Source: Lentimonas sp.
Lineage (GTDB): Bacteria > Pseudomonadota > Alphaproteobacteria > Rickettsiales > UBA1997
Assembly (NCBI GenBank): GCA_047628655.1
Contig: JBLHVR010000001.1
Span: 1-62,983 of the forward strand
DNA: 62,983 nucleotides
Direction of reading: 5' to 3'
Shown here: positions 1 to 62,983 of the stretch, one piece after another
Layout: every line of letters starts with the position of its first letter
Position numbering within the stretch: the stretch's first letter is position 1
The notes under the pieces: generated by a model
The model's input: only the letters and a program-made list of their open reading frames with translations
Told to the model about the DNA's origin: nothing
Database searches by the model: none
Translations under genes and position numbers: made by a program

Positions 1-791
1 TCTAGGTTTTTTTCAACTGCTTCCAACATGTCATCTGCACTGACAACGGAAATGATATTCTTTTTTGGTAAATTGATATTTTCTTTAATATTTCCGGCAA
101 CCAAAATTACTTCTGCGCCTAAATCATAAAAAACTTCCGCAATAGCAATTCCTTGTTTTCCAGAAGAATAATTGCCAATAAAACGAACTGGGTCAATTGC
201 TTCATAGGTTGCTCCGGCGGTAATTATGACTTTCTTGCCAGTAAAAAACTGTTTTTTGTCAAAAAAATTATTCAAATGAGAGAAAATTTCGATAGGTTCA
301 ACCATTTTACCAACTCCATATTCTCCACAAGCTAGTAAATCGGTTTCTGGCTCTAGAATTTTGACGCCATTTTCACGCAAAGTTTGTAAATTTTTCTGAG
401 TTTGCTTGTGATTCCACATTTTTTCATTCATTGCCGGTGCAATAAAAATAGGTTTATTAGCAGCAAGAATAATATTTGAGGCTAAATCATCGGCGAGGCC
501 AAAGGCCATTTTGGCGATGAAATCTGCTGTTGCAGGCGCAATCACAATGGCGTCATTCTGGCGAGAAAGATTGATGTGTCCAATTTCAGCTTCATCTTCA
601 CTAGAAAAAAGCTGATCTAGAACTTTTTCTCCTGCAATTGAAGAAACCAAAAGTGGGGTGACAAATTCTTGTGCTCCACGCGTCATGACGGGAGTTATTT
701 TGTAAGCTGCTTTTTTAAACAGACGTATAAGATCGACACTTTTGTAAGCTGCAACCGAACCTGTAATTATAAGAAGAATATTTTTTGTCAT
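1..791 (-). CDS. coaBC: Bifunctional phosphopantothenoylcysteine decarboxylase / phosphopantothenate-cysteine ligase (CoaBC/Dfp), C-terminal part cut by the window edge
   Basis: Absent from the ORF track because it runs off the window. Reverse complement from the ATG at 789-791 reads MTKNILLIITGSVAAYKSVDLIRLFKKAAYKITPVMTRGAQEFV (CoaC flavoprotein motif). It continues to GKKVIITAGATYEAIDPVRFIGNYSSGKQG (CoaB motif) around nt 150-250. It starts 3 nt after the pheS stop. Confidence 0.85.
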   Translation of the reverse strand, partial: MTKNILLIITGSVAAYKSVDLIRLFKKAAYKITPVMTRGAQEFVTPLLVSSIAGEKVLDQLFSSEDEAEIGHINLSRQNDAIVIAPATADFIAKMAFGLADDLASNIILAANKPIFIAPAMNEKMWNHKQTQKNLQTLRENGVKILEPETDLLACGEYGVGKMVEPIEIFSHLNNFFDKKQFFTGKKVIITAGATYEAIDPVRFIGNYSSGKQGIAIAEVFYDLGAEVILVAGNIKENINLPKKNIISVVSADDMLEAVEKNL

Positions 792-794
792 CAG

Positions 795-1832
795 CTAATT
801 TTTAAATCCAAAATGTTTAAGAAAGCGTAAATCTCCTTCAAAGAACATTCTTAAATCGTTAATTCCATATTTAAGCATTGCCAGTCTTTCAATTCCAACT
901 CCAAAGGCAAATCCTTGATATTCTTCTGGATCAATTCCAACATTTTTTAGAACTTCTGGATGAACCATGCCGCAGCCAAGAATTTCTAGGAAATTTTTGT
1001 TGGAACCAATTTTTATTCTGCCATCCTTTTTTTCAAAGCCAATGTCTAATTCAGCAGAAGGTTCTGTGAAGGGAAAAAAGCTGGGGCGAAATCTGGAGGA
1101 AATGTTTTCGATTTCGAAGAACTCACTAAGGAATTTTTCCAAGGTCCATTTCAAATGGCCCATATTGACTTTTTTATCAATCACCAATCCTTCAACCTGA
1201 TGAAACATTGGTGTATGAGTTTGATCGGAATCGCTGCGATAAACTTTTCCTAAGGAAATAATTTTAAGTGGCGGTTTAGATTCCAACATTTTGCGGATTT
1301 GAACGCTGGAAGTGTGAGTGCGCAGCAGCATTGTTTTGCCGTCATTTTCTGGTAAATAGAAGGTGTCTTGCATTTGTCTGGCAGGATGATTCTCTGGAAT
1401 GTTAAGAGCTCCAAAATTGTGAAAATCATCTTCAATTTCAGGTCCATCAATCATTTGGAAACCCATTTTGACAAAAATATCCTTAATTTGAATAATGGTT
1501 TTTGAAATTGGATGGATTAATCCTTGATTTTCTTCTCTTACTGGAAGAGTTAGGTCAAGTTTTTCAGTTGTTAACTTGGCATTAAGACTCACCAACTCTA
1601 ATTCTTCTTTTTTATTTTGAATGCTTAAGAGAACTTCGTTTTTGAAGATGTTAATGGCAGCGCCAGATTGCTTCTTTTCTTCTAAATCTAGATTTCTAAG
1701 ACCAGACATTAAGCCGGTTATTAGGCCTTTCTTTCCTAGATATTTAAGCCTTAACTCTTCTAGAGTGTCTAGTGAGTCAGATTTGTTAATCTGGTCATAA
1801 AATTCTTTTTGAATGTCGTTGATATTTTGCAT
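795..1832 (-). CDS. pheS: Phenylalanine--tRNA ligase alpha subunit
   Basis: 345-aa ORF with class II aaRS motifs (HPARQMQDTFY, LLRTHTSSVQIR, FRPSFFPFTEPSAE, GCGMVHP, GFAFGVGIERLAML). No pheT follows it. Confidence 0.95.
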   Translation of the reverse strand: MQNINDIQKEFYDQINKSDSLDTLEELRLKYLGKKGLITGLMSGLRNLDLEEKKQSGAAINIFKNEVLLSIQNKKEELELVSLNAKLTTEKLDLTLPVREENQGLIHPISKTIIQIKDIFVKMGFQMIDGPEIEDDFHNFGALNIPENHPARQMQDTFYLPENDGKTMLLRTHTSSVQIRKMLESKPPLKIISLGKVYRSDSDQTHTPMFHQVEGLVIDKKVNMGHLKWTLEKFLSEFFEIENISSRFRPSFFPFTEPSAELDIGFEKKDGRIKIGSNKNFLEILGCGMVHPEVLKNVGIDPEEYQGFAFGVGIERLAMLKYGINDLRMFFEGDLRFLKHFGFKN

Positions 1833-1846
1833 TATTTAAACGGAAC

Positions 1847-2785
1847 TTAATAAGGGGGGGATTTTTGATAAAAATCGGCTCTAGCAGTTGGTGGGGCGGA
1901 AACTATTTTTTCATTGAAAATACACAATAATTCATTGGCCAGACGCAAGGTAAATTGGGGAGAGGTGGTTTCCAGCACTATAAAATTTTCTCTTATTACA
2001 TAACCAATTGGCTGCTCATTACCATAAATATCAACTGTGCTGATGGTGGGAACGGTTTCGTTGTCGTTTCTAAATTGAAAAAAAGTTTCCCTGCCATCAT
2101 CATAAACTTTGGTTGGTGAAATGATGTTGGAATTTCCAGCAATTGAATAGCGGAAATTTAGATTTTTTCTACTGCTTCTGTCAGTATTTAAAATCCCTTT
2201 GCCCAAGAACTTATCAACAGAGTGAGATCCGAGGGGATTTTTTACTGTCATTCTAGTATCTTGCGGTCTAGTTGGTCTTGCCATTGAATTTGGCATGGGA
2301 GCGGCATTAGGGCGTGATAATTGAGGAGGAATTGGTAATGGAATACCAAATTCAGGGTAATAAAAACGAACCACATAAACCAATTGTTCATCGGCACGCC
2401 CATCATATTGCGCAGATCCGATATCAAATTGGTAGGTTCTTTTGTTGGTTATGATTGTCATGTTGGTGTGAGCGCCAATTTCCAGTGGACGCACAAATAA
2501 TCTTCTTCCTGCTGGAGTAAGTCTCCAAGCGAAAGATTCTCCGATTGAGATCATCTCAATTTCTTCGTCACTGGAAAATTCAATGTAGGATTGATATCCG
2601 TAGTGAAATTTAAGCTGAAAAACTTCATTGGCGTTGTAAACCAAGGTTTTGATACGGGAATCGGTGGTTATAGGAGCGGTTGGCGCAGGCTGTGCCATTG
2701 CTTGAGCAAAAACCTTTTTAGAGGATCCAAAGCTCAGACAAGTGAGAAGCAAACCAATGATGATTATTCTTTGTAAATTCATCAA
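1847..2785 (-). CDS. virB9: Type IV secretion system protein VirB9/TrbG/CagX family, with signal peptide
   Basis: Aligns by eye to Agrobacterium VirB9 in both domains. N-terminal domain: DSRIKTLVYNANEVFQLKF...RLFVRPLE...TNMTIITNKRTYQFDI...LVYVVRFYYPE. C-terminal domain: NFRYSIAGN...VYDDGRETFFQF...LRLANELLCIFNE. N-terminal signal peptide ends ...VFAQA. ATGA overlap with virB8. Confidence 0.87.
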   Translation of the reverse strand: MMNLQRIIIIGLLLTCLSFGSSKKVFAQAMAQPAPTAPITTDSRIKTLVYNANEVFQLKFHYGYQSYIEFSSDEEIEMISIGESFAWRLTPAGRRLFVRPLEIGAHTNMTIITNKRTYQFDIGSAQYDGRADEQLVYVVRFYYPEFGIPLPIPPQLSRPNAAPMPNSMARPTRPQDTRMTVKNPLGSHSVDKFLGKGILNTDRSSRKNLNFRYSIAGNSNIISPTKVYDDGRETFFQFRNDNETVPTISTVDIYGNEQPIGYVIRENFIVLETTSPQFTLRLANELLCIFNEKIVSAPPTARADFYQKSPPY

Positions 2786-3504
2786 TATTCAAATATTTCC
2801 TCAGTAATTGAGAAGTTTGTGACTTGGAACCCGAGGGGGTTAACGAGTCTTTCTTCGGCAGTTAAGGTTAGGTTAGAAAAATAAAAATTCATTATTATTA
2901 CTTCATCTTTTGATTTTAGGCCTTTTTCCCGATTATTATTTTCATTTAAAATGCGAATTTGGACAGATTCCGAAGATAAAAATTTTATTGATTTAATGCG
3001 CGGGGTAATTCTTGAGCTAACCCCGAGTTTTTTAGCGTTAATTCTGCTGCGGAATTGTGAATACACATTTTGATTCGCAAGCAGGCGCACTAAATTAGCA
3101 TCTCTTTTATAAGTTTTAGGGTTATATCCGACGGCAGCTTGAATGAATTGATTGATGAAATATTTTTTAACCGCCTCGTTAGCAGTTAAATCTTGTAAAC
3201 TGACCTGGTCAACCACAGTGGGAACGCCAGATTTTGCTTCTATTTCAATAACATAAGGTTCGAGGGACTTTGAAGAGACAACGAATTTGACAAAAATTAT
3301 CGAAGCTGTCATCGATATTGTTAGCAAGATAGCCAAAAATAATAAGATGTTTCTTTGAACAAGAACAATTTGATAGCGATTTGAATACCAGCTTTTTAGC
3401 TTAAATTTTTTGCCAGATTCACCTTCTATTGCGGAGTTTTTTTGAATCGAAATTTGTTCACCGGAAGACTTTGAATTTTTTGTATTTTTTGCGGATTTAA
3501 ACAT
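2782..3504 (-). CDS. virB8: Type IV secretion system protein VirB8 family (bitopic inner-membrane protein)
   Basis: One TM segment (LLFLAILLTISMTASIIFVKFVV) followed by LEPYVIEIEAKSGVPTVVD, NEAVKKYFINQFIQAAVGYN and the C-terminal NPLGFQVTNF (compare VirB8 NPLGYQVESY). Its stop overlaps the virB9 start (ATGA at 2782-2785). Confidence 0.8.
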   Translation of the reverse strand: MFKSAKNTKNSKSSGEQISIQKNSAIEGESGKKFKLKSWYSNRYQIVLVQRNILLFLAILLTISMTASIIFVKFVVSSKSLEPYVIEIEAKSGVPTVVDQVSLQDLTANEAVKKYFINQFIQAAVGYNPKTYKRDANLVRLLANQNVYSQFRSRINAKKLGVSSRITPRIKSIKFLSSESVQIRILNENNNREKGLKSKDEVIIMNFYFSNLTLTAEERLVNPLGFQVTNFSITEEIFEY

Positions 3505-3624
3505 CGAAAATTTTTAGGTACAAAAGGGATTTTTCGAACTCTAATGAACTTGATTATTAATATCAAGATGTTTTAATGAAGCTTGATAATACAATATTCT
3601 AGACCCTTTTTTAAAATCCTAAAA

Positions 3625-4764
3625 ATGCTATCTATTTTTGAAGAAAATAAATCAATTTATGGCAAAATTTTAGACTTAAATTGGCAGTTAATTTTCCTGA
3701 TTTTTACTTTATCTACTGTTGGTTTTGCCATGCTTTATTCTGCCTCTGGGGGAAATTTAATTCCGTGGGCTGCTCGGCAGATGATTTTTTTGGCTATTTT
3801 TTTCCCAATTATGATTTTAATTGCCATTACTCCGATTAAATTTTGGCTACAAACATCTTATCTTTATTATTTGGGGGCTTTGTTTTTGCTTCTAGTGGTT
3901 GGTTTTATGGGGCATAATGCCATGGGTGCCACAAGGTGGTTTAGAGTTGGGGGAATTGCCATTCAGCCTTCAGAGATTATGAAAGTTTGTTTGGTTTTAG
4001 CTTTGGCACGATATTTCTACAAAACTGATGCCAACAAGATTGAAACCATAAAATATGTCATTATTCCAGCAATAATGATTACTCTACCGGCGCTTTTAAT
4101 TTTTAAACAGCCTGATTTAGGAACTGCGATTATTTTGCTTTTAGTGGGGATAGTAACTCTATTTATGGCCGGAGTTCAGATGTGGAAATTTATTTCTACC
4201 GGTGTTGTAATTTTAATTTCTATTCCATTTTTATGGATTTTTGTACTTTACGATTACCAAAAACAGCGAGTTTTAAATTTTATCAACCCAGATAACGACC
4301 CTTTCGGAACCGGTTACAATATTATTCAATCTAAAATTGCCATTGGATCTGGCGGATTTTTTGGTAAAGGATATTTAAACGGAACTCAAGGACAATTGGA
4401 ATTTCTTCCTGAAAAGCAAACCGATTTTATCTTCACAATGTTGGCTGAAGAAGTTGGTTTTATTGGCAGCTTAATAACCATCATTCTTTACATTTTAATA
4501 ATTAGAATTGGAACGCGAATAGGCGCCAGATCTAAACATCAATTTGGTAGATTAGTGGCCTTTGGAATTACTAATGTTCTCTTTATCCATGTTTTTATTA
4601 ACATGGGAATGGTGATGGGTCTTTTACCTGTGGTTGGAGCCCCACTTCCTTTAATTTCCTATGGTGGAACCATTACTGCTACCATGTTAATTGGCTTTGG
4701 ATTTTTACTAAATGTTGATGCTAATTCACATCTAGATAACCCCGATTCCTTTAGTCGCTATTAA
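3625..4764 (+). CDS. rodA: SEDS-family peptidoglycan glycosyltransferase RodA (rod-shape determining protein)
   Basis: Polytopic membrane protein with RodA/FtsW motifs (LYSASGG, IQPSEIMKV, KQPDLGTA, GYNIIQSKIAIGSGGFFGKG, LPEKQTDFIF, LPLISYGGT). The ORF track starts at TTG 3583; the first ATG is at 3625, so the start is uncertain. Confidence 0.85.
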   Translation: MLSIFEENKSIYGKILDLNWQLIFLIFTLSTVGFAMLYSASGGNLIPWAARQMIFLAIFFPIMILIAITPIKFWLQTSYLYYLGALFLLLVVGFMGHNAMGATRWFRVGGIAIQPSEIMKVCLVLALARYFYKTDANKIETIKYVIIPAIMITLPALLIFKQPDLGTAIILLLVGIVTLFMAGVQMWKFISTGVVILISIPFLWIFVLYDYQKQRVLNFINPDNDPFGTGYNIIQSKIAIGSGGFFGKGYLNGTQGQLEFLPEKQTDFIFTMLAEEVGFIGSLITIILYILIIRIGTRIGARSKHQFGRLVAFGITNVLFIHVFINMGMVMGLLPVVGAPLPLISYGGTITATMLIGFGFLLNVDANSHLDNPDSFSRY

Positions 4765-4777
4765 TTAAATCAAAAAT

Positions 4778-5170
4778 ATGTTTGGAATTTCCCTAGTAGA
4801 ATTTTTATTTGTTTTGGTGCTTGCGGTTTTAATTATCGGGCCAAAAGATTTCCCAGAAATTGCTCGATATTTAATTAAAATTTTTGCCAGAATTAAACAT
4901 TTTATTGTTCAGGCTAAAAACGAAATGGGAGCAATTAGTAAAGAACTTGGAATTGATAAAATTAGAAATGAGGTTGAAGTTGAAATTGCCAGTGAAATTA
5001 ATAACCAGAAAGAACAAATTGAAGATGAAATAACCACCATTATTGATATGTATGGCAACGAACATCAAGTTCCGAATATTCAAGAGTTGAGGAATGATAA
5101 GGGTAAAGATGAGATTGAAAAGGAAGTTAAGGAATTGAATGAGAAGAATCAGAATAACGCAAAGAAATAG
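4778..5170 (+). CDS. tatB: Twin-arginine translocase TatA/TatB-family protein (TatB-like) with a long K/E-rich tail
   Basis: N-terminus MFGISLVEFLFVLVLAVLIIGPKDFPEIARYL matches the TatB TM helix, GP hinge and amphipathic helix. The rest is charged and low-complexity. No tatC lies downstream. Confidence 0.72.
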   Translation: MFGISLVEFLFVLVLAVLIIGPKDFPEIARYLIKIFARIKHFIVQAKNEMGAISKELGIDKIRNEVEVEIASEINNQKEQIEDEITTIIDMYGNEHQVPNIQELRNDKGKDEIEKEVKELNEKNQNNAKK

Positions 5171-5342
5171 TAAGAAAGACATTGCTAGGACGCAAAATCT
5201 TATAAAATAATATGAATTAAATCCTTATTGTTGTGAGTTAAGAGATAGACCTGAATTGTTAAATGATGTTGAAATTTTTATTAATAACTTATGTGGATCA
5301 TACGAACCAAATTAATAGCAGTTCAAATAAGTAGCTTAAAGA

Positions 5343-5837
5343 ATGAATAAGCGAAACACTCTTAACTCTTTACTAGTAATATTTTTAATGTTCTTAACAC
5401 AAAATTGTGTTGGAATTTCTGTTGTAGCTGTAAAGAATGCTAAATTTAATACGAAAGAATTTCATTTAGTAAAAAAGCGAGGATATTTTCTGGAATATTG
5501 GAAAATTCCAAATTCTGAAACAAAAGATTATTCAAAGAATGACCTTTTATCTCTATGGGGAAAACCTAATAAAAAGAATAACATTGAGGAATTTGAATAT
5601 TGGATCTACAGAAGAGAAGTTGGTTTTTCTGGAATAGTTCCTGAAATTATTATTCCTTTGCCAATTTTAATTCCGTCGGGATATCGTCATACAATTCTGG
5701 TTTTTAAAAATAATAACTTGGAAAGTTTGATAGAAGAATATGGTGGAAAAAATTATCGTTTTTCATGCTTTCTTATTTCATTAGAATGCACTAATTCAAA
5801 AACGGATGCTTGGCGAAGACCTATGGCATGGTTCTAA
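5343..5837 (+). CDS. Hypothetical membrane-anchored or exported protein (possibly BamE/SmpA-OmlA-like fold)
   Basis: 164-aa ORF with an N-terminal hydrophobic segment (LLVIFLMFLTQNCVG). The SLWGKPNKK...EYWIY pattern loosely resembles SmpA/OmlA proteins. No firm family assignment. Confidence 0.45.
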   Translation: MNKRNTLNSLLVIFLMFLTQNCVGISVVAVKNAKFNTKEFHLVKKRGYFLEYWKIPNSETKDYSKNDLLSLWGKPNKKNNIEEFEYWIYRREVGFSGIVPEIIIPLPILIPSGYRHTILVFKNNNLESLIEEYGGKNYRFSCFLISLECTNSKTDAWRRPMAWF

Positions 5838-5894
5838 GAAAGATCTTGTTTTAATGATTTCTCGGGTTTCAGTTATCAAAAATTGAAATTGTTA

Positions 5895-8621
5895 CTAACC
5901 CAATTTCCCATGACAATGCTTAAATTTCCTTCCGCTTCCACAAGGGCAAACCTCGTTTCTGCCAACAGTTCCCCAGCTTAATGGATTGTTAGGATCGCGC
6001 TCTTCCTTAGAAACTTTGTTTCTAATTTGAGGTTGAGATTTTCCGCCATTAACAATTGGAGAATTAGGGTCAAATCTGCTAGTAAAAGTTTTTTGCTTAG
6101 CGGCAATTTGACTTAAAATATCAATTCGGGCCTCACTTTCTTCTTCCATTTTAAGCTGCGAATGAGAAACCCTGTCAATGGTGGTTTCTTCAATTTTAAG
6201 CATCATTTCTTCGAACAAATTGTAAGCTTCTCTTTTATATTCAATTAAAGGATCTTTCTGGGCGTAAGCGCGCAAATTTATACTGTGACGCAATTTATCG
6301 AGTGAAAGAAGGTGGTCTTTCCATTCTTCATCTAAAGTTGCCAAGAATAATTGTCTTTGCAATTGCAACTCTAAATCACCGTAAATTTTTCTTCTCTCTT
6401 CGAATAATTTTTTAGTTTCCTCATTAACGAAATCTAAAATTTCACTGTCAGCAATTCCTTCTTTTTCAGCTAAAGATTTAATATCTAATTTTAGACCGTA
6501 AATTCTTTGGATTTCATTTTCCATGGTTTGAATATCCCACTGCTCGGCGTAAGAACCACGAGGAATTCGCTTGCCAATAGTGTCTTCATTAATGTCGACG
6601 CGAATTGCGTCAATTTCGCCAGAAATATCAGTAGCAGCAATTAACTTGTTACGTTTTTCAAAAATAACTTTTCTTTGTTGATTAACGATGTCGTCATATT
6701 TAATGAGATTTTTACGAATCTCGTAATTGTGCATTTCTACCTTATTTTGCGCTCTTGCCAAGGTTTTTGTAATCCACGGATGGTAAATAGCTTCGTCATC
6801 TTTCAGTCCCAATCTAGAAAGCATTGATTGAAGTTTTTCGGAACCAAAAATGCGCATTAAATCATCTTCCAAAGAGATGAAAAATTTAGATTGACCAATG
6901 TCGCCTTGACGACCAGATCTTCCGCGAAGCTGGTTGTCAATTCTGCGACTTTCATGGCGCTCAGTTCCAAGCACGTAAAGCCCTCCCGCGTCAATTGCTC
7001 TTTGCTTGTCAATTTTAACTAAGCCAGCAATTTCAGAAATCTTACGAGCCAATGTTCTTTCATCGGTAATTGTAGCTTCCAAATTTTCCTGTAAAACCTC
7101 TGGATTTCCACCCAACATAATGTCGGTTCCACGACCAGCCATGTTAGTTGCAATGGTGATAGATCCTGGAACTCCGGCCTGAGAAATAATGTGAGCCTCT
7201 TTTTCGTGATATTTAGCGTTTAAAACTTGATGCTTAACTTTGTGTTTAGTTAGTAATTTGGATAAATATTCAGATTTCTCAATAGTCACAGTTCCAATTA
7301 ACATGGGCTGGCCTCTTTTTTGGCACTCTTCAATTTCCCTAACGATGGCTTTGTATTTTTCAACTTCGTTTTTGTAAATTGCATCATCTGCATCAAGCCT
7401 GGAAATGTCACGATTAGTTGGAATTTCTACCACTTTCAAACCGTAAATTTCTTCAAATTCCACAGCCTCAGTGCTGGCGGTTCCTGTCATTCCTGCTAGC
7501 TTTTCGTAAAGGCGGAAATAGTTCTGGAAGGTAATTGAAGCTAAAGTTTGATTTTCATTTTTAATATTAACCTTTTCTTTAGCCTCCAAAGCTTGGTGCA
7601 GCCCGTCTGAAAAGCGGCGTCCATCTTGCATTCTGCCGGTAAATTCATCAATAATGACCACATTTCCGTCTTTAACAATGTAGTCAGTTTCATTCTTAAA
7701 CATAGTGTGGGCTTTCAAAGCCTGATTCACATGATGAATGATGGAAATATTGTTCACATCGTAAATTCCAGAATCATTGTCAATTAGACCATTTTGTCTG
7801 AGAATTTTTTCAATATTTTCAATTCCTTCTTCGGTTAAGAAAACACTCTTTTCCTTCTCTTCAATTTGGTAATCTTCTTTTTTTAGCAATGGAATTAAAC
7901 GATCAATTTGGGTGTAAAGTTTGGAATTGTCATCAGTTGGGCCAGAAATAATTAATGGAGTTCGGGCTTCGTCAATTAAGATGGAGTCAACTTCATCAAC
8001 AATGGCAAAAAAATGCTTTCTTTGGGATAGATCTTTGGCGGAAAATTTCATATTGTCGCGCAAATAATCAAATCCAAGCTCGTTATTTGTGGCGTAAGTA
8101 ATGTCGGAATTGTAAGCTTCTTTACGCTGTTCGTCGTTTAAATCGTTGGTAATGCAGGAAACTTTTAAACCTAGAAATTCATGTAATTTTCCCATCCAAG
8201 CAGAATCTCGTTTGGCAAGATAGTCATTTACTGTAACAACATGAACGCCTTTTTCGGCCAAAGCGTTTAAATAGCAGGGTAAAGTAGCAACTAAAGTTTT
8301 ACCTTCACCGGTTTTCATTTCAGAAATTTTACCGTGATGCAGAATGATTCCACCAATTAATTGCACATCAAAATGACGCATTCCAAGAACTCGTTTAGAA
8401 GCTTCTCGCACAACAGAGAAGGCTTCACAAAGAATTTCATCCAATGTTTCGCCAGCTTTTAAGCGTTTTTTAAATTCACCGGTTTTAGCTTTTAATTGCT
8501 CATCAGTTAATTTAGAAATTTCTGCTTCAAGAGAATTTATTTTGTCAATTTCTGGTTGAAGAGAAGTAACAACACGATCATTTACCGAGCCAAATATTTT
8601 TTTTGCAATGAAGCCGAACAT
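5895..8621 (-). CDS. secA: Preprotein translocase ATPase SecA
   Basis: Motor motifs MKTGEGKTL, DEVDSILIDEARTPLIISG and TNMAGRGTDI, plus the C-terminal zinc finger CPCGSGRKFKHCHG. The track ORF starts at 8654, but the conserved SecA N-terminus MFGFIAKKIFGSVNDR begins at the ATG ending at 8621. Confidence 0.97.
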   Translation of the reverse strand: MFGFIAKKIFGSVNDRVVTSLQPEIDKINSLEAEISKLTDEQLKAKTGEFKKRLKAGETLDEILCEAFSVVREASKRVLGMRHFDVQLIGGIILHHGKISEMKTGEGKTLVATLPCYLNALAEKGVHVVTVNDYLAKRDSAWMGKLHEFLGLKVSCITNDLNDEQRKEAYNSDITYATNNELGFDYLRDNMKFSAKDLSQRKHFFAIVDEVDSILIDEARTPLIISGPTDDNSKLYTQIDRLIPLLKKEDYQIEEKEKSVFLTEEGIENIEKILRQNGLIDNDSGIYDVNNISIIHHVNQALKAHTMFKNETDYIVKDGNVVIIDEFTGRMQDGRRFSDGLHQALEAKEKVNIKNENQTLASITFQNYFRLYEKLAGMTGTASTEAVEFEEIYGLKVVEIPTNRDISRLDADDAIYKNEVEKYKAIVREIEECQKRGQPMLIGTVTIEKSEYLSKLLTKHKVKHQVLNAKYHEKEAHIISQAGVPGSITIATNMAGRGTDIMLGGNPEVLQENLEATITDERTLARKISEIAGLVKIDKQRAIDAGGLYVLGTERHESRRIDNQLRGRSGRQGDIGQSKFFISLEDDLMRIFGSEKLQSMLSRLGLKDDEAIYHPWITKTLARAQNKVEMHNYEIRKNLIKYDDIVNQQRKVIFEKRNKLIAATDISGEIDAIRVDINEDTIGKRIPRGSYAEQWDIQTMENEIQRIYGLKLDIKSLAEKEGIADSEILDFVNEETKKLFEERRKIYGDLELQLQRQLFLATLDEEWKDHLLSLDKLRHSINLRAYAQKDPLIEYKREAYNLFEEMMLKIEETTIDRVSHSQLKMEEESEARIDILSQIAAKQKTFTSRFDPNSPIVNGGKSQPQIRNKVSKEERDPNNPLSWGTVGRNEVCPCGSGRKFKHCHGKLG

Positions 8622-8704
8622 TTTGTGTGAGGTTTGTAATTTAAAGAGGCACAAAGAATAAGCGTCTTTAATAAAAAATCAAAGAAGAATGACGAATTGC
8701 GTGG

Positions 8705-8748
8705 AATTATTCACAAACTCGCCCCGTGGGGCGCGTTTGTGAATAATT
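8705..8748. repeat. 44-nt near-perfect palindrome (21-bp arms, one mismatch, 3-nt loop) with a GC-rich core; terminator-like hairpin in a divergent promoter region
   Basis: AATTATTCACAAACTCGCCCC-GTG-GGGGCGCGTTTGTGAATAATT, flanked by T-rich runs on both strands. The 16-nt core CGCGCCCCACGGGGCG (reverse complement here) is identical to the terminator core at 35368-35399. Confidence 0.6.
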
Positions 8749-8823
8749 TATTTCTTCTTGTTTTTTTCTACCCTCATTTCTAGAATTCGCGCCTCTTTAC
8801 AACCCTTAAAAACTTAAAAATTA

Positions 8824-10164
8824 ATGGCTAAAAAAATTACCAAATCTTCCGAAGATTTAACTCCTAAGAACATTGTTGCAGAACTAAATAAATATGTTAT
8901 TGGTCAAGATGACGCCAAAAAAGCTGTGGCAATTGCCCTTCGTAATCGTTTTCGCAGAAAGCAAGTTGAAAGCCCAATGCGCGAAGAAATTATTCCTAAA
9001 AACATTTTAAGTATCGGCCCCACCGGTGTTGGTAAAACTGAAATTGCTAGAAGATTAGCCACATTAGTTAAAGCGCCATTTATTAAAGTAGAAGCTACAA
9101 AATTCACTGAAGTAGGTTACGTTGGCCGCGATGTTGAATCTATCATTCGTGATTTAATGGAAGTTGCAGTGACCATGATTCGCACTGAAATGCGCAGTAA
9201 AGTTAAGAAAAAAGCTGAGAAAAAAGCCAAAGCCAGAATTTTGGAAGTTCTAGTGGGTAAGGAATCTTTAAAAGAAACTAAAGACAAATTCTCTAAAATG
9301 CTCGATGAAGGCAAATTAGATGACAAAGACATTGAAATTGCAGTGGCAGAAACTTCTTCTGGCACATCTTCTTCAAGTTTCGATTTCCCCGGTGCAACGG
9401 TTGGAATGATTAACATTACCGAAATGATTGGTAAAGCAGTTGGCGGAGGAAAGCCTAAAAAACAGAAAATGACTGTTAAAAAAGCCCTTAAAAACATTAT
9501 TGAAGAAGAATCTGCCAATTTAACTGACGAAGAGCAAATTGTTGAAAATGCCATTCAAAATGTTGAAAACGATGGAATTGTTTTCATTGACGAATTCGAC
9601 AAAATTTGTGTTAAAGGTTCAAATGCCAAAGGTGGAGATGTTTCCAGGGAAGGGGTTCAGCGCGATTTACTACCTTTAGTCGAAGGAACAAGTGTTAATA
9701 CTAAATATGGAATGATTAAAACTGACCATATTTTGTTCATTGCTTCTGGCGCTTTTCACTCTAGTAAACCTTCAGATTTACTACCTGAACTTCAAGGAAG
9801 ATTTCCAATTAGAGTTCAGTTAAAAGCTTTGACCGAAGCTGATTTAGTGAGAATTCTAAAAGAGCCAGAATCGAGCCTAATTAAGCAATACACCGCTTTA
9901 ATTGGAGTTGAAAATATTGATCTAGATTTCAAAGATTCCGGTATTAATGAGATTGCCAGAATTGCTCACAAACTAAATGGCGAAGTGGAAAATATTGGAG
10001 CTAGAAGGCTTTACGCTTTATTAGAAAAAATTCTTGAAGAAGTGAGTTTCAAAGCTAGTGACATTAAAAAAGACACTAAAATTATTGTGGATAAAAAATA
10101 TGTTTCCTCTCATTTAGGAGATTTAGCTAATGGCAAAGCCGATTTGTCGAAATTTATTTTATAA
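8824..10164 (+). CDS. hslU: ATP-dependent protease ATPase subunit HslU
   Basis: 446 aa with [30 protein letters not shown], Walker [26 protein letters not shown] and [11 protein letters not shown]. No hslV upstream. Confidence 0.95.
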
Positions 10165-10189
10165 CATTTTCTAGCCCTTTCTTTTAGTA

Positions 10190-11095
10190 ATGGCGAGCGA
10201 GTCAGGAATCCTCAAAATCAATCAAATGACTAATTTAACCTCAGAACTTTCACAAATTGCCAATTTAGTGGAAGATCGAATGAAAAATCTTTTACCATCT
10301 CCACAAAAATTCTCTAACTCTAATTTGGCCAAGGCAATGAATTACAGCGCCTTTACTAAAGGTAAAAGGATTCGCCCATTTTTGGTGATTGCCGCTGCTC
10401 AACTTTTCAACAAACAAAAAAAAATAATTGATGCCTCTTTAGATGTAGGTGCAATTTTAGAATTTATTCATGTCTATTCCCTAATTCACGATGATTTGCC
10501 AGCAATGGATGATGATGATTTCCGTCGTGGTGAGCCAAGTTGCCACAAAAAATTTGACGAAGCCACGGCAATTTTAGCTGGAGACTCCCTTTTAACTTTC
10601 GCTTTTGAAATTTTATCTAGCGCCGAATTTACAGTTTCCTCAGACATTAAGTGTCAATTAATTAATGCAATTTCTAAGGCTATTGGCTTTGAAGGAATGG
10701 CTGGCGGACAAATGTTAGATTTAGAAGCTGGAAATAAAACCCTCAATCAAGAAGAAATTTTTAAGTTACATCACTTAAAAACCGGAAAATTAATTATTGC
10801 CGCCGTTGAATCTGGTGCAATTTTGGGTGGTTGCAATGTTGCAGAAAAACAAGTTTTGATTAATTACGCTACTAATATTGGCTTAGCTTTCCAAATTAAA
10901 GATGATTTATTGGATTTTCAGGAAGAAAAGAACAAACCCGATCCAGCCAGTATTGTGCATTTAATTGGTGAAAAAGAAGCTCAGAAAAATCTGGAAATGG
11001 TTAAAAATCAAGCAATTGCAGATTTAAATATTTTTGGAAAAGAAGCCCAAATTCTGCGAGATTTAGCCTGTTTTATTGTGGAAAGAGAAATTTAA
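10190..11095 (+). CDS. ispA: Polyprenyl (farnesyl/geranylgeranyl) diphosphate synthase
   Basis: First aspartate-rich motif LIHDDLPAMDDDDFRRG and second motif FQIKDDLLD; GKRIRP near the N-terminus. Confidence 0.85.
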   Translation: MASESGILKINQMTNLTSELSQIANLVEDRMKNLLPSPQKFSNSNLAKAMNYSAFTKGKRIRPFLVIAAAQLFNKQKKIIDASLDVGAILEFIHVYSLIHDDLPAMDDDDFRRGEPSCHKKFDEATAILAGDSLLTFAFEILSSAEFTVSSDIKCQLINAISKAIGFEGMAGGQMLDLEAGNKTLNQEEIFKLHHLKTGKLIIAAVESGAILGGCNVAEKQVLINYATNIGLAFQIKDDLLDFQEEKNKPDPASIVHLIGEKEAQKNLEMVKNQAIADLNIFGKEAQILRDLACFIVEREI

Positions 11096-11278
11096 TATCA
11101 ATAATCCTTCACAAGGAGACGAGCAATCTTTTAGTTGATTAGATAAAACCTTAAAGGGCCTTAATCTTCCAATTTTTGCGAATGATTATTTTATCTCAAC
11201 TCAAGTTTTCTTGAATATTTAAATCAAATCTGCCAATATCCGCGCCTTCATTATTTAAATCATTTTTACTCTTAATTT

Positions 11279-12664
11279 ATGAGCAGTTTAGCAGCAATTT
11301 CTTACCTTGCATCTTCGGTTTTATTCATCCTCGCAATTTACGGTCTAGCATCTCCTAAAACAGCTCGCAGAGGAAATCTTTACGGAATGATTGGAATGAC
11401 TTTGGCAATTGTAACAACAATTTCTTTACCAATCGTTGAAAATAAATTGTTAATTTTATTGGCAATTGCAATTGGTGGTACAATTGGTTTTTTCATCGCC
11501 TTTAAGGTTAAAATGACCTCCATGCCGCAATTAGTTGCAGGCTTTCACTCTCTTGTTGGTTTAGCGGCAGTTTTAATTACTACAGCAGCGCTTTTAGCAC
11601 CAGAATCTTTCGGAATTTTGCACAATGGAATAATCCACACTGCCAGCTTAATTGAGCTTGGATTGGGCTTAGTTATTGGTGCCATCACTTTTACAGGTTC
11701 AATTATTGCCTTCCTGAAACTTAACGGAAATTTCCCTTCTAACTTTAAAATTTCTGGCCAAAAATTAATCGGAATCGTTCTTGGAGCTTCAATTTTAATT
11801 CTTCTGGTCTTGTTCTTCATTTCTGGCTCACAAACCATTTTCTTTGTTTTAGTTGCTCTTTCTTTAATTTTTGGACTTTACCTAATTGCTCCAATTGGCG
11901 GTGCCGACATGCCAGTTGTTGTTTCAATGCTTAACTCCTATTCAGGTTGGGCAGCATCTGCAGCAGGTTTTACTTTAGGAAATAATTTACTAATTATTAC
12001 CGGCGCTTTAGTTGGTGCTTCTGGCGCAATTTTGAGTTACATCATGTGTAAAGCAATGAATCGCTCAATTATTAATGTAATTTTTGGCAGCTTTGCGCAA
12101 AGTGCAGTTAGTTCTGGAGAGGCTGCTGAAGAGACTAGGTCAGTTCGTAGAGGAAGCGCTGAAGATGTGGCGTTCCTAATGAAAAACTCATCATCTGCAA
12201 TCATCGTTCCGGGTTACGGAATGGCAGTTGCAGGCGCTCAGCACGCTGTTGCAGAAATGGCTAATTTACTTGAAGAGCAAGGTGTTAATGTTAAATATGC
12301 CATTCATCCAGTTGCAGGAAGAATGCCAGGTCACATGAACGTTCTTTTAGCAGAAGCTGGAGTTGATTACGAAAAAGTTGAAGAATTAGAAGAAATCAAC
12401 AATGACTTTAGAAATACTGACGTGGTTTATGTAATTGGCGCTAATGACACTACTAACCCAGCTGCTAAAACTGATAAAGACAGTCCAATTTATGGAATGC
12501 CAATTTTAGATGTAGAATCTTCTGCAACTGTGGTTTTTGTTAAAAGATCGATGGCTGCTGGTTACGCTGGTGTTCAAAACGAATTATTCTTTAAAGACAA
12601 CACAATGATGGTGTTTGGAGATGCCAAAAAGGTAACCGAATCCATCGTCAAAGAACTCGCCTAG
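11279..12664 (+). CDS. pntB: NAD(P) transhydrogenase subunit beta
   Basis: 461 aa with an N-terminal polytopic membrane domain and a C-terminal dIII domain ([56 protein letters not shown]). No pntA upstream. Confidence 0.95.
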
Positions 12665-12874
12665 TTCTACTTTTACGGCGAAATCTTGCGGTTTTTTTTA
12701 TTTTTTACTCTAGTCATTTACCGGATTTAAACTCCTTTCGTAAAAAATAAAAATAAACCACAACCTTTCTTGTAAAAGCGAACTAGACCCCTAATTTGAC
12801 ATAGGGACTAATCTTGCCCTGTTTAAGGATCAAATCTTCTTCACCATAACCTCAATCTTCATTAAAAAATAATT

Positions 12875-13441
12875 ATGAGAATAAATGCAAATTCACTTCG
12901 AGTTGGGAATATTATTGAATATCAAAATGGATTGTGGAGCGTTATTAAAAGAGACCATGTAAAGCCGGGAAAAGGTGGCGCTTACATTCAGGCTGAATTG
13001 AAGCACATTACTAATGGTACTAAAACTAATACTCGCTTTTCATCTTCTGACGACATTGAAAAAGCTCACACTGAAAATAAGAAATTTCAATATCAATACA
13101 TGGATATGGACGATTTAGTAGTGATGGATTTGGAAACTTACGAGCAATTAAATTTTAACAAAGCACTCCTAGGATCTGCCTTGCCATTTTTACAAGATGA
13201 AATGTTGATAAATGTTGGATTTTGCAATGAAAAGGCTGTGGAAATTACTCTTCCAGAAACCGTAACTTTAGAAGTTGCAAGTGCTGACGCGGTAGTAAAA
13301 AACCAAACTGCCACCTCTTCTTACAAACCAGCTGAATTAGAAAATGGCGTTAAAGTTCAAGTTCCACCTTTCGTGGAAGCGGGAGACAGAATAGTTGTTA
13401 AAACGGCCGATGCCACTTACGTTGAAAGAGCTAAAAAATAA
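12875..13441 (+). CDS. efp: Translation elongation factor P
   Basis: 188 aa with LRVGNIIEYQNGLWSVIKRDHVKPGKGGAYIQAELK (the KPGKG loop) and typical length. Confidence 0.95.
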   Translation: MRINANSLRVGNIIEYQNGLWSVIKRDHVKPGKGGAYIQAELKHITNGTKTNTRFSSSDDIEKAHTENKKFQYQYMDMDDLVVMDLETYEQLNFNKALLGSALPFLQDEMLINVGFCNEKAVEITLPETVTLEVASADAVVKNQTATSSYKPAELENGVKVQVPPFVEAGDRIVVKTADATYVERAKK

Positions 13442-13455
13442 ATAAGACTTAAATT

Positions 13456-13917
13456 ATGAAATGTCCCTTTTGTGGAAATCTTGAAAGCCAAGTTCGCGAC
13501 AGTCGAATTTCTGATGATGGTGACGCCGTTAAAAGAAGGCGCTATTGCCCAGAGTGCGATTCTAGATTCACAACTTTTGAAAGAGTTCAATTGAAAGAAA
13601 TTTCGGTTATTAAGAAAAGCGGCGAGAAGAAAATATTCGATTCCGAGAAATTAAAAAGATCGGTGGAAATGGCGGTTAGAAAAAGACCAGTCAGCTTGCT
13701 GCAAGTTGATAAATTAGTTAACAATATTGTACGCAAATTAGAAACCGAAGGACAAACCCAAATTGATTCTGCCAAACTAGGAGATATGGCCCTTAAAGCC
13801 TTAGAAGGTTTAGATAAAGTAGCCTATGTTCGTTTTGCTTCAGTTTACAAAAACTTTGAAAAAACCAGTGATTTCCGTGAGTTTATTAGAAAAATCGCTA
13901 AATCATCAGAAGAATAA
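13456..13917 (+). CDS. nrdR: Transcriptional repressor NrdR
   Basis: MKCPFCGN...RRRYCPECDSRFTTFE zinc ribbon followed by an ATP-cone (VIKKSGEKKIFDSEKL...YVRFASVYKNF). Confidence 0.95.
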   Translation: MKCPFCGNLESQVRDSRISDDGDAVKRRRYCPECDSRFTTFERVQLKEISVIKKSGEKKIFDSEKLKRSVEMAVRKRPVSLLQVDKLVNNIVRKLETEGQTQIDSAKLGDMALKALEGLDKVAYVRFASVYKNFEKTSDFREFIRKIAKSSEE

Positions 13918-13922
13918 ATAAA

Positions 13923-14747
13923 ATGAGTAAAATTTTAGAACTTTATCTGGAATCGGGAGTTGATGAGATAATCTCGGAAATGCCAATTAATCGCCTAATT
14001 CCAAGAGAGGAAAAGGTTCAAGAAATTGAAACTAAAGTTCATTCACAAATTAATCACAAAAACATCACAACTTTTGCTGCCATTTCTACATTAGCGGCAA
14101 GATCAAATAATTCTCAGATAACCAGCAATCTAGTTCCCATTAACGATGTTATTAATAAATCTAAAGAAATGGCTAAAAATGCCCAGAATTTAGATGAATT
14201 AAAAAAAGCAGTTCTTGATTTTGACGGCTGCTCTTTAAAAAAAATGGCCACAAACACTGTTTTTGCTGACGGAAACCCCGATTCACCAATCATGATTATT
14301 GGCGAAGCTCCCGGAAATCAAGAAGATATGCAAGGAATTCCTTTTTGCGGTGAAATTGGAGAATTACTAAGTGCAATGTTTAAGAATATTGGTTTTAAGC
14401 GCGAAGATCTCTACATCACCAACACATTATTCTGGCGCCCTCCTGGAAATCGTCGCCCCACTGAAGACGAGCTGGCAATGTGCAAACCTTTCGTTGAAAA
14501 ACATATTTTCCTCAAAAAACCCAAATTAATTATTCTAATGGGCGCAACTGCAATGCAGGATATCCTAGAAATTAAAGACCCCATCAGCAAAGCCCGTGGA
14601 AAATTTTACGATTACCAAAATGAATATTTAGAAGACCCAATAAAAACCTGTATCTTCTTCCATCCATCCTATTTAATACGCCAACCTTCAAAAAAAAGAG
14701 AAGCTTGGAAAGATTTATTGATGATTAAAGAATTTTTAGCTAACTAA
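13923..14747 (+). CDS. Uracil-DNA glycosylase, family 4, with an N-terminal extension
   Basis: Family-4 motif GEAPGNQEDMQGIPFCG, later HPSYLIR, and RPPGNRRPT. Confidence 0.82.
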   Translation: MSKILELYLESGVDEIISEMPINRLIPREEKVQEIETKVHSQINHKNITTFAAISTLAARSNNSQITSNLVPINDVINKSKEMAKNAQNLDELKKAVLDFDGCSLKKMATNTVFADGNPDSPIMIIGEAPGNQEDMQGIPFCGEIGELLSAMFKNIGFKREDLYITNTLFWRPPGNRRPTEDELAMCKPFVEKHIFLKKPKLIILMGATAMQDILEIKDPISKARGKFYDYQNEYLEDPIKTCIFFHPSYLIRQPSKKREAWKDLLMIKEFLAN

Positions 14748-14757
14748 TTTAAATACC

Positions 14758-15690
14758 ATGAAAAAATATTTACTACCAATTGGTTTTTACGACCTAATCG
14801 ACGAAGAGGCAAAATTAAACCGCAGCACGGTTGATATTCTTCTTAACAGTTTTTATGAAAAAGAATATCAGCCAATTCAAACACCTTTAATTGAGTTTGA
14901 AGAAAGCTTGGCGGTTAATTCCAAAACTGATCAATCTTTTAAAATGGTCGATAATTTATCTGGAAAAACTCTACTTCTCAGATCTGACATAACTCCACAA
15001 ATTGCCAGATTAGTTGCAACCAAAATGCGTGATATTCAAACCCCCATTCGTCTTTGCTACAATGGTGATGTTGTTAAAACTAATAATGATAATCTCTACG
15101 CCGACCGCCAATTAACACAAGTTGGAATTGAGCTTATTGGAGAAGATTCTAGCGCTTCCAACCTTGAAGTTATTGAACTTACTTTATCTTCTTTAAAGCA
15201 AATTAAATTAGAAAATTTAGCGGTTAATTTTTGCTACCCACAATTTCTAGACATTCTGCTTACAAATTTAAATCTTCAAAATGATGAAAATTTAAGACAA
15301 GCAATTACATCAAAGAACATTTCAGCAATCAAAAATTTAGCCGGAAAATTAGCTGATGATTTAATTTTCCTAGCTCTTGAAAATAATGATTTTTCCAAAA
15401 TAAGTTCAGTAATTGAGAATTTAAAAGTTGATAAAGAAATTGCTCAACAATTGGCAAGGTGGCAGAAAACCATCAATAAAATCAAAGAAAATCACCCCGG
15501 AATCACCTTTTCAATCGATGTGTTCGCCGATGATGAATTTTCCTACCATAACCAAATTGGCTTCACAATTTTCGCAGGTGGATTTTCCTACCCCATAGCT
15601 CGTGGCGGAAGATATTTAATCACTCAAACTATTCCAGCAGTTGGTTCAACCATTTACATTAATAATTTGCGCAAGATTCTGGCTAAATAA
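14758..15690 (+). CDS. hisZ: ATP phosphoribosyltransferase regulatory subunit (HisS paralogue)
   Basis: 310 aa, class II aaRS-like without an anticodon-binding domain (LPIGFYDL, YQPIQTPLIEFEESL, LRSDITPQIARL, TQVGIELIG, GGRY). Confidence 0.72.
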   Translation: MKKYLLPIGFYDLIDEEAKLNRSTVDILLNSFYEKEYQPIQTPLIEFEESLAVNSKTDQSFKMVDNLSGKTLLLRSDITPQIARLVATKMRDIQTPIRLCYNGDVVKTNNDNLYADRQLTQVGIELIGEDSSASNLEVIELTLSSLKQIKLENLAVNFCYPQFLDILLTNLNLQNDENLRQAITSKNISAIKNLAGKLADDLIFLALENNDFSKISSVIENLKVDKEIAQQLARWQKTINKIKENHPGITFSIDVFADDEFSYHNQIGFTIFAGGFSYPIARGGRYLITQTIPAVGSTIYINNLRKILAK

Positions 15691-15826
15691 TAAATCCTAT
15701 CTTTAATTTCTTGCGAAGATAATCATCCAACTTTCTATCAAAAAAAGGTGACGATTGAATTATAAAATGTAATGTTGAAATATTATCCCCATTATTCTCT
15801 TGACTTAAGCACAATTGATAAAAATC

Positions 15827-16369
15827 ATGAAAGCCATCATATTTCTTTTAATAACGTTAAATTTTTACTCATCTGCAATGGCAAATATGACAATTCGAAA
15901 TGCTCATCAATTTTCCTTTGATGGAATGGATGGCAATAAAATCAATTTATCAGACCTGAAAAAGAAAGTAGTTTTAATTGTAAATACCGCTTCAAAATGT
16001 GGCCTAACTCCACAATATAAAGGGTTGCAGAATCTTCATGAAAAATATAAAGACCAAGGATTGGTAATTATTGGCGTTCCATCCGGAGATTTTTCTAACC
16101 AAGAATTTGAACAAATAGAGCAAGTGAAAGAATTTACTGATGAAAAATTCAGCATCACTTTCCCCCTCACCTTCATTTCTAAAGTAAAAGGAAGTGATGC
16201 TCACCCATTTTATTTATGGGCTAATAAAAAATCAGGATTTTTAGGATCTCCAAAGTGGAACTTCCATAAATATTTAATTGATAAAGACGGCAATCTAGCC
16301 GCTTGGTTTGCATCAACAACCAAGCCAGAATCAGCAAAAATTATTAAAAAAATTGAGGAGCTTTTATGA
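15827..16369 (+). CDS. Glutathione peroxidase (Cys-type) with signal peptide
   Basis: VNTASKCGLTPQY active-site motif (Cys, not Sec), NQEFE, WNFHKYLIDKDG. The track ORF starts at TTG 15815; the ATG is at 15827. Confidence 0.9.
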   Translation: MKAIIFLLITLNFYSSAMANMTIRNAHQFSFDGMDGNKINLSDLKKKVVLIVNTASKCGLTPQYKGLQNLHEKYKDQGLVIIGVPSGDFSNQEFEQIEQVKEFTDEKFSITFPLTFISKVKGSDAHPFYLWANKKSGFLGSPKWNFHKYLIDKDGNLAAWFASTTKPESAKIIKKIEELL

Positions 16370-16740
16370 TCGCAAACGACAATAACTCCAACAACATATT
16401 AGGAACCAAACTAAAACCCTGCTGCTTTGAAACCAAAACAGGTTTTTACCGAGATGGATCCTGCAATACAGACCAAAATGATCATGGCAAACACATCATT
16501 TGTGCAATAATGACTGATGAGTTTTTGCAATTTAGTAAAAACATGGGAAATGATCTAACGGCTTCAGTTCCAGAATATAATTTCCCAGGATTAAAAGCTG
16601 GCGACAAATGGTGTTTATGTATTTTAAGATGGAAAGAAGCATTAGAAAATGACGTTGCTCCCAAAATTATTCTGGAAAGCTGTCATCAAAATTGCCTTGA
16701 ATATGTTTCAATTGCAGATCTTCAGAAAAATTCTATTTAA
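16366..16740 (+). CDS. DUF2237 family protein
   Basis: 124 aa with LKPCCFETKTGFYRDGSC...DHGKHIICAIMTDEFL...GDKWCLCILRW, typical of DUF2237. ATGA overlap with the peroxidase gene. Confidence 0.78.
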   Translation: MIANDNNSNNILGTKLKPCCFETKTGFYRDGSCNTDQNDHGKHIICAIMTDEFLQFSKNMGNDLTASVPEYNFPGLKAGDKWCLCILRWKEALENDVAPKIILESCHQNCLEYVSIADLQKNSI

Positions 16741-16820
16741 AACATGTTAATAACATCCGATCATTTGATGAGGAAGGAATTAAATCCACTATTTTATTAA
16801 AACTTAAAACAATAATAATT

Positions 16821-18086
16821 ATGAAAATTAACAGTTTATGCGTTCACTCTGGCAACAAACCAGACGAAACAGGGGCCAGACAAATTCCTATTCACCAAAC
16901 AGCTTCTTTTGTTTTTAAAAGCGCAGAGCATGCCGCTAATCTTTTTGCACTAAAAGAAGTTGGTTACATTTATTCCAGATTAACCAACCCAACAATTGGA
17001 GCTTTGCAAGAAAGAATGGCCGCTATTGAAGGTGGGGTTGGTGCAGTTGCTTGCGCTTCTGGACATGCGGCGCAGCTTACCGCTTTTCATAATTTACTAC
17101 AATCTGGTGATGAATTTATTGCATCAAAAAAACTTTATGGCGGCTCAATAAATCAATTTAAAAATTCATTCAAACAATTTGGCTGGAATGTAAAATTTGT
17201 TGATACCGAGAATTTGGATGAGATTCAAAATGCTATCACCCCAAAAACCAAATTCATATTCGTTGAAAGTCTTTCAAATCCTGAAGGGGCAGTTTCTGAC
17301 ATTAAAGCAATTTCTAAAGTTGCTCACAATAATGGCATTCCATTGTTGGTTGATAACACCATTGCAACGGCTGCTTTAACAAGGCCAATTGAAAATGGAG
17401 CCGACATCATCATCAACTCAACCACAAAATTCCTTACCGGAAATGGATCAGCAGTTGGCGGAGTTTTCATTGATAGCGGAAATTTTGACTGGGGACAAAA
17501 TGACAAATTCCCACTTCTAACCAGCGCCGATCCTTCATATCACGGCCTGAAATTTCATGAAGCCTGCGGCAAATTAGCCTTCACCTTCAGAGGAATAGCG
17601 GTTGGACTTAGAGATTTGGGCGCAGTTATGGCGCCAATGAACGCTTTTCTAACCATACTTGGAATAGAAACCCTGCCCCTTAGAATGCAAAGACATTGCG
17701 AAAATGCCCTAAAAATAGCGGAATTTTTAGAATCTCACAAAAAAGTTGATTGGGTCAAATATCCGGGCCTAAAATCTAACCCTTACCACACTTTAGCTAA
17801 TGAATATTTAGAAAATGGCTATGGCGCAGTTTTCACATTCGGAATTAAAGGCGGCGATATTGCTGGCAAAAAATTGGTAGATTCTTGTGAGTTAATTTCA
17901 CATGTTGCCAATGTTGGCGATTCCAGAACCCTAATAATTCACCCTTCCAGCACAACGCATAGCCAACTTAATGAAGAAGAAAAAGTTCTTGCCAGCTCAA
18001 CTGACGATGTAGTTAGAATTTCAATTGGAATTGAAGATGTAAGCGACATTATAGCAGATCTTGAAAAATCCTTGAATAAAATTTAA
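16821..18086 (+). CDS. metY: O-acetylhomoserine sulfhydrylase (PLP-dependent, Cys/Met metabolism family)
   Basis: 421 aa with YSRLTNPT, the PLP-lysine region NSTTKFLTGNG, and ANVGDSRTLIIHPSSTTH. Confidence 0.9.
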   Translation: MKINSLCVHSGNKPDETGARQIPIHQTASFVFKSAEHAANLFALKEVGYIYSRLTNPTIGALQERMAAIEGGVGAVACASGHAAQLTAFHNLLQSGDEFIASKKLYGGSINQFKNSFKQFGWNVKFVDTENLDEIQNAITPKTKFIFVESLSNPEGAVSDIKAISKVAHNNGIPLLVDNTIATAALTRPIENGADIIINSTTKFLTGNGSAVGGVFIDSGNFDWGQNDKFPLLTSADPSYHGLKFHEACGKLAFTFRGIAVGLRDLGAVMAPMNAFLTILGIETLPLRMQRHCENALKIAEFLESHKKVDWVKYPGLKSNPYHTLANEYLENGYGAVFTFGIKGGDIAGKKLVDSCELISHVANVGDSRTLIIHPSSTTHSQLNEEEKVLASSTDDVVRISIGIEDVSDIIADLEKSLNKI

Positions 18087-18150
18087 TTTCCATTTTCGAT
18101 TTTTGTAAATATGGGCGTCTAAACATTTAATTTTCCAGCCAATTATTCTT

Positions 18151-18201
18151 GGGGTTACGACGAGATAAACGTAAAATATCATACAGACTTATTTTATCTA
18201 T
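18151..18201. repeat. Left arm of an imperfect inverted repeat
   Basis: The reverse complement reads ATAGATAAAATAAG-9nt-TATTTTAC-gtt-TATCTCG-tcgt-AACCCC. The same four blocks (14+8+7+6 nt, all perfect) occur in the same order at 19173-19236. Confidence 0.6.
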
Positions 18202-18268
18202 CTTCATAAATGGTGATTGGTCTTAAAATTATTTAAGATAAGACATTGCGCATTTATAAAAAAACAAA

Positions 18269-19062
18269 ATGAATCCACTTGACATATTAGCTTTATTTGC
18301 CGCATTTCAGAATCTTGCTTTAGGTCAAAATAGATTCAAAACAGATCTTTCGGCTAGATTTTTCGAAGATGATGTTTGGAACGGAATGGAAACTACGTCG
18401 AGCATTTGTAGCCCATTGGATCAGATATTGGTATCGGTAATATATTTAATGAAGATGACATCGAAGATGTTTTAAGATATGTGAAAGAAAATCCAGATAC
18501 ATTTGCATCTCAAATTATTGTCAAGGCAACAAGATTTTTCTTCATGCGAAGGTATATGCTTTAGGAGCGGAGCATACACACGGATTATTAAATGATCTCC
18601 TTATTGGAGAGTCCTGATGGGTTGAGCTATACTGCAGATCAGTTGATCATGAGTTACAGGGAGGGCTTTGATTATGCTGTCAGGGATGAACTTTTACTTT
18701 GTTTGAATTAGGATTTGGATTTATTTAGAGCCACAAACGGCGAAAGAAATCAATTTTCTGCAGAATGTACAAATGTACAAATAAGGACTAGACCAGGACC
18801 AGCTGATTTGCAAATATTGGCTTATGAATACGATCCTCAAGCACCAAATTTAGAAAAAAATCCATGTGAAGAAGGAAAGGAAAGTCTTGTGCCGCAAGCG
18901 CCAAAAAACCATGATTTGGCGACTATTGGTGTAGCGATTGCGACTCTCTCTGCATTAGGACTTGTTGGTCTGTTAAAAGAATATAGAAGAAGGAATCTTC
19001 CTAGAACTAAAAAACAAGCAACAAGAAGTAATAAGTACGATGGCAGCACCATCACCAACTAA
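18269..19062 (+). pseudogene. Decayed gene for a protein with a C-terminal TM anchor (one frameshift plus three in-frame stops)
   Basis: A 68-aa ORF (frame of 18269) shifts frame near 18405-18412. The second frame then runs to 19062, interrupted by TAG 18562-18564, TAA 18589-18591 and TAG 18709-18711. The last segment ends with the TM stretch IGVAIATLSALGLVGLL followed by KEYRRRN. Confidence 0.45.
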
Positions 19063-19172
19063 TACTTTACGGAAAAGAACTTCAGATACTTTAAATGTTA
19101 AAAAAGAAGACGGAGCATCTATAACACAACTTTTCTCCTAAATATGAATTATCATCCTCAATAATTGTAAAA

Positions 19173-19236
19173 ATAGATAAAATAAGGCCAGATTAGTAAG
19201 GTGGCACTATTTTACAAATATCTCGGCACAACCCCT
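19173..19236. repeat. Right arm of an imperfect inverted repeat
   Basis: ATAGATAAAATAAG-22nt-TATTTTAC-aaa-TATCTCG-gcac-AACCCC. It pairs with 18151-18201 in inverted orientation, with a 13-nt indel between the first two blocks. Confidence 0.6.
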
Positions 19237-19454
19237 TAACTCATATTCTTATCTAGTCTTGCATTCTTGATGTTTCTGACAATTTATTTTCTGATATTCA
19301 TTTTTTACTCTCAATAATTTTTATTTGAAGGATGATTTCTATCGGAAAATACTTGATTCGACAAGAGAAGGATTAAGTTAGTTTTTTATTGCTGGTAAAA
19401 TTTAACTTATCTTCTAATTTTTGGTAAATTAATTATCAGAATTTTTTTAAATAA

Positions 19455-20375
19455 ATGAGCAATAAAATAATAAATATCAACAATATCAGCAAAACCTACG
19501 GTGGAGGTTTTCAGGCTTTAAAGAACATAAATCTAGAAATTAATGAAGGTGAAATCTTCGCTTTGCTTGGTTCAAACGGCGCCGGAAAAACAACGTTAAT
19601 TAGCATTATTTGTGGCCTTGCCAATTTAAGCAGCGGTGAAATTAAAGTTGGTGGACATGATATTATAAAAGATTATCGCGCCGCCCGATCTTTAATTGGC
19701 CTTGTTCCACAAGAGCTAACGACAGACATGTTTGAAACAGTTTATGACACAGTAGTTTACACCAGAGGGTTATTTGGAAAAAAGAAAAATCCTGCTCTTA
19801 TTGAGAAAACCCTGAAGGATTTATCTTTGTGGGAAAAGAGAAATAGTAAAATCGTCACCCTTTCTGGCGGAATGAAACGCCGCGTGATGATTGCAAAAGC
19901 CTTATCTCACGAACCTAAAATATTATTTTTGGATGAACCCACCGCTGGCGTCGATGTTAAATTGCGCAAAGATATGTGGAATTTGGTTTCAAATTTGAGG
20001 AAATCCGGCGTTACAATAATTTTAACCACTCACTACATTGACGAAGCTGAACAAATGGCCGACAGAATTGGAGTTATTCAGGCAGGAGAAATCATTCTTA
20101 TTGAAGAAAAAGAAGTTTTGATGAAAAAACTTGGTCAAAAAGAACTACACTTAGAGTTGTTTGAGCCAATCAAAGAAATTCCGCAAGATTTATCATCTTC
20201 AAATTTAAAATTATCAGCAGATGGTCAAATCATTATTTTTACCTATGACGCCACCAAAAAAAATAATGGCATTGCCAGTCTTCTAGAAAAAATGAAGCAA
20301 AATGGCATTATTTATCAAGATTTGAAAACCCACCAAAGCTCCTTAGAAGATATCTTCATCCAACTAGTTAAATAA
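19455..20375 (+). CDS. ABC transporter ATP-binding protein (ABC-2 / drug-exporter type)
   Basis: Walker [10 protein letters not shown], signature LSGGMKRR, Walker [13 protein letters not shown]. Confidence 0.9.
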
Positions 20376-20376
20376 A

Positions 20377-21138
20377 ATGAATTTCACATCAATATCAGCA
20401 ATCTACAAATTTGAAATGGCTCGCTCATTTCGCACCATCAGAGAAAGCATTGCAGCTCCAGTTCTTTCAACAGTGCTTTATTTCATAGTTTTTGGCACCG
20501 CAATTGGCTCAAGAATGCCAGAAATTGATGGAGTGGCTTATGGAGCGTTCATCGTTCCGGGTTTGATAATGCTGACAATTTTGAATCAAAGCATTTCTAA
20601 CGCCGCCTTTGGAATTTATATGCCCCGATTTTCAGGAACAATTTATGAGATTTTATCAGCACCAATTTCTTATGTTGAAATTCTGGCCGGATATGTTGGG
20701 GCAGCAGCCACAAAATCGATTATGATTGCTTTAATAATATTGCTCACTTCAACTTTCTTTGTCGATCTAGAAATTAAACATCCCATCTGGATGCTCCTAT
20801 TCCTCGTTCTAACTTGCATAACTTTTAGCCTTCTGGGTTTCATTATTGGAGTTTGGGCCGATGGTTTTCCAAAATTACAATCCATCCCTCTTTTGGTAAT
20901 TACACCTCTGTCATTTTTGGGTGGAAGTTTTTATTCCATCAAAATGTTACCGGAATTTTGGCAAACAATTTCTTTGGCAAATCCTGTGCTTTATCTAATT
21001 AGTGGCTTTCGCTGGAGTTTTTATGAATCGTCAGATGTTAGTCTGCCAATATGTTTAGCAGTGGTAATTTTGTTCTTATGCATTTGTATTTTCACAGTTT
21101 CTAGAATTTTCAAAACTGGTTATCGCATCAAGGCTTAA
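20377..21138 (+). CDS. ABC-2 type transporter permease
   Basis: 253 aa with six predicted TM segments, starting 1 nt after the ATPase stop. Typical YadH-like layout. Confidence 0.85.
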
Positions 21139-21242
21139 TTTATGAAAAGCGAAATTATTACAGAGGATTCTATAAAAAGATTGGTAAAAGCGAAAACATA
21201 GCTCGCAGCCTAAAATATTCCCTATGCCAAGAATTATAGATA

Positions 21243-21893
21243 TTAGGCCTCTTCAACCTTTAAAGCCTTAAATTCTTGATCTTTCTCATCAAATTCTTCA
21301 ATCATTCCATCATCAATATTAAAATACCAACTGCGAATAGTTAGGTCATTTCCTTCGGACCTTTTTTTGATCCAGGGAAAAGTCAAAAGATTACTAAGGG
21401 ACTTTATCAGTGCTGATTTTGAACAATGCGTAACTTGATTTTCAACGCTTTCGTGAGGAAATTTGTCAATTGTTTCTAGCATTGAAGGTCGAGCAATTTC
21501 CATCCATTTATCAATGAAACTTTCTGGCCTGCCAGAATTATATCTTCCTTCAACTAAAGCCCTAATTCCACCACAATAAGAATGACCCAGAATAATAATA
21601 TGTTTAATATTAAGGCCGGTAATTCCAAATTCTAAAGCAGCAGAAGTTCCATGATGTCCACCATCATTATTATAAGGAGGGACTAAGTTGGCAACATTGC
21701 GCACCACGAATAAATCTCCCGGTTTGCAATTCAAAATAATTGCTGGATCAACCCTGGAATCAGAACAAGCAATAACCAGAACTTTAGGTTTTTGCCCTTT
21801 TTTTAGCTCAAGATAAAGATCATCACCGCCAGCAAAATATTTTTGACGGAATTCTTGGTAGCCATTTAAAACATATTGTAAATTCTCAGACAT
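21243..21893 (-). CDS. Beta-class carbonic anhydrase
   Basis: CSDSRV and HSYCGG zinc-ligand motifs. The track ORF extends to 21992 and would overlap tkt by 92 nt. The conserved N-terminus MSENLQYVLNGYQEFR starts at the ATG ending at 21893. Confidence 0.9.
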   Translation of the reverse strand: MSENLQYVLNGYQEFRQKYFAGGDDLYLELKKGQKPKVLVIACSDSRVDPAIILNCKPGDLFVVRNVANLVPPYNNDGGHHGTSAALEFGITGLNIKHIIILGHSYCGGIRALVEGRYNSGRPESFIDKWMEIARPSMLETIDKFPHESVENQVTHCSKSALIKSLSNLLTFPWIKKRSEGNDLTIRSWYFNIDDGMIEEFDEKDQEFKALKVEEA

Positions 21894-21900
21894 ATCTAAA

Positions 21901-23874
21901 TTAAAACAATTTACTTTCAATAATATTAACCACATTCTTGGCGGTAATTCCAAAATGCTCATATAATTTGTCAGCAGGAGCAGAAGCACCAAAACTATTC
22001 ATTCCAACAAACTCTCCTTTTTGACCTAAATAACCTTCCCATCCTTGAGATAAAGCTGCTTCTACAACAATATTTAGATCATTTTTATTACCCAAGATTT
22101 CCTTTTTATATGCGGCGCTTTGCGCTGCAAAAATATCTAAACAAGGCATTGAAACAACTTTAGCAGCAATGTTCTTTTCTGCTAATAGTTTTTGAGCATT
22201 AACCGCAACTTCCACTTCCGAACCTGTGGCAATAATTGTTGCCTGCGCCTCTCCTTCACAATCAGAAATTATATATCCACCTTTTGCAACAGCTGCAGAA
22301 TTACCATTAAAGAATGGAATATTTTGTCTACTTAATGAAAGCCCAGAAGGGGTTTCTTTATTTTCCAAAGCAACTTCATAACAGCCAATGGTTTCCATTA
22401 AATCACAAGGCCTAAAAACATTGAAATTTGGAATTGCCCTCAGCATTGCCAAATGCTCAACCGGCTGATGAGTTGGCCCATCTTCGCCAAGACCAATAGA
22501 ATCATGAGTTAAAACATAGATAACCTGTTGGCGCATTAAAGCTGAAAGACGCATTGCCGGTTTCATGTAATCTGAAAATACTAAGAAAGTTCCAGAATAT
22601 GGAATGAAGCCGCTATGAAGCGCAATTCCATTCATTATGGCCGCCATTGAATGTTCGCGAATTCCGTAATGGATGTATCTACCAGCAAAATCATCTCTGT
22701 TAATTGCAACCGAAGCGCTGGAAGTTCTAGTGTTAACCGAACCTGTTAAATCAGCTGATCCAGCAATTAATTGGCCAATTTTTTTAGTTAAAACTTCCAA
22801 AACTTCACCGGAAGATTTACGACTAGCCATTCCTTTTTTATCAGATAAAACCTTAGCCTTTAATTCATCTAATTCTTTCTCAAAACTTGGTAATTCTTTT
22901 CTTTTGAAATCGGTAAATTCTTGTCTTGAAGAAGATTTATTTAAATTTCCCTGCCAATTTTGGTAATCAACTTGGCTTCTTTTAGAAACTTCACGCCAAT
23001 CGTGAAGCACATTTTCTGGAATTTCAAATTCAGCATAATTCCAATTTAACTTTTCTTTAGTTTTAATAATTTCTTCTGCACCTAAAGGAGAACCGTGCGC
23101 GGAAGCTGAATTAGCCTTATTTGGAGAACCAAAACCAATTTGAGTTTTACAGGCAATCATTACAGGCTTATCAGAATCTTGCGCTTCTTTTAACGCGCTT
23201 CTAATTTCATCAAAATTATGACCATCAGCCTTTAAAACCTTCCAACCGCAAGATTCAAAACGCATCTTCATATTCTCGCAAGTAGCAAGATTAACATTTC
23301 CATCAATAGAAATTTCATTATCATCCCACAAAACCACTAAATTAGAAAGCTTCAAATTTCCGGCAAAAGAAATTGCTTCATAACTAATTCCTTCCATCAA
23401 ACAACCATCACCAACAACACAGTAAGTTTTATGACTCACTAAATCGTCGCCAAATTTAGCATTTTCCATTCTTTCAGCAAGAGCCATTCCCACAGCATTA
23501 GCAATTCCTTGACCCAAAGGACCGGTTGTGGTTTCAGTGGCTAAAAATTCACCATATTCAGGATGGCCAGCGGTTTTGCTATGTAATTGCCTAAAATTCT
23601 TTAAATCATCAAGAGAAATATCTTCATAACCAACCAGATAAAACAGCGAATAAAGCAGCATTGAGCCATGTCCTGCCGACAGAATAAAGCGATCTCGATC
23701 TTCCCATTTTGGATCGGCAACATTGAATTTCAAAAATTCAGAAAACAAAACTGAAGCCACATCCGCCATTCCCATTGGCATTCCGGGATGACCAGAATTA
23801 GCTTTTTGAACTGCATCGATCGACAAAAAGCGAATGGCGTTTGCCATTAATTTTAAATTAGAATTATTGGTCAT
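21901..23874 (-). CDS. tkt: Transketolase
   Basis: 657 aa with SGHPGMPMGMADV, GHGSMLLYS, GPLGQGIANAVGMA, VGDGCLMEGIS, THDSIGLGEDGPTHQP. Confidence 0.96.
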   Translation of the reverse strand: MTNNSNLKLMANAIRFLSIDAVQKANSGHPGMPMGMADVASVLFSEFLKFNVADPKWEDRDRFILSAGHGSMLLYSLFYLVGYEDISLDDLKNFRQLHSKTAGHPEYGEFLATETTTGPLGQGIANAVGMALAERMENAKFGDDLVSHKTYCVVGDGCLMEGISYEAISFAGNLKLSNLVVLWDDNEISIDGNVNLATCENMKMRFESCGWKVLKADGHNFDEIRSALKEAQDSDKPVMIACKTQIGFGSPNKANSASAHGSPLGAEEIIKTKEKLNWNYAEFEIPENVLHDWREVSKRSQVDYQNWQGNLNKSSSRQEFTDFKRKELPSFEKELDELKAKVLSDKKGMASRKSSGEVLEVLTKKIGQLIAGSADLTGSVNTRTSSASVAINRDDFAGRYIHYGIREHSMAAIMNGIALHSGFIPYSGTFLVFSDYMKPAMRLSALMRQQVIYVLTHDSIGLGEDGPTHQPVEHLAMLRAIPNFNVFRPCDLMETIGCYEVALENKETPSGLSLSRQNIPFFNGNSAAVAKGGYIISDCEGEAQATIIATGSEVEVAVNAQKLLAEKNIAAKVVSMPCLDIFAAQSAAYKKEILGNKNDLNIVVEAALSQGWEGYLGQKGEFVGMNSFGASAPADKLYEHFGITAKNVVNIIESKLF

Positions 23875-23976
23875 TGGAAAGATTAAATGATTTGACTTAT
23901 TTATGATTTTGAACAGAATTTTGGACCTTAGCGCCGCAAATAATATGCCGCTATTATTTAAGAATAAAGCTTAATT

Positions 23977-24753
23977 ATGACTTCCAATAAAAATATTCAA
24001 TCTCAGCCTCTCATCAAATTATTACCTAATTTGGTCACAATCATTGGGCTTTGCGCTGGCCTTTCCGCCATTAGATTTGCAATTAATGAAAATTGGATAA
24101 TATCGGTTTCATTCCTACTGTTTGCCGGCTTCCTAGACGGTGTTGATGGACGGTTAGCAAGATATCTAAATTCTTCCAGCGAGTTTGGTGCGCAGCTTGA
24201 TTCACTGGTCGATTTTGTTAATTTTGGCGTTGTTCCAGGGTTCATAATTTACATGTGGGTTGGCAATGCCGATGTTTTTGGTTTTGATTGGGGCTTAGTT
24301 CTGTTTTTTGCCGTCTGTATGTCACTAAGACTAGCACGATTTAACGCCGCTTTAAACCAAGAAAGTGATAATCCAGAATTAGAAAAATATTTTTTCAAAG
24401 GAATTCCAGCTCCTTGTGGAGCCGCAATGGCAATGCTGCCTTTAATTCTTCATTTTGAATTCGGCCCAATCTACATTCTAAGTGATGCCAGATTTATCCT
24501 TGCTTATTGTTTTGTTCTTTCAATTTTAATTGCCAGCGAAATTCCAACAATTTCCATTAAGAAAATTCCAATTCGAAATGATTTTCTCTATCTAACTATG
24601 CTAATTTTAGGATTAATTACCATCGGCCTAATCATTAAACCCTGGCTGGCACTTACAATAATTGGCAGTCTTTATGTATTTTCAATTCCAGTCACTAGCT
24701 TCTTTTACTTAAAAATTAAATATTGCAAGAAATGTCCAAAAAAAGAATCTTAA
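23977..24753 (+). CDS. pssA: CDP-diacylglycerol--serine O-phosphatidyltransferase (CDP-alcohol phosphatidyltransferase family)
   Basis: Motif DGVDGRLARYLNSSSEFGAQLDSLVD in a polytopic membrane protein of typical size. Confidence 0.85.
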   Translation: MTSNKNIQSQPLIKLLPNLVTIIGLCAGLSAIRFAINENWIISVSFLLFAGFLDGVDGRLARYLNSSSEFGAQLDSLVDFVNFGVVPGFIIYMWVGNADVFGFDWGLVLFFAVCMSLRLARFNAALNQESDNPELEKYFFKGIPAPCGAAMAMLPLILHFEFGPIYILSDARFILAYCFVLSILIASEIPTISIKKIPIRNDFLYLTMLILGLITIGLIIKPWLALTIIGSLYVFSIPVTSFFYLKIKYCKKCPKKES

Positions 24754-25181
24754 TTATAAACGGCCCCAATTTAAATATGCTCGACCGCAGAGATGCCAAA
24801 ATTTATGGCGGCGAAAGCTTAGAAAAAGCACGAGATAATTGCCAACAATTGGCCAAAGAATTAGGTTTTGAGATCGATTTTAAGCAAAATAATTTCGAAG
24901 GAGAAATAGTAGAATCTATCCAGAATGCCGTTGATAAGTTTGACGGAATAATCATTAATGCCGCCGCTTACACTCACACTTCCATCGCTATACGTGATGC
25001 TTTGGAAATTTTTGAAGGCGTTAAAATTGAAATTCACATTTCCAACATTTACAAAAGAGAAAAATTCCGCCATAAATCTTTCCTTTCCGACATTGTTAAT
25101 GCCACGATTACAGGCTTTGGAATTAAAGGATATACTTTGGCTTTGCTAGGAGTTAGCAATTTACTTGATGAAGAAATTTAA
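24732..25181 (+). CDS. aroQ: 3-dehydroquinate dehydratase, type II
   Basis: ILIINGPNLNML, INAAAYTHTSIAIRDA, EIHISNIYKRE. The ATG at 24732 overlaps the pssA 3' end by 22 nt. Confidence 0.92.
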   Translation: MSKKRILIINGPNLNMLDRRDAKIYGGESLEKARDNCQQLAKELGFEIDFKQNNFEGEIVESIQNAVDKFDGIIINAAAYTHTSIAIRDALEIFEGVKIEIHISNIYKREKFRHKSFLSDIVNATITGFGIKGYTLALLGVSNLLDEEI

Positions 25182-25186
25182 ATCAC

Positions 25187-25561
25187 ATGCAACAAATTGA
25201 AGCAATGCTTATTACCCTTGACGGGATAGGATTTCGGGCCATTAAGGATGAAGATAAAATTCAACTTATTGAATATGGCGGTGGAGATGATCAAGAATCT
25301 ATTCTTGAGGAAATTTCTCACTGCATAAAAGTTTTTATCACTTTTGATAATCCAGAAAGAGAGGAATCTGACTATTTATTCCAAGGATGTGAATTAAAAG
25401 TTCCTTTTGATGAGCCAGAACTGAAATCTCAAGCCCAAGAAGTTAAGTTTTATGTCACTTCAATTTTAAATGAACATGGCATTTTTAATAAAGATCCAGA
25501 TTTAATAGGAGAAGAAATTGAAGATTTGGCGTCTTCTCCAGAAGAAACGATTGTTCCTTAG
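25187..25561 (+). CDS. Hypothetical acidic protein
   Basis: 124-aa ORF rich in D/E, 5 nt after aroQ. No recognisable motif. Confidence 0.45.
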   Translation: MQQIEAMLITLDGIGFRAIKDEDKIQLIEYGGGDDQESILEEISHCIKVFITFDNPEREESDYLFQGCELKVPFDEPELKSQAQEVKFYVTSILNEHGIFNKDPDLIGEEIEDLASSPEETIVP

Positions 25562-25673
25562 GTTCTTTAATAACAGAATCTTTTTGACTTTCATCTCCTC
25601 GACAAATAATCTCCCCCCTTCCTAAAACAAACTGTTTTAATCAGGTTTTTCTCACACTAAATAAAGCGCGAAT

Positions 25674-27944
25674 ATGGTAATTAAAAATAAAATTCAGTCC
25701 AACAGACCGAACAACGAAATTGAAGCTTTAACTTTTCACTCTTCTGGAAAACCAGGAAAAGTTGAAATGACTCCAACCAAAGCACTTAACACTCAAAGAG
25801 ATTTAGCTTTAGCATATTCTCCAGGAGTTGCAATTCCTTGTTTGGAAATTGCTAAAGACCCTGAATTGGCATATGATTACACCGCAAAAGGAAATTATGT
25901 AGCAGTAATCTCTAATGGAACAGCAGTTCTTGGGCTTGGAAATTTGGGCGCTTTAGCTGGAAAACCAGTCATGGAAGGAAAATCAGTTTTATTCAAACGC
26001 TTTGCCGATATTGATTCTGTAGATATTGAAGTTGCAACTGAAGATGCGGACGAATTTATTAACGCAGTCAAATATCTTGGCCCAACTTGGGGCGGAATTA
26101 ATCTTGAAGACATTAAAGCTCCAGAATGCTTCATTATTGAAAACAAATTAAAGGAATTAATGGACATTCCTGTATTTCATGACGATCAACATGGAACAGC
26201 AATTGTTTCGGCGGCCGGAATTATTAACGCGCTTCACATTGCTAACAAAAAATTTGAAGATGTTAAAGTGGTTGTAAATGGTGCTGGTTCAGCTGGAATT
26301 GCCTGTTTAGAACTCTTAAAATCCATGGGAGTTGGCCACAATAATGCCATTTTATGTGACACCAAAGGCGTTATTTACAAAGGAAGAGTGGCAGGAATGA
26401 ATCAGTGGAAATCTGCTCACGCCGCTGAAACTGAAGATAGAACTTTATCTGACGCAATGAAAAATGCCGATGTTTTCTTGGGTCTTTCAGTAAAAGGTGC
26501 CGTTTCAAAAGAAATGGTTAAATCAATGGCTAAAAACCCAGTAATTTTTGCAATGGCTAATCCTGATCCAGAAATTACTCCAGAAGAAGTTCATGAAGTT
26601 AGAAAAGACGCAATTGTAGCAACTGGCAGAAGTGATTATGAAAACCAAGTAAATAATGTTATGGGTTTCCCTTACATTTTCCGTGGCGCTTTAGATGTTC
26701 GAGCCTGCACCATTAACGAGGAAATGAAAATTGCCGCCGCTAATGCTATTGCAGAACTGGCTCGCGAACATGTTCCAGATGACGTAATGAAAGCTTACGG
26801 AAAAAATGACATGAAGTTTGGCCCAAATTACATCATTCCAACTCCTTTCGATAATCGCCTAATTAGCGTTGTTCCAGTTGCAGTTGCCAAAGCCGCTGTT
26901 GAATCTGGAGTTGCAAGAAAACCAATTAAAGATTGGGATGCCTATGCCAAAAGGCTTCAAGCTAGACGCGACCCAACTGCCAATTCTTTGAGTTTAATTT
27001 TTGAAAAATTAAAGCAAAATCCTAAGAAAATGATTTTTGCCGAAGGTGAGCAACCAGAAAGCATTCGAGTTGCTTCAATGTGGCGTGATCACGGCTATGG
27101 TAAGGCTGTTCTAATTGGTAAAGAAAGAATTGTTCTGGAAAATATGGAAGAAATGGGAATTTCTCCAGAAGGAATCGAGATTTACAATGCTTCTGTTTCT
27201 AACGAAACCACTAAATATGTTGACCATCTCTACAATGAATTAAAAAGAGAGGGTGTTTTATATTCCGATTGCAAAAGAATGATTCATCATGATCGCAATT
27301 GTTTTGCCGCTTCTATGCTTTCTTGTGGAACTGGAGATGCCATGATTACCGGAATTACCAGAGGTTATCGCAAATCTTTAACCGATATTTGGCAAGTAAT
27401 TAAAAACAAGAAAGGCAAAGTTGCACTTGGAATTTCAATGGTGGTTGCCAAAAATCGCACCATTTTTATTGCCGACACTGCTTGTTCTGAACTTTCTTCT
27501 TCAGAAAGACTGGCCCAAATTGCCATTCAAACTGCCAAAAAAGTTGAAGATTTAGGCTTTGTTCCAAGAGTTGCTTTTCTTTCATTTTCTAACTTTGGAA
27601 GCGCCCTTAAAAAGGAATCTAGCAGAATGAAACAAGCTGTAGAAATTTTGGATGGAATGAGCGTAGAATTTGAATATGATGGTGAAATGAGTGCCGATGT
27701 AGCTCTTAACGCCGAAAAATTAGCCTTCTATCCCTTCTGTCGCCTAACAGCGCCAGCCAACATTCTAATTTGTCCAGGTTTGCATTCTGCTAACATTGCC
27801 ACTAAACTCTTAGAAGAGATGGGCGAATGCTCAGTAGTTGGGCCAATTCTAACTGGCTTTGAAAAAGCAGTGCAAATAGTTCCAATGCGCTCAACTGTTA
27901 ACGAAATCTTAAATATGGCTGCACTTGCAGCAATTGATAATTAA
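25674..27944 (+). CDS. maeB: NADP-dependent malic enzyme (malic enzyme domain plus phosphotransacetylase-like domain)
   Basis: 756 aa with LALAYSPGVA, VISNGTAVLGLGNLG, FHDDQHGTAIV, VNGAGSAGIA, and a C-terminal PTA-like half. Confidence 0.95.
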   Translation: MVIKNKIQSNRPNNEIEALTFHSSGKPGKVEMTPTKALNTQRDLALAYSPGVAIPCLEIAKDPELAYDYTAKGNYVAVISNGTAVLGLGNLGALAGKPVMEGKSVLFKRFADIDSVDIEVATEDADEFINAVKYLGPTWGGINLEDIKAPECFIIENKLKELMDIPVFHDDQHGTAIVSAAGIINALHIANKKFEDVKVVVNGAGSAGIACLELLKSMGVGHNNAILCDTKGVIYKGRVAGMNQWKSAHAAETEDRTLSDAMKNADVFLGLSVKGAVSKEMVKSMAKNPVIFAMANPDPEITPEEVHEVRKDAIVATGRSDYENQVNNVMGFPYIFRGALDVRACTINEEMKIAAANAIAELAREHVPDDVMKAYGKNDMKFGPNYIIPTPFDNRLISVVPVAVAKAAVESGVARKPIKDWDAYAKRLQARRDPTANSLSLIFEKLKQNPKKMIFAEGEQPESIRVASMWRDHGYGKAVLIGKERIVLENMEEMGISPEGIEIYNASVSNETTKYVDHLYNELKREGVLYSDCKRMIHHDRNCFAASMLSCGTGDAMITGITRGYRKSLTDIWQVIKNKKGKVALGISMVVAKNRTIFIADTACSELSSSERLAQIAIQTAKKVEDLGFVPRVAFLSFSNFGSALKKESSRMKQAVEILDGMSVEFEYDGEMSADVALNAEKLAFYPFCRLTAPANILICPGLHSANIATKLLEEMGECSVVGPILTGFEKAVQIVPMRSTVNEILNMAALAAIDN

Positions 27945-27958
27945 AATTTGGAGAAATT

Positions 27959-28363
27959 ATGGCAGAACAATCAGGGCCAAGTGCTGGTGAAATAGCAACG
28001 ATGGGTTCGTCAAAACATGCTGATGTACAGGGAAGCGCAGGAAACCTACCATCCAGCGATCCTTCTAAACTTCCCCCAATTCATAGTAAGCTTGGAACAT
28101 CAATGGAAGGTAATAATTTGGATAACACGCTATCTTTAGGTAGCGGTGTGGATGGAACCTTCAAATCTTTTAACGATGGAGCATTTGAAACTGATATGGG
28201 AGCAGCAATAGATGGACTAGCGCCATTTAAAAGCACAACAGCAGAACTAACAGATTTTAACGGTGTAAACCCAGGAGCAACAGATCTTGAAAAAGCTGTA
28301 TCTCCTTCTGAGGCACTGAATGTTAAAGATTCTGGATTGGATGTAGCTGGAATTAGTCAGTAA
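27959..28363 (+). CDS. Hypothetical G/S/D/A-rich, probably disordered protein
   Basis: 134-aa ORF with a GGAG Shine-Dalgarno 6 nt upstream of the ATG. It has no hydrophobic segment and is visibly more G+C-rich than its neighbours. Confidence 0.5.
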   Translation: MAEQSGPSAGEIATMGSSKHADVQGSAGNLPSSDPSKLPPIHSKLGTSMEGNNLDNTLSLGSGVDGTFKSFNDGAFETDMGAAIDGLAPFKSTTAELTDFNGVNPGATDLEKAVSPSEALNVKDSGLDVAGISQ

Positions 28364-28365
28364 TA

Positions 28366-28389
28366 GGAAGTGGAATTTTCCCCACTTCC
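28366..28389 (+). terminator. Possible stem-loop terminator (8-bp stem GGAAGTGG/CCACTTCC, 8-nt loop), no clear U-tract
   Basis: Read directly from the sequence, 3 nt after the stop of the 134-aa ORF, in a convergent gap with gcvPB. Confidence 0.3.
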
Positions 28390-28532
28390 CAACTCTTAAG
28401 TTCTGGAAACAGATAAATATTGCAGAAAACACTAAATTCTAGTGCTTTTTTTTGCATAAATATTTTCTGTCCTATCTTGCACCAAACTCACGCCACAAAA
28501 TAAAAATCACTTCTGCTCTTACAATCAAGAAA

Positions 28533-30029
28533 TTAATTCAAATTTCCTTCTTCCATCCAAGTCAAAATAGGATTCTTAGCAGCTTTCACTTCATCCATTC
28601 TTCTCATTGGAGTAGAAACTGGGTAAGAGTGAAATTTATCACCTTCACCTTTCTCAACTTCCTTAGAAATATAAATCATGGTATTGATAAATTGGTCGAT
28701 AGATTCTTTCGTTTCAGTTTCAGTTGGCTCAATTAACATTGCGCCTGAAAACACCAATGGGAAGAAAACAGTCATTGGATGAAAACCATATTCAACCAAA
28801 GCTTTAGCAATGTCTAAAGTTCCAATATCTTTGGCTTTTTGTAATTTATCGGTTAACAAACATTCATGCATGCAATGTCCTTCCAAAGGAGCGTGGTAAT
28901 GATCTTTCAATTTTGACAAAATATAATTGGCAGATAAAACCGCATCTTCCGCAACTTTTTGTAAGCCGTCAGATCCATGAGAAAGCATGTAGGTTAATGC
29001 TCTAACCATCATTCCAAATTGACCATGAAAACCTTTCACTTTTCCAACTGAATTTTCTGGAGTAACAAATTTAAATGCAACTTCACTTCCTTTTCCTTGT
29101 TTTACAACATGAGGAGAAGGCAAAAACTGCCCAAGATCAGAACGAACTGCAATTGGTCCAGAACCTGGTCCACCGCCTCCATGAGGAGTTGAAAAAGTTT
29201 TGTGCAAATTAAAATGCATCACATCCACGCCTAAATCTGCTGGCCTAACCTTGCCAACAATGGCGTTAAAATTAGCTCCATCACAATAAAAATAAGCACC
29301 AATTTCATGAATTAAATCAGCAATTTCTTTAATTTTTGTTTCAAACTTTCCGCAAGTATTCGGATTAGTTAACATAATTGCTGCAATTTCATCTTTATTT
29401 TCTGCCAAAATTTGCTTGAAAGCTTCAAAATCAACCACACCATCTTTACTTGGAATAACCTTAGTTTTAAAACCACAAACTACTGCTGTTGCTGGATTTG
29501 TTCCATGAGCAGAATCTGGAATTAAAACGATTGATCTTTTAAGTCCTTTAGTTTCCAAAGCTTTTTTAATAACCAACATTCCAGAAAGTTCCCCTTGCGC
29601 GCCCGCAGCAGGAGCAAGAGATACTTCTTCAAGTCCAGTTAAAGTGCTAAGCCAAAATTGCAAATTATGCATTAATTCCAACGCACCTTGAACAGTTGAC
29701 TCATCTTGCAAAGGGTGAATATTGGCCAAACCTTTAAAACGAGCAACTTTTTCATTCAAACGTGGATTATGCTTCATCGTGCAAGAACCAAGCGGATAAA
29801 AACCACCATCAATTGAATAATTCTGAGAAGACAAGCGCACGAAATGACGAATCACTTGCGGCTCATTAACTTGTGGCAAACCAATTTCGACCCTAGCTTT
29901 TCCACCAATTCTTAATTCAAATTTAGGAATCTCCGGCAAATCAACGCCAATTGCGCCTTTTTTACTTTGTTTAATTAAAAGTTCAGTTGAGTGATTTAAT
30001 CCAACTTGTGGGGGAACGAAATTTTCCAT
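28533..30029 (-). CDS. gcvPB: Glycine dehydrogenase (decarboxylating) subunit 2 (P-protein beta)
   Basis: 498 aa with YPLGSCTMKHNP, the PLP region HFNLHKTFSTPHGGGGPG, and MLIEPTETE. Confidence 0.93.
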   Translation of the reverse strand: MENFVPPQVGLNHSTELLIKQSKKGAIGVDLPEIPKFELRIGGKARVEIGLPQVNEPQVIRHFVRLSSQNYSIDGGFYPLGSCTMKHNPRLNEKVARFKGLANIHPLQDESTVQGALELMHNLQFWLSTLTGLEEVSLAPAAGAQGELSGMLVIKKALETKGLKRSIVLIPDSAHGTNPATAVVCGFKTKVIPSKDGVVDFEAFKQILAENKDEIAAIMLTNPNTCGKFETKIKEIADLIHEIGAYFYCDGANFNAIVGKVRPADLGVDVMHFNLHKTFSTPHGGGGPGSGPIAVRSDLGQFLPSPHVVKQGKGSEVAFKFVTPENSVGKVKGFHGQFGMMVRALTYMLSHGSDGLQKVAEDAVLSANYILSKLKDHYHAPLEGHCMHECLLTDKLQKAKDIGTLDIAKALVEYGFHPMTVFFPLVFSGAMLIEPTETETKESIDQFINTMIYISKEVEKGEGDKFHSYPVSTPMRRMDEVKAAKNPILTWMEEGNLN

Positions 30030-30286
30030 TATTTAGTTTTATTTTGCGTTAGTAATAATTCGTAAAGAGATTCAGGAGCAATATCAGCATCATTTTTCCA
30101 AGAAAGAGTACTGCCTCTAATTGTAAAATTTTTAAAATAATTAACATCTTTCAAAGGCTCGAAAACCCCACTTTTGCTTTTTATTTTTTCTTCCAAATCA
30201 ATCTCACCATTTTGGCCATCGGAGAATGTAATCCAAACCTTGTAATCTTTGATGTATTTGGCACTTTTCACCAGATAATTGAACAT
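30029..30286 (-). CDS. DUF2442 family protein
   Basis: 85 aa with KVWITFSDGQNGEIDL...DVNYFKNFTI...TLSWKNDADIAPESLY, typical of DUF2442. Its TAA stop shares one base with the gcvPB ATG (TAATG). Confidence 0.8.
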   Translation of the reverse strand: MFNYLVKSAKYIKDYKVWITFSDGQNGEIDLEEKIKSKSGVFEPLKDVNYFKNFTIRGSTLSWKNDADIAPESLYELLLTQNKTK

Positions 30287-30288
30287 AT

Positions 30289-30546
30289 TTATTCCAATGG
30301 TTTTATTTTATTTAGCGGCTTTCCTTCTACTGCCAACTGCCAATCTTTTAACAACTCTTCCTTATGTTCATCGAACCAATCAAGAACTGCTCTTAGAGCC
30401 CTCTTCGGAAAATGACCCTTGACTACTCCAGTTTTTATTTCAACAGAAATTGAATATTTCCCATATTCTGCATGAAAATGTGGAGGGCTGTGTTCATCGT
30501 AATAAATGTAAATTACAATTCCAAGAAAACGACTTATTTCGGGCAT
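30289..30546 (-). CDS. DUF4160 family protein
   Basis: 85 aa with MPEISRFLGIVIYIYYDEHSPPHFHAEYG, the hallmark DUF4160 N-terminus. 2-nt gap to the DUF2442 gene. Confidence 0.85.
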   Translation of the reverse strand: MPEISRFLGIVIYIYYDEHSPPHFHAEYGKYSISVEIKTGVVKGHFPKRALRAVLDWFDEHKEELLKDWQLAVEGKPLNKIKPLE

Positions 30547-30644
30547 TTTATGGTAAATTCTAGGTTAATATTTGGGTGATATTTAAGAATGATGGAATTA
30601 TGCTGATCTTTCTTTTTTAATCAAGGATCAAAGTCTCTAAAATA

Positions 30645-31259
30645 ATGAAAAAATTTATCACTTTTGAAGGGGTTGAAGGCAGTGGAAAATCGACTCAAAC
30701 CAAAATTCTTAAGCAATATTTTGATGATCAGAAAATTTCCGCAATTTTAACGCGTGAACCTGGTGGAACAAAGGTTGCAGAAGATATTAGGTCAATTTTA
30801 ATTGGCGGAGATGTGGATAAAATGGATGGAGTTTGCGAAACATTGCTCAATTTTGCTGCTAGAAGAAACCACATTGAAAAACTTATTAAACCTTCTCTAG
30901 CAAAAGATGAAATCGTTATTTGCGATCGTTTTTTTGACTCCACAATTGCCTATCAAAGCTTTGGACAAGATGTTGATTTAAAAATTATTAACAACATTCA
31001 AGAATCTGCAATTGGCAATTTTGCACCCGACATTACTTTTTTAATTGATGTTGATGTTGATGTTTCTTTTGAGCGGATTAAACTTCGGGCCGACAATAAC
31101 CGCTACGAAAAAATGGATCGAGTATTTCATCAAAAAGTTCGCCAAGGTTTTCTACAAATTGCTCAAGAAAATCCACAACGAATTGTTGTCATAAATGGAA
31201 GTCAAAGCATTGATAAAATTCATCAGGAAATTTTAACTGCACTTTCTCAAAGCAAATAA
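30645..31259 (+). CDS. tmk: Thymidylate kinase
   Basis: FITFEGVEGSGKSTQ P-loop, REPGGT, DRFFDST. Confidence 0.93.
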   Translation: MKKFITFEGVEGSGKSTQTKILKQYFDDQKISAILTREPGGTKVAEDIRSILIGGDVDKMDGVCETLLNFAARRNHIEKLIKPSLAKDEIVICDRFFDSTIAYQSFGQDVDLKIINNIQESAIGNFAPDITFLIDVDVDVSFERIKLRADNNRYEKMDRVFHQKVRQGFLQIAQENPQRIVVINGSQSIDKIHQEILTALSQSK

Positions 31260-31288
31260 TAACTTAAAAATAACCTCCAATAAAACTT

Positions 31289-32074
31289 ATGAAAGACAAT
31301 AATATTTTCCTAAAATTCACCGTATCACTTTTGTTACTTTGCTTTGTAGTAACTTCATTTTGCTTTGCAACTCTGGCAATCCAATCTGGAAATAAAACCA
31401 GCAAACCCAAAAGCAACATTACAATTACAGCTATTGGAGAAGCCGAAGTGGAATCAGTTCCAGACATCGCCCACATCAACCTAACCATTGAAGATCAAGA
31501 TTTGGAAACTGCACTAGCTCAAGAGAAAATTAACAATAAAGCCAAAAAACTTGCTGTAAAATTAGAAAAAATGGGAATTGATGAAAAAGATATTGTCTCA
31601 ACATCTTACCAAGTAGCACCAAAATATGAGTCGGTAATACAGGAATGTCGAAAAGATTATTGTCCATCTAAATATAAAATTGTTGGCTACAAAGCTTCTC
31701 AACAAATTAAAATTAAAATTCGCAAAATTGATCTAACTGGAAAAGTTGTAAGTGCCATTGGAAAAATTGGTATTAACAAAATTTCTGGCCCCAATTTTGA
31801 AGTTTCCGATGATGAAAAGTTTAAATCTCAAGCCAGAATATTGGCAATAAAAAATGCCAAACATAAGGCCATAGAAATTGCCCAAGCACTAGAAATGGAA
31901 TTAGGAGAAATTGTCAAATTTAATGAGAATAACAATAATCTTTATCAACGCAGAGCGCCAATGGCAATGTCCAAAATGGCCAGCTTTGATGATCAAGAAT
32001 CTGAGCCAGCCAAATTATTTAATGGTGAAAAAATCATCAAATCAAAAGTAACCATTATTTATTCTTTGAAGTAA
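31289..32074 (+). CDS. SIMPL/DUF541 family periplasmic protein
   Basis: 261 aa with a signal-anchor. The pattern ...ITAIGEAEVESVPDIAHINLTIE... then ISGPNFEVSD is typical of SIMPL domain proteins. Confidence 0.75.
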   Translation: MKDNNIFLKFTVSLLLLCFVVTSFCFATLAIQSGNKTSKPKSNITITAIGEAEVESVPDIAHINLTIEDQDLETALAQEKINNKAKKLAVKLEKMGIDEKDIVSTSYQVAPKYESVIQECRKDYCPSKYKIVGYKASQQIKIKIRKIDLTGKVVSAIGKIGINKISGPNFEVSDDEKFKSQARILAIKNAKHKAIEIAQALEMELGEIVKFNENNNNLYQRRAPMAMSKMASFDDQESEPAKLFNGEKIIKSKVTIIYSLK

Positions 32075-33636
32075 TTGGCCAATTGATTAATAGTTTCTGC
32101 AGAAAAATCATCTAATAAAGATTTTTCTATTTCCTCTTCAACCGAAGATTCTAAACTCTGGTTCTTAAACAAAATTTCCTGCGCTTTTTTAATTTCTTCC
32201 AAATCTGAATTTGTAAAATAATCAGCCACAATTTGCCATTTTTCTAAAGAAATTTTAAAGCCATTTTCATTTAAAGTTTGAACTGCAAAATCACTTAATT
32301 TAACCGCAATATTCAACTGCAAACTTTGCACCTGACCCATAGGAGAAGTTAAATTAATTTCATTAATGGCGTAACGCAAAGCACCATCAATACCTTTAGT
32401 TAAAAGCGCATCAGCTCCAATAATTGGATATTTCTTGAAAATTTCAATTCTTTTTAAGAAATTTAAAGTTTTAAGTAATCCGTAAAGAGCTTGGGTTTTA
32501 TCCGCATCAGCGCCATCTTTAGCCATCTCATCAATCCCTTTTTTACTAAGATTGTAATGCTTAAACAGACTTTCTGCGTGACCACCATGATGAAAATTAT
32601 TGGCGCCAAATTTAGCAAAATCTGGGTTAACTCGCACAAAAATATCTTGTAATTCTCCTGCGCAAAAAAGAATTCTTAAATCTCCTTCATCTGCCCTAGT
32701 TGCTCTTTCTTGAATAATAATTTCAGGCAAAAAGGCCAAATTCTCATTGCCACTTTTTTGGCAATCTTCTCTTAAAGCTAGAAAGGACTTAACAACGTTT
32801 TGAACCGCTGAGTTAAAATCTAGAACTTGATTTTTAGCCACCACAATTCCAGTTCCACCAAAATAATTTAACGGCTTAATAATTGAATCATTATCTAAAT
32901 ATTGGTGAAAATCTAAATATTCCGAAACGCCCTTCTGAAAAATATTAAATTCATCTGCAAATAATTTCTCCGCCTGTTTAAGATCACCAATTTTCAATAA
33001 ATTGTGGAACTGAAAAATTTGCGCAGCGCTTAAATTCTCATTGCTAATTTTAACAATTTTAGTTTTGAGGCTAATTTCATTTTCACCTTTTCCAAACTTA
33101 ACATTTTTAAGTAAATCAATACCTGCAAATGCTTCATTTTGATGAATTAAGTGAATGGCCAACTTGTCACCAAAAATCTTATTTAAGAAAGGATCAGGTA
33201 AAATATTAAGACCAAATTTCTGCCATTTAATTAAAGTTTCATAAAATTCACTACTTAAAGAAACCGGTTCAGCACGATTAAAAATTGGCATTTCTTCAAG
33301 GTTAATCTTTTCCAATTTTGCGCCTTCAAGCATAATTTTCGAATCTTCTTTTGCGCTCAAATCGTTAATGGCCAAAAAACAATTTACCACCTGTTTTTTA
33401 AATGATCGGATTATTTTCCGAGTCATTTCCGCTTGGTTGAGATGAAGAATTTTTAATGCAGGAAAATCGTTAATTTTGGAAGAATTAAGATGAAGTTGGC
33501 TTGGAGTGGCAAGAAAAACATCAAAACCCAAACACAATGCTTGGTAAATTAGCAATAAATCATTGGAAGAACCAAAGTCGGACCTTCCTGAAATAACATT
33601 TTTTTCAACAATAAAGAGGATTGATTTCTTGGTCAT
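32059..33636 (-). CDS. Oversized glutathione-synthetase-like ATP-grasp ligase
   Basis: Aligns by eye to E. coli GshB blocks: KPLNYFGGTGIVV (KPLDGMGGASIF), GDLRILFCAGEL (GDKRVLVVDGEP), HHGGHAE (AAGGRGE), INEINLTSPMG (LTEINVTSPTC). At 525-532 aa it is much longer than about 315 aa for GshB. The track start is GTG 33657; the ATG at 33636 lies 2 nt after the upstream ORF stop. Confidence 0.7.
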   Translation of the reverse strand: MTKKSILFIVEKNVISGRSDFGSSNDLLLIYQALCLGFDVFLATPSQLHLNSSKINDFPALKILHLNQAEMTRKIIRSFKKQVVNCFLAINDLSAKEDSKIMLEGAKLEKINLEEMPIFNRAEPVSLSSEFYETLIKWQKFGLNILPDPFLNKIFGDKLAIHLIHQNEAFAGIDLLKNVKFGKGENEISLKTKIVKISNENLSAAQIFQFHNLLKIGDLKQAEKLFADEFNIFQKGVSEYLDFHQYLDNDSIIKPLNYFGGTGIVVAKNQVLDFNSAVQNVVKSFLALREDCQKSGNENLAFLPEIIIQERATRADEGDLRILFCAGELQDIFVRVNPDFAKFGANNFHHGGHAESLFKHYNLSKKGIDEMAKDGADADKTQALYGLLKTLNFLKRIEIFKKYPIIGADALLTKGIDGALRYAINEINLTSPMGQVQSLQLNIAVKLSDFAVQTLNENGFKISLEKWQIVADYFTNSDLEEIKKAQEILFKNQSLESSVEEEIEKSLLDDFSAETINQLANYFKE

Positions 33637-33638
33637 TC

Positions 33639-33893
33639 TTAAATCTGATTTCCACACTCATCTGTAGCACCTTCCTTAAAGGAAACCTTTCTAGCGCCTT
33701 CTTTTCCCGCTTTTAGCTTTGTTGAAGCTTGGGGATTACCCGTATTCACATCTTGCGGCATTGTCACTCCTTTTTGATCTAATGCTTTTTGAGTAGCCTG
33801 AGCTGAAGCGATTACATCCGGACTAATAACTCCGACTTGGTCCCTTCTATGCTTTGAAACCTTCTTTTTTAGCTCTTCGTTACTGTTGTCCAT
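33639..33893 (-). CDS. Small (84 aa) basic, probably disordered protein
   Basis: Good Shine-Dalgarno (taGGAGAttaaaaaATG). Visibly higher G+C than the surroundings. Single Cys in the C-terminal ...ATDECGNQI. The stop is 2 nt from the ATP-grasp ATG. Confidence 0.5.
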   Translation of the reverse strand: MDNSNEELKKKVSKHRRDQVGVISPDVIASAQATQKALDQKGVTMPQDVNTGNPQASTKLKAGKEGARKVSFKEGATDECGNQI

Positions 33894-33999
33894 TTTTTAA
33901 TCTCCTAAATTTATTAATACAACCAAAACAAAATGGCTTGACTGCGCTATCTAGTCAAGTTTAATGTGCTTTCTCAAATAACCTATTAAAAAAATAAAA

Positions 34000-34788
34000 A
34001 TGCCTGAATCATCATCAATAAATGCCATTCTTGCTGCCATTGGAATTGCTCTTGCAACCGCTCCAATTGGGGTTTTTATTTTGTGGAAAAAAATGGCCTA
34101 TTTTGGCGATGCCATTTCTCATTCTTCCTTATTTGGCCTTGCAATTGCAACCATTGCCGCCATTTTACCAATTTACGGAATTTTGGCCTGCGCCCTTGTT
34201 TTTTGCTTGTTAATTTTCTTACTGGAAAAGCAAAATCTTTATTCCTCCGATTCCATCATTGGAATTGTGGCCTGTGTTTTACTTTCCTCTGGAATGATTT
34301 TACTAACATTTTTCCCCAGCGAAATTGACCTTGAAGATTATTTATTTGGCGATTTAAGAAATTTAAGTAACAGCCAAGTTCTTATTATTTATTTTGTAGC
34401 AATTTTAGTTCTAGTCGCAATTTTCATGTGGTTTAAGAAACTTCTACTAACAACAATTAATAAAGATTTAGCACGCATTTCAGGCATTAAAGTTAAAAAA
34501 TTAGAATTACAATTCCTGCTTTTAACCGCTTTAATGGTAGCCAGTTTGGTAAAAATTGTGGGAATTTTCCTCATCACTTCCATCATTTTAATGCCAGCAG
34601 CCATTGCGTGTAATTTTGCCAAAACCCCATCTCAAATGATGTTTCTGGCAATTTTCTTTTCACTAATTTGCGCCATTGGAGGATTATTTTTTGCTACAAT
34701 TTTTGCAATTCCTGCCAGCCCAGCAATTATTACTTTTTCATCCGCACTGTTAATCGCATCAATCATTGGCACAAAAAATGCCCGCTAA
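34000..34788 (+). CDS. znuB: Zinc/manganese ABC transporter permease (ABC-3 family)
   Basis: 262 aa, polytopic, with ZnuB-like blocks (FGDAISHSSLFGLA, DSIIGIV, LARISGIKVK). Confidence 0.82.
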   Translation: MPESSSINAILAAIGIALATAPIGVFILWKKMAYFGDAISHSSLFGLAIATIAAILPIYGILACALVFCLLIFLLEKQNLYSSDSIIGIVACVLLSSGMILLTFFPSEIDLEDYLFGDLRNLSNSQVLIIYFVAILVLVAIFMWFKKLLLTTINKDLARISGIKVKKLELQFLLLTALMVASLVKIVGIFLITSIILMPAAIACNFAKTPSQMMFLAIFFSLICAIGGLFFATIFAIPASPAIITFSSALLIASIIGTKNAR

Positions 34789-35368
34789 AATTGTTCAAAT
34801 TTACACTTTTCCCGAACTTGGAGCTGAGTGGCAAGATGTTATTTTTCAACATACCAAAACCCGAAGCATCCGTATTTCAATTGGCGGAGACTTAAAAATT
34901 AAAGTTAATTTCCCCAAATCTTGCTCGCAAAAAAAAGCTTTAGAATTCTTTGAATCAAAAATTATTTGGGTCAGAAATTCACTGCAAAAAATGCAAATAC
35001 GACTAGAAACTCGTCAAAATATTAAGAAAAATTTACAAAAAGATTTAAATGAAGAGGAAATTCTAGACAAAAAACATTACCTAATTTTACGCTGTCGCCA
35101 GCTGGCAGAAACTCACGGATTTAAAATTGGCAAAGTTGCAATTAGGCAACAAAAAAGTATTTGGGGCAGTTGTTCAACAAAAAACAATATTAGCCTGAAT
35201 TTGAGTTTGGTTTTTTTAAGAGATGAATTAATCGATTACGTAATTTTACACGAACTTGCCCACACTAAAGTTAAAAATCACAGCCCAAGTTTTTGGAAAG
35301 AGGTTGCTAGATTAATGCCTGAATTTAAAAGGCTAGACCGAGAATTGAGAAAATATTCTTTGAGATGA
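34778..35368 (+). CDS. YgjP/DUF45-family metal-dependent hydrolase (M48-like HExxH)
   Basis: WGSCS...NLSL... and ILHELAHTKVKNHSPSFW (HExxH), as in DUF45 proteins. The track start is TTG 34766; the ATG is at 34778. Confidence 0.78.
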   Translation: MPAKIVQIYTFPELGAEWQDVIFQHTKTRSIRISIGGDLKIKVNFPKSCSQKKALEFFESKIIWVRNSLQKMQIRLETRQNIKKNLQKDLNEEEILDKKHYLILRCRQLAETHGFKIGKVAIRQQKSIWGSCSTKNNISLNLSLVFLRDELIDYVILHELAHTKVKNHSPSFWKEVARLMPEFKRLDRELRKYSLR

Positions 35369-35399
35369 AAAAACGCGCCCCACGGGGCGCGTTTTTTTG
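35368..35399. terminator. Bidirectional intrinsic terminator between convergent genes
   Basis: AAAAAA-CGCGCCCC-acg-GGGGCGCG-TTTTTTT. The perfect 8-bp GC stem has an A-run and a T-run on either side. It lies between the YgjP-like stop (TGA 35366-35368) and the nadC stop. Confidence 0.8.
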
Positions 35400-35411
35400 T
35401 TAGGAAAGTTT

Positions 35412-36296
35412 TTAGGAGAAATCAAGTCCAATATCTACAGCCTTAACCGAGTGAGTTAGGGCTCCAATAGAAATAAAATCAACATTTTGTGTGGAAATTT
35501 CTTTGATTCTTCCCAAAGTAATTCCGCCTGAAACCTCAATTTTCGCCTTATTTCCCGCAGCAGAATTAATTATTTTTACTGCACTTTGAATTTGTTGCAA
35601 ACTCATATTATCGAGCATGATGATGTTGGCTTGACACTGCGTGGCTTGTAAAACTTGATCTAAATTGTCGCATTCAACTTCAATTGGCATTTGTAAATTC
35701 TGCTTTAACAAATTTTCTCGTACCATTTTAACGGCATTCTCAATGCTTCCGGCAGCGGCAATGTGATTGTCTTTAATTAAAATTCCATCAAAAAGTGCCA
35801 TGCGATGATTGGTTGCTCCGCCAATTTTAACGGCATATTTTTGCAAAATCCTAAGAGCTGGGAGAGTTTTTCTGGTATCTAGAATTTGGGTTTTTGATGA
35901 TGATGGAATTTGCTCAACATATTGACGCGTAACCGTTGCAATACCGCTTAAATGCTGCATTAAATTCAAAGCCAACCTTTCGGCAGCTAAAATTACTCGC
36001 GCATTACCACTGCCTTGAATTATTGATGTGTTTGTTTCTAAAAACTCTCCATCTTGGTGATTTATTTTAAGATTAACTTTTGGCAATTTTAAGCGCTTCG
36101 CAACATTGCTGAAAATTTGCTCAATAAGATTTGTGCCGCACAAAATTATTGCTTCGCGATTGCTGATTTTAAAATTAATGTTTTTATTTTCAGGAATAGT
36201 GAAATTCGAGGTTAAATCTCCCAACTCTCCCAAATCTTCATCGAGAGCCTGATTTATTATTTGATTTATTTTGTTTTCTATTTCTTTATTTGGCAC
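35412..36296 (-). CDS. nadC: Nicotinate-nucleotide pyrophosphorylase (carboxylating)
   Basis: 294 aa with ALDEDLGELGDLTS, LDTRKTLPALR, KYAVKIGGATNHR, IKDNHI, EVSGGI. Confidence 0.92.
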   Translation of the reverse strand: MPNKEIENKINQIINQALDEDLGELGDLTSNFTIPENKNINFKISNREAIILCGTNLIEQIFSNVAKRLKLPKVNLKINHQDGEFLETNTSIIQGSGNARVILAAERLALNLMQHLSGIATVTRQYVEQIPSSSKTQILDTRKTLPALRILQKYAVKIGGATNHRMALFDGILIKDNHIAAAGSIENAVKMVRENLLKQNLQMPIEVECDNLDQVLQATQCQANIIMLDNMSLQQIQSAVKIINSAAGNKAKIEVSGGITLGRIKEISTQNVDFISIGALTHSVKAVDIGLDFS

Positions 36297-37027
36297 TTTC
36301 TGGGGTCAAAATTCTTTTCTTTAAGGGCGGAAATTCTTTTTCCAATAAAATAACGCATGAAATCCATTTCTTCGACGGAAATTTTTGATGCGCTTGCATC
36401 TTGCAAAATATCCTTAATCACCAAAAATGCACCGCAATCATCTCCCATGTCGGCCTTGATGAAAGCTGGAAATTGTTTGGTCCAGAACGGTGCATTAGGG
36501 TTATTATTTTCACTTAATTTGTAAGCCAACTGCAAGGCCAGATCTTGATCTTTTAAAGTATTTTTAGCAATGTAAAGGGCTTGATAAAGCCACCACCAGT
36601 TTTTATCAATGTCGCGGCTGGCATATTCATCTAAATATTGAACGATGTATTTGGTGTCTGGCTTATTTTGAGTCATTGAATAATAGTTGGCCGCCAAACT
36701 TGGAACATATTTTGATTGAGAATCGAGGCCGTCTAAAATTTTAAACCAATTGTAGAGATCTTGGTAATTGTAATTTTTTAGAGGCGTGAAACGACCAAAA
36801 CTGTCTCCCGCATTTTCAATTTTTAAAGCGTTAAGGCGGAAATAAAATTGTGAATCACCAAAGGAGGAAATTTTTACCAATTGCGCACTTGGGGCTTTTG
36901 GAACGATGTGAATATTTGGTTTAATTTTTTCGGCTTTAAACCAAAAGGCAATTTGACAAGCAAAAAGCAGCAGGAATCCAGAAATAAAGAAACGATGTAG
37001 ATTATTGAAAATTGTAAATCTAGACAT
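36278..37027 (-). CDS. Hypothetical membrane-anchored, helical-repeat-like protein
   Basis: 249 aa with an N-terminal TM (FFISGFLLLFACQIAFWF), then a W/Y-rich soluble domain. Its 3' end overlaps the nadC start by 19 nt. Confidence 0.5.
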   Translation of the reverse strand: MSRFTIFNNLHRFFISGFLLLFACQIAFWFKAEKIKPNIHIVPKAPSAQLVKISSFGDSQFYFRLNALKIENAGDSFGRFTPLKNYNYQDLYNWFKILDGLDSQSKYVPSLAANYYSMTQNKPDTKYIVQYLDEYASRDIDKNWWWLYQALYIAKNTLKDQDLALQLAYKLSENNNPNAPFWTKQFPAFIKADMGDDCGAFLVIKDILQDASASKISVEEMDFMRYFIGKRISALKEKNFDPRKCQIKK

Positions 37028-37036
37028 TTCAGACTG

Positions 37037-37801
37037 TTAGAATTGTTTGCGGTTAAAATCGTACAAAGCCATTAAAACCAACAATGGAATGTAGATTATT
37101 GATTGGGTTAGAATCAGGGTAATTTCGGAATAATCGGTCACTCCGTAAATTAACCACTCACTTTTGGAGAAAAGATCAATTCTTGGAAAAGCTACAGAAA
37201 TGAACTTTAGTACTGCTTTTAAAATACTATCAAGACTGGAAAAATTAGAAGCTGCACTTGGAATTTCAATGGTCAGCACAAAGAATCCCATCATCCGCGA
37301 CATGATGTAAAAACCCAGCGATGCTAAAACCGCAGCAACCGCGCTTTTTAATATTAAAGATGCCAGAAGACAAAAGGTGATGATGATGAAAGTTTCTAGA
37401 ATAACGCTCAAAGACCAATAAAGCAGGCCAATTACGTTGGCTTTCATTAAAAATAGCAGACCAATTAAAGGCAGTATTATTAGCAAAGCCACCAAAATGA
37501 AACCAGAAAGATAGGCTAGAATGAAGCTGTGTCTTGAAATTGATTTAGACAAAATGAACTCAACTTCCCGATGTTCAAAAGATTTGCGCACATAAAAGCA
37601 CACAAAGAGGATCATTCCCACAGCAAAAATTAAACGGGAAGATCCGGCTACATAGGTTAACTTGGCTTGAATCTGCTCAACTAAAACGGTTCCACCAACT
37701 AAAGAAGAAATTCCAAAAGCTGCTAGTAAAATTACGAATAAACCTACATAAAGACGATCTCTAAGTGCGGTTAAAAGAATGTATTTTAAAATTGAATTCA
37801 T
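37037..37801 (-). CDS. Polytopic membrane protein, ABC-2/NosY-like permease topology (no cognate ATPase nearby)
   Basis: 254 aa with about six hydrophobic segments and the spacing typical of ABC-2 permeases. The assignment is weak. Confidence 0.5.
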   Translation of the reverse strand: MNSILKYILLTALRDRLYVGLFVILLAAFGISSLVGGTVLVEQIQAKLTYVAGSSRLIFAVGMILFVCFYVRKSFEHREVEFILSKSISRHSFILAYLSGFILVALLIILPLIGLLFLMKANVIGLLYWSLSVILETFIIITFCLLASLILKSAVAAVLASLGFYIMSRMMGFFVLTIEIPSAASNFSSLDSILKAVLKFISVAFPRIDLFSKSEWLIYGVTDYSEITLILTQSIIYIPLLVLMALYDFNRKQF

Positions 37802-37845
37802 TGTTAGCTAGAAGGCGATTTTAAGAAGAAGAATAAATAGAACTA

Positions 37846-39372
37846 TTAAAAATAAGGTCTAATGCTAGATGATCCTACATTGTGAATATCACGATCATAT
37901 TTTCCAACTCCATCATTAGGACTAATAATTGTTGCTTTAACGAAAATAACCGTTTCCACCATTGATGTGGTTTTAACTGTACTTCTAAATAAATTTCCTA
38001 AGAGAGGAATTCTAGACAGATAAGGAACGCCATTATTTTCATTTTTACTATCTTCAGTCATCACCCCACCAATTACCATTGTGCTGCCATTTTTAATTTT
38101 TCCAATAGTTTGAAGTTCTCTGGTGTCAATGATTGGAATTCTATTGGTTGCCACAACCCGTAATGACAAGTCAGTTTGATTTGGGTCGATCACATTTTCT
38201 GTTAATGTGTCACTTTGAACAGTTAGTAACGGCCTTACATCTAGAGTAATTTCTCCGCGGACCAAATCAATCGAAGGGGTGATGGTTAATTGAACTCCCG
38301 TTAATTCTTCATTAATGGTAGTTTCAAGAGCAGAATTAGTAACAGTAGTGTCGGAACCGCCAGTTCCAGTGGTATCACTACTAAGCTCGAAAGTTAAATA
38401 TGGCACCTTTTTGGTAAAATTTAGAGTCGCAGGCTGATTATTTAAGGCATTTATTCTTGGGCTAGATATGGCCTTAGTTTCACCAAATTTTTCTAAAGCG
38501 TTAATGGTTGCCGTAAGACCCCTGCCAAATAAAGCGGTTTCTGGAATAATTGCCGTGAGATAAGGGCTTCCAGCTAACGCATCTCCAGTTATGATTCCAG
38601 CGCCATCATTCCAATTCCAGTCAATTCCAGTTTGATATTCATCGGCCAACTTAACCTCAACAACTTTAGCTTCAATCAAGACTTGAGCAGAAGCATTCTT
38701 GCGAACCCATTTTAAATATTCAGCAACTTTTTGTTGATCTACACTATTGGCAAAAACAGTAACAATGTTGGCTAATTTATTTGAAGAAACTGAGCCACCT
38801 GCAGAATCAGTTCCAAGCAATTCGCCAATATTATCTTCAACTTCACTCCAAAGATTGTCTTCAATTAGAAAATTGACCTGATAATTTGTAGCAAAAGGAA
38901 GATCTCGCTTAATATTCAAAACACCATTTTCCAAGCTGTAGCGAAGTTCTGCCATTTTACAAATACGGTCTAAAACTTGTGTTAAAGGACGATTATTGGC
39001 GTTAATAATAACTCCTCCACTAATTCTGGGATCTAGATCTAGATCTAGATTTGCGGAGCGCGCCAACTCAATTAAAACATCTTTAAGGTCAATATCTTCA
39101 CCCACAGAAATTGAAACTAATTTGTTAGCCCTTTTTTGCGGCAAAGTTGGAATGGCAATAATTCTGGAAGATGTAGGAATTGCAGCAAAACTAGGGGCAT
39201 TTTTGGTTTTAGAAGAATCATCTTTTTTTGCAGATCTACCGCCATACATCAATGTTTCTAGATCATTTCTGGTTGTTCCAGTTTTGCGATCAATGGGGTC
39301 AAGATTATCATTAATACAGCCTGTCAACAAGGAAAGCAGCGCAAAAATTACCAACAAGGACTTTAGCTTCAT
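37846..39372 (-). CDS. Secretin-family outer-membrane channel, lipoprotein form (GspD/PilQ/MshL-like)
   Basis: Lipobox LLSLLTGC after MKLKSLLVIFA. C-terminal secretin domain: AISSPRINALNNQPATL...IPIIDTRELQTIGKIKNGSTMVIGG...GVPYLSRIPLLGNLFR...ETVIFVKATII. The track start of 39417 is probably too long. Confidence 0.85.
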   Translation of the reverse strand: MKLKSLLVIFALLSLLTGCINDNLDPIDRKTGTTRNDLETLMYGGRSAKKDDSSKTKNAPSFAAIPTSSRIIAIPTLPQKRANKLVSISVGEDIDLKDVLIELARSANLDLDLDPRISGGVIINANNRPLTQVLDRICKMAELRYSLENGVLNIKRDLPFATNYQVNFLIEDNLWSEVEDNIGELLGTDSAGGSVSSNKLANIVTVFANSVDQQKVAEYLKWVRKNASAQVLIEAKVVEVKLADEYQTGIDWNWNDGAGIITGDALAGSPYLTAIIPETALFGRGLTATINALEKFGETKAISSPRINALNNQPATLNFTKKVPYLTFELSSDTTGTGGSDTTVTNSALETTINEELTGVQLTITPSIDLVRGEITLDVRPLLTVQSDTLTENVIDPNQTDLSLRVVATNRIPIIDTRELQTIGKIKNGSTMVIGGVMTEDSKNENNGVPYLSRIPLLGNLFRSTVKTTSMVETVIFVKATIISPNDGVGKYDRDIHNVGSSSIRPYF

Positions 39373-39483
39373 TGAAATTTTTTTAGGTAAGATTGTCATT
39401 ATTGACATTAAGCGCAATTTGTAGGTAAAATTTAGGTTTTAAAAACCCTACGATTGTACAAAACAAAAATCTTAAATCAATGC

Positions 39484-40299
39484 TTAATAAGCGGTTTGGG
39501 TGATGTATTTTTGAGCCCAATACAGCAACATTCCGAAAAACTCTATGTAGTCAATTTCAAATATTAAACAAACAAGGAATGCTAATCCTAAAGCTGGGGC
39601 AAAGGGGAAAGTGTCGTCTTTTTTAAGAAATTTCCAAATTGGACCAAAAATAATACCAAATAAACCACTTAAAATCATGAAAATTAATATTTGATGAACA
39701 CCAAGCATAAAACCAGCAAAAAAGAGGAATTTAATGTCGTCCTCACCAATCCCTTGTTTTTTGGTTAATAGAAGAAATCCGAAATGCAAACCCAAACCAA
39801 CCACCAAAAGCAAAACTCCAGAATAGTAATAATATTCAAAATTATATTCTGAAGGAATTGTTAAATGGTAAATCACTATTAGGAAGCCCAGAAAAACCTG
39901 CGTGAAATCAGGAATAAAATAATATTCTAAATCTACCACCGTCATAATCATCAAGGTCACCGCCATTAGCAGAATCAAGAATAATTTAAGACTAAAAACA
40001 GAACCTAAAGAAAAGAAAATTACCAGAAATAAGATTGCTGTTCCAACTTCAATTAGTGGGTAGCGAATGGAAATTTTTTCAAAACAAAAACCACATTTAC
40101 CTTTGAAGAAAATCCAAGAAAGAACAGGGAATAAGTGACGAATTTTTAGGCCATTTCCACAATTTGGACAAAACGAACCTTTAAAAATAAACTTACTAAC
40201 AGAAATTCTCTCGTCAGAAAATCTATGACTGGCCATTGTAATAAAACTGCCAAAACAAAGGCCAATAATTAGAATAAAAATTTCATTAATTAGAAACAT
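39484..40299 (-). CDS. pilD: Prepilin peptidase (A24 family)
   Basis: CPNCGNGLKIRHLFPVLSWIFFKGKCGFCFEKISIRYPLIE (N-terminal Cys cluster) and a polytopic body with two conserved Asp regions (DLEYYFIPD, GEDDIKF). Confidence 0.87.
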   Translation of the reverse strand: MFLINEIFILIIGLCFGSFITMASHRFSDERISVSKFIFKGSFCPNCGNGLKIRHLFPVLSWIFFKGKCGFCFEKISIRYPLIEVGTAILFLVIFFSLGSVFSLKLFLILLMAVTLMIMTVVDLEYYFIPDFTQVFLGFLIVIYHLTIPSEYNFEYYYYSGVLLLVVGLGLHFGFLLLTKKQGIGEDDIKFLFFAGFMLGVHQILIFMILSGLFGIIFGPIWKFLKKDDTFPFAPALGLAFLVCLIFEIDYIEFFGMLLYWAQKYITQTAY

Positions 40300-40383
40300 T
40301 AATTGATAATTAGGTTTGTGATTAATAGACTCGCTGAAATTTTTCCGCCCTGCATGAGGGCAAAATTACTTCAATAAATTACA

Positions 40384-41313
40384 GTGATTAGAATTTTCCA
40401 TTTTCTACTGCTAATAGTGCTTATTTCATCTTGTAGCCAGCAAAGAGCGCCTGTTATTGACAAAAGCTCGAAGGTTTATGATCGTGGATATTTCAAGCAA
40501 AATTACAAGAATTATTCCAAAAAAAGCACCAGCCGCATCACGCCGAAACCAAGTTGGATCAAAGTAAAATCTGGACAAACAATCTATGGAATTTCACGGA
40601 AATACAACACTTCTTTAAGAGACTTAATCAGACGCAATAACTTAACCGCACCTTACATCTTAAGAGTTGGTCAAAAAATTATTTTACCTAAAGATAATTA
40701 CCACATTGTTAAAAGGAAGGACACTCTCTACGGCATTTCAAGAGCTTATGCAATGAATGTTAACAGTTTAGTTGCCCTTAATAATTTAAAATCACCTTAC
40801 ACAATTAAAGTTGGGCAAAAGCTAAGAATTAACAAAAATGCACCTTTGCAAAAATCGGCCTCCAAACCTTACAAAAAACCACCTAGTAAGTCTATTAAGA
40901 CTCGACCAAAACCAGTTCCAGAATTAAAAGTTGCCAGCAAGAACAATAAATTTGTCAAACCAGCTTCCGGACAAATAATCTCCAAATTCGGCCCCAAAGC
41001 TGGTGGACTTTACAATGACGGAATTAACATTAAAGCTGCTAAAGGCGCAAAAGTAGTAGCAACCGAAGATGGAGTTGTGGCCTATGTTGGCGACGAACTT
41101 CGTGGATATGGAAATTTAATCATCATAAAACATTCCAGCGGATGGATTTCAGCTTACGCCCATTTAGACAAAACTCTTGTAAAAAGAGGATCAAGAGTTA
41201 AAAAGAGGCAGAATATTGCAACTGTTGGCTCAACTGGAAATGTTAAATCGTCACAACTTTACTTTGGATTAAGAAAAGGCCGAGAAGCGGTGAACCCGCA
41301 ATCTTACTTGTAG
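40384..41313 (+). CDS. nlpD: LysM-domain / M23 peptidase lipoprotein (NlpD-like)
   Basis: GTG start and lipobox LISSC. Two LysM repeats (VKSGQTIYGISRKYN..., VKRKDTLYGISRAY...). C-terminal M23 domain (YNDGINI, GYGNLIIIKH, AYAHL, GSTG). Confidence 0.87.
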   Translation: MIRIFHFLLLIVLISSCSQQRAPVIDKSSKVYDRGYFKQNYKNYSKKSTSRITPKPSWIKVKSGQTIYGISRKYNTSLRDLIRRNNLTAPYILRVGQKIILPKDNYHIVKRKDTLYGISRAYAMNVNSLVALNNLKSPYTIKVGQKLRINKNAPLQKSASKPYKKPPSKSIKTRPKPVPELKVASKNNKFVKPASGQIISKFGPKAGGLYNDGINIKAAKGAKVVATEDGVVAYVGDELRGYGNLIIIKHSSGWISAYAHLDKTLVKRGSRVKKRQNIATVGSTGNVKSSQLYFGLRKGREAVNPQSYL

Positions 41314-41320
41314 TAAACAC

Positions 41321-41349
41321 TGTCATCCTGGGTGAAGCAAAAGATGACA
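41321..41349 (+). terminator. Weak candidate terminator (7-bp stem TGTCATC/GATGACA, 15-nt loop, then ATTTTTT)
   Basis: Read directly from the sequence, 8 nt after the nlpD-like stop. The large loop makes it weak. Confidence 0.3.
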
Positions 41350-41383
41350 ATTTTTTAACAGCACAAAATTTAAATTTACATTT

Positions 41384-41614
41384 ATGGCAATTAAGCAGGA
41401 AAATTTAGAAAAACTCATTAAGGAATCTTTTCCAGAAGCAAAAATAGAAATAATCGATTTAGCAGGAGATGATGACCATTACAGCGTTACAATCACCGAT
41501 TCTTCTTTTGCGGGAAAAAGCCGAATTGCTCAACATAAAATGGTCAATTCTGCCTTGAAAGATCACTTAGGAACTACTCTTCACGCAATGCAATTAAAAA
41601 CTTTATCAAACTAA
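41384..41614 (+). CDS. bolA: BolA family protein
   Basis: 76 aa with ...DDHYSVTITDSSFAGKSRIAQHKMVNSAL...LHAMQLKT, typical of BolA; adjacent to a monothiol glutaredoxin. Confidence 0.87.
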   Translation: MAIKQENLEKLIKESFPEAKIEIIDLAGDDDHYSVTITDSSFAGKSRIAQHKMVNSALKDHLGTTLHAMQLKTLSN

Positions 41615-41625
41615 AAAACAAAGCT

Positions 41626-41934
41626 ATGTCAAATATTAAAAACGAAATTGAATCTACTATTAAAAACAACAAAGTCGTTCTTTTCATGAAAGGCAGCAAA
41701 GATTTTCCACAATGTGGTTTTTCGGCCGCAGTCAGCCATATTTTAAGCACAATTGGGGTTGATTTTGTCGATATTGATGTTTTAAAAGATGCCGAATTAA
41801 GACAAGAAATTAAAAACTTTTCCGATTGGCCAACGATTCCTCAGCTTTATGTTAATGGTGAATTTGTTGGTGGATGTGACATCATCAAAGAAATGCATCA
41901 AGATGGTGAATTACAATCACTATTGACTAAATAA
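41626..41934 (+). CDS. grxD: Monothiol glutaredoxin (Grx4 family)
   Basis: VVLFMKGSKDFPQCGFS active site, WPTIPQLYVNGEFVGGCDI. Confidence 0.94.
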   Translation: MSNIKNEIESTIKNNKVVLFMKGSKDFPQCGFSAAVSHILSTIGVDFVDIDVLKDAELRQEIKNFSDWPTIPQLYVNGEFVGGCDIIKEMHQDGELQSLLTK

Positions 41935-41990
41935 ATTTTTCTAAAGCCGATAAAATATGAGCAGAAATCCATTCTCAAGATGGAAACAAC

Positions 41991-42845
41991 TTAAAAAGAA
42001 AACTGATTTCTAAACCAAGTTAATTGCCTTTTGGCATAATTTCTGGTTTTTTGTGAAGCTAAATTAATTGTTTCTTCTTTGCTCATATTTCCTTGCAAAT
42101 AATCTTTAATTTCTAAAAAACCAATGGTTTTAGTTATTAAAGAATTATCATCAGGATTTTGAGAAATTAATTCTTCCACCTCCTTCAAAGCACCATTTTC
42201 AAACATTTTAAGCATTCTTTCATCGCAATTTCTGTAAAGTTCATCCCTTGGAAGATTAACGTTAATATGTTCAAAACATTCCTTGGGATAGAAAACTTTA
42301 TTAGGCTGATCTTGCCACCAAGAAAGGCTTTTTCCCGTCTGTTTTAAAACTTCCAATCTTCTGGTTAATCTTTGCTTATCTAAATTTTCTATCTTTTCCT
42401 CTCCTAAATCTTTAAGCATTTCTACCAATTCTTCCCGCGTTGAATTTTCCGCCAATTGGCGCATTTCCAACCTTAAATTTTCGTCAATTTGCGGAATTTC
42501 ATTAATTCCATCAATTAATTTAGACAAATAAAGCCCCGTTCCACCCACAATAATTGGCAATTTTTCACCCTCAAAAGCCCAATTAATTTCCTTAATTACC
42601 ATTTCCAGCCACAATGCCAAAGAAGAATTTTGGTTGTGTTTTAACGCAGAATACAAAAAATGAGGAGCCTGAGCCTGATCTTCTTTAGCAGGCTGAGCAG
42701 AAAGAATGGGCAATTCTTCATAAAGCTGCATTGAATCGGCATTAATTACAACACCATTTTTTGCAATTGCAGTTTCCAAAGCCAAAGCAGACTTTCCGCT
42801 GGCCGTAGCGCCAGAAATAATTAGAATTTTTTTATCCTTAACCAT
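41991..42845 (-). CDS. miaA: tRNA dimethylallyltransferase
   Basis: ILIISGATASGKSALA P-loop, NADSMQLY, PIIVGGTGLY, YAKRQLTWFRN. Confidence 0.93.
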   Translation of the reverse strand: MVKDKKILIISGATASGKSALALETAIAKNGVVINADSMQLYEELPILSAQPAKEDQAQAPHFLYSALKHNQNSSLALWLEMVIKEINWAFEGEKLPIIVGGTGLYLSKLIDGINEIPQIDENLRLEMRQLAENSTREELVEMLKDLGEEKIENLDKQRLTRRLEVLKQTGKSLSWWQDQPNKVFYPKECFEHINVNLPRDELYRNCDERMLKMFENGALKEVEELISQNPDDNSLITKTIGFLEIKDYLQGNMSKEETINLASQKTRNYAKRQLTWFRNQFSF

Positions 42846-42861
42846 TAATTATCTATAAAAT

Positions 42862-44235
42862 TTGTTTTTAAGAAGAGTAATTCCCAGATCAATTTTCTCT
42901 CGTTTTGTTTTAATGATTGTAATTCCAACAATTGTTGTGCAAATCGTTGCCATTTATGTCTTTTTCTACACCTATGTTGACAATATTAGCAAACATAGAG
43001 CCCGAAGTATTATTGGCGAGATGAGCTTCATTAAGAAATCAATCGATGATAAAAGTAACATACCATTGGCAGAGGAATTTGCAAAAAATATTGGGCTAGA
43101 ATTTGAATTTGTTCCAGAAAAAAGGCTTAGGAATAAGACCATAACCATTAGTCAAAAAAGAGAAAGTAACAAAATTTTAGACTTCCTTAACCCATTTCCA
43201 ATTATTGATTCCCTAAATCGCTTTAAAATTGAGTTAGAAATCCGAGGATTTTTTCCTTTTTACATCTCAAAACATCCTACTGATGAAGATTTATTTGTCC
43301 TTTCAACCCAAACTGAAACCGGACTAATTAGATTCTTCGTTCCAGAAAAAAGAGTCACCAATTCCGCAAAATATGTTTTTACATTGTGGCTAATGTTCAC
43401 TTCATTTCTAACTTCCTTCATCGCCATTGTTTTTCTTAAAAATCAAATTAAGTCCATCAAAGAATTAAATATTGCGGCGGAAAGATTAGGAAGAGGAGAT
43501 AACGAATCTTTCAAACCATCGGGAGCCAAAGAAATTAGATCTCTCGGATTGGCCTTTATTAAAATGAGTGACCGCATAAATCGCCAAATAACCGGACGAA
43601 CTCAAATGCTTTCAGCTGTTTCTCACGATTTAAGAACCCCATTAACTCGAATGAAATTACAGCTAGAAATGATGTCCAAAGATGAAGCGGTAGATGATTT
43701 AAAATCAGATATTTCAGATATGGAGAAATTAATTGATGAGTATCTAGATTTTTCTAAATCTGGCGACACCAGGCGCGAAAAGGCTAAAAAGGTTAATATT
43801 AAAAACTTCCTTGAGGAAATTGTTAAATATTATCAGAAAATGAATAAAAACATTATTCCCAATATTGAGATCAGCAAAGATTTAGAAATTCTGCTAAAAA
43901 AAGACACTTTCAGAAGGGCAATGCGCAATTTAGTCGATAATTCCTTGCATTATGGTGATGAAGTGCAAATTTCAGCAAAAATTAAAGACGAAACTTTAAA
44001 AATCATTATTGATGACAATGGAATTGGAATTTCACCGCAGCAAAGAGACAATATTTTCAAACCTTTCTACCGCATTGATGATTCAAGGAATTTAGATAAA
44101 GAAAGCGAAGAAAGCCCTGGAGCAGGGTTAGGACTTTCAATTGTGATGGATGTAGTAAATTCTCACGGCGGCAGAATTAAAGCCGATGAAAGCCCGAAAA
44201 AGGGCTTAAGAATGACGATTTATTTACCAATCTAA
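42862..44235 (+). CDS. Sensor histidine kinase (EnvZ-like: two TM segments, HAMP, HisKA, HATPase)
   Basis: H-box SAVSHDLRTPLTRM, N-box LVDNSLHYG, G-boxes DDNGIGI and GAGLGLSIV. No response regulator is adjacent. The TTG start at 42862 is only 16 nt from the divergent miaA ATG; the alternative ATG is at 42913. Confidence 0.85.
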   Translation: MFLRRVIPRSIFSRFVLMIVIPTIVVQIVAIYVFFYTYVDNISKHRARSIIGEMSFIKKSIDDKSNIPLAEEFAKNIGLEFEFVPEKRLRNKTITISQKRESNKILDFLNPFPIIDSLNRFKIELEIRGFFPFYISKHPTDEDLFVLSTQTETGLIRFFVPEKRVTNSAKYVFTLWLMFTSFLTSFIAIVFLKNQIKSIKELNIAAERLGRGDNESFKPSGAKEIRSLGLAFIKMSDRINRQITGRTQMLSAVSHDLRTPLTRMKLQLEMMSKDEAVDDLKSDISDMEKLIDEYLDFSKSGDTRREKAKKVNIKNFLEEIVKYYQKMNKNIIPNIEISKDLEILLKKDTFRRAMRNLVDNSLHYGDEVQISAKIKDETLKIIIDDNGIGISPQQRDNIFKPFYRIDDSRNLDKESEESPGAGLGLSIVMDVVNSHGGRIKADESPKKGLRMTIYLPI

Positions 44236-44292
44236 TTATCGAACTCAAGGGTTATTATGGCGATTAGTTTCGATAGTTTTTATTCGAGATAA

Positions 44293-45837
44293 TTAATTAA
44301 TAAATGCCGCTTCACCCTTAATCCTGTAAAGCTCTTTCCTGTTATGTAACACCATGCCATTCCATAATTTTATGCCTACTTGAGTTGAGTTTTCTACTTC
44401 TTTCTGGGTCATCACGCTTCTTACCCTTGACTCTCCAGCGTCTTGACTGGACATATTATTGGCTATGAGATACAAACTGCGCGCCAATTGTAAGTTCTTC
44501 TTTACTCCGGTGCCATGTTCATAAATATTAGCTATTGCAACAATTGATGTCTTATTTCCCTTAGAGGCTGATTTATTGTAATAATTTAGGGCCTTCAATA
44601 TTGCTTCCTTACTATTTAGTTTATCTGACAATGAAAAACTCATTTCAAAAGGCACATATCCTTGCACTGGACGGCGCTGATAAAATTCAGGACGAGCGCT
44701 AACTTTAGGATTTGGATCAAAATCATAGCCATTATAATAAAATATCGCCGTCAATAAGGTGCTTATTGATTTTGTAAATGTAGGACTTTCTTTTGAATCA
44801 GCAATTTCCTTATAAATTTTTAAGGATTTTTCCAAATCTTTTTCCACCACATAGCCTTCCTGATACATTTTTGCCAAATAAAACTTTGCGTCCAAACTGC
44901 CCATTTTCGAAGCTTTTTCTAGCCAAAATTTAGTATTGTCCTCATCTTCCTTGGTTCCATAAGCAAATTTATACATAATTCCAAGATTAGCCATAGCCTC
45001 AACATTATTCTGAAGTGCCGCTTTTTTGTAATAATTGAAACTATCTTTGTAGCTCATTGGTACGTGAGTTCCCGATTTGTAAAACTCCGCAATAATTACT
45101 TGAGATTTATCATGATCAAGGTCGGCGGCTTTTTTAAAATAAATGAACTCTTTGTGATAAAATTTAAATGGCTCAGATTTTAGCTTCAATTTAGTAAATT
45201 TAAAATTTCGATAATCAAGAGCGAGTTTATAATTAAGTTTTCCACTATTTTTTAACTTTTCATGAAGAATATTCTGGGTTTCTTCAAAAGACTTATTTCT
45301 GGCGTTTATTTTAAAATTTTTCTTAAGAAATTTAACCATGATAAGTTTTTCTGCCTCGAGAGCTTTTTGAGAAAAATCTGAAGCCGTAACTATTTTTAAC
45401 TGAGCTAAGTCAGCAACTTTATCTTGAGCAGGTTGATTTTTGATATCCTTCGCGGCATTTTTATAAAAAAGAAGGCTTCTTGCATAATCTGGATTATTAA
45501 AAAGACCATAAGCATGAATATCTCCAAGCCTTAATGAAGAAGCGCTATTTATTGTTTTTGCCAACCATTTCATTTCATGTCGATGACTCACCCAGCGCTC
45601 TAGACCATTTTTATGTATGAGAGATATTATGTAAGCAGAAGATTTGTGCCTTTCATCGAAATTATTTTCACAAAACTTTAAAGCTTCTGAATAATTGCCC
45701 GATTTAAATAAATTTATACAACTTCTCTCGTTTTGGTAGGTAACACTACTTTTGTAATCTGTTGTGCAAGAAGCTGTAAATAATAAGATTAGGGATAATA
45801 ATAAGCTTTTTGCCGACATGCATTTCTGAAATTTCAT
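44293..45837 (-). CDS. Sel1/TPR-like repeat lipoprotein
   Basis: Lipobox LLFTASC. Several Sel1-type repeats (YYKKAALQNNVEAMANLGIMY, WLEKASKMGSLDAKFYLAKMY, YYNKSASKGNKTSIVAIANIY). The start may be at 45819. Confidence 0.8.
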   Translation of the reverse strand: MKFQKCMSAKSLLLSLILLFTASCTTDYKSSVTYQNERSCINLFKSGNYSEALKFCENNFDERHKSSAYIISLIHKNGLERWVSHRHEMKWLAKTINSASSLRLGDIHAYGLFNNPDYARSLLFYKNAAKDIKNQPAQDKVADLAQLKIVTASDFSQKALEAEKLIMVKFLKKNFKINARNKSFEETQNILHEKLKNSGKLNYKLALDYRNFKFTKLKLKSEPFKFYHKEFIYFKKAADLDHDKSQVIIAEFYKSGTHVPMSYKDSFNYYKKAALQNNVEAMANLGIMYKFAYGTKEDEDNTKFWLEKASKMGSLDAKFYLAKMYQEGYVVEKDLEKSLKIYKEIADSKESPTFTKSISTLLTAIFYYNGYDFDPNPKVSARPEFYQRRPVQGYVPFEMSFSLSDKLNSKEAILKALNYYNKSASKGNKTSIVAIANIYEHGTGVKKNLQLARSLYLIANNMSSQDAGESRVRSVMTQKEVENSTQVGIKLWNGMVLHNRKELYRIKGEAAFIN

Positions 45838-45924
45838 AGGATCTGGGTATTTATATTTTGGGCAATTTAATGATTTTGTATCTGCTTACAAAAAGAGGTT
45901 TGAATATGACGTTAAGTGATATTG

Positions 45925-46205
45925 TTAATTATCTTTATTTTTAAGCAAAGTGGCCCCAACTCTTATTTCATCATCGATAAATTCAATTCCACGATCTTCA
46001 AGATTTCTTTTTAAATCTGCCAAAGTTCTAGCATTAATAGTCTTAACAATCGTCTTATTTCCTGAATAATAGTTTTCTTACAAAAAATTACCACAGCTTT
46101 TTGCCTGCCCGACTTTATAGTTTTAACTACAAAACCAACACCATGTAAAACTTTAGAATCTACAGCAAAGGTAAAATTGCCACTTTGAAAAATGAGGATA
46201 ATCTT
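45925..46205 (-). pseudogene. Frameshifted remnant without a start codon, possibly the C-terminus of an HTH regulator
   Basis: Two adjacent minus-strand frames read ...FTFAVDSKVLHGVGFVVKTIKSGRQKAVVIF... and ...NKTIVKTINARTLADLKRNLEDRGIEFIDDEIRVGATLLKNKDN*. Neither has an ATG/GTG/TTG start near its 5' end. Confidence 0.25.
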
Positions 46206-46208
46206 TAA

Positions 46209-47930
46209 TTAAAGATGTACCGCCCCTAAAACAACCCCAGTATTTAAAGGAATAAATGATTTTGGCTCTGATGATGATCTTGGTCTTCCAGGTTCTAATT
46301 TAGAACTAACTGCAACCATAACCTCTCTTAAATAAGGTAAGTTATCTTCGCAAACCTTATCAAGGAGAATTTCTAACTTATCTTCTCCTCTCATATCCGT
46401 TAATCTATTTCTGTCTACAAAATCAGCTTTTCCATCTTTTACAAATTGCGCTGCCGCACCCACCAAATTTCTAACTCCTTGAAGTAAAATTTCAATCTCT
46501 TTGGAATTATTTTTTTTAGAATCCTCAACCAATATTTTTAATTCTCCCACCCCTACCTCAAGCCCAAGCATTTGGGAGCATTTTTTAATTAATTTTTGAT
46601 TATTTTTATCTAAAGCAAATTTAATAAGGACTTCTTGCGGTGAAGATTCTGTATTTTCTGCAGGCAAGTCTGAGGATTCTTTTAAAGGTTCTTCGCTTAT
46701 TAATTGCTTTCTTAGAGAAATAATTTGCGCATAAATTGACTCTCCTTCTTCGCCATAATTTTTTGTTAACTCAGTTAAAACAGCATCATCTTTAATTTCT
46801 GCATTAACATGTAAAAATTGCACAAATATTGCTTTTTCTTCCGAGCCTTCTAATCTAAGATTTCTTTTAACATCTCCGGATTTTTTATCTTCTTTGCTAT
46901 CATCACTTTCTTGCCAGCTCACAAATTTCCTTAATATTACACTCAAATCTTCTGTGCTAGGAAGATGTGATTTAGCGTCAGATTTCTTGCCTCCAGTCAC
47001 AACCAAACCTTTTGAATCGTCATCTAGCGCTCTTTTTTCTATTAATACTGAAGTTTGTTTTAATAAATCTGGCTGTTTAACCTTTTTAATTACTGAATCT
47101 GCTGGTGCCTTTTTTTTATTTGACGACGATTTAACGGAGGGTTTCTTTTTAGAAGTCTTTCCACCCACAGATTTATTTCCCCCCCGCTCCTCTTCTTCAA
47201 TCAACTCCTTCTCAGCTTTAGATGCCTTATCTTCAGATTCCTGAGCTCGAGTGTATTTATCTTTTTTTAACGCTTCTATCAGCCCTAATTTTTCATCTAA
47301 ATAAGAAATAACAAGGTCTACTTCTAGAAAACTTAAAGTTGTCGTTATCAATATGGAGCAGCAATTTAGCACTTCTGTTTTTATTACTTCCGGATTGCCT
47401 TCAGCCACAAAACTTAAATCTTTTAACAAATTAAAAGCCTTAACAGCCCCCCTTAAATATTCCGAGACCGCAACAAGACCTCCTGTTATGGTATCTTCCG
47501 CTTCAAACTTTTCTATCGCACCCTTTATTGAATCTTCTTCTTTTATTTTATCAAAGAAAAGTATCACACACTCCAACAGAAAATTATCTGCATTTCCAGA
47601 TATAACTCTAGAGACAAACTCCAATAACGCAGACGCCGCATTGTCAAATTCTTCATTTAATGCTTCATAGCCCTCCTCGCTGAAAGTTATTCTCTTTTTT
47701 TCTTTAGGAGTTCTTTTGCTACCGTTAGATTGAGAAACTTCACCACTCTCCAAATCCTTAATTTCATCATCCAAACTTTTTAAAGATTCTACTGCTGCAT
47801 TCTTTAATTTTAATGATACCTCTTGCAATTCTTCGAAAGAATATTCAACATTTTCTCCTTCTTCTCTGCTAGAAACATAATCATTTTGACTATCCGTCAA
47901 TTTGGCAGGAGATTGTTTTGAACTTTGCAT
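46209..47930 (-). CDS. Hypothetical 573-aa highly charged protein with no signal peptide, a lysine-rich central stretch and a short hydrophobic C-terminus
   Basis: Long uninterrupted ORF rich in E/K/S/D. Central stretch GGNKSVGGKTSKKKPSVKSSSNKKKAPADSVIKKVK; C-terminus ...FIPLNTGVVLGAVHL. It lies 77 nt downstream of the 1,172-aa gene on the same strand. Confidence 0.6.
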   Translation of the reverse strand: MQSSKQSPAKLTDSQNDYVSSREEGENVEYSFEELQEVSLKLKNAAVESLKSLDDEIKDLESGEVSQSNGSKRTPKEKKRITFSEEGYEALNEEFDNAASALLEFVSRVISGNADNFLLECVILFFDKIKEEDSIKGAIEKFEAEDTITGGLVAVSEYLRGAVKAFNLLKDLSFVAEGNPEVIKTEVLNCCSILITTTLSFLEVDLVISYLDEKLGLIEALKKDKYTRAQESEDKASKAEKELIEEEERGGNKSVGGKTSKKKPSVKSSSNKKKAPADSVIKKVKQPDLLKQTSVLIEKRALDDDSKGLVVTGGKKSDAKSHLPSTEDLSVILRKFVSWQESDDSKEDKKSGDVKRNLRLEGSEEKAIFVQFLHVNAEIKDDAVLTELTKNYGEEGESIYAQIISLRKQLISEEPLKESSDLPAENTESSPQEVLIKFALDKNNQKLIKKCSQMLGLEVGVGELKILVEDSKKNNSKEIEILLQGVRNLVGAAAQFVKDGKADFVDRNRLTDMRGEDKLEILLDKVCEDNLPYLREVMVAVSSKLEPGRPRSSSEPKSFIPLNTGVVLGAVHL

Positions 47931-48007
47931 TTTTAGTTAAAATTAAGAATTATCTTTCAAGGAGGTTTTTGGTATTAAGCTGGTTAAGCAGAGATTATGG
48001 TGAGATT

Positions 48008-51000
48008 TTAGAATTTTCCAACCATATTAAAGAAGAATCCTTGGCTACGATAGCTAAGGTCGGTTAAATCGTCTGAGAAATCGGTGAAATTATAGCCGGC
48101 ACCAATTTTGGCATTGTCACCAACATGACGATAAAGGGCAATAAGCGCTCCAGATTTAGCATCTTCTGCTTCTGTTGCTTCCAAATATCTGCCTTCAACT
48201 GAAAGATCCCACTTTTTAACAATATGCAAGTCTGACCTTACAATAACCAAATAGGCCGTGCTTGTGAACCATTCATTATTTTTGTTGGAAGTTGAGCGAA
48301 TTTCACCGCGTCTTAGACCTAATTTTCCACCAATTGAAAGCTGTGGCATAACATCAAAAATTGCATCTCCTGCAAATACATGACTTCTTTGCTCAAAGTC
48401 ATTGGCAGCATTAACTGCGTTTGCCGCCAATTGTCCGGCGCTGGCAAGATCGCTTAAATAGGTGTAGCGAATTAAAGCATTAACTTTGTCATTTTCAACT
48501 GGTCTGTATGCAAAAGCGTTAGAATATTCAATGTAATTGGCTTCCAAATTACTGCCCAATTCAGATTTGCTGATGGCAAAATTTGCTTCACCCAAAAAGC
48601 GCCAATCTGGAGTAGTTTGGTAGCTAAGATTATTTTTTAGTAAATAACTGTTTAAATCTCCGAGAATATTTCCCGATTCATGGCGCCATTCGGCAATGGT
48701 AGAATATTTAACTTTGTCTTTGGAATAATTAGTATTAACCGACAAAGTGCGCCTTTCAATATCTCCCGATGCTTCGTCTGAAACAATTCCTGCTTCAAAT
48801 TTTCCGCCAAAAGTCCATTTGTCGCTTGCGGCCAAATCTAGCCCAAAAGCACTTAACAAGCTGGAGGAATTGCCGGCAAATTTTTGGCTTTTTTGCTCGG
48901 TATACATTGAAAGAGAATCGGAATATCTAGATTTGGCACCAGAAACAAAAGAACTGCTGCGGCTGCGCTGGCCTAAATCGGTTCTTTGAGCATCCATTTG
49001 GTAAGTGGTGTAATAAGAAGTGCGGTCTGTGGCGCGATATTCAAGACCTAATTTGCTACCAAAACCACCATTTCCTACACTTCCCTCGCCATTTACAGTT
49101 ACTTTTTTATTTACATCATATTTTCCACCAAGACCAACACGATTATTTTTATCTCGTCCTTCGTCTCTTTTAATTGTGGCTTGAGCTGTGGCATAAATTT
49201 CGTAATTTTTTTTAACTCCACTTTCAGAAATTGGGGCATAATTTAATTTAGTGGCAAAGTCGATTCTGCGTCCATCTTCAGCAAGAATATTACTATTATT
49301 AACATTTTCGGTGCTTATTTTTAATTTCCTTAAATCATTTTTAACACCAACTGAAAAAATGCTGGAAGAATTAATTTGATAATTGGCAATTGCTTCATTG
49401 GTTTGAATATCTCCTGTTTCCTGAGCTTGCTTGAAATCAGATTTTATCTGAATTCCTAATTTGGAAGTTACAGGGAAAGTGCCATCAAAACCGAAAATTC
49501 TTACATCTTCATTGGTCATTTTTCCTGGAGCAGAATAACCCTCTTCTAAAGTTTCAAAATAAGCATTTAATTTACCAAAATATTTCTTATCGGTAATTTC
49601 TTCAAAAGCCAATGAAAGATCGGAGCGAAAAGCATTGGCTTTGGCATTTTTAACAACATTACGATCGAAACTAAATCCGCCATCAAGTGACGAAACAGAA
49701 CCACCTCCAGAGCCTTTAGATTGAGCACTTTCAAACTTCACATAAGTTTGTGGTTTATATCTTAAGGTTAAATCTCCGCCCTTTAAATCTTGATTAATTG
49801 AATCTCCGCCTTGATTGTAGGCAGTTGCCCCTATTTTAACATGGTCATTTACCCAAACTCCAACTTTTCCACCTTTGGTTAAATTGTCAATATCGGCCGC
49901 TGATGAAGTATATTCGTAATCGGCAACTAAGAAAACTGGATTTCCGCCAGAAGCACCATTACTAACCAAAGTTTCGGCATTGGAAGTAGAAGAAAGTGGC
50001 TGATTAAGCACAAGACGGCCTTGAATGTAGTTAATGTCGTAATCTGTTCCGTAAGTTAAATATTTGCTGGAAAGCACAATTCCAGAATCACGATCACGAA
50101 CTTCAACTCTTAGTCTTTCTGAGCCTGTAACAATATCTTGAACTCGTAAATAATAAAGAGAACCGCCTGTTGCGCGTAATTCTTCATAAGAAGCCAAAGA
50201 ACCTGGGTCGGCAGCAAAACCATCAAACTCAACTTTTGACTCACCAAACGAAGTGGTTTTAACACTGCGATGTTTAGCGTTAGCACCATAAAGACCGCGG
50301 CTGTAATTAATTAATTCACTGCCAGAAAGCTGGGTTTTGAAATTACCCCACATTAGACTGGTATCTCCCTTTTCCATTTTAACATAAAATTTACCCTTAG
50401 TTGGAGCATCTTCAATGGCCGTGGAATCATCACCATAAACTGGGTAATAGGAATTCGGGTCTAATCTTTCTAGTAAATAGCGTGGATCTTTGGAGGTAAA
50501 ATTGGAGAATAAATCTTCAATTGGTTGCTCCTGAGTGTCGGCGCTGGAAGTTAAAATCCAGTCATCTTGAAGTTTTCCTTTTAAGTAAAAAGCAAATCTT
50601 CCATCAAAATAAGTGCTGCCTTTATATTTTCTGGAATAATCTTGAGTAACTGTTGAAGCTGGACCTGAAACATTGTTTTGTCCAATTGTTAAATCGGCCA
50701 ATGCCACATAGAAAAGGTCGTTTTTTGGAATAGTTAATAATCTGGTTAAATCAGAAATTTCGCCTTTTTCATCTTTAATTTCAACATCCACGATATGATC
50801 TCCCGATGGCACAATTTGCTTATCTGCAAATCTACCATTATCGGCTAAAGGAATATTACGACCAGAAACTGATATTGTGCTATTTTTAGCAACAGAATCA
50901 CCATTGGTGGTAATAGTTCCACCCTTCAAAGGAATATTCTGAATTGCCAGATGACTTTCACCATAACCGATATTTTGCTCGCGTTTTAGACTTTCCTCAT

Positions 51001-51526
51001 TGCCAATTAATCTTTCTGAATCGAGTAACTTTAGAAATTTTGGCGCAGTTTCATCGAATTGCCCTTTGCCATTATAAACCCTTAAAACATACTGAATTTC
51101 ATCATCAAGCAATTGCTGTGGAATTTCCAAATCAACGCTTTGATTTAAATTAGGTTTAATTGTAATGGTTTTAAAAGGTGTTGTTTGAGTTGATTTATCG
51201 ATTTTGAAAAGCCTAATTTCAGCCTTTTTAATGAAAGCTAAATAGTTCGAATAAGGCGTAAATGAAACTTTTTCTCCGCGAGCAACGCCATTTGGATAAG
51301 CCGTAATATTAAGTTTTGGATCAAGTTCTAAAGAATCAAAACGAATTTGAACATTAGATTTCTTAAGCTTTAAATCGTTGCAAGCCTGTTTAGAGCCATC
51401 TTCGTCATTAATTGTAACGCTAAAAGGAGAGTCTTTTTCTTTTTTAGTACGACAATCTAAATCTGATGATAAAGCCTGACTTGAATAAATGGTTAAAGCG
51501 GATAATAAGATAATTAGTTTTTTCAT
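48008..51526 (-). CDS. Large (1,172 aa) predicted outer-membrane beta-barrel protein with a ~400-500-aa N-terminal soluble region
   Basis: Signal peptide MKKLIILLSALTIYSSQALS. The C-terminal half shows alternating hydrophobic/polar strands rich in G, Y, S and N, ending ...GFFFNMVGKF (terminal aromatic beta-signal). The ATG overlaps the upstream stop (ATGA), with AGGAGG 7 nt upstream. Confidence 0.7.
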   Translation of the reverse strand: MKKLIILLSALTIYSSQALSSDLDCRTKKEKDSPFSVTINDEDGSKQACNDLKLKKSNVQIRFDSLELDPKLNITAYPNGVARGEKVSFTPYSNYLAFIKKAEIRLFKIDKSTQTTPFKTITIKPNLNQSVDLEIPQQLLDDEIQYVLRVYNGKGQFDETAPKFLKLLDSERLIGNEESLKREQNIGYGESHLAIQNIPLKGGTITTNGDSVAKNSTISVSGRNIPLADNGRFADKQIVPSGDHIVDVEIKDEKGEISDLTRLLTIPKNDLFYVALADLTIGQNNVSGPASTVTQDYSRKYKGSTYFDGRFAFYLKGKLQDDWILTSSADTQEQPIEDLFSNFTSKDPRYLLERLDPNSYYPVYGDDSTAIEDAPTKGKFYVKMEKGDTSLMWGNFKTQLSGSELINYSRGLYGANAKHRSVKTTSFGESKVEFDGFAADPGSLASYEELRATGGSLYYLRVQDIVTGSERLRVEVRDRDSGIVLSSKYLTYGTDYDINYIQGRLVLNQPLSSTSNAETLVSNGASGGNPVFLVADYEYTSSAADIDNLTKGGKVGVWVNDHVKIGATAYNQGGDSINQDLKGGDLTLRYKPQTYVKFESAQSKGSGGGSVSSLDGGFSFDRNVVKNAKANAFRSDLSLAFEEITDKKYFGKLNAYFETLEEGYSAPGKMTNEDVRIFGFDGTFPVTSKLGIQIKSDFKQAQETGDIQTNEAIANYQINSSSIFSVGVKNDLRKLKISTENVNNSNILAEDGRRIDFATKLNYAPISESGVKKNYEIYATAQATIKRDEGRDKNNRVGLGGKYDVNKKVTVNGEGSVGNGGFGSKLGLEYRATDRTSYYTTYQMDAQRTDLGQRSRSSSFVSGAKSRYSDSLSMYTEQKSQKFAGNSSSLLSAFGLDLAASDKWTFGGKFEAGIVSDEASGDIERRTLSVNTNYSKDKVKYSTIAEWRHESGNILGDLNSYLLKNNLSYQTTPDWRFLGEANFAISKSELGSNLEANYIEYSNAFAYRPVENDKVNALIRYTYLSDLASAGQLAANAVNAANDFEQRSHVFAGDAIFDVMPQLSIGGKLGLRRGEIRSTSNKNNEWFTSTAYLVIVRSDLHIVKKWDLSVEGRYLEATEAEDAKSGALIALYRHVGDNAKIGAGYNFTDFSDDLTDLSYRSQGFFFNMVGKF

Positions 51527-54500
51527 CTCGCATCCTCCTTTTTAATTAACTTCTTTTTGACTTTTGTGTTCTCACAACAATCTTTAATTGAGTCTTTAAT
51601 CTTTCCAGAAGTTTCTTTTAGGCGCTGTTTAGAAAGTTTCTTATCTTCAGATTTTTCTTTTTGATAGTTAATTTTAACCAAAGTTACTCCCTCTTTAATT
51701 TTTTCATGAATTGTTGCCAAAGCCTTAGCCCATTCTTTTTTCAAACTAACAGAACCTTTCTCAAAAGCTTCGTCTTTTAAATCAAGCTGCAGAGTTTTAC
51801 TTAGAGAGGCACCAAAATTTAGCTTGGTCATTTTACCGCGAGTTAAGCGCACAACTCTTGGATTTTCGGAACTTACTTTATATCCACTTGGAAGAGTTCT
51901 GGTGTCTAATTTCATGATGAAATTACTGCCGCGATCAGCATCTGGAATTTGAGCGCAAGCAACATGGAAGCGGCCATAATCATCAGTTGTAACCAACAAA
52001 CCATTAACCGTTACAACTCTAACATTAGGAATTCCAACTTCTCCCTCATCGTGATATCCACTATTATTGGTGTCGTCAAAGACTTTGCCGATAATTTCTG
52101 AACAATCAAAAATCGGATCAGGAACCACATTTACCGTGGCAATTCCAACATTGGAAATTGTATTTGAGCCGGTGCTATCAAGAATATAAGCCCTATTATC
52201 ATATTTCCCAGTTTGAACACCAGTACCGACAACAAGGAGCATATTAACTTCAATTATGGACTTTGCAGCCAAGTTGTTTCCTGTCCAAGTTAGCACGCGT
52301 CCATTTTTAATGGGTTCTTTACTAATGCCATCAATTGACGCACTTCCTTCAACATATTTGAAACCTGGAGGCATGGTATCGACAATCATGCTGTTGTTAA
52401 AGACTATATTAGTAGTGTTTTCAACCTTAATTTTATAAGGAACTAAACTACCGACACTAACATTTATCAAAGGCGATGTTTTGGTCACAACTACGCTATT
52501 TGAGGTGGCCGGATCAAGTGGAATATGGTTGTTGAAAATTTCTGCTGAAGTTGCAAGGGTAATATCAAAAGTCTTAAAATATTGAGTTGTGTCCTGATTC
52601 GTTCCAATTAAAGAGTCCGTATTGCCAATACATGAATCTTCATCATGTGGAGTAATGCCAACTACGGGAGCAGAGCTGCTACTCTGAATATTAGCTGGAT
52701 TTATAATTGTTCCAGCAATAATTTTATTAGTACAAACGGGAATAGAAGTTGAAGGAGCATTGTTATATCCAGAAGGGTAAGTGGTGATGGTTAAAGTATA
52801 ATCACCATTTGGAGCGCTTGGATTTAACAAGAATTGATAAAACCCACTAGAACCAGTAGTAAAAGCTGAACTTCCACTAACTAAATCATCTGCTGGAGTA
52901 AATGTTCCGGTTCCGCTGTAAGAAATAGTAATTACAGCATTTTCAATTGGATCTCTAGTAGTTGAATCATAAACCACACCTGAAGGATCAAGAGGAAGAC
53001 TTTGATGAGTGATATTATCACCAGCAGAAAGCTGCATATTTTCTAAAATATGATTCTTCACATCAGCTCCTGAAGGGTTGTCAGTTGTAATTGTTCCACC
53101 CCCATTAATATCAACACCATTCTCATTAGTTACAGCTCCACCAAAAATCATATTGGTATTTGGTTGGCGGAATTGAATGTTGTAACCAGCTCCTGGAGCA
53201 ATTCCACTTAAGGTGTAAGTTCCATCAGAAGCTGTTGTGGCAGTTTGAACCACACTTCCATTTAATATCAACTCAACTTTCCAACCAGATAAATCTCTCT
53301 CACCAACTCCAAAAATTTGATCTTGATTATCGTCAAGCCAAACTCTTCCACTAACAGTTGCGGTTGATGAAATTCCAACTGAGTCAGAAGCACTATTATT
53401 CCCTTGGAATCCTTTGGTTTCATTGCCACCAGAAACAGTAACATTATTTATCAAAACTTGACCCAAAGTTCCATTAGCCACAGTAACTCTAAGTTTGATA
53501 GCCTTAGCGGTTACTCCGCCATTTACTACGCTATTAGTAGTACAAGTTAAAGTACTGGTTCCAGCCGCTCCACTACAACTCCAACCATCAGCAGAAACAA
53601 CTTCAGCAATAGTAATTCCAGCCGGCAAAGTATCTACAACAGTAATTGCACCAGAAGTTGCGACCGATCCAATATTATCAACAACAATTGTGAAGACTCC
53701 CGTACTAGAATATTCCCCAAAGCTTGAAGGGTTATGGCTTTTGGCGATAGTCAAATCCACCGTATTATCTGGAACTTCAGCAAAATTATATCCACCAGAA
53801 ACAGTATCAGAATTAGCAATATCAATGCTGGCAATTCGACTGCTAGTAGTAGTTGGACTAGATGCGGTTCCGCTAGAACCAACTGTAGTAGTTCCGTTTG
53901 TGGTTCCTGTTGGCTGAGATAATTGATCAATTGTGTAAGTTCCAGCTGGAAGTCCAGTAAAGCTGAAAATTCCACTACTGTTAGTAGTCACGCTTTGACT
54001 AACAACAGAATTACCATTAGAATCAGTTCCGGTTAGCTTTAAAGTAATGTTATTTAAGCCATAATCACTGTTATTTTCTAATCCATCATTGTCATAATCT
54101 AGAAATATTGAACCGGAGATAGTTTTGCTATTAGGAATTTCAGCAAAATTATTACCGCTAGTTGTAACATTTGGTGGTAAAATTATTGAACTAATCTTAC
54201 TTGGAGTAACCAGAACTCCTGTTGCAGTTCCCGAAGTTCCTCCATTTAGAACCGTTCCGGCAACAGTTAAACCATTATTACTATTTGCTGGCTGAGTTGG
54301 TTGTAAAATTGAGTAAGTTCCAGGTTCAATATCTGCAAAGCTGTAATTACCATCCGAATCCGTCTCTTTGTCGTCAATGAAATCATCAGAGCTGTTTAGA
54401 AGCTGAATTGTAACTCCTGAAATTCGATCATCAGCACCATTTTGAACTCCGTTATTATTCTCATCTAAAAAGACCGTTCCTGAAATTGTACTTGGCACAA

Positions 54501-57500
54501 CTTCGGCAAAATTATTATCAACAGAACCACTAATTTCACTTGCTACACCGTCACCTTTTAAATCAATTCCCGTAATTTGACTGGTCGTACTAGTTGGATT
54601 TAGAGCACCTCCAGGGTCTCCAGTACTACCATTAGAGCTTACAATTGCGCCCTTGCTTGTAATACCATTAATAGTTCCGGTTGGTTGTGCATTTTGACAT
54701 ACTGAATAGATTCCAGCACTTAAATTAAAGAATAAGTAATTTCCTCCAACATCTGTGACTTTAGTATCAAGTAAACTTCCTGCGCAGGTTGCCCCACTTC
54801 TAAGTTCAATAGAAACACTAGAAATTATTTCATCAGTTCCAAAATCAAAAGTGCCATTAGGAGAGGTGTCATTATCTTTGAAAACTTTTCCTGAAATAAA
54901 TCCGGCAGTTGAAACATCCAAAGTAGCATTAGTTGGCTGTTGGTTGTTACCGGCAGTTGTTTTCAGTGCGGCGGCTGGAATGTTATTAATGTAAGTTCCA
55001 ACCGTCGTAGCTGTTACATTTACACTAATTTGACAACCGCCAGATGGAATTGAAAGGCCACTGGATACAGTTACTTTATCGCCACTTGCCGTCACTGTTC
55101 CGATGCAAGTTCCTTGATCCAAAGCCGGAGTTCCATGAATGACAAGATTTCCAGGAGAAGTTGGCAATGAATCAACTAAATCAGAGGTCAAAGTAATTGC
55201 CGCACTATTATCATTGGATAATGATATTGTTAATTTTGAAACCCCTCCAGCTGACATTACAGCAGGAGAAAATTCTTTACTAATTACTGGTGGGTTAGAA
55301 ATAATGATTTGAGCACTAGTTGGCTCTTCATTAGTTACGCCTTCAAAAGATGTTACATTTCCAGCTGGAATTGAATCGGTATGAGTTCCAAAAATATTAC
55401 TTACAACGTCAACCGTAATTGTGCAGGTGCTGATTCCTGAAACCGTGGCTCCAGTTAAAGCAATACTAGTTCCTGAAGCAGGAGCACTTACTGATCCACC
55501 AGTACAAGTAGTTGAAGCATTTGGTGTTTGAGAAATTGCCAGATTTGCCGGCAAAGCATTAGTTAAAGCAACATTAGTTAATTCGCTAGAGTTGGGGTTA
55601 GTAATTGCAATAGTCATGGTTTTTGGTGTGCCAGCAGTACTAGTTGCATCTCCAGTAGTGAAAGTTACCGGATTTCCCAGATCTAAAGTTTTAGAATCAA
55701 TCGCTAAATGAATTTCTAGAGGAGATTTAACTCGCAAAATATCAGTTGCAGGTTCTGCATTGTTACCTTCCTGACCTCCAAGAGTGGCAACCAGAGCCTC
55801 AGCAGGAATGGTATTGGGATAATCTCCTTGCACGGCAGCAGTTACATCAGCCTCAAAAGAACATCTTGTGGGACTAGATCCTGAAGCAGCAGGAATAGTG
55901 GCTCCAGAAATTGTAACTGAAGTTGAAGTACTGCTAATAGTAGCACCAGAGCATGTTGTGGTTATATTAGGGTTCTCCGCAAGCGTAAGTCCACCTTCTA
56001 AAGTATCAGTTACTGAGGCGTTAGAAGCCGGATTAACTGTTGGGTTAACTAAGGTTACCTTCAATCTCGATCTTTCACCTGGTTTAATATTGTTCGGCGT
56101 AAAGTTTTTAGTAATACCAATACTAGTCTGCGTATTAAGATTACCTTGTGCAAGAGATGCATTGCTTAACCCTTGATCACTGCTAATTGCACCGACTGGA
56201 ATTGTATTAGTGATACCTACTGGCTGAATTGAAATTATATTGGCACTAAAAGTACAGCTTGATGTAAAGGCCGGCACAATTGTGCTGGCTGGCAAGGTAA
56301 TTCCAGAAACACTAAGTGAGGTGCCGTTACTAGTTGCAACAACTGTTCCACCGCTACAAGTGGTTGATTTCTGTGGATTTGGGGCAATTCTCATGCCATT
56401 TAAAGCGCCGCCACTAGTTCCATCAACAGTGAAATAGTCAGTCACACTTAAATTAGTTAAAGCTGTTGAACCAGCGGTAATTTCAACGACTAACTTACTA
56501 ACTTGTCCTGGAAAAGTAATTATGCTTGGTTGAGCTGTCTTAGAAAGACTAACTCCAACGCCAGCACTAAACTTTAATGGTCCAACTATGGGGCTTTGAT
56601 TAGAAATATTGCCATCAGCAGTTATATTTCCAACCGGAATAGTATTTACCCAGTCTGAATTACCAGTGGCATTCACATTAAATAAAACATCGCAAGTTGC
56701 ATTTCCACCAATTGTAATTCCACTAACAGTTATGCTCGAATTTCCAGCCACTCCGCTAAAAGATGGAACTCCACCACAAGTTGTGCTGGCACTAAATGGA
56801 TTTGCCAAAACCATGCCGGTAGGCAATGGATCGGTTAAGGAAAGATTAGTAATTCCAACATTCCCACTATTACTCAACCTAATTCTGACTGTTGAATTTC
56901 CTCCCGAACTAACTGTATCTGGCTCAAAAGTTTTGCTTGCTTCAATAGTTGAGCTAAAGGCTATATTAGCAGTGTTAGAAATTGCTCCGGTAGAAGCTGA
57001 AGTGCTATCAGCTCTATTGTGAGTAGCATCAGCAACAGCAAAATTATTATAAATTCCAGCTGCCGCAACAACATCAACTTCCAATTTGCAAGTTCCCTTA
57101 CTTCCAAAACCACTATCCAATCTTTCTGGAATAGTAGCGCTATTCATAGTAATTGAATTAGAATCAGCCGTTGCAGTAATTGACGCTCCAACACAAGTGC
57201 TAGAAGCGTTAGCTGGAGATGAAATTTTCATTTGCCCACCACCACTTACTGCACTAGGTAGACTGTCACTAATTGAGGCATTAGTTAAAGCATTAGCCGA
57301 TGCATTGGAAAGTTCCATAGTCATTCGGGTCACAACTCCTTCGTTTAAAGGTCCTGCTGGGTCGAAACTTTTAGTAATAGTTAATATATCGCCATCAACT
57401 GTGGTATCGGTTGTATTGGAAGCACCACCATTACAAATATCTACTCCGCCAGAATTGTAACAAACTGAACCCGCTCCTAATGTATTGGTGATAGAATCGC

Positions 57501-59376
57501 CATCGGAAGCGTTAATGGGAGTCATAACATAAAAGGTTACTGAACAACTTCCTGAGGCAAAGCTATCGAATCTGGCGGGAACGCTTGTAATGTTAAAAAC
57601 TGCAGAACCATCTCCCAAAGAAGAAGTTGTGCTAAGTCCACTACAAACACCAGCTCCACTGACAGTAGTTAAAGTAGGTGTGTAGTTAACACCGTCAATT
57701 ATTCCTGTTAAAAAAGTGCCACTATCCAAACTGTCAGTAATTGCCAAATTACTAATTGTAGAGTTTTTCCAATTTTGAACTGTCAAAACATATCTAACTG
57801 GCTCTCCCGGAGCTGGATTTGCTGGAAATACTTGTTTACTAACATTTAAATCATCAGCGATCAATAAAGAGGCAGAGGTAGAATCTTGAACGAAAACCCC
57901 TGTTGTTAACGTAGTAATATCTGCTTTCTGAATTTCGTGAGTAACAGCAAGAGGAATTCCAGCAACTGCAATAGTGCCAGTATATTCAAGTGTAATTGTG
58001 CAAGTTTCACCAGCGGCAATTGTGGTATCTGCTGCGCTCAAAATTCCATCTCCAACATGTTCAATTCCGGCTCCACCACCAACTATGCTGTATGTGCCAC
58101 CTGATCCAGTTCCTGAACAAACAACTGGTTGAATATTATCGATCACTATTCCATTGGAAACTCCTCCATCAATTGGGTTATCAATAAATTCATCAATAGT
58201 TATGTCAGAATCACCATTATTGGCAAAAGTAATAGTTAAAGTATCAGACTGTCCACTCGCAATTGATGGATTATTAAAGGCGGTAGAAACTACAAGAGGA
58301 GATCTAGTGCGAATTCTAGCTGTTGCATTAGCAGGAACAAAACCAATATCACTATCAAAATCAGTAGAACCATTAATTGTGTTGGTTTCACGAGGAGTTT
58401 GATAACCACCATTAGTGTGGTTTGCTTCCACATAAACTAATATTGTACAAGATTCACCTGCAGCAATTGTTCCAGAATCTACACTTACAGAAGTATCTCC
58501 AATAACCACGGCTGGGTTAAAGATTGGCGCAATTCCAGATCCAGTGCAAGTAGGAGCAGCAGGAATTGAGGCGATTTTAATTATTCCTAAAGAATTTAAA
58601 ACTGGAAAAGTGTCAGAAACACTAAAATTTTCTACAGGGAAGATATTAGGATTGGCAACAGTAATAGTTAATGTTCGAACTGCTCCACCAAGAATTGCAA
58701 CATTATTACTAAAAGATTTGCTTATGGTTGGAAGTAAAATAGCGGCAACATTAACACTTTGACTTACTGATCCTTGGTTTTTCACTGTAGAGCCGTTATC
58801 ATCACCCATTACAGACTCATCATCAATTGTGTAACTATAACTTGTTGCCACAGCATCAGAAGTTCCTGCAGTTACTGGAACATAAATTGAGCATGACCCA
58901 TCCGCACCGCCGATTGATTGTGGAGGAATTGATATAGGTGGCGTTGCATTATCTATTTCAATTTCCTGACCCCCAATTGTCGCTCCTAAAATTCCCGATG
59001 TGTTATTAGCCGCATTACCAGGATCAATACATTTAAACTTTGGTATTCCGGCAATTTTTAAACCATTTGGTAAGGTTCCAGGAAGAAATTTTCCGATTTT
59101 TGCACCATCAAAACTAAGACTAGTGACCGGATCAGAAACATTATTGTTAGAAAGCGTTATCCTAAGTAAGGTACTAGTACCAGGATTAATGGAAGATGGG
59201 GCGCTAGGGAAAAACTCTGGAAACTCTGTTTCAAGAAATGGGTCTGTAAGTGTGGTTTGGTCTCTAGGAATTGTTACTCCAGCACCAATGCCGGCAAAGG
59301 ACATGTTGGCGCTTAAAATAAAACAAGAGAAACTAAAGACAAATAGAGCTGTCGTAAGTAATTTTCTTAATAACAA
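51523..59376 (-). CDS. Giant (2,617 aa) secreted repeat protein / putative adhesin (Cys-pair Ig-like modules, SdrD-B/Cna-B-like and DUF11-like domains)
   Basis: Uninterrupted 7.85-kb ORF with a TTG start and signal peptide (...FILSANMSFA). It has ten tandem ~115-130-aa modules, each with a ...(T)TC.G...C... Cys pair. Five SdrD-B-like units follow the pattern ISG.VF.D.N.NG...G...V.L.....TD..G.Y.F..L..G.Y. Two classic DUF11-like units are present (LTIAKSHNPS...; VVVTKTSPLINV...PGFKYVEGS). Confidence 0.88.
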   Translation of the reverse strand: MLLRKLLTTALFVFSFSCFILSANMSFAGIGAGVTIPRDQTTLTDPFLETEFPEFFPSAPSSINPGTSTLLRITLSNNNVSDPVTSLSFDGAKIGKFLPGTLPNGLKIAGIPKFKCIDPGNAANNTSGILGATIGGQEIEIDNATPPISIPPQSIGGADGSCSIYVPVTAGTSDAVATSYSYTIDDESVMGDDNGSTVKNQGSVSQSVNVAAILLPTISKSFSNNVAILGGAVRTLTITVANPNIFPVENFSVSDTFPVLNSLGIIKIASIPAAPTCTGSGIAPIFNPAVVIGDTSVSVDSGTIAAGESCTILVYVEANHTNGGYQTPRETNTINGSTDFDSDIGFVPANATARIRTRSPLVVSTAFNNPSIASGQSDTLTITFANNGDSDITIDEFIDNPIDGGVSNGIVIDNIQPVVCSGTGSGGTYSIVGGGAGIEHVGDGILSAADTTIAAGETCTITLEYTGTIAVAGIPLAVTHEIQKADITTLTTGVFVQDSTSASLLIADDLNVSKQVFPANPAPGEPVRYVLTVQNWKNSTISNLAITDSLDSGTFLTGIIDGVNYTPTLTTVSGAGVCSGLSTTSSLGDGSAVFNITSVPARFDSFASGSCSVTFYVMTPINASDGDSITNTLGAGSVCYNSGGVDICNGGASNTTDTTVDGDILTITKSFDPAGPLNEGVVTRMTMELSNASANALTNASISDSLPSAVSGGGQMKISSPANASSTCVGASITATADSNSITMNSATIPERLDSGFGSKGTCKLEVDVVAAAGIYNNFAVADATHNRADSTSASTGAISNTANIAFSSTIEASKTFEPDTVSSGGNSTVRIRLSNSGNVGITNLSLTDPLPTGMVLANPFSASTTCGGVPSFSGVAGNSSITVSGITIGGNATCDVLFNVNATGNSDWVNTIPVGNITADGNISNQSPIVGPLKFSAGVGVSLSKTAQPSIITFPGQVSKLVVEITAGSTALTNLSVTDYFTVDGTSGGALNGMRIAPNPQKSTTCSGGTVVATSNGTSLSVSGITLPASTIVPAFTSSCTFSANIISIQPVGITNTIPVGAISSDQGLSNASLAQGNLNTQTSIGITKNFTPNNIKPGERSRLKVTLVNPTVNPASNASVTDTLEGGLTLAENPNITTTCSGATISSTSTSVTISGATIPAASGSSPTRCSFEADVTAAVQGDYPNTIPAEALVATLGGQEGNNAEPATDILRVKSPLEIHLAIDSKTLDLGNPVTFTTGDATSTAGTPKTMTIAITNPNSSELTNVALTNALPANLAISQTPNASTTCTGGSVSAPASGTSIALTGATVSGISTCTITVDVVSNIFGTHTDSIPAGNVTSFEGVTNEEPTSAQIIISNPPVISKEFSPAVMSAGGVSKLTISLSNDNSAAITLTSDLVDSLPTSPGNLVIHGTPALDQGTCIGTVTASGDKVTVSSGLSIPSGGCQISVNVTATTVGTYINNIPAAALKTTAGNNQQPTNATLDVSTAGFISGKVFKDNDTSPNGTFDFGTDEIISSVSIELRSGATCAGSLLDTKVTDVGGNYLFFNLSAGIYSVCQNAQPTGTINGITSKGAIVSSNGSTGDPGGALNPTSTTSQITGIDLKGDGVASEISGSVDNNFAEVVPSTISGTVFLDENNNGVQNGADDRISGVTIQLLNSSDDFIDDKETDSDGNYSFADIEPGTYSILQPTQPANSNNGLTVAGTVLNGGTSGTATGVLVTPSKISSIILPPNVTTSGNNFAEIPNSKTISGSIFLDYDNDGLENNSDYGLNNITLKLTGTDSNGNSVVSQSVTTNSSGIFSFTGLPAGTYTIDQLSQPTGTTNGTTTVGSSGTASSPTTTSSRIASIDIANSDTVSGGYNFAEVPDNTVDLTIAKSHNPSSFGEYSSTGVFTIVVDNIGSVATSGAITVVDTLPAGITIAEVVSADGWSCSGAAGTSTLTCTTNSVVNGGVTAKAIKLRVTVANGTLGQVLINNVTVSGGNETKGFQGNNSASDSVGISSTATVSGRVWLDDNQDQIFGVGERDLSGWKVELILNGSVVQTATTASDGTYTLSGIAPGAGYNIQFRQPNTNMIFGGAVTNENGVDINGGGTITTDNPSGADVKNHILENMQLSAGDNITHQSLPLDPSGVVYDSTTRDPIENAVITISYSGTGTFTPADDLVSGSSAFTTGSSGFYQFLLNPSAPNGDYTLTITTYPSGYNNAPSTSIPVCTNKIIAGTIINPANIQSSSSAPVVGITPHDEDSCIGNTDSLIGTNQDTTQYFKTFDITLATSAEIFNNHIPLDPATSNSVVVTKTSPLINVSVGSLVPYKIKVENTTNIVFNNSMIVDTMPPGFKYVEGSASIDGISKEPIKNGRVLTWTGNNLAAKSIIEVNMLLVVGTGVQTGKYDNRAYILDSTGSNTISNVGIATVNVVPDPIFDCSEIIGKVFDDTNNSGYHDEGEVGIPNVRVVTVNGLLVTTDDYGRFHVACAQIPDADRGSNFIMKLDTRTLPSGYKVSSENPRVVRLTRGKMTKLNFGASLSKTLQLDLKDEAFEKGSVSLKKEWAKALATIHEKIKEGVTLVKINYQKEKSEDKKLSKQRLKETSGKIKDSIKDCCENTKVKKKLIKKEDAR

Positions 59377-59546
59377 TGTGAGAAATTATTTGAAATAATA
59401 AATAAAATTTTTTTAAAATAGTTCATTAAGTTTATTAATCAATCACACTATTATTTAAATAATAGCCTAAATTTATTTTGCATTTGAACCAATGGGAATT
59501 TAGATTTGCGAGCCATAAAATATCAATCAGAGCATAAATTAGAATA

Positions 59547-60851
59547 ATGACAAAAATAGCAATTATTGGAACCGGTTATGTCGGCCTAGTTTCTGGGCTT
59601 TGCTTCGCCAAAATTGGACATAATGTAATTTGTGTTGATTCCAATAAAGATAAAATAAACCAATTAAATAACGGTGAAATTCCAATTTATGAACCCGGTT
59701 TAAAAGGAGTTCTAAATGAAGCATCTTTAAACAAAAAAATTACCTTTACTGATGATTTAAACAAAGCAGTTCAAAATTGCGAAGCCGTATTTATTGCAGT
59801 TGGAACGCCACAAGATGAAGAAACTGGCAAAGCAGATTTATCTTTCGTTTATGCAGTGGCCAAACAAATTTCCCAAAATATCAATTCCCACAAAGTAATT
59901 GTCACCAAATCTACCGTTCCAGTTGGCACAAATCACGAAATCAAAAAAATCATTAAAAAAAATAATGAAAATGCCGATTTTTCTGTGGTTTCTAATCCAG
60001 AATTTTTAAGAGAAGGATCAGCAATTGACGATTTCCTGCGCCCAGACCGTATTGTGATTGGCTGTGAAGATGAAAAATCTAAAGAAGTAATGACTGAAAT
60101 TTATAATCATTTTAAAAATTCAGCACCAATAGTTTTCACCGACATAAAAACCGCTGAAATGATTAAATATGCTTCTAATTCATTTCTAGCGATGAAAATT
60201 TGTTTCATTAATGAAATTGCCAATTTGTGCGAAAAAGTAGGAGCAGATGTTCGTCAATTAAGTAAAGCAATTGGTTTAGATTGCCGAATTGGTGGAAAAT
60301 TCCTCAATGCCGGCCCCGGATTCGGCGGATCTTGCTTCCCCAAAGACATTATTGCACTAGAAAATATTGCCAAAGAAAATGGCACCCATCTTTCATTAAT
60401 CAGCTCAACAATAAGCTCTAACAATGCCAGAAAAGTTCAAATGGCCAAAAAAATCATTTCGGCAAATGGCAATAATGTTGAAGATAAAACTATTGCAGTT
60501 CTAGGTTTAGCCTTTAAAGGAAACACCGACGATGTTCGTTACAGCCCATCTTTAGTAATTATTAAGGAATTATTAGAGGCAGGAGCCAGAATTAACGCCT
60601 ACGACCCTCAAGCAACAGAAAACACCAAAAAAGAATTGGGAGAAAATTTCAAAATCAAATATTTCGAAAATCCCTATGAGGCCATTGAAAATGTTGATTC
60701 AACTGTAATTACCACTGAATGGGAAGAATTTAGAAATTTAAATTTGGAGAAAATAAAAAAATTACAAAAAAGTAATGTGATTGTTGATTTGAGAAATATG
60801 CTTGATCCTAAGGAAGCCACTAAAAATGGTTTTAGATATTTTTCTATTTAA
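59547..60851 (+). CDS. ugd: UDP-glucose 6-dehydrogenase
   Basis: IAIIGTGYVGLVSG Rossmann motif, NPEFLREGSAI, catalytic GFGGSCFPKD. Confidence 0.94.
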   Translation: MTKIAIIGTGYVGLVSGLCFAKIGHNVICVDSNKDKINQLNNGEIPIYEPGLKGVLNEASLNKKITFTDDLNKAVQNCEAVFIAVGTPQDEETGKADLSFVYAVAKQISQNINSHKVIVTKSTVPVGTNHEIKKIIKKNNENADFSVVSNPEFLREGSAIDDFLRPDRIVIGCEDEKSKEVMTEIYNHFKNSAPIVFTDIKTAEMIKYASNSFLAMKICFINEIANLCEKVGADVRQLSKAIGLDCRIGGKFLNAGPGFGGSCFPKDIIALENIAKENGTHLSLISSTISSNNARKVQMAKKIISANGNNVEDKTIAVLGLAFKGNTDDVRYSPSLVIIKELLEAGARINAYDPQATENTKKELGENFKIKYFENPYEAIENVDSTVITTEWEEFRNLNLEKIKKLQKSNVIVDLRNMLDPKEATKNGFRYFSI

Positions 60852-60856
60852 ATTTT

Positions 60857-60931
60857 GCTCCCGTAGCTCAGGGGATAGAGCATTGGTTTCCTAAACCATG
60901 TGCGCATGTTCGAATCATGCCGGGAGCACCA
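60857..60931 (+). tRNA. tRNA-Arg (anticodon CCU), CCA encoded
   Basis: Hand-folded cloverleaf: acceptor GCTCCCG/CGGGAGC, D-arm GCTC-AGGGGATA-GAGC, anticodon arm TTGGT-TTCCTAA-ACCAT (one T-T at 27:43), variable GTGC, T-arm GCATG-TTCGAAT-CATGC, then ACCA. 75 nt. Confidence 0.88.
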
Positions 60932-60933
60932 GA

Positions 60934-61716
60934 TTATTTTTTAAGATGTTTTTCAGTGGGAAATTTACCATTCCTCACTTCTTGACAAAAATCCTGAACA
61001 GCTCTCTCAATTTCCTCACTTAAATTCGCGAATCTTTTAACAAATTTAGGCTGAAATTCACAATTAATTCCTAAAATATCATCAATTACCAAAACTTGAC
61101 CATCACAATTATTTGAAGCTCCAATTCCAATAGTGGGAATTTTTAATAATTTAGTAATTTTAGATGCCAAAATTTCTGGAACTGCTTCAATTACAATTGC
61201 AAAAACTCCTATTTTTTCCAATTCTAAAGCAATTTCTAAAATTTCTTGAGCCGATTTTTCATCTTTTCCTTGATATTTGTAATCTTTATTTTCCTGAACT
61301 TTTTGCGGCAAAAGACCAATGTGACCCATGATTGGAATTTGATTTTCTAGTAAAAATTTAACAATTGGAATTAAATCTTTGGTGACTTCAATTTTTAAAG
61401 CGTCGCAAGCAGTTTCTTTTAATATTTTTTGAGAAGTTTCTAAAGCTTGTTCCTTCGATTCTTCGAATGATCCAAATGGAATGTCAACCACAATTAATGC
61501 TTTTTTAGCTGCTCTTTTCACTGCCTTTCCATGTTCAATCATCATTTGAACTGAAACACCTCTAGTGTTTTCCATGCCATAAATTGCCATTCCTAGAGAA
61601 TCTCCCACCAAAATTACATCACAATGTTTATCCACAATTTTAGCAATTGGGTAAGTGTAGGCTGTGAGGCAAGTGATTTTTGATTTTTGATTTTGAAGAT
61701 TTGTTATTTTATTCAT
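60934..61716 (-). CDS. panB: 3-methyl-2-oxobutanoate hydroxymethyltransferase
   Basis: 260 aa with CLTAYTYPIA, VGDSLGMAIYG, VVDIPFGS, ALKIE, GHIGLLPQ. Confidence 0.93.
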   Translation of the reverse strand: MNKITNLQNQKSKITCLTAYTYPIAKIVDKHCDVILVGDSLGMAIYGMENTRGVSVQMMIEHGKAVKRAAKKALIVVDIPFGSFEESKEQALETSQKILKETACDALKIEVTKDLIPIVKFLLENQIPIMGHIGLLPQKVQENKDYKYQGKDEKSAQEILEIALELEKIGVFAIVIEAVPEILASKITKLLKIPTIGIGASNNCDGQVLVIDDILGINCEFQPKFVKRFANLSEEIERAVQDFCQEVRNGKFPTEKHLKK

Positions 61717-61722
61717 TTTTAC

Positions 61723-62754
61723 TTAAAAATTTCTAACTAAATCAATAACTTTTTGAACATTTTCAATTGGAGTGTGAGGTAAAACTCCATGACCTAAGTT
61801 GAAAATAAAAGGTTTATTTTCAAAATTTTGTAAAATTTCTAAAACTTCTTTTTCAATTTGTTGATGAGTTCCATTAGCTAATAAAATATTATCTAAATTT
61901 CCTTGAATAATTTTATTGTGCTTTTCTTGTAAAACTTCTTTTGCCCATTTTTTAGGTAAAATTTGATCAATTGCAAGTGCCACATTTTTGGTTTTTTTGG
62001 CTACCATTTCGTAATTCACTCCAGCACTTCTGGTAAATAAAATTATTGGAAAATCAGGATATTTATTTCTGACATTTTCAATAATTTTTTCATTGGGTTT
62101 CATTACCCATTTTTCAAATTCTATTTCTGGTAAAATACCTGCCCAAGAATCAAAAATTTTAACAACTTCTACTCCTGCTTCAATTTGATTAAATAAATAT
62201 TTTGAAATTGATTCTACTAAAATTTCAATTAATTTTTCAAAAAATTGTGGGTTAGAAATTGCTAAAGTTCTAACATTCTCAAAATTCTTCGATCCCTTTC
62301 CCTCAACCATGTAAGTTGCAATAGTCCAAGGTGATCCTGAGAAACCAATAAGAGTTGTTTTTTTATCCAAATTAGACTTTACCCTATCAATGGTTTCAAA
62401 AACCGGTGAGAGGTGATTTTCAATGTTGTTTAAATTAAACTTTAAAAGGTCTTTTTCATTTAAAGTTTTTTGTAATTGTGGTCCTTCTCCTTTAACAAAT
62501 TCAACTTTAACTCCAAGTGCGTCTGGAATTACTAGAATGTCTGAAAATAAAATTGCTCCATCAAATTCAAATCTTTTAATTGGTTGTAGTGTAATTTCAC
62601 TAGCAAGTTTTGGGTTGTAACAAAGATCTAAAAAATTATCGGCATTTTTTCTAATCTCACGATATTCTGGTAAATATCTTCCTGCTTGACGCATCATCCA
62701 AATTGGAGGGGAAGAAAATTTTTCTCCTTGTAGTGTCTTTAATAATTTCTTCAT
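61723..62754 (-). CDS. hemE: Uroporphyrinogen decarboxylase
   Basis: PPIWMMRQAGRYLPEYR, ITLQPIKRFEFDGAILFSDILVIP, KIFDSWAG, IFNLGHGV. Confidence 0.95.
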   Translation of the reverse strand: MKKLLKTLQGEKFSSPPIWMMRQAGRYLPEYREIRKNADNFLDLCYNPKLASEITLQPIKRFEFDGAILFSDILVIPDALGVKVEFVKGEGPQLQKTLNEKDLLKFNLNNIENHLSPVFETIDRVKSNLDKKTTLIGFSGSPWTIATYMVEGKGSKNFENVRTLAISNPQFFEKLIEILVESISKYLFNQIEAGVEVVKIFDSWAGILPEIEFEKWVMKPNEKIIENVRNKYPDFPIILFTRSAGVNYEMVAKKTKNVALAIDQILPKKWAKEVLQEKHNKIIQGNLDNILLANGTHQQIEKEVLEILQNFENKPFIFNLGHGVLPHTPIENVQKVIDLVRNF

Positions 62755-62983
62755 TTAAATTAAATATTATTATTATTTATTAGTGTTGGTTTTTAGTTTA
62801 TTAAATTTTATTAACAGATTTATTAACAAATAAATTAATAAATAAAAATGTTAATAAACCTGTTAATAAATTTATTTTTAGCTTTTAAAATAAAGGATTC
62901 AACTTTTTCAAAACTTAAGTTAATAACTTTTTAATTAACAGAATATTTTTTAATGAATTTTAATTACCAACAAGTAATAAAAC
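62755..62983. other. Candidate chromosomal replication origin (partial; runs off the window) or hemE regulatory region
   Basis: Very AT-rich non-coding DNA directly upstream of hemE, containing the 9-mer array below plus one TTAA-N7-TTAA motif at 62920-62934. Confidence 0.4.
62808..62869. repeat. Four copies of the 9-mer TTATTAACA (two forward, two reverse), 12 bp apart within each pair
   Basis: Forward copies at 62808-62816 and 62820-62828. Reverse copies (TGTTAATAA) at 62849-62857 and 62861-62869. There is one mismatch to the relaxed DnaA-box consensus TTATNCACA. Two 8/9 copies lie further right (about 62920-62928 and 62932-62940). Confidence 0.7.

Follow-up and report, generated by a model that had tools for sequence, protein, structure and literature searches.

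Giant adhesins of Gram-negative bacteria are known to be exported by type I, type V or type IX secretion or by the chaperone-usher pathway. Many proteobacterial fibrillar adhesins carry a Sec signal and a C-terminal OmpA-like 'anchor', and to our knowledge these have no assigned outer-membrane route. Classical autotransporters (type Va) run in a single chain from a signal peptide through an N-terminal beta-helical passenger to a C-terminal barrel with a terminal aromatic residue, depend on Sec and have no dedicated inner-membrane or ATP-driven component in their locus. In two-partner secretion (type Vb), adjacent genes encode a large Sec-dependent exoprotein (TpsA), recognized through an N-terminal module, and its dedicated 16-strand Omp85/POTRA barrel (TpsB). 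Inverse autotransporters (type Ve, intimin/invasin) are load-bearing single chains in which a periplasmic peptidoglycan-binding LysM domain and a 12-strand barrel precede an external Ig-like chain. LapA-type adhesins are giant repetitive proteins devoid of a Sec signal, which are threaded through a TolC-like channel by type I ABC and membrane-fusion partners and held by a folded, N-terminal periplasmic retention module. SprA, the 36-strand type IX translocon, works with PorV, Plug and a motor on many cargoes bearing a C-terminal signal domain, and has been termed the largest known barrel (10.64898/2026.03.07.710327). Fibrillar adhesins of the Acinetobacter silvestris B9T28_05395 type combine a CLIPPER (DUF11) stalk with a C-terminal OmpA-type module (PMC12617251, PMC10952558); the outer-membrane partner and export route of such OmpA-'anchor' adhesins are not described in either paper.

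The window analysed here is the whole 62,983-nt stretch of Lentimonas sp. contig JBLHVR010000001.1 (assembly GCA_047628655.1). It contains the two minus-strand open reading frames of 2,617 and 1,172 aa from which the preliminary description had started. It is close to certain that their products, a giant repeat protein and a barrel protein, are partners. We propose that the two genes constitute one envelope machine, a surface fibre with its own outer-membrane barrel for export and anchoring, and give this reading a probability of roughly 0.6. The pair is laid out as follows:

51523..59376, minus strand: giant fibre gene, 2,617 aa, TTG start (ORF and translation)
48008..51526, minus strand: barrel protein gene, 1,172 aa (ORF and translation)
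51523..51540, minus strand: coupling junction, with AAGGAGG at 51540-51534 and the ATG at 51526-51524 overlapping the TGA at 51525-51523

The giant gene ends with ...AAG GAG GAT GCG AGA TGA, which places AAGGAGG 7 nt 5' of the barrel ATG; the ATGA overlap and the strong AGGAGG in the last codons of the giant gene had been correctly pointed out beforehand. Related loci were compared at the 77 sites with upstream DNA among the first 82 (L001-L082). Because the same 4-nt overlap (ATGA or GTGA) is kept at 53 of these 77 loci, in many phyla, it goes beyond chance. A 1-nt TAATG overlap is found at 7 more. Such coupling may keep the two proteins in fixed stoichiometry.

The TTG at 59376 is the only workable start of the giant gene. 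It yields a proper signal peptide, (M)LLRKLLTTALFVFSFSCFILSANMSFA with cleavage before G, and its alignment with the signal peptides of orthologues, whose conserved mature N-termini (A-x-A followed by LGASVT...) fall in line with the giant, supports this start. Beyond the Sec signal peptide, we found ten DUF7933-like domains, five SdrD_B-type domains, two DUF11/CLIPPER domains and a small C-terminal domain that may be degenerate OmpA-like. Pfam matches, all over gathering scores, were obtained with DUF7933 (PF25564, E 7e-105), SdrD_B (PF17210, 5e-45) and DUF11 (PF01345, 6e-29), and an NCBIfam match with TIGR01451 (E 6e-22). The features of the giant are:

59293..59376, minus strand: Sec-type signal peptide, residues 1-28, putative cleavage ...SFA/G (sequence and orthologue alignment)
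54913..59214, minus strand: ten DUF7933-like Ig-type repeats, residues 55-1488 (iterative profile search within the protein)
53797..54918, minus strand: three SdrD_B (CnaB-type) domains, residues 1487-1860 (Pfam and profile search)
53377..53757, minus strand: DUF11/CLIPPER domain, residues 1874-2000 (best Pfam stretch and profile search)
53041..53370, minus strand: fourth SdrD_B domain, residues 2003-2112 (Pfam and profile search)
52507..52989, minus strand: prealbumin/CarboxypepD_reg-like region, residues ~2130-2290 (sub-threshold Pfam, approximate bounds)
52126..52494, minus strand: last CLIPPER domain, residues 2295-2417 (Pfam DUF11 E 3.5e-9; AF2 pLDDT >90)
51802..52098, minus strand: last SdrD_B-like domain, residues 2427-2525 (AF2 model; conserved block)
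51541..51795, minus strand: beta-alpha-beta-alpha-beta tail with a CC motif, residues 2528-2612 (AF2, hhalign, PDB profile matches)

Cysteine positions indicate one cysteine pair in each DUF7933-like repeat. DUF7933 is among the isopeptide-domain families in which disulfides are common, and some DUF11 domains are devoid of the residues that form the isopeptide bond (PMC12617251). The last CLIPPER domain matches the CLIPPER structure 9IFR (Foldseek TM 0.77, normalised to the target), and further Foldseek matches of the giant are SdrD and Gram-positive pilins. Taken together, its stalk domain types are those of Gram-positive pili, MSCRAMM stalks and a Gram-negative fibrillar adhesin (Foldseek; PMC12617251). 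The best-conserved stretch is the last SdrD_B-like domain (mean identity 67% over block 2401-2500), with two invariant cysteines in the alignment columns, and we propose that this domain is a barrel-proximal or lumen-resident module. Over its full length the giant is ~50% identical to orthologues of ~2,575-2,640 aa from Alpha-, Beta- and Gammaproteobacteria, Desulfuromonadota and Nitrospirota. For an adhesin, so nearly constant a length (~2,600 aa) and this level of identity across phyla are unusual, and would also fit a structural role.

The tail, whose sequence reads as first quoted, was modelled as beta-alpha-beta-alpha-beta with pLDDT ~90 (AF2). It aligns in register with the OmpA domain of the partner family at a statistically weak hhalign probability of 42% (E 2.6e-4). 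Its best PDB matches are all OmpA-like (PomB, Omp38), weak at E 0.05-0.2, and no Pfam family matched it. Positions aligned to GHTD...N and NRR, motifs in the OmpA-domain consensus of the partner family, are not conserved in it. The preliminary description had seen OmpA-C-like spacing devoid of the peptidoglycan-binding residues in the last ~70 aa; the fold model, hhalign and the PDB matches lean weakly in that direction, and the tail may be a degenerate OmpA-like domain. A tail is present at the C-terminus of the giant in every related locus with upstream DNA, and in the window it has diverged further than in any other member (20-32% identity). That the barrel protein of the window lineage passed its OmpA domain on to the giant was rejected as an explanation, since all giants have the tail. 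Its presence is independent of whether the partner has OmpA domains.

The 1,172-aa protein starts with the signal-peptide-like MKKLIILLSALTIYSSQA, which is not a lipoprotein signal, and ends with ...NMVGKF, both as anticipated. Its features are:

51473..51526, minus strand: signal peptide, residues 1-18, putative cleavage ...SQA/L (sequence)
50732..51352, minus strand: two beta-sandwich domains, residues ~59-265 (AF2, pLDDT 76-93)
48011..50719, minus strand: predicted giant beta-barrel region, residues ~270-1172, with C-terminal Phe (AF2 DSSP)
50393..50497, minus strand: invariant motif region Y-Y-P-V-Y-G-D-D-S-T...D-A-P-T-x-G-K-F-Y-V, residues 344-378 (invariant columns; pLDDT <50)
49934..50200, minus strand: second conserved low-confidence insert, residues 443-531, with R-x-T-G-G-S-L-Y-Y (alignment and AF2)

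The AF2 model (pLDDT 72, pTM 0.60) is a membrane-type barrel, as had been expected, with long strands almost unbroken from residue 270 to the C-terminal Phe; 33 of these lie within residues 550-1171 alone (DSSP). The protein is predicted to fall in the size class of SprA with ~34-42 membrane-type strands, the strand number, the reading as one barrel rather than two and the lumen size all being estimated from the DSSP string. An N-terminal soluble region, claimed earlier to be large, does exist, though it is confined in the model to about residues 45-265; the claim that the C-terminal half is strand-like fell short, since about three quarters of the protein are predicted to be membrane-type strand. 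From their place after the signal peptide, the beta-sandwich domains are probably periplasmic; in homologues they come after the OmpA domains. Residues 344-378 are a candidate partner-contact or plug element, as are residues 443-531.

No family match was obtained for the barrel protein in Pfam, NCBIfam or PDB sequences (the window proteins were scanned against the whole Pfam library at E <= 0.01). Most homologues possess an N-terminal OmpA domain, hence their names 'OmpA family protein' or 'MotB'; beyond this domain, their Pfam and NCBIfam scans gave sub-threshold noise, and single-sequence and profile searches of PDB sequences matched the homologues' OmpA-like domain only. The window protein itself has no OmpA domain (PF00691) according to Pfam and NCBIfam. 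At the same Pfam threshold, neither window protein contains POTRA, an Omp85-type barrel or an N-terminal TPS domain, and autotransporter, YadA-anchor and intimin-type barrel domains were not detected in them either. A YadA_anchor match in one homologue (E 0.14) is noise. Foldseek against the PDB returned outer-membrane barrels exclusively, none of them close (all TM <= 0.36). FimD was such a generic match, and no usher family was found by Pfam in the window proteins; no periplasmic chaperone gene occurs in the flanks of the pair within the window or, in the related loci inspected, among the genes called or annotated there. LptD/OstA gave no Pfam match and TM values of 0.13-0.21. ABC, membrane-fusion or TolC-like genes are lacking within ~6 kb of the pair in the window, and no type I secretion genes are conserved beside it in the other genomes examined. 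Family searches with Pfam and NCBIfam, the check proposed at the outset, thus turned up no TonB-dependent receptor, LptD, usher, Omp85 or autotransporter, and together with the comparative evidence they strongly support the original claim of a pair outside the standard secretion layouts.

The same searches bear on the idea of the 1,172-aa protein as an uptake channel, such as a TonB-dependent receptor, with the giant as an accessory capture protein. PGAP/RefSeq names several plasmid homologues 'TonB-dependent receptor', one locus so named adjoins exbB-exbD-tonB, and TonB-dependent transporters top the Foldseek list by E-value. Their TM values of 0.10-0.29, however, reflect generic barrel likeness, and the exbBD-tonB neighbourhood is absent from the other loci examined. 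Neither the window protein (E <= 0.01) nor two plasmid homologues, one of which PGAP labels so (E <= 1), matched any TonB-dependent receptor, plug or transporter family in Pfam or NCBIfam. On these scans of homologues we rejected the receptor reading of the barrel protein, and uptake by the pair as a whole seems highly improbable.

The barrel family comprises 3,540 representative clusters in at least 593 species, and more than 1,872 homologues were retrieved at 44-77% identity. Each of the 77 loci with upstream DNA has a giant open reading frame, homologous to that of the window, immediately 5' of its barrel homologue. This outcome of the neighbourhood check raised at the outset recurs in two Rickettsiales relatives and two annotated plasmids that were inspected. 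Since the genes flanking the pair differ in every genome examined, plasmids included, the unit is self-contained. Neither the downstream 573-aa ORF nor the Sel1 gene was accepted as a third component, as both are missing from every related locus.

Single-chain fusions account for 28 of the 148 representatives retrieved (2,008-6,889 aa). In the eleven with a recognisable tail, the order is passenger, tail, zero to three OmpA domains and barrel; the junctions inspected are hydrophilic and devoid of an internal signal peptide, and the passengers are made of DUF11 and SdrD_B domains. These observations weigh on the possibility that the barrel protein only anchors the giant, with another pathway exporting it, for example through the type II/type IV-pilus-like secretin at 37.8-39.4 kb. 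The window does encode this secretin and a prepilin peptidase, and cysteine pairs in every domain suggest periplasmic folding, as in type II substrates. Yet the pair travels alone, with other neighbours each time and on plasmids too, export through a separate secretin fits poorly with passengers that form one chain with a barrel of their own, and about three dozen strands far exceed the needs of an anchor. We regard export by a separate pathway as improbable.

The number of canonical OmpA domains at the N-terminus of barrel proteins is 0, 1, 2 or 3. At Elusimicrobia locus L061, two canonical OmpA domains are located inside the tail of the giant and none on the barrel protein; this giant has the layout of a fibrillar adhesin, with a CLIPPER stalk and C-terminal OmpA, followed by the barrel homologue. 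In most lineages it is the barrel protein that bears the peptidoglycan-binding OmpA domains, and in one lineage it is the giant; the window pair has none. Because such domains occur on either partner and the tail may be OmpA-like, the C-terminus of the giant and the N-terminus of the barrel protein probably lie together in the periplasm. Cell-wall tethering cannot be the whole story in the window, as its barrel protein is without an OmpA domain. This absence, and the window tail being the most diverged (20-32% identity), would fit with a barrel that is a pure secretion pore and releases the giant to the medium or matrix after transit. Against release stand the universal retention of the tail, the proteolysis that fusions would need to free the passenger, and the OmpA domains that mark the junction in most lineages and point to a load-bearing attachment; we consider release quite unlikely.

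The preliminary description had read the barrel as a dedicated translocon or anchor for the giant; synteny, the kept overlap, the fusions and the migration of OmpA domains all strongly support such a role. In the fibre-and-barrel machine that we propose, Sec would carry both proteins into the periplasm. BAM would then assemble the 1,172-aa protein in the outer membrane, where it would form a very large barrel with some three dozen strands. Its two beta-sandwich domains would hang on the periplasmic side, to which most other lineages would add one to three peptidoglycan-binding OmpA domains. Some 2,400 residues of the giant, namely its DUF7933, SdrD_B and CLIPPER domains with one cysteine pair each, would cross via the barrel and project outwards. 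Its conserved C-terminal module (last SdrD_B-like domain and tail) would remain periplasmic, at the barrel or beneath it, and fasten the fibre to the barrel; in most lineages it would tie the fibre to the cell wall as well. We infer that the fibre is exposed at the surface, passes through the barrel lumen, is retained by its C-terminus and serves as an adhesin or matrix fibre. No energy source for the export of the giant is evident.

Alternatively, the giant may stay in the periplasm as a strut or layer on the barrel protein and peptidoglycan, stabilising the envelope with no part in adhesion. OmpA-like modules on both partners would suit this arrangement, as would the unusually constant length (~2,600 aa) and sequence (~50% identity) of the giant across phyla, and the chlamydial DUF11 protein OmcB is largely periplasmic. 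However, some 18 tandem Ig-like domains are far longer than the periplasm is wide, passengers of other subfamilies vary in length from about 1,000 to >5,500 aa, and the domain types are those of external stalks. A huge barrel C-terminal to the passenger would moreover have no obvious role. A periplasmic strut is rather unlikely on balance.

Read as a fibre with its own barrel, the unit would in its logic be a split autotransporter, fused in some bacteria, whose barrel is unrelated to any type V barrel. The fused relatives share with type Va proteins the order of signal peptide, N-terminal passenger, C-terminal barrel and terminal aromatic residue, as well as Sec dependence and a locus with no dedicated inner-membrane or ATP-driven component. 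They differ by a barrel about three times larger that matches no autotransporter barrel family, by an Ig-like isopeptide-type passenger chain in place of a beta-helix, and by periplasmic OmpA-like and beta-sandwich domains between passenger and barrel, while the window unit is split and coupled. As in two-partner secretion, a large Sec-dependent exoprotein and a dedicated barrel are encoded by adjacent genes, but here the cargo gene comes first, Omp85/POTRA and TPS domains are lacking, the conserved recognition module is C-terminal on the cargo and the barrel has far more than 16 strands. With type Ve the unit would share its general logic, a periplasmic peptidoglycan-binding domain, a barrel and an external Ig-like chain acting as a load-bearing adhesin; type Ve has LysM rather than OmpA-like domains and places the passenger C-terminal to a 12-strand barrel in one chain, and no type Ve family was matched by Pfam in the window proteins. 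Like LapA, the giant would be a repetitive adhesin threaded through an outer-membrane channel and held by a folded periplasmic terminal module, but it has a Sec signal, no conserved type I neighbours and a C-terminal conserved module. SprA, which is among the Foldseek matches, is comparable in predicted barrel size, with no sequence similarity and TM values of 0.13-0.22; in contrast to its many cargoes and accessory components, one barrel here goes with one cargo. A lumen of SprA-like size could pass folded domains.

Our search of the literature on stalk domains, giant barrels and new secretion types found no description of the pair. It is quite conceivable, at somewhat less than even odds, that a single-chain barrel at least the size of SprA passes the folded, disulfide-bonded Ig-like domains of one giant cargo and holds its C-terminus, and that this unit, in split and fused forms and horizontally spread across many diderm phyla, is an unrecognised export pathway, in effect a new secretion type, and the missing route for OmpA-'anchor' fibrillar adhesins, for which the pair is in any case a concrete candidate. 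If confirmed, the candidate would bring in a new mechanism of export and anchoring at the outer membrane, with a barrel that ranks in size with the largest known. It would also account for how isopeptide- and disulfide-stabilised stalks get to the diderm cell surface, and the labels 'OmpA family protein', 'MotB' and 'TonB-dependent receptor' would be corrected. Cultivable carriers of the unit include Stutzerimonas stutzeri, Pseudomonas kuykendallii, Variovorax paradoxus and a conjugative plasmid of Sinorhizobium meliloti.

51523..59376, minus strand: ORF of the 2,617-aa fibre protein (the giant), from ORF calling
48008..51526, minus strand: ORF of the 1,172-aa barrel protein, from ORF calling

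The giant gene ends in AAG GAG GAT GCG AGA TGA, and the ATG of the barrel gene (51526-51524) shares nucleotides with this stop codon (51525-51523), an AAGGAGG (51540-51534) lying 7 nt 5' of the ATG. The barrel protein starts with the signal-peptide-like MKKLIILLSALTIYSSQA and ends in NMVGKF. Upon re-reading of the window, the two ORFs, ATGA overlap, AGGAGG, signal peptide and NMVGKF end reported in the preliminary description were all found correct at their coordinates. The earliest possible start of the giant, a TTG at 59376, yields a good signal peptide (end SFA|G) that lines up with its counterparts in orthologues and with their conserved mature N-termini.

The giant matches the Pfam families DUF7933 (E 7e-105), SdrD_B (5e-45) and DUF11 (6e-29), and an internal profile search resolved its domain layout:

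Residues 55-1488: ten DUF7933-like repeats
Residues 1487-1860: three SdrD_B domains
Residues 1874-2000: DUF11 domain
Residues 2003-2112: fourth SdrD_B domain
After the fourth SdrD_B domain: prealbumin-like region
After the prealbumin-like region: last DUF11 domain
Between the last DUF11 domain and the C-terminal domain (tail): last SdrD_B-like domain

DUF11 is now called CLIPPER, an isopeptide-bonded stalk domain, and DUF7933 is covered by the same survey (PMC12617251). The AlphaFold2 model of the last 328 residues (pLDDT 89) comprises a CLIPPER domain, an SdrD_B-like domain and a beta-alpha-beta-alpha-beta end domain at 2528-2612, the tail; Foldseek matched this model to Gram-positive pilins, SdrD and the CLIPPER structure 9IFR. 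One of the 33 cysteines lies in the signal peptide and almost all are paired, one pair per domain. Most giants also carry a conserved adjacent Cys-Cys near the tail end (consensus of the tail alignment A3; window 51526-51560, giant residues 2600-2601), replaced in some subfamilies, which could be a vicinal disulfide, a metal-binding site or a cross-link to the partner. Within the subfamily of the window giant, which spans several phyla, proteins share ~50% identity over their full length and keep a near-constant size of ~2,575-2,640 aa, while in other subfamilies the giants measure anything between about 1,000 and >3,500 aa. The last SdrD_B-like domain is the best-conserved part (67% identity).

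The barrel protein has no sequence match in Pfam, NCBIfam or PDB. Its AlphaFold2 model, built from a 48-sequence alignment (pLDDT 72, pTM 0.60), shows two beta-sandwich domains at about residues 59-265, then near-continuous long strands with short turns from residue 270 to the C-terminal Phe, 33 of them in 550-1171. Foldseek returned only outer-membrane barrels, namely TonB-dependent transporters, the 30-strand Deinococcus SlpA, MtrB, LptD, ushers and the 36-strand SprA, every TM-score being <=0.36, hence a protein without solved relative. The strand-like part, placed in the C-terminal half by the preliminary description, is predicted here from residue 270 onwards, and we estimate a barrel of 34-42 strands, presumed to be single and closed. 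SprA is called the largest known barrel at present (10.64898/2026.03.07.710327); most members of our family, typically 1,370-1,420 aa, would presumably be missing from barrel surveys that draw on the AlphaFold database, which stops at 1,280 residues (10.64898/2026.03.07.710327). Two invariant motifs, YYPVYGDDST...DAPT.GKFYV (344-378) and R.TGGSLYY (within 443-531), are poorly modelled by AlphaFold in isolation and, together with the last SdrD_B-like domain of the giant, are candidate contact surfaces. A role of the giant as a periplasmic strut would suit its unusual conservation and constant length but is a poor match for about 18 tandem stalk domains and a huge barrel.

Barrel homologues are numerous: more than 1,872 are 44-77% identical to the window protein over its full length, a search of 1.84 billion representatives gave 3,540 representative clusters with E <= 1e-3, of which 982 reach E <= 1e-30, and at least 593 species proved to carry one when a single genome of each was scanned. 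Carriers include Stutzerimonas stutzeri, Pseudomonas kuykendallii, Variovorax, Polaromonas, Janthinobacterium, Methylobacillus, Microbulbifer and Alkalilimnicola among the Alpha-, Beta- and Gammaproteobacteria, as well as Desulfuromonadales, Syntrophaceae, Nitrospiraceae, Gemmatimonadales, Acidobacteriota and Elusimicrobia. Among the first 82 loci, 77 had upstream DNA, and in all 77 the same-strand gene directly upstream encodes a giant homologue, recognisable over at least the last ~600 residues; the two genes share 4 nt (ATGA/GTGA) in 53 of these loci and 1 nt in 7 more. The two genes are therefore syntenic well beyond the window, and their products are close to certain to be partners. Since the neighbours of the pair differed in every case examined, the module consists of these two genes only. 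It also travels on plasmids: 26 PLSDB plasmids carry a barrel homologue, and on both plasmids that were inspected, including a conjugative accessory plasmid of Sinorhizobium meliloti T073 (NZ_CP021807.1; locus L087), a 'DUF11 domain-containing protein' gene precedes the barrel homologue with a 4-nt overlap. The L087 pair, a 3,362-aa giant and a 1,261-aa barrel protein, is encoded ahead of genes for an AraC regulator and a GGDEF-domain protein, which hints at c-di-GMP or biofilm-linked control, and a second copy sits on a 1.42-Mb replicon (plasmid search match H2). The nearest relatives of the window proteins (L083-L086) come from 'Rickettsiales bacterium' MAGs of one JGI sample. Their barrel proteins are 77% and 62% identical to that of the window, and the giants are smaller, at 2,343 and 2,358 aa, from which it follows that the clade has gained or lost stalk repeats. 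The GC content of the window is 32-40%.

Wherever a locus includes upstream DNA, the tail profile matches the extreme C-terminal end of the upstream giant. In an hhalign comparison with the partner family's canonical OmpA domain (alignment A4), the tail aligns in register, albeit weakly (probability 42%, E 2.6e-4), and its best PDB matches are all OmpA-like domains (PomB, Omp38) at E values of only 0.05-0.2. Neither GHTD...N nor NRR, motifs of that OmpA domain, is present in the tail in this comparison. The tail is thus probably a degenerate OmpA-like domain, as the preliminary description suspected, although the statistics are weak. In most barrel homologues an OmpA domain is found at the N-terminus, right after the signal peptide, and not at the C-terminus. 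Its number varies with lineage from 0 to 1, 2 or 3, with none in the window protein and its Rickettsiales relatives. Barrel proteins with tandem N-terminal OmpA domains, three in L047, L049, L050, L056, L060, L064, L068, L069, L074 and L077 and two in L031 and L081, extend to about 1,700 aa. The opposite arrangement occurs in an Elusimicrobia locus (L061; MAG CAIXBR010000033.1, 1-13164), where the barrel protein has no OmpA domain and the giant's tail instead holds two canonical ones as insertions (motifs IGHTDSSP...NRRV and ISHTDSSP...NRRI). Peptidoglycan-binding domains are necessarily periplasmic. As they shift between the C-terminus of the giant and the N-terminus of the barrel protein, both ends must lie together in the periplasm.

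Single polypeptides of 2,008-6,889 aa ending in the barrel account for 28 of 148 retrieved representatives, very large examples being P0246 (6,889 aa), P0309 (5,658 aa), P0255 (5,545 aa) and P0364 (5,348 aa). Their passengers, the fibre portions ahead of the barrel, are DUF11 and SdrD_B arrays, and the eleven fusions with a recognisable tail all follow the order passenger, tail, 0-3 OmpA domains, barrel. Hydrophilic linkers that contain no internal signal peptide form the junctions inspected, and these chains are therefore not merged gene calls. Neither the tail nor the OmpA profile matched several fusions (e.g., P0364, P0374, P0354), so other junction modules may exist.

We put at roughly 0.6 a model in which both proteins would enter via Sec and BAM would insert the barrel into the outer membrane; the Ig-like domains would then pass through it, while the last SdrD_B-like domain and pseudo-OmpA tail would stay at or below the barrel, locking the fibre, and canonical OmpA domains would in most lineages tether the assembly to peptidoglycan. 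One cysteine pair per domain suggests folding in the periplasm, which would account for the need of a very wide barrel. The logic is that of an autotransporter, split in the window into two coupled genes; passage through the lumen and surface exposure of the giant are inferred. Synteny, gene overlap, fusions and OmpA placement thus support and extend the initial suggestion of a dedicated translocon or anchor. The fusions and the self-contained, mobile nature of the module make it difficult to see the barrel protein as only an anchor for a giant exported by another system, and a pore for release only, while possible, is disfavoured by the universal tail as well as the fusions.

Export and anchoring by the barrel protein would work overall much like type V secretion: the fused form resembles type Va, the split form type Vb, and the cell-wall-binding and Ig-chain logic is shared with type Ve. 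Retention would be similar to that of LapA-type adhesins, and the predicted barrel is similar in size to SprA. Profile scans (Pfam/NCBIfam) gave no autotransporter, Omp85/POTRA, TPS, intimin, usher, LptD or TonB-dependent-receptor match, and T1SS genes were found neither within about 6 kb of the pair in the window nor conserved beside it elsewhere. Because of these results the pair belongs to none of the type V, LapA-type and SprA systems, in agreement with the earlier view that it fits no standard secretion layout. RefSeq/PGAP names some barrel homologues (L088, H4-H13) 'TonB-dependent receptor' or 'outer membrane protein transport protein', names without HMM support. The receptor reading could draw on L088 (Phyllobacterium sp. 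628 plasmid NZ_CP050303.1), where the pair adjoins a siderophore-interacting protein gene and exbB-exbD-tonB, but even at E <= 1 the scans gave no match to a receptor or plug family, and this neighbourhood was not seen in the other loci examined; the proximity is probably a coincidence. Proteobacterial fibrillar adhesins with C-terminal OmpA-like anchors are on record (PMC10952558; PMC12617251), neither paper describing an outer-membrane partner or route for them, and no description of the pair was found in the literature searched. The pair is a widespread, mobile, uncharacterised fibre-plus-giant-barrel system, new in that its barrel belongs to no described family and its layout to no described system, whichever mechanism holds.

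Two further genes follow the pair in the window:

46209-47930, minus strand: 573-aa ORF, highly charged, no signal peptide, no Pfam match, directly downstream of the barrel gene
44293-45837, minus strand: Sel1-repeat protein gene, after the 573-aa ORF

The stretch separating the barrel gene from the 573-aa ORF showed no terminator-like site. This ORF was rejected as part of the module, being beside the pair only in the window, with different neighbours in all loci examined, and the Sel1-repeat gene is not conserved beside the pair in other loci. Both products look like host-interaction proteins of a Rickettsiales-like organism. Two more genes head a same-strand ORF run at 35412-40299, which resembles a type IV pilus or type II-like cluster and is unlinked to the pair:

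39484-40299, minus strand: prepilin peptidase gene
37846-39417, minus strand: secretin gene
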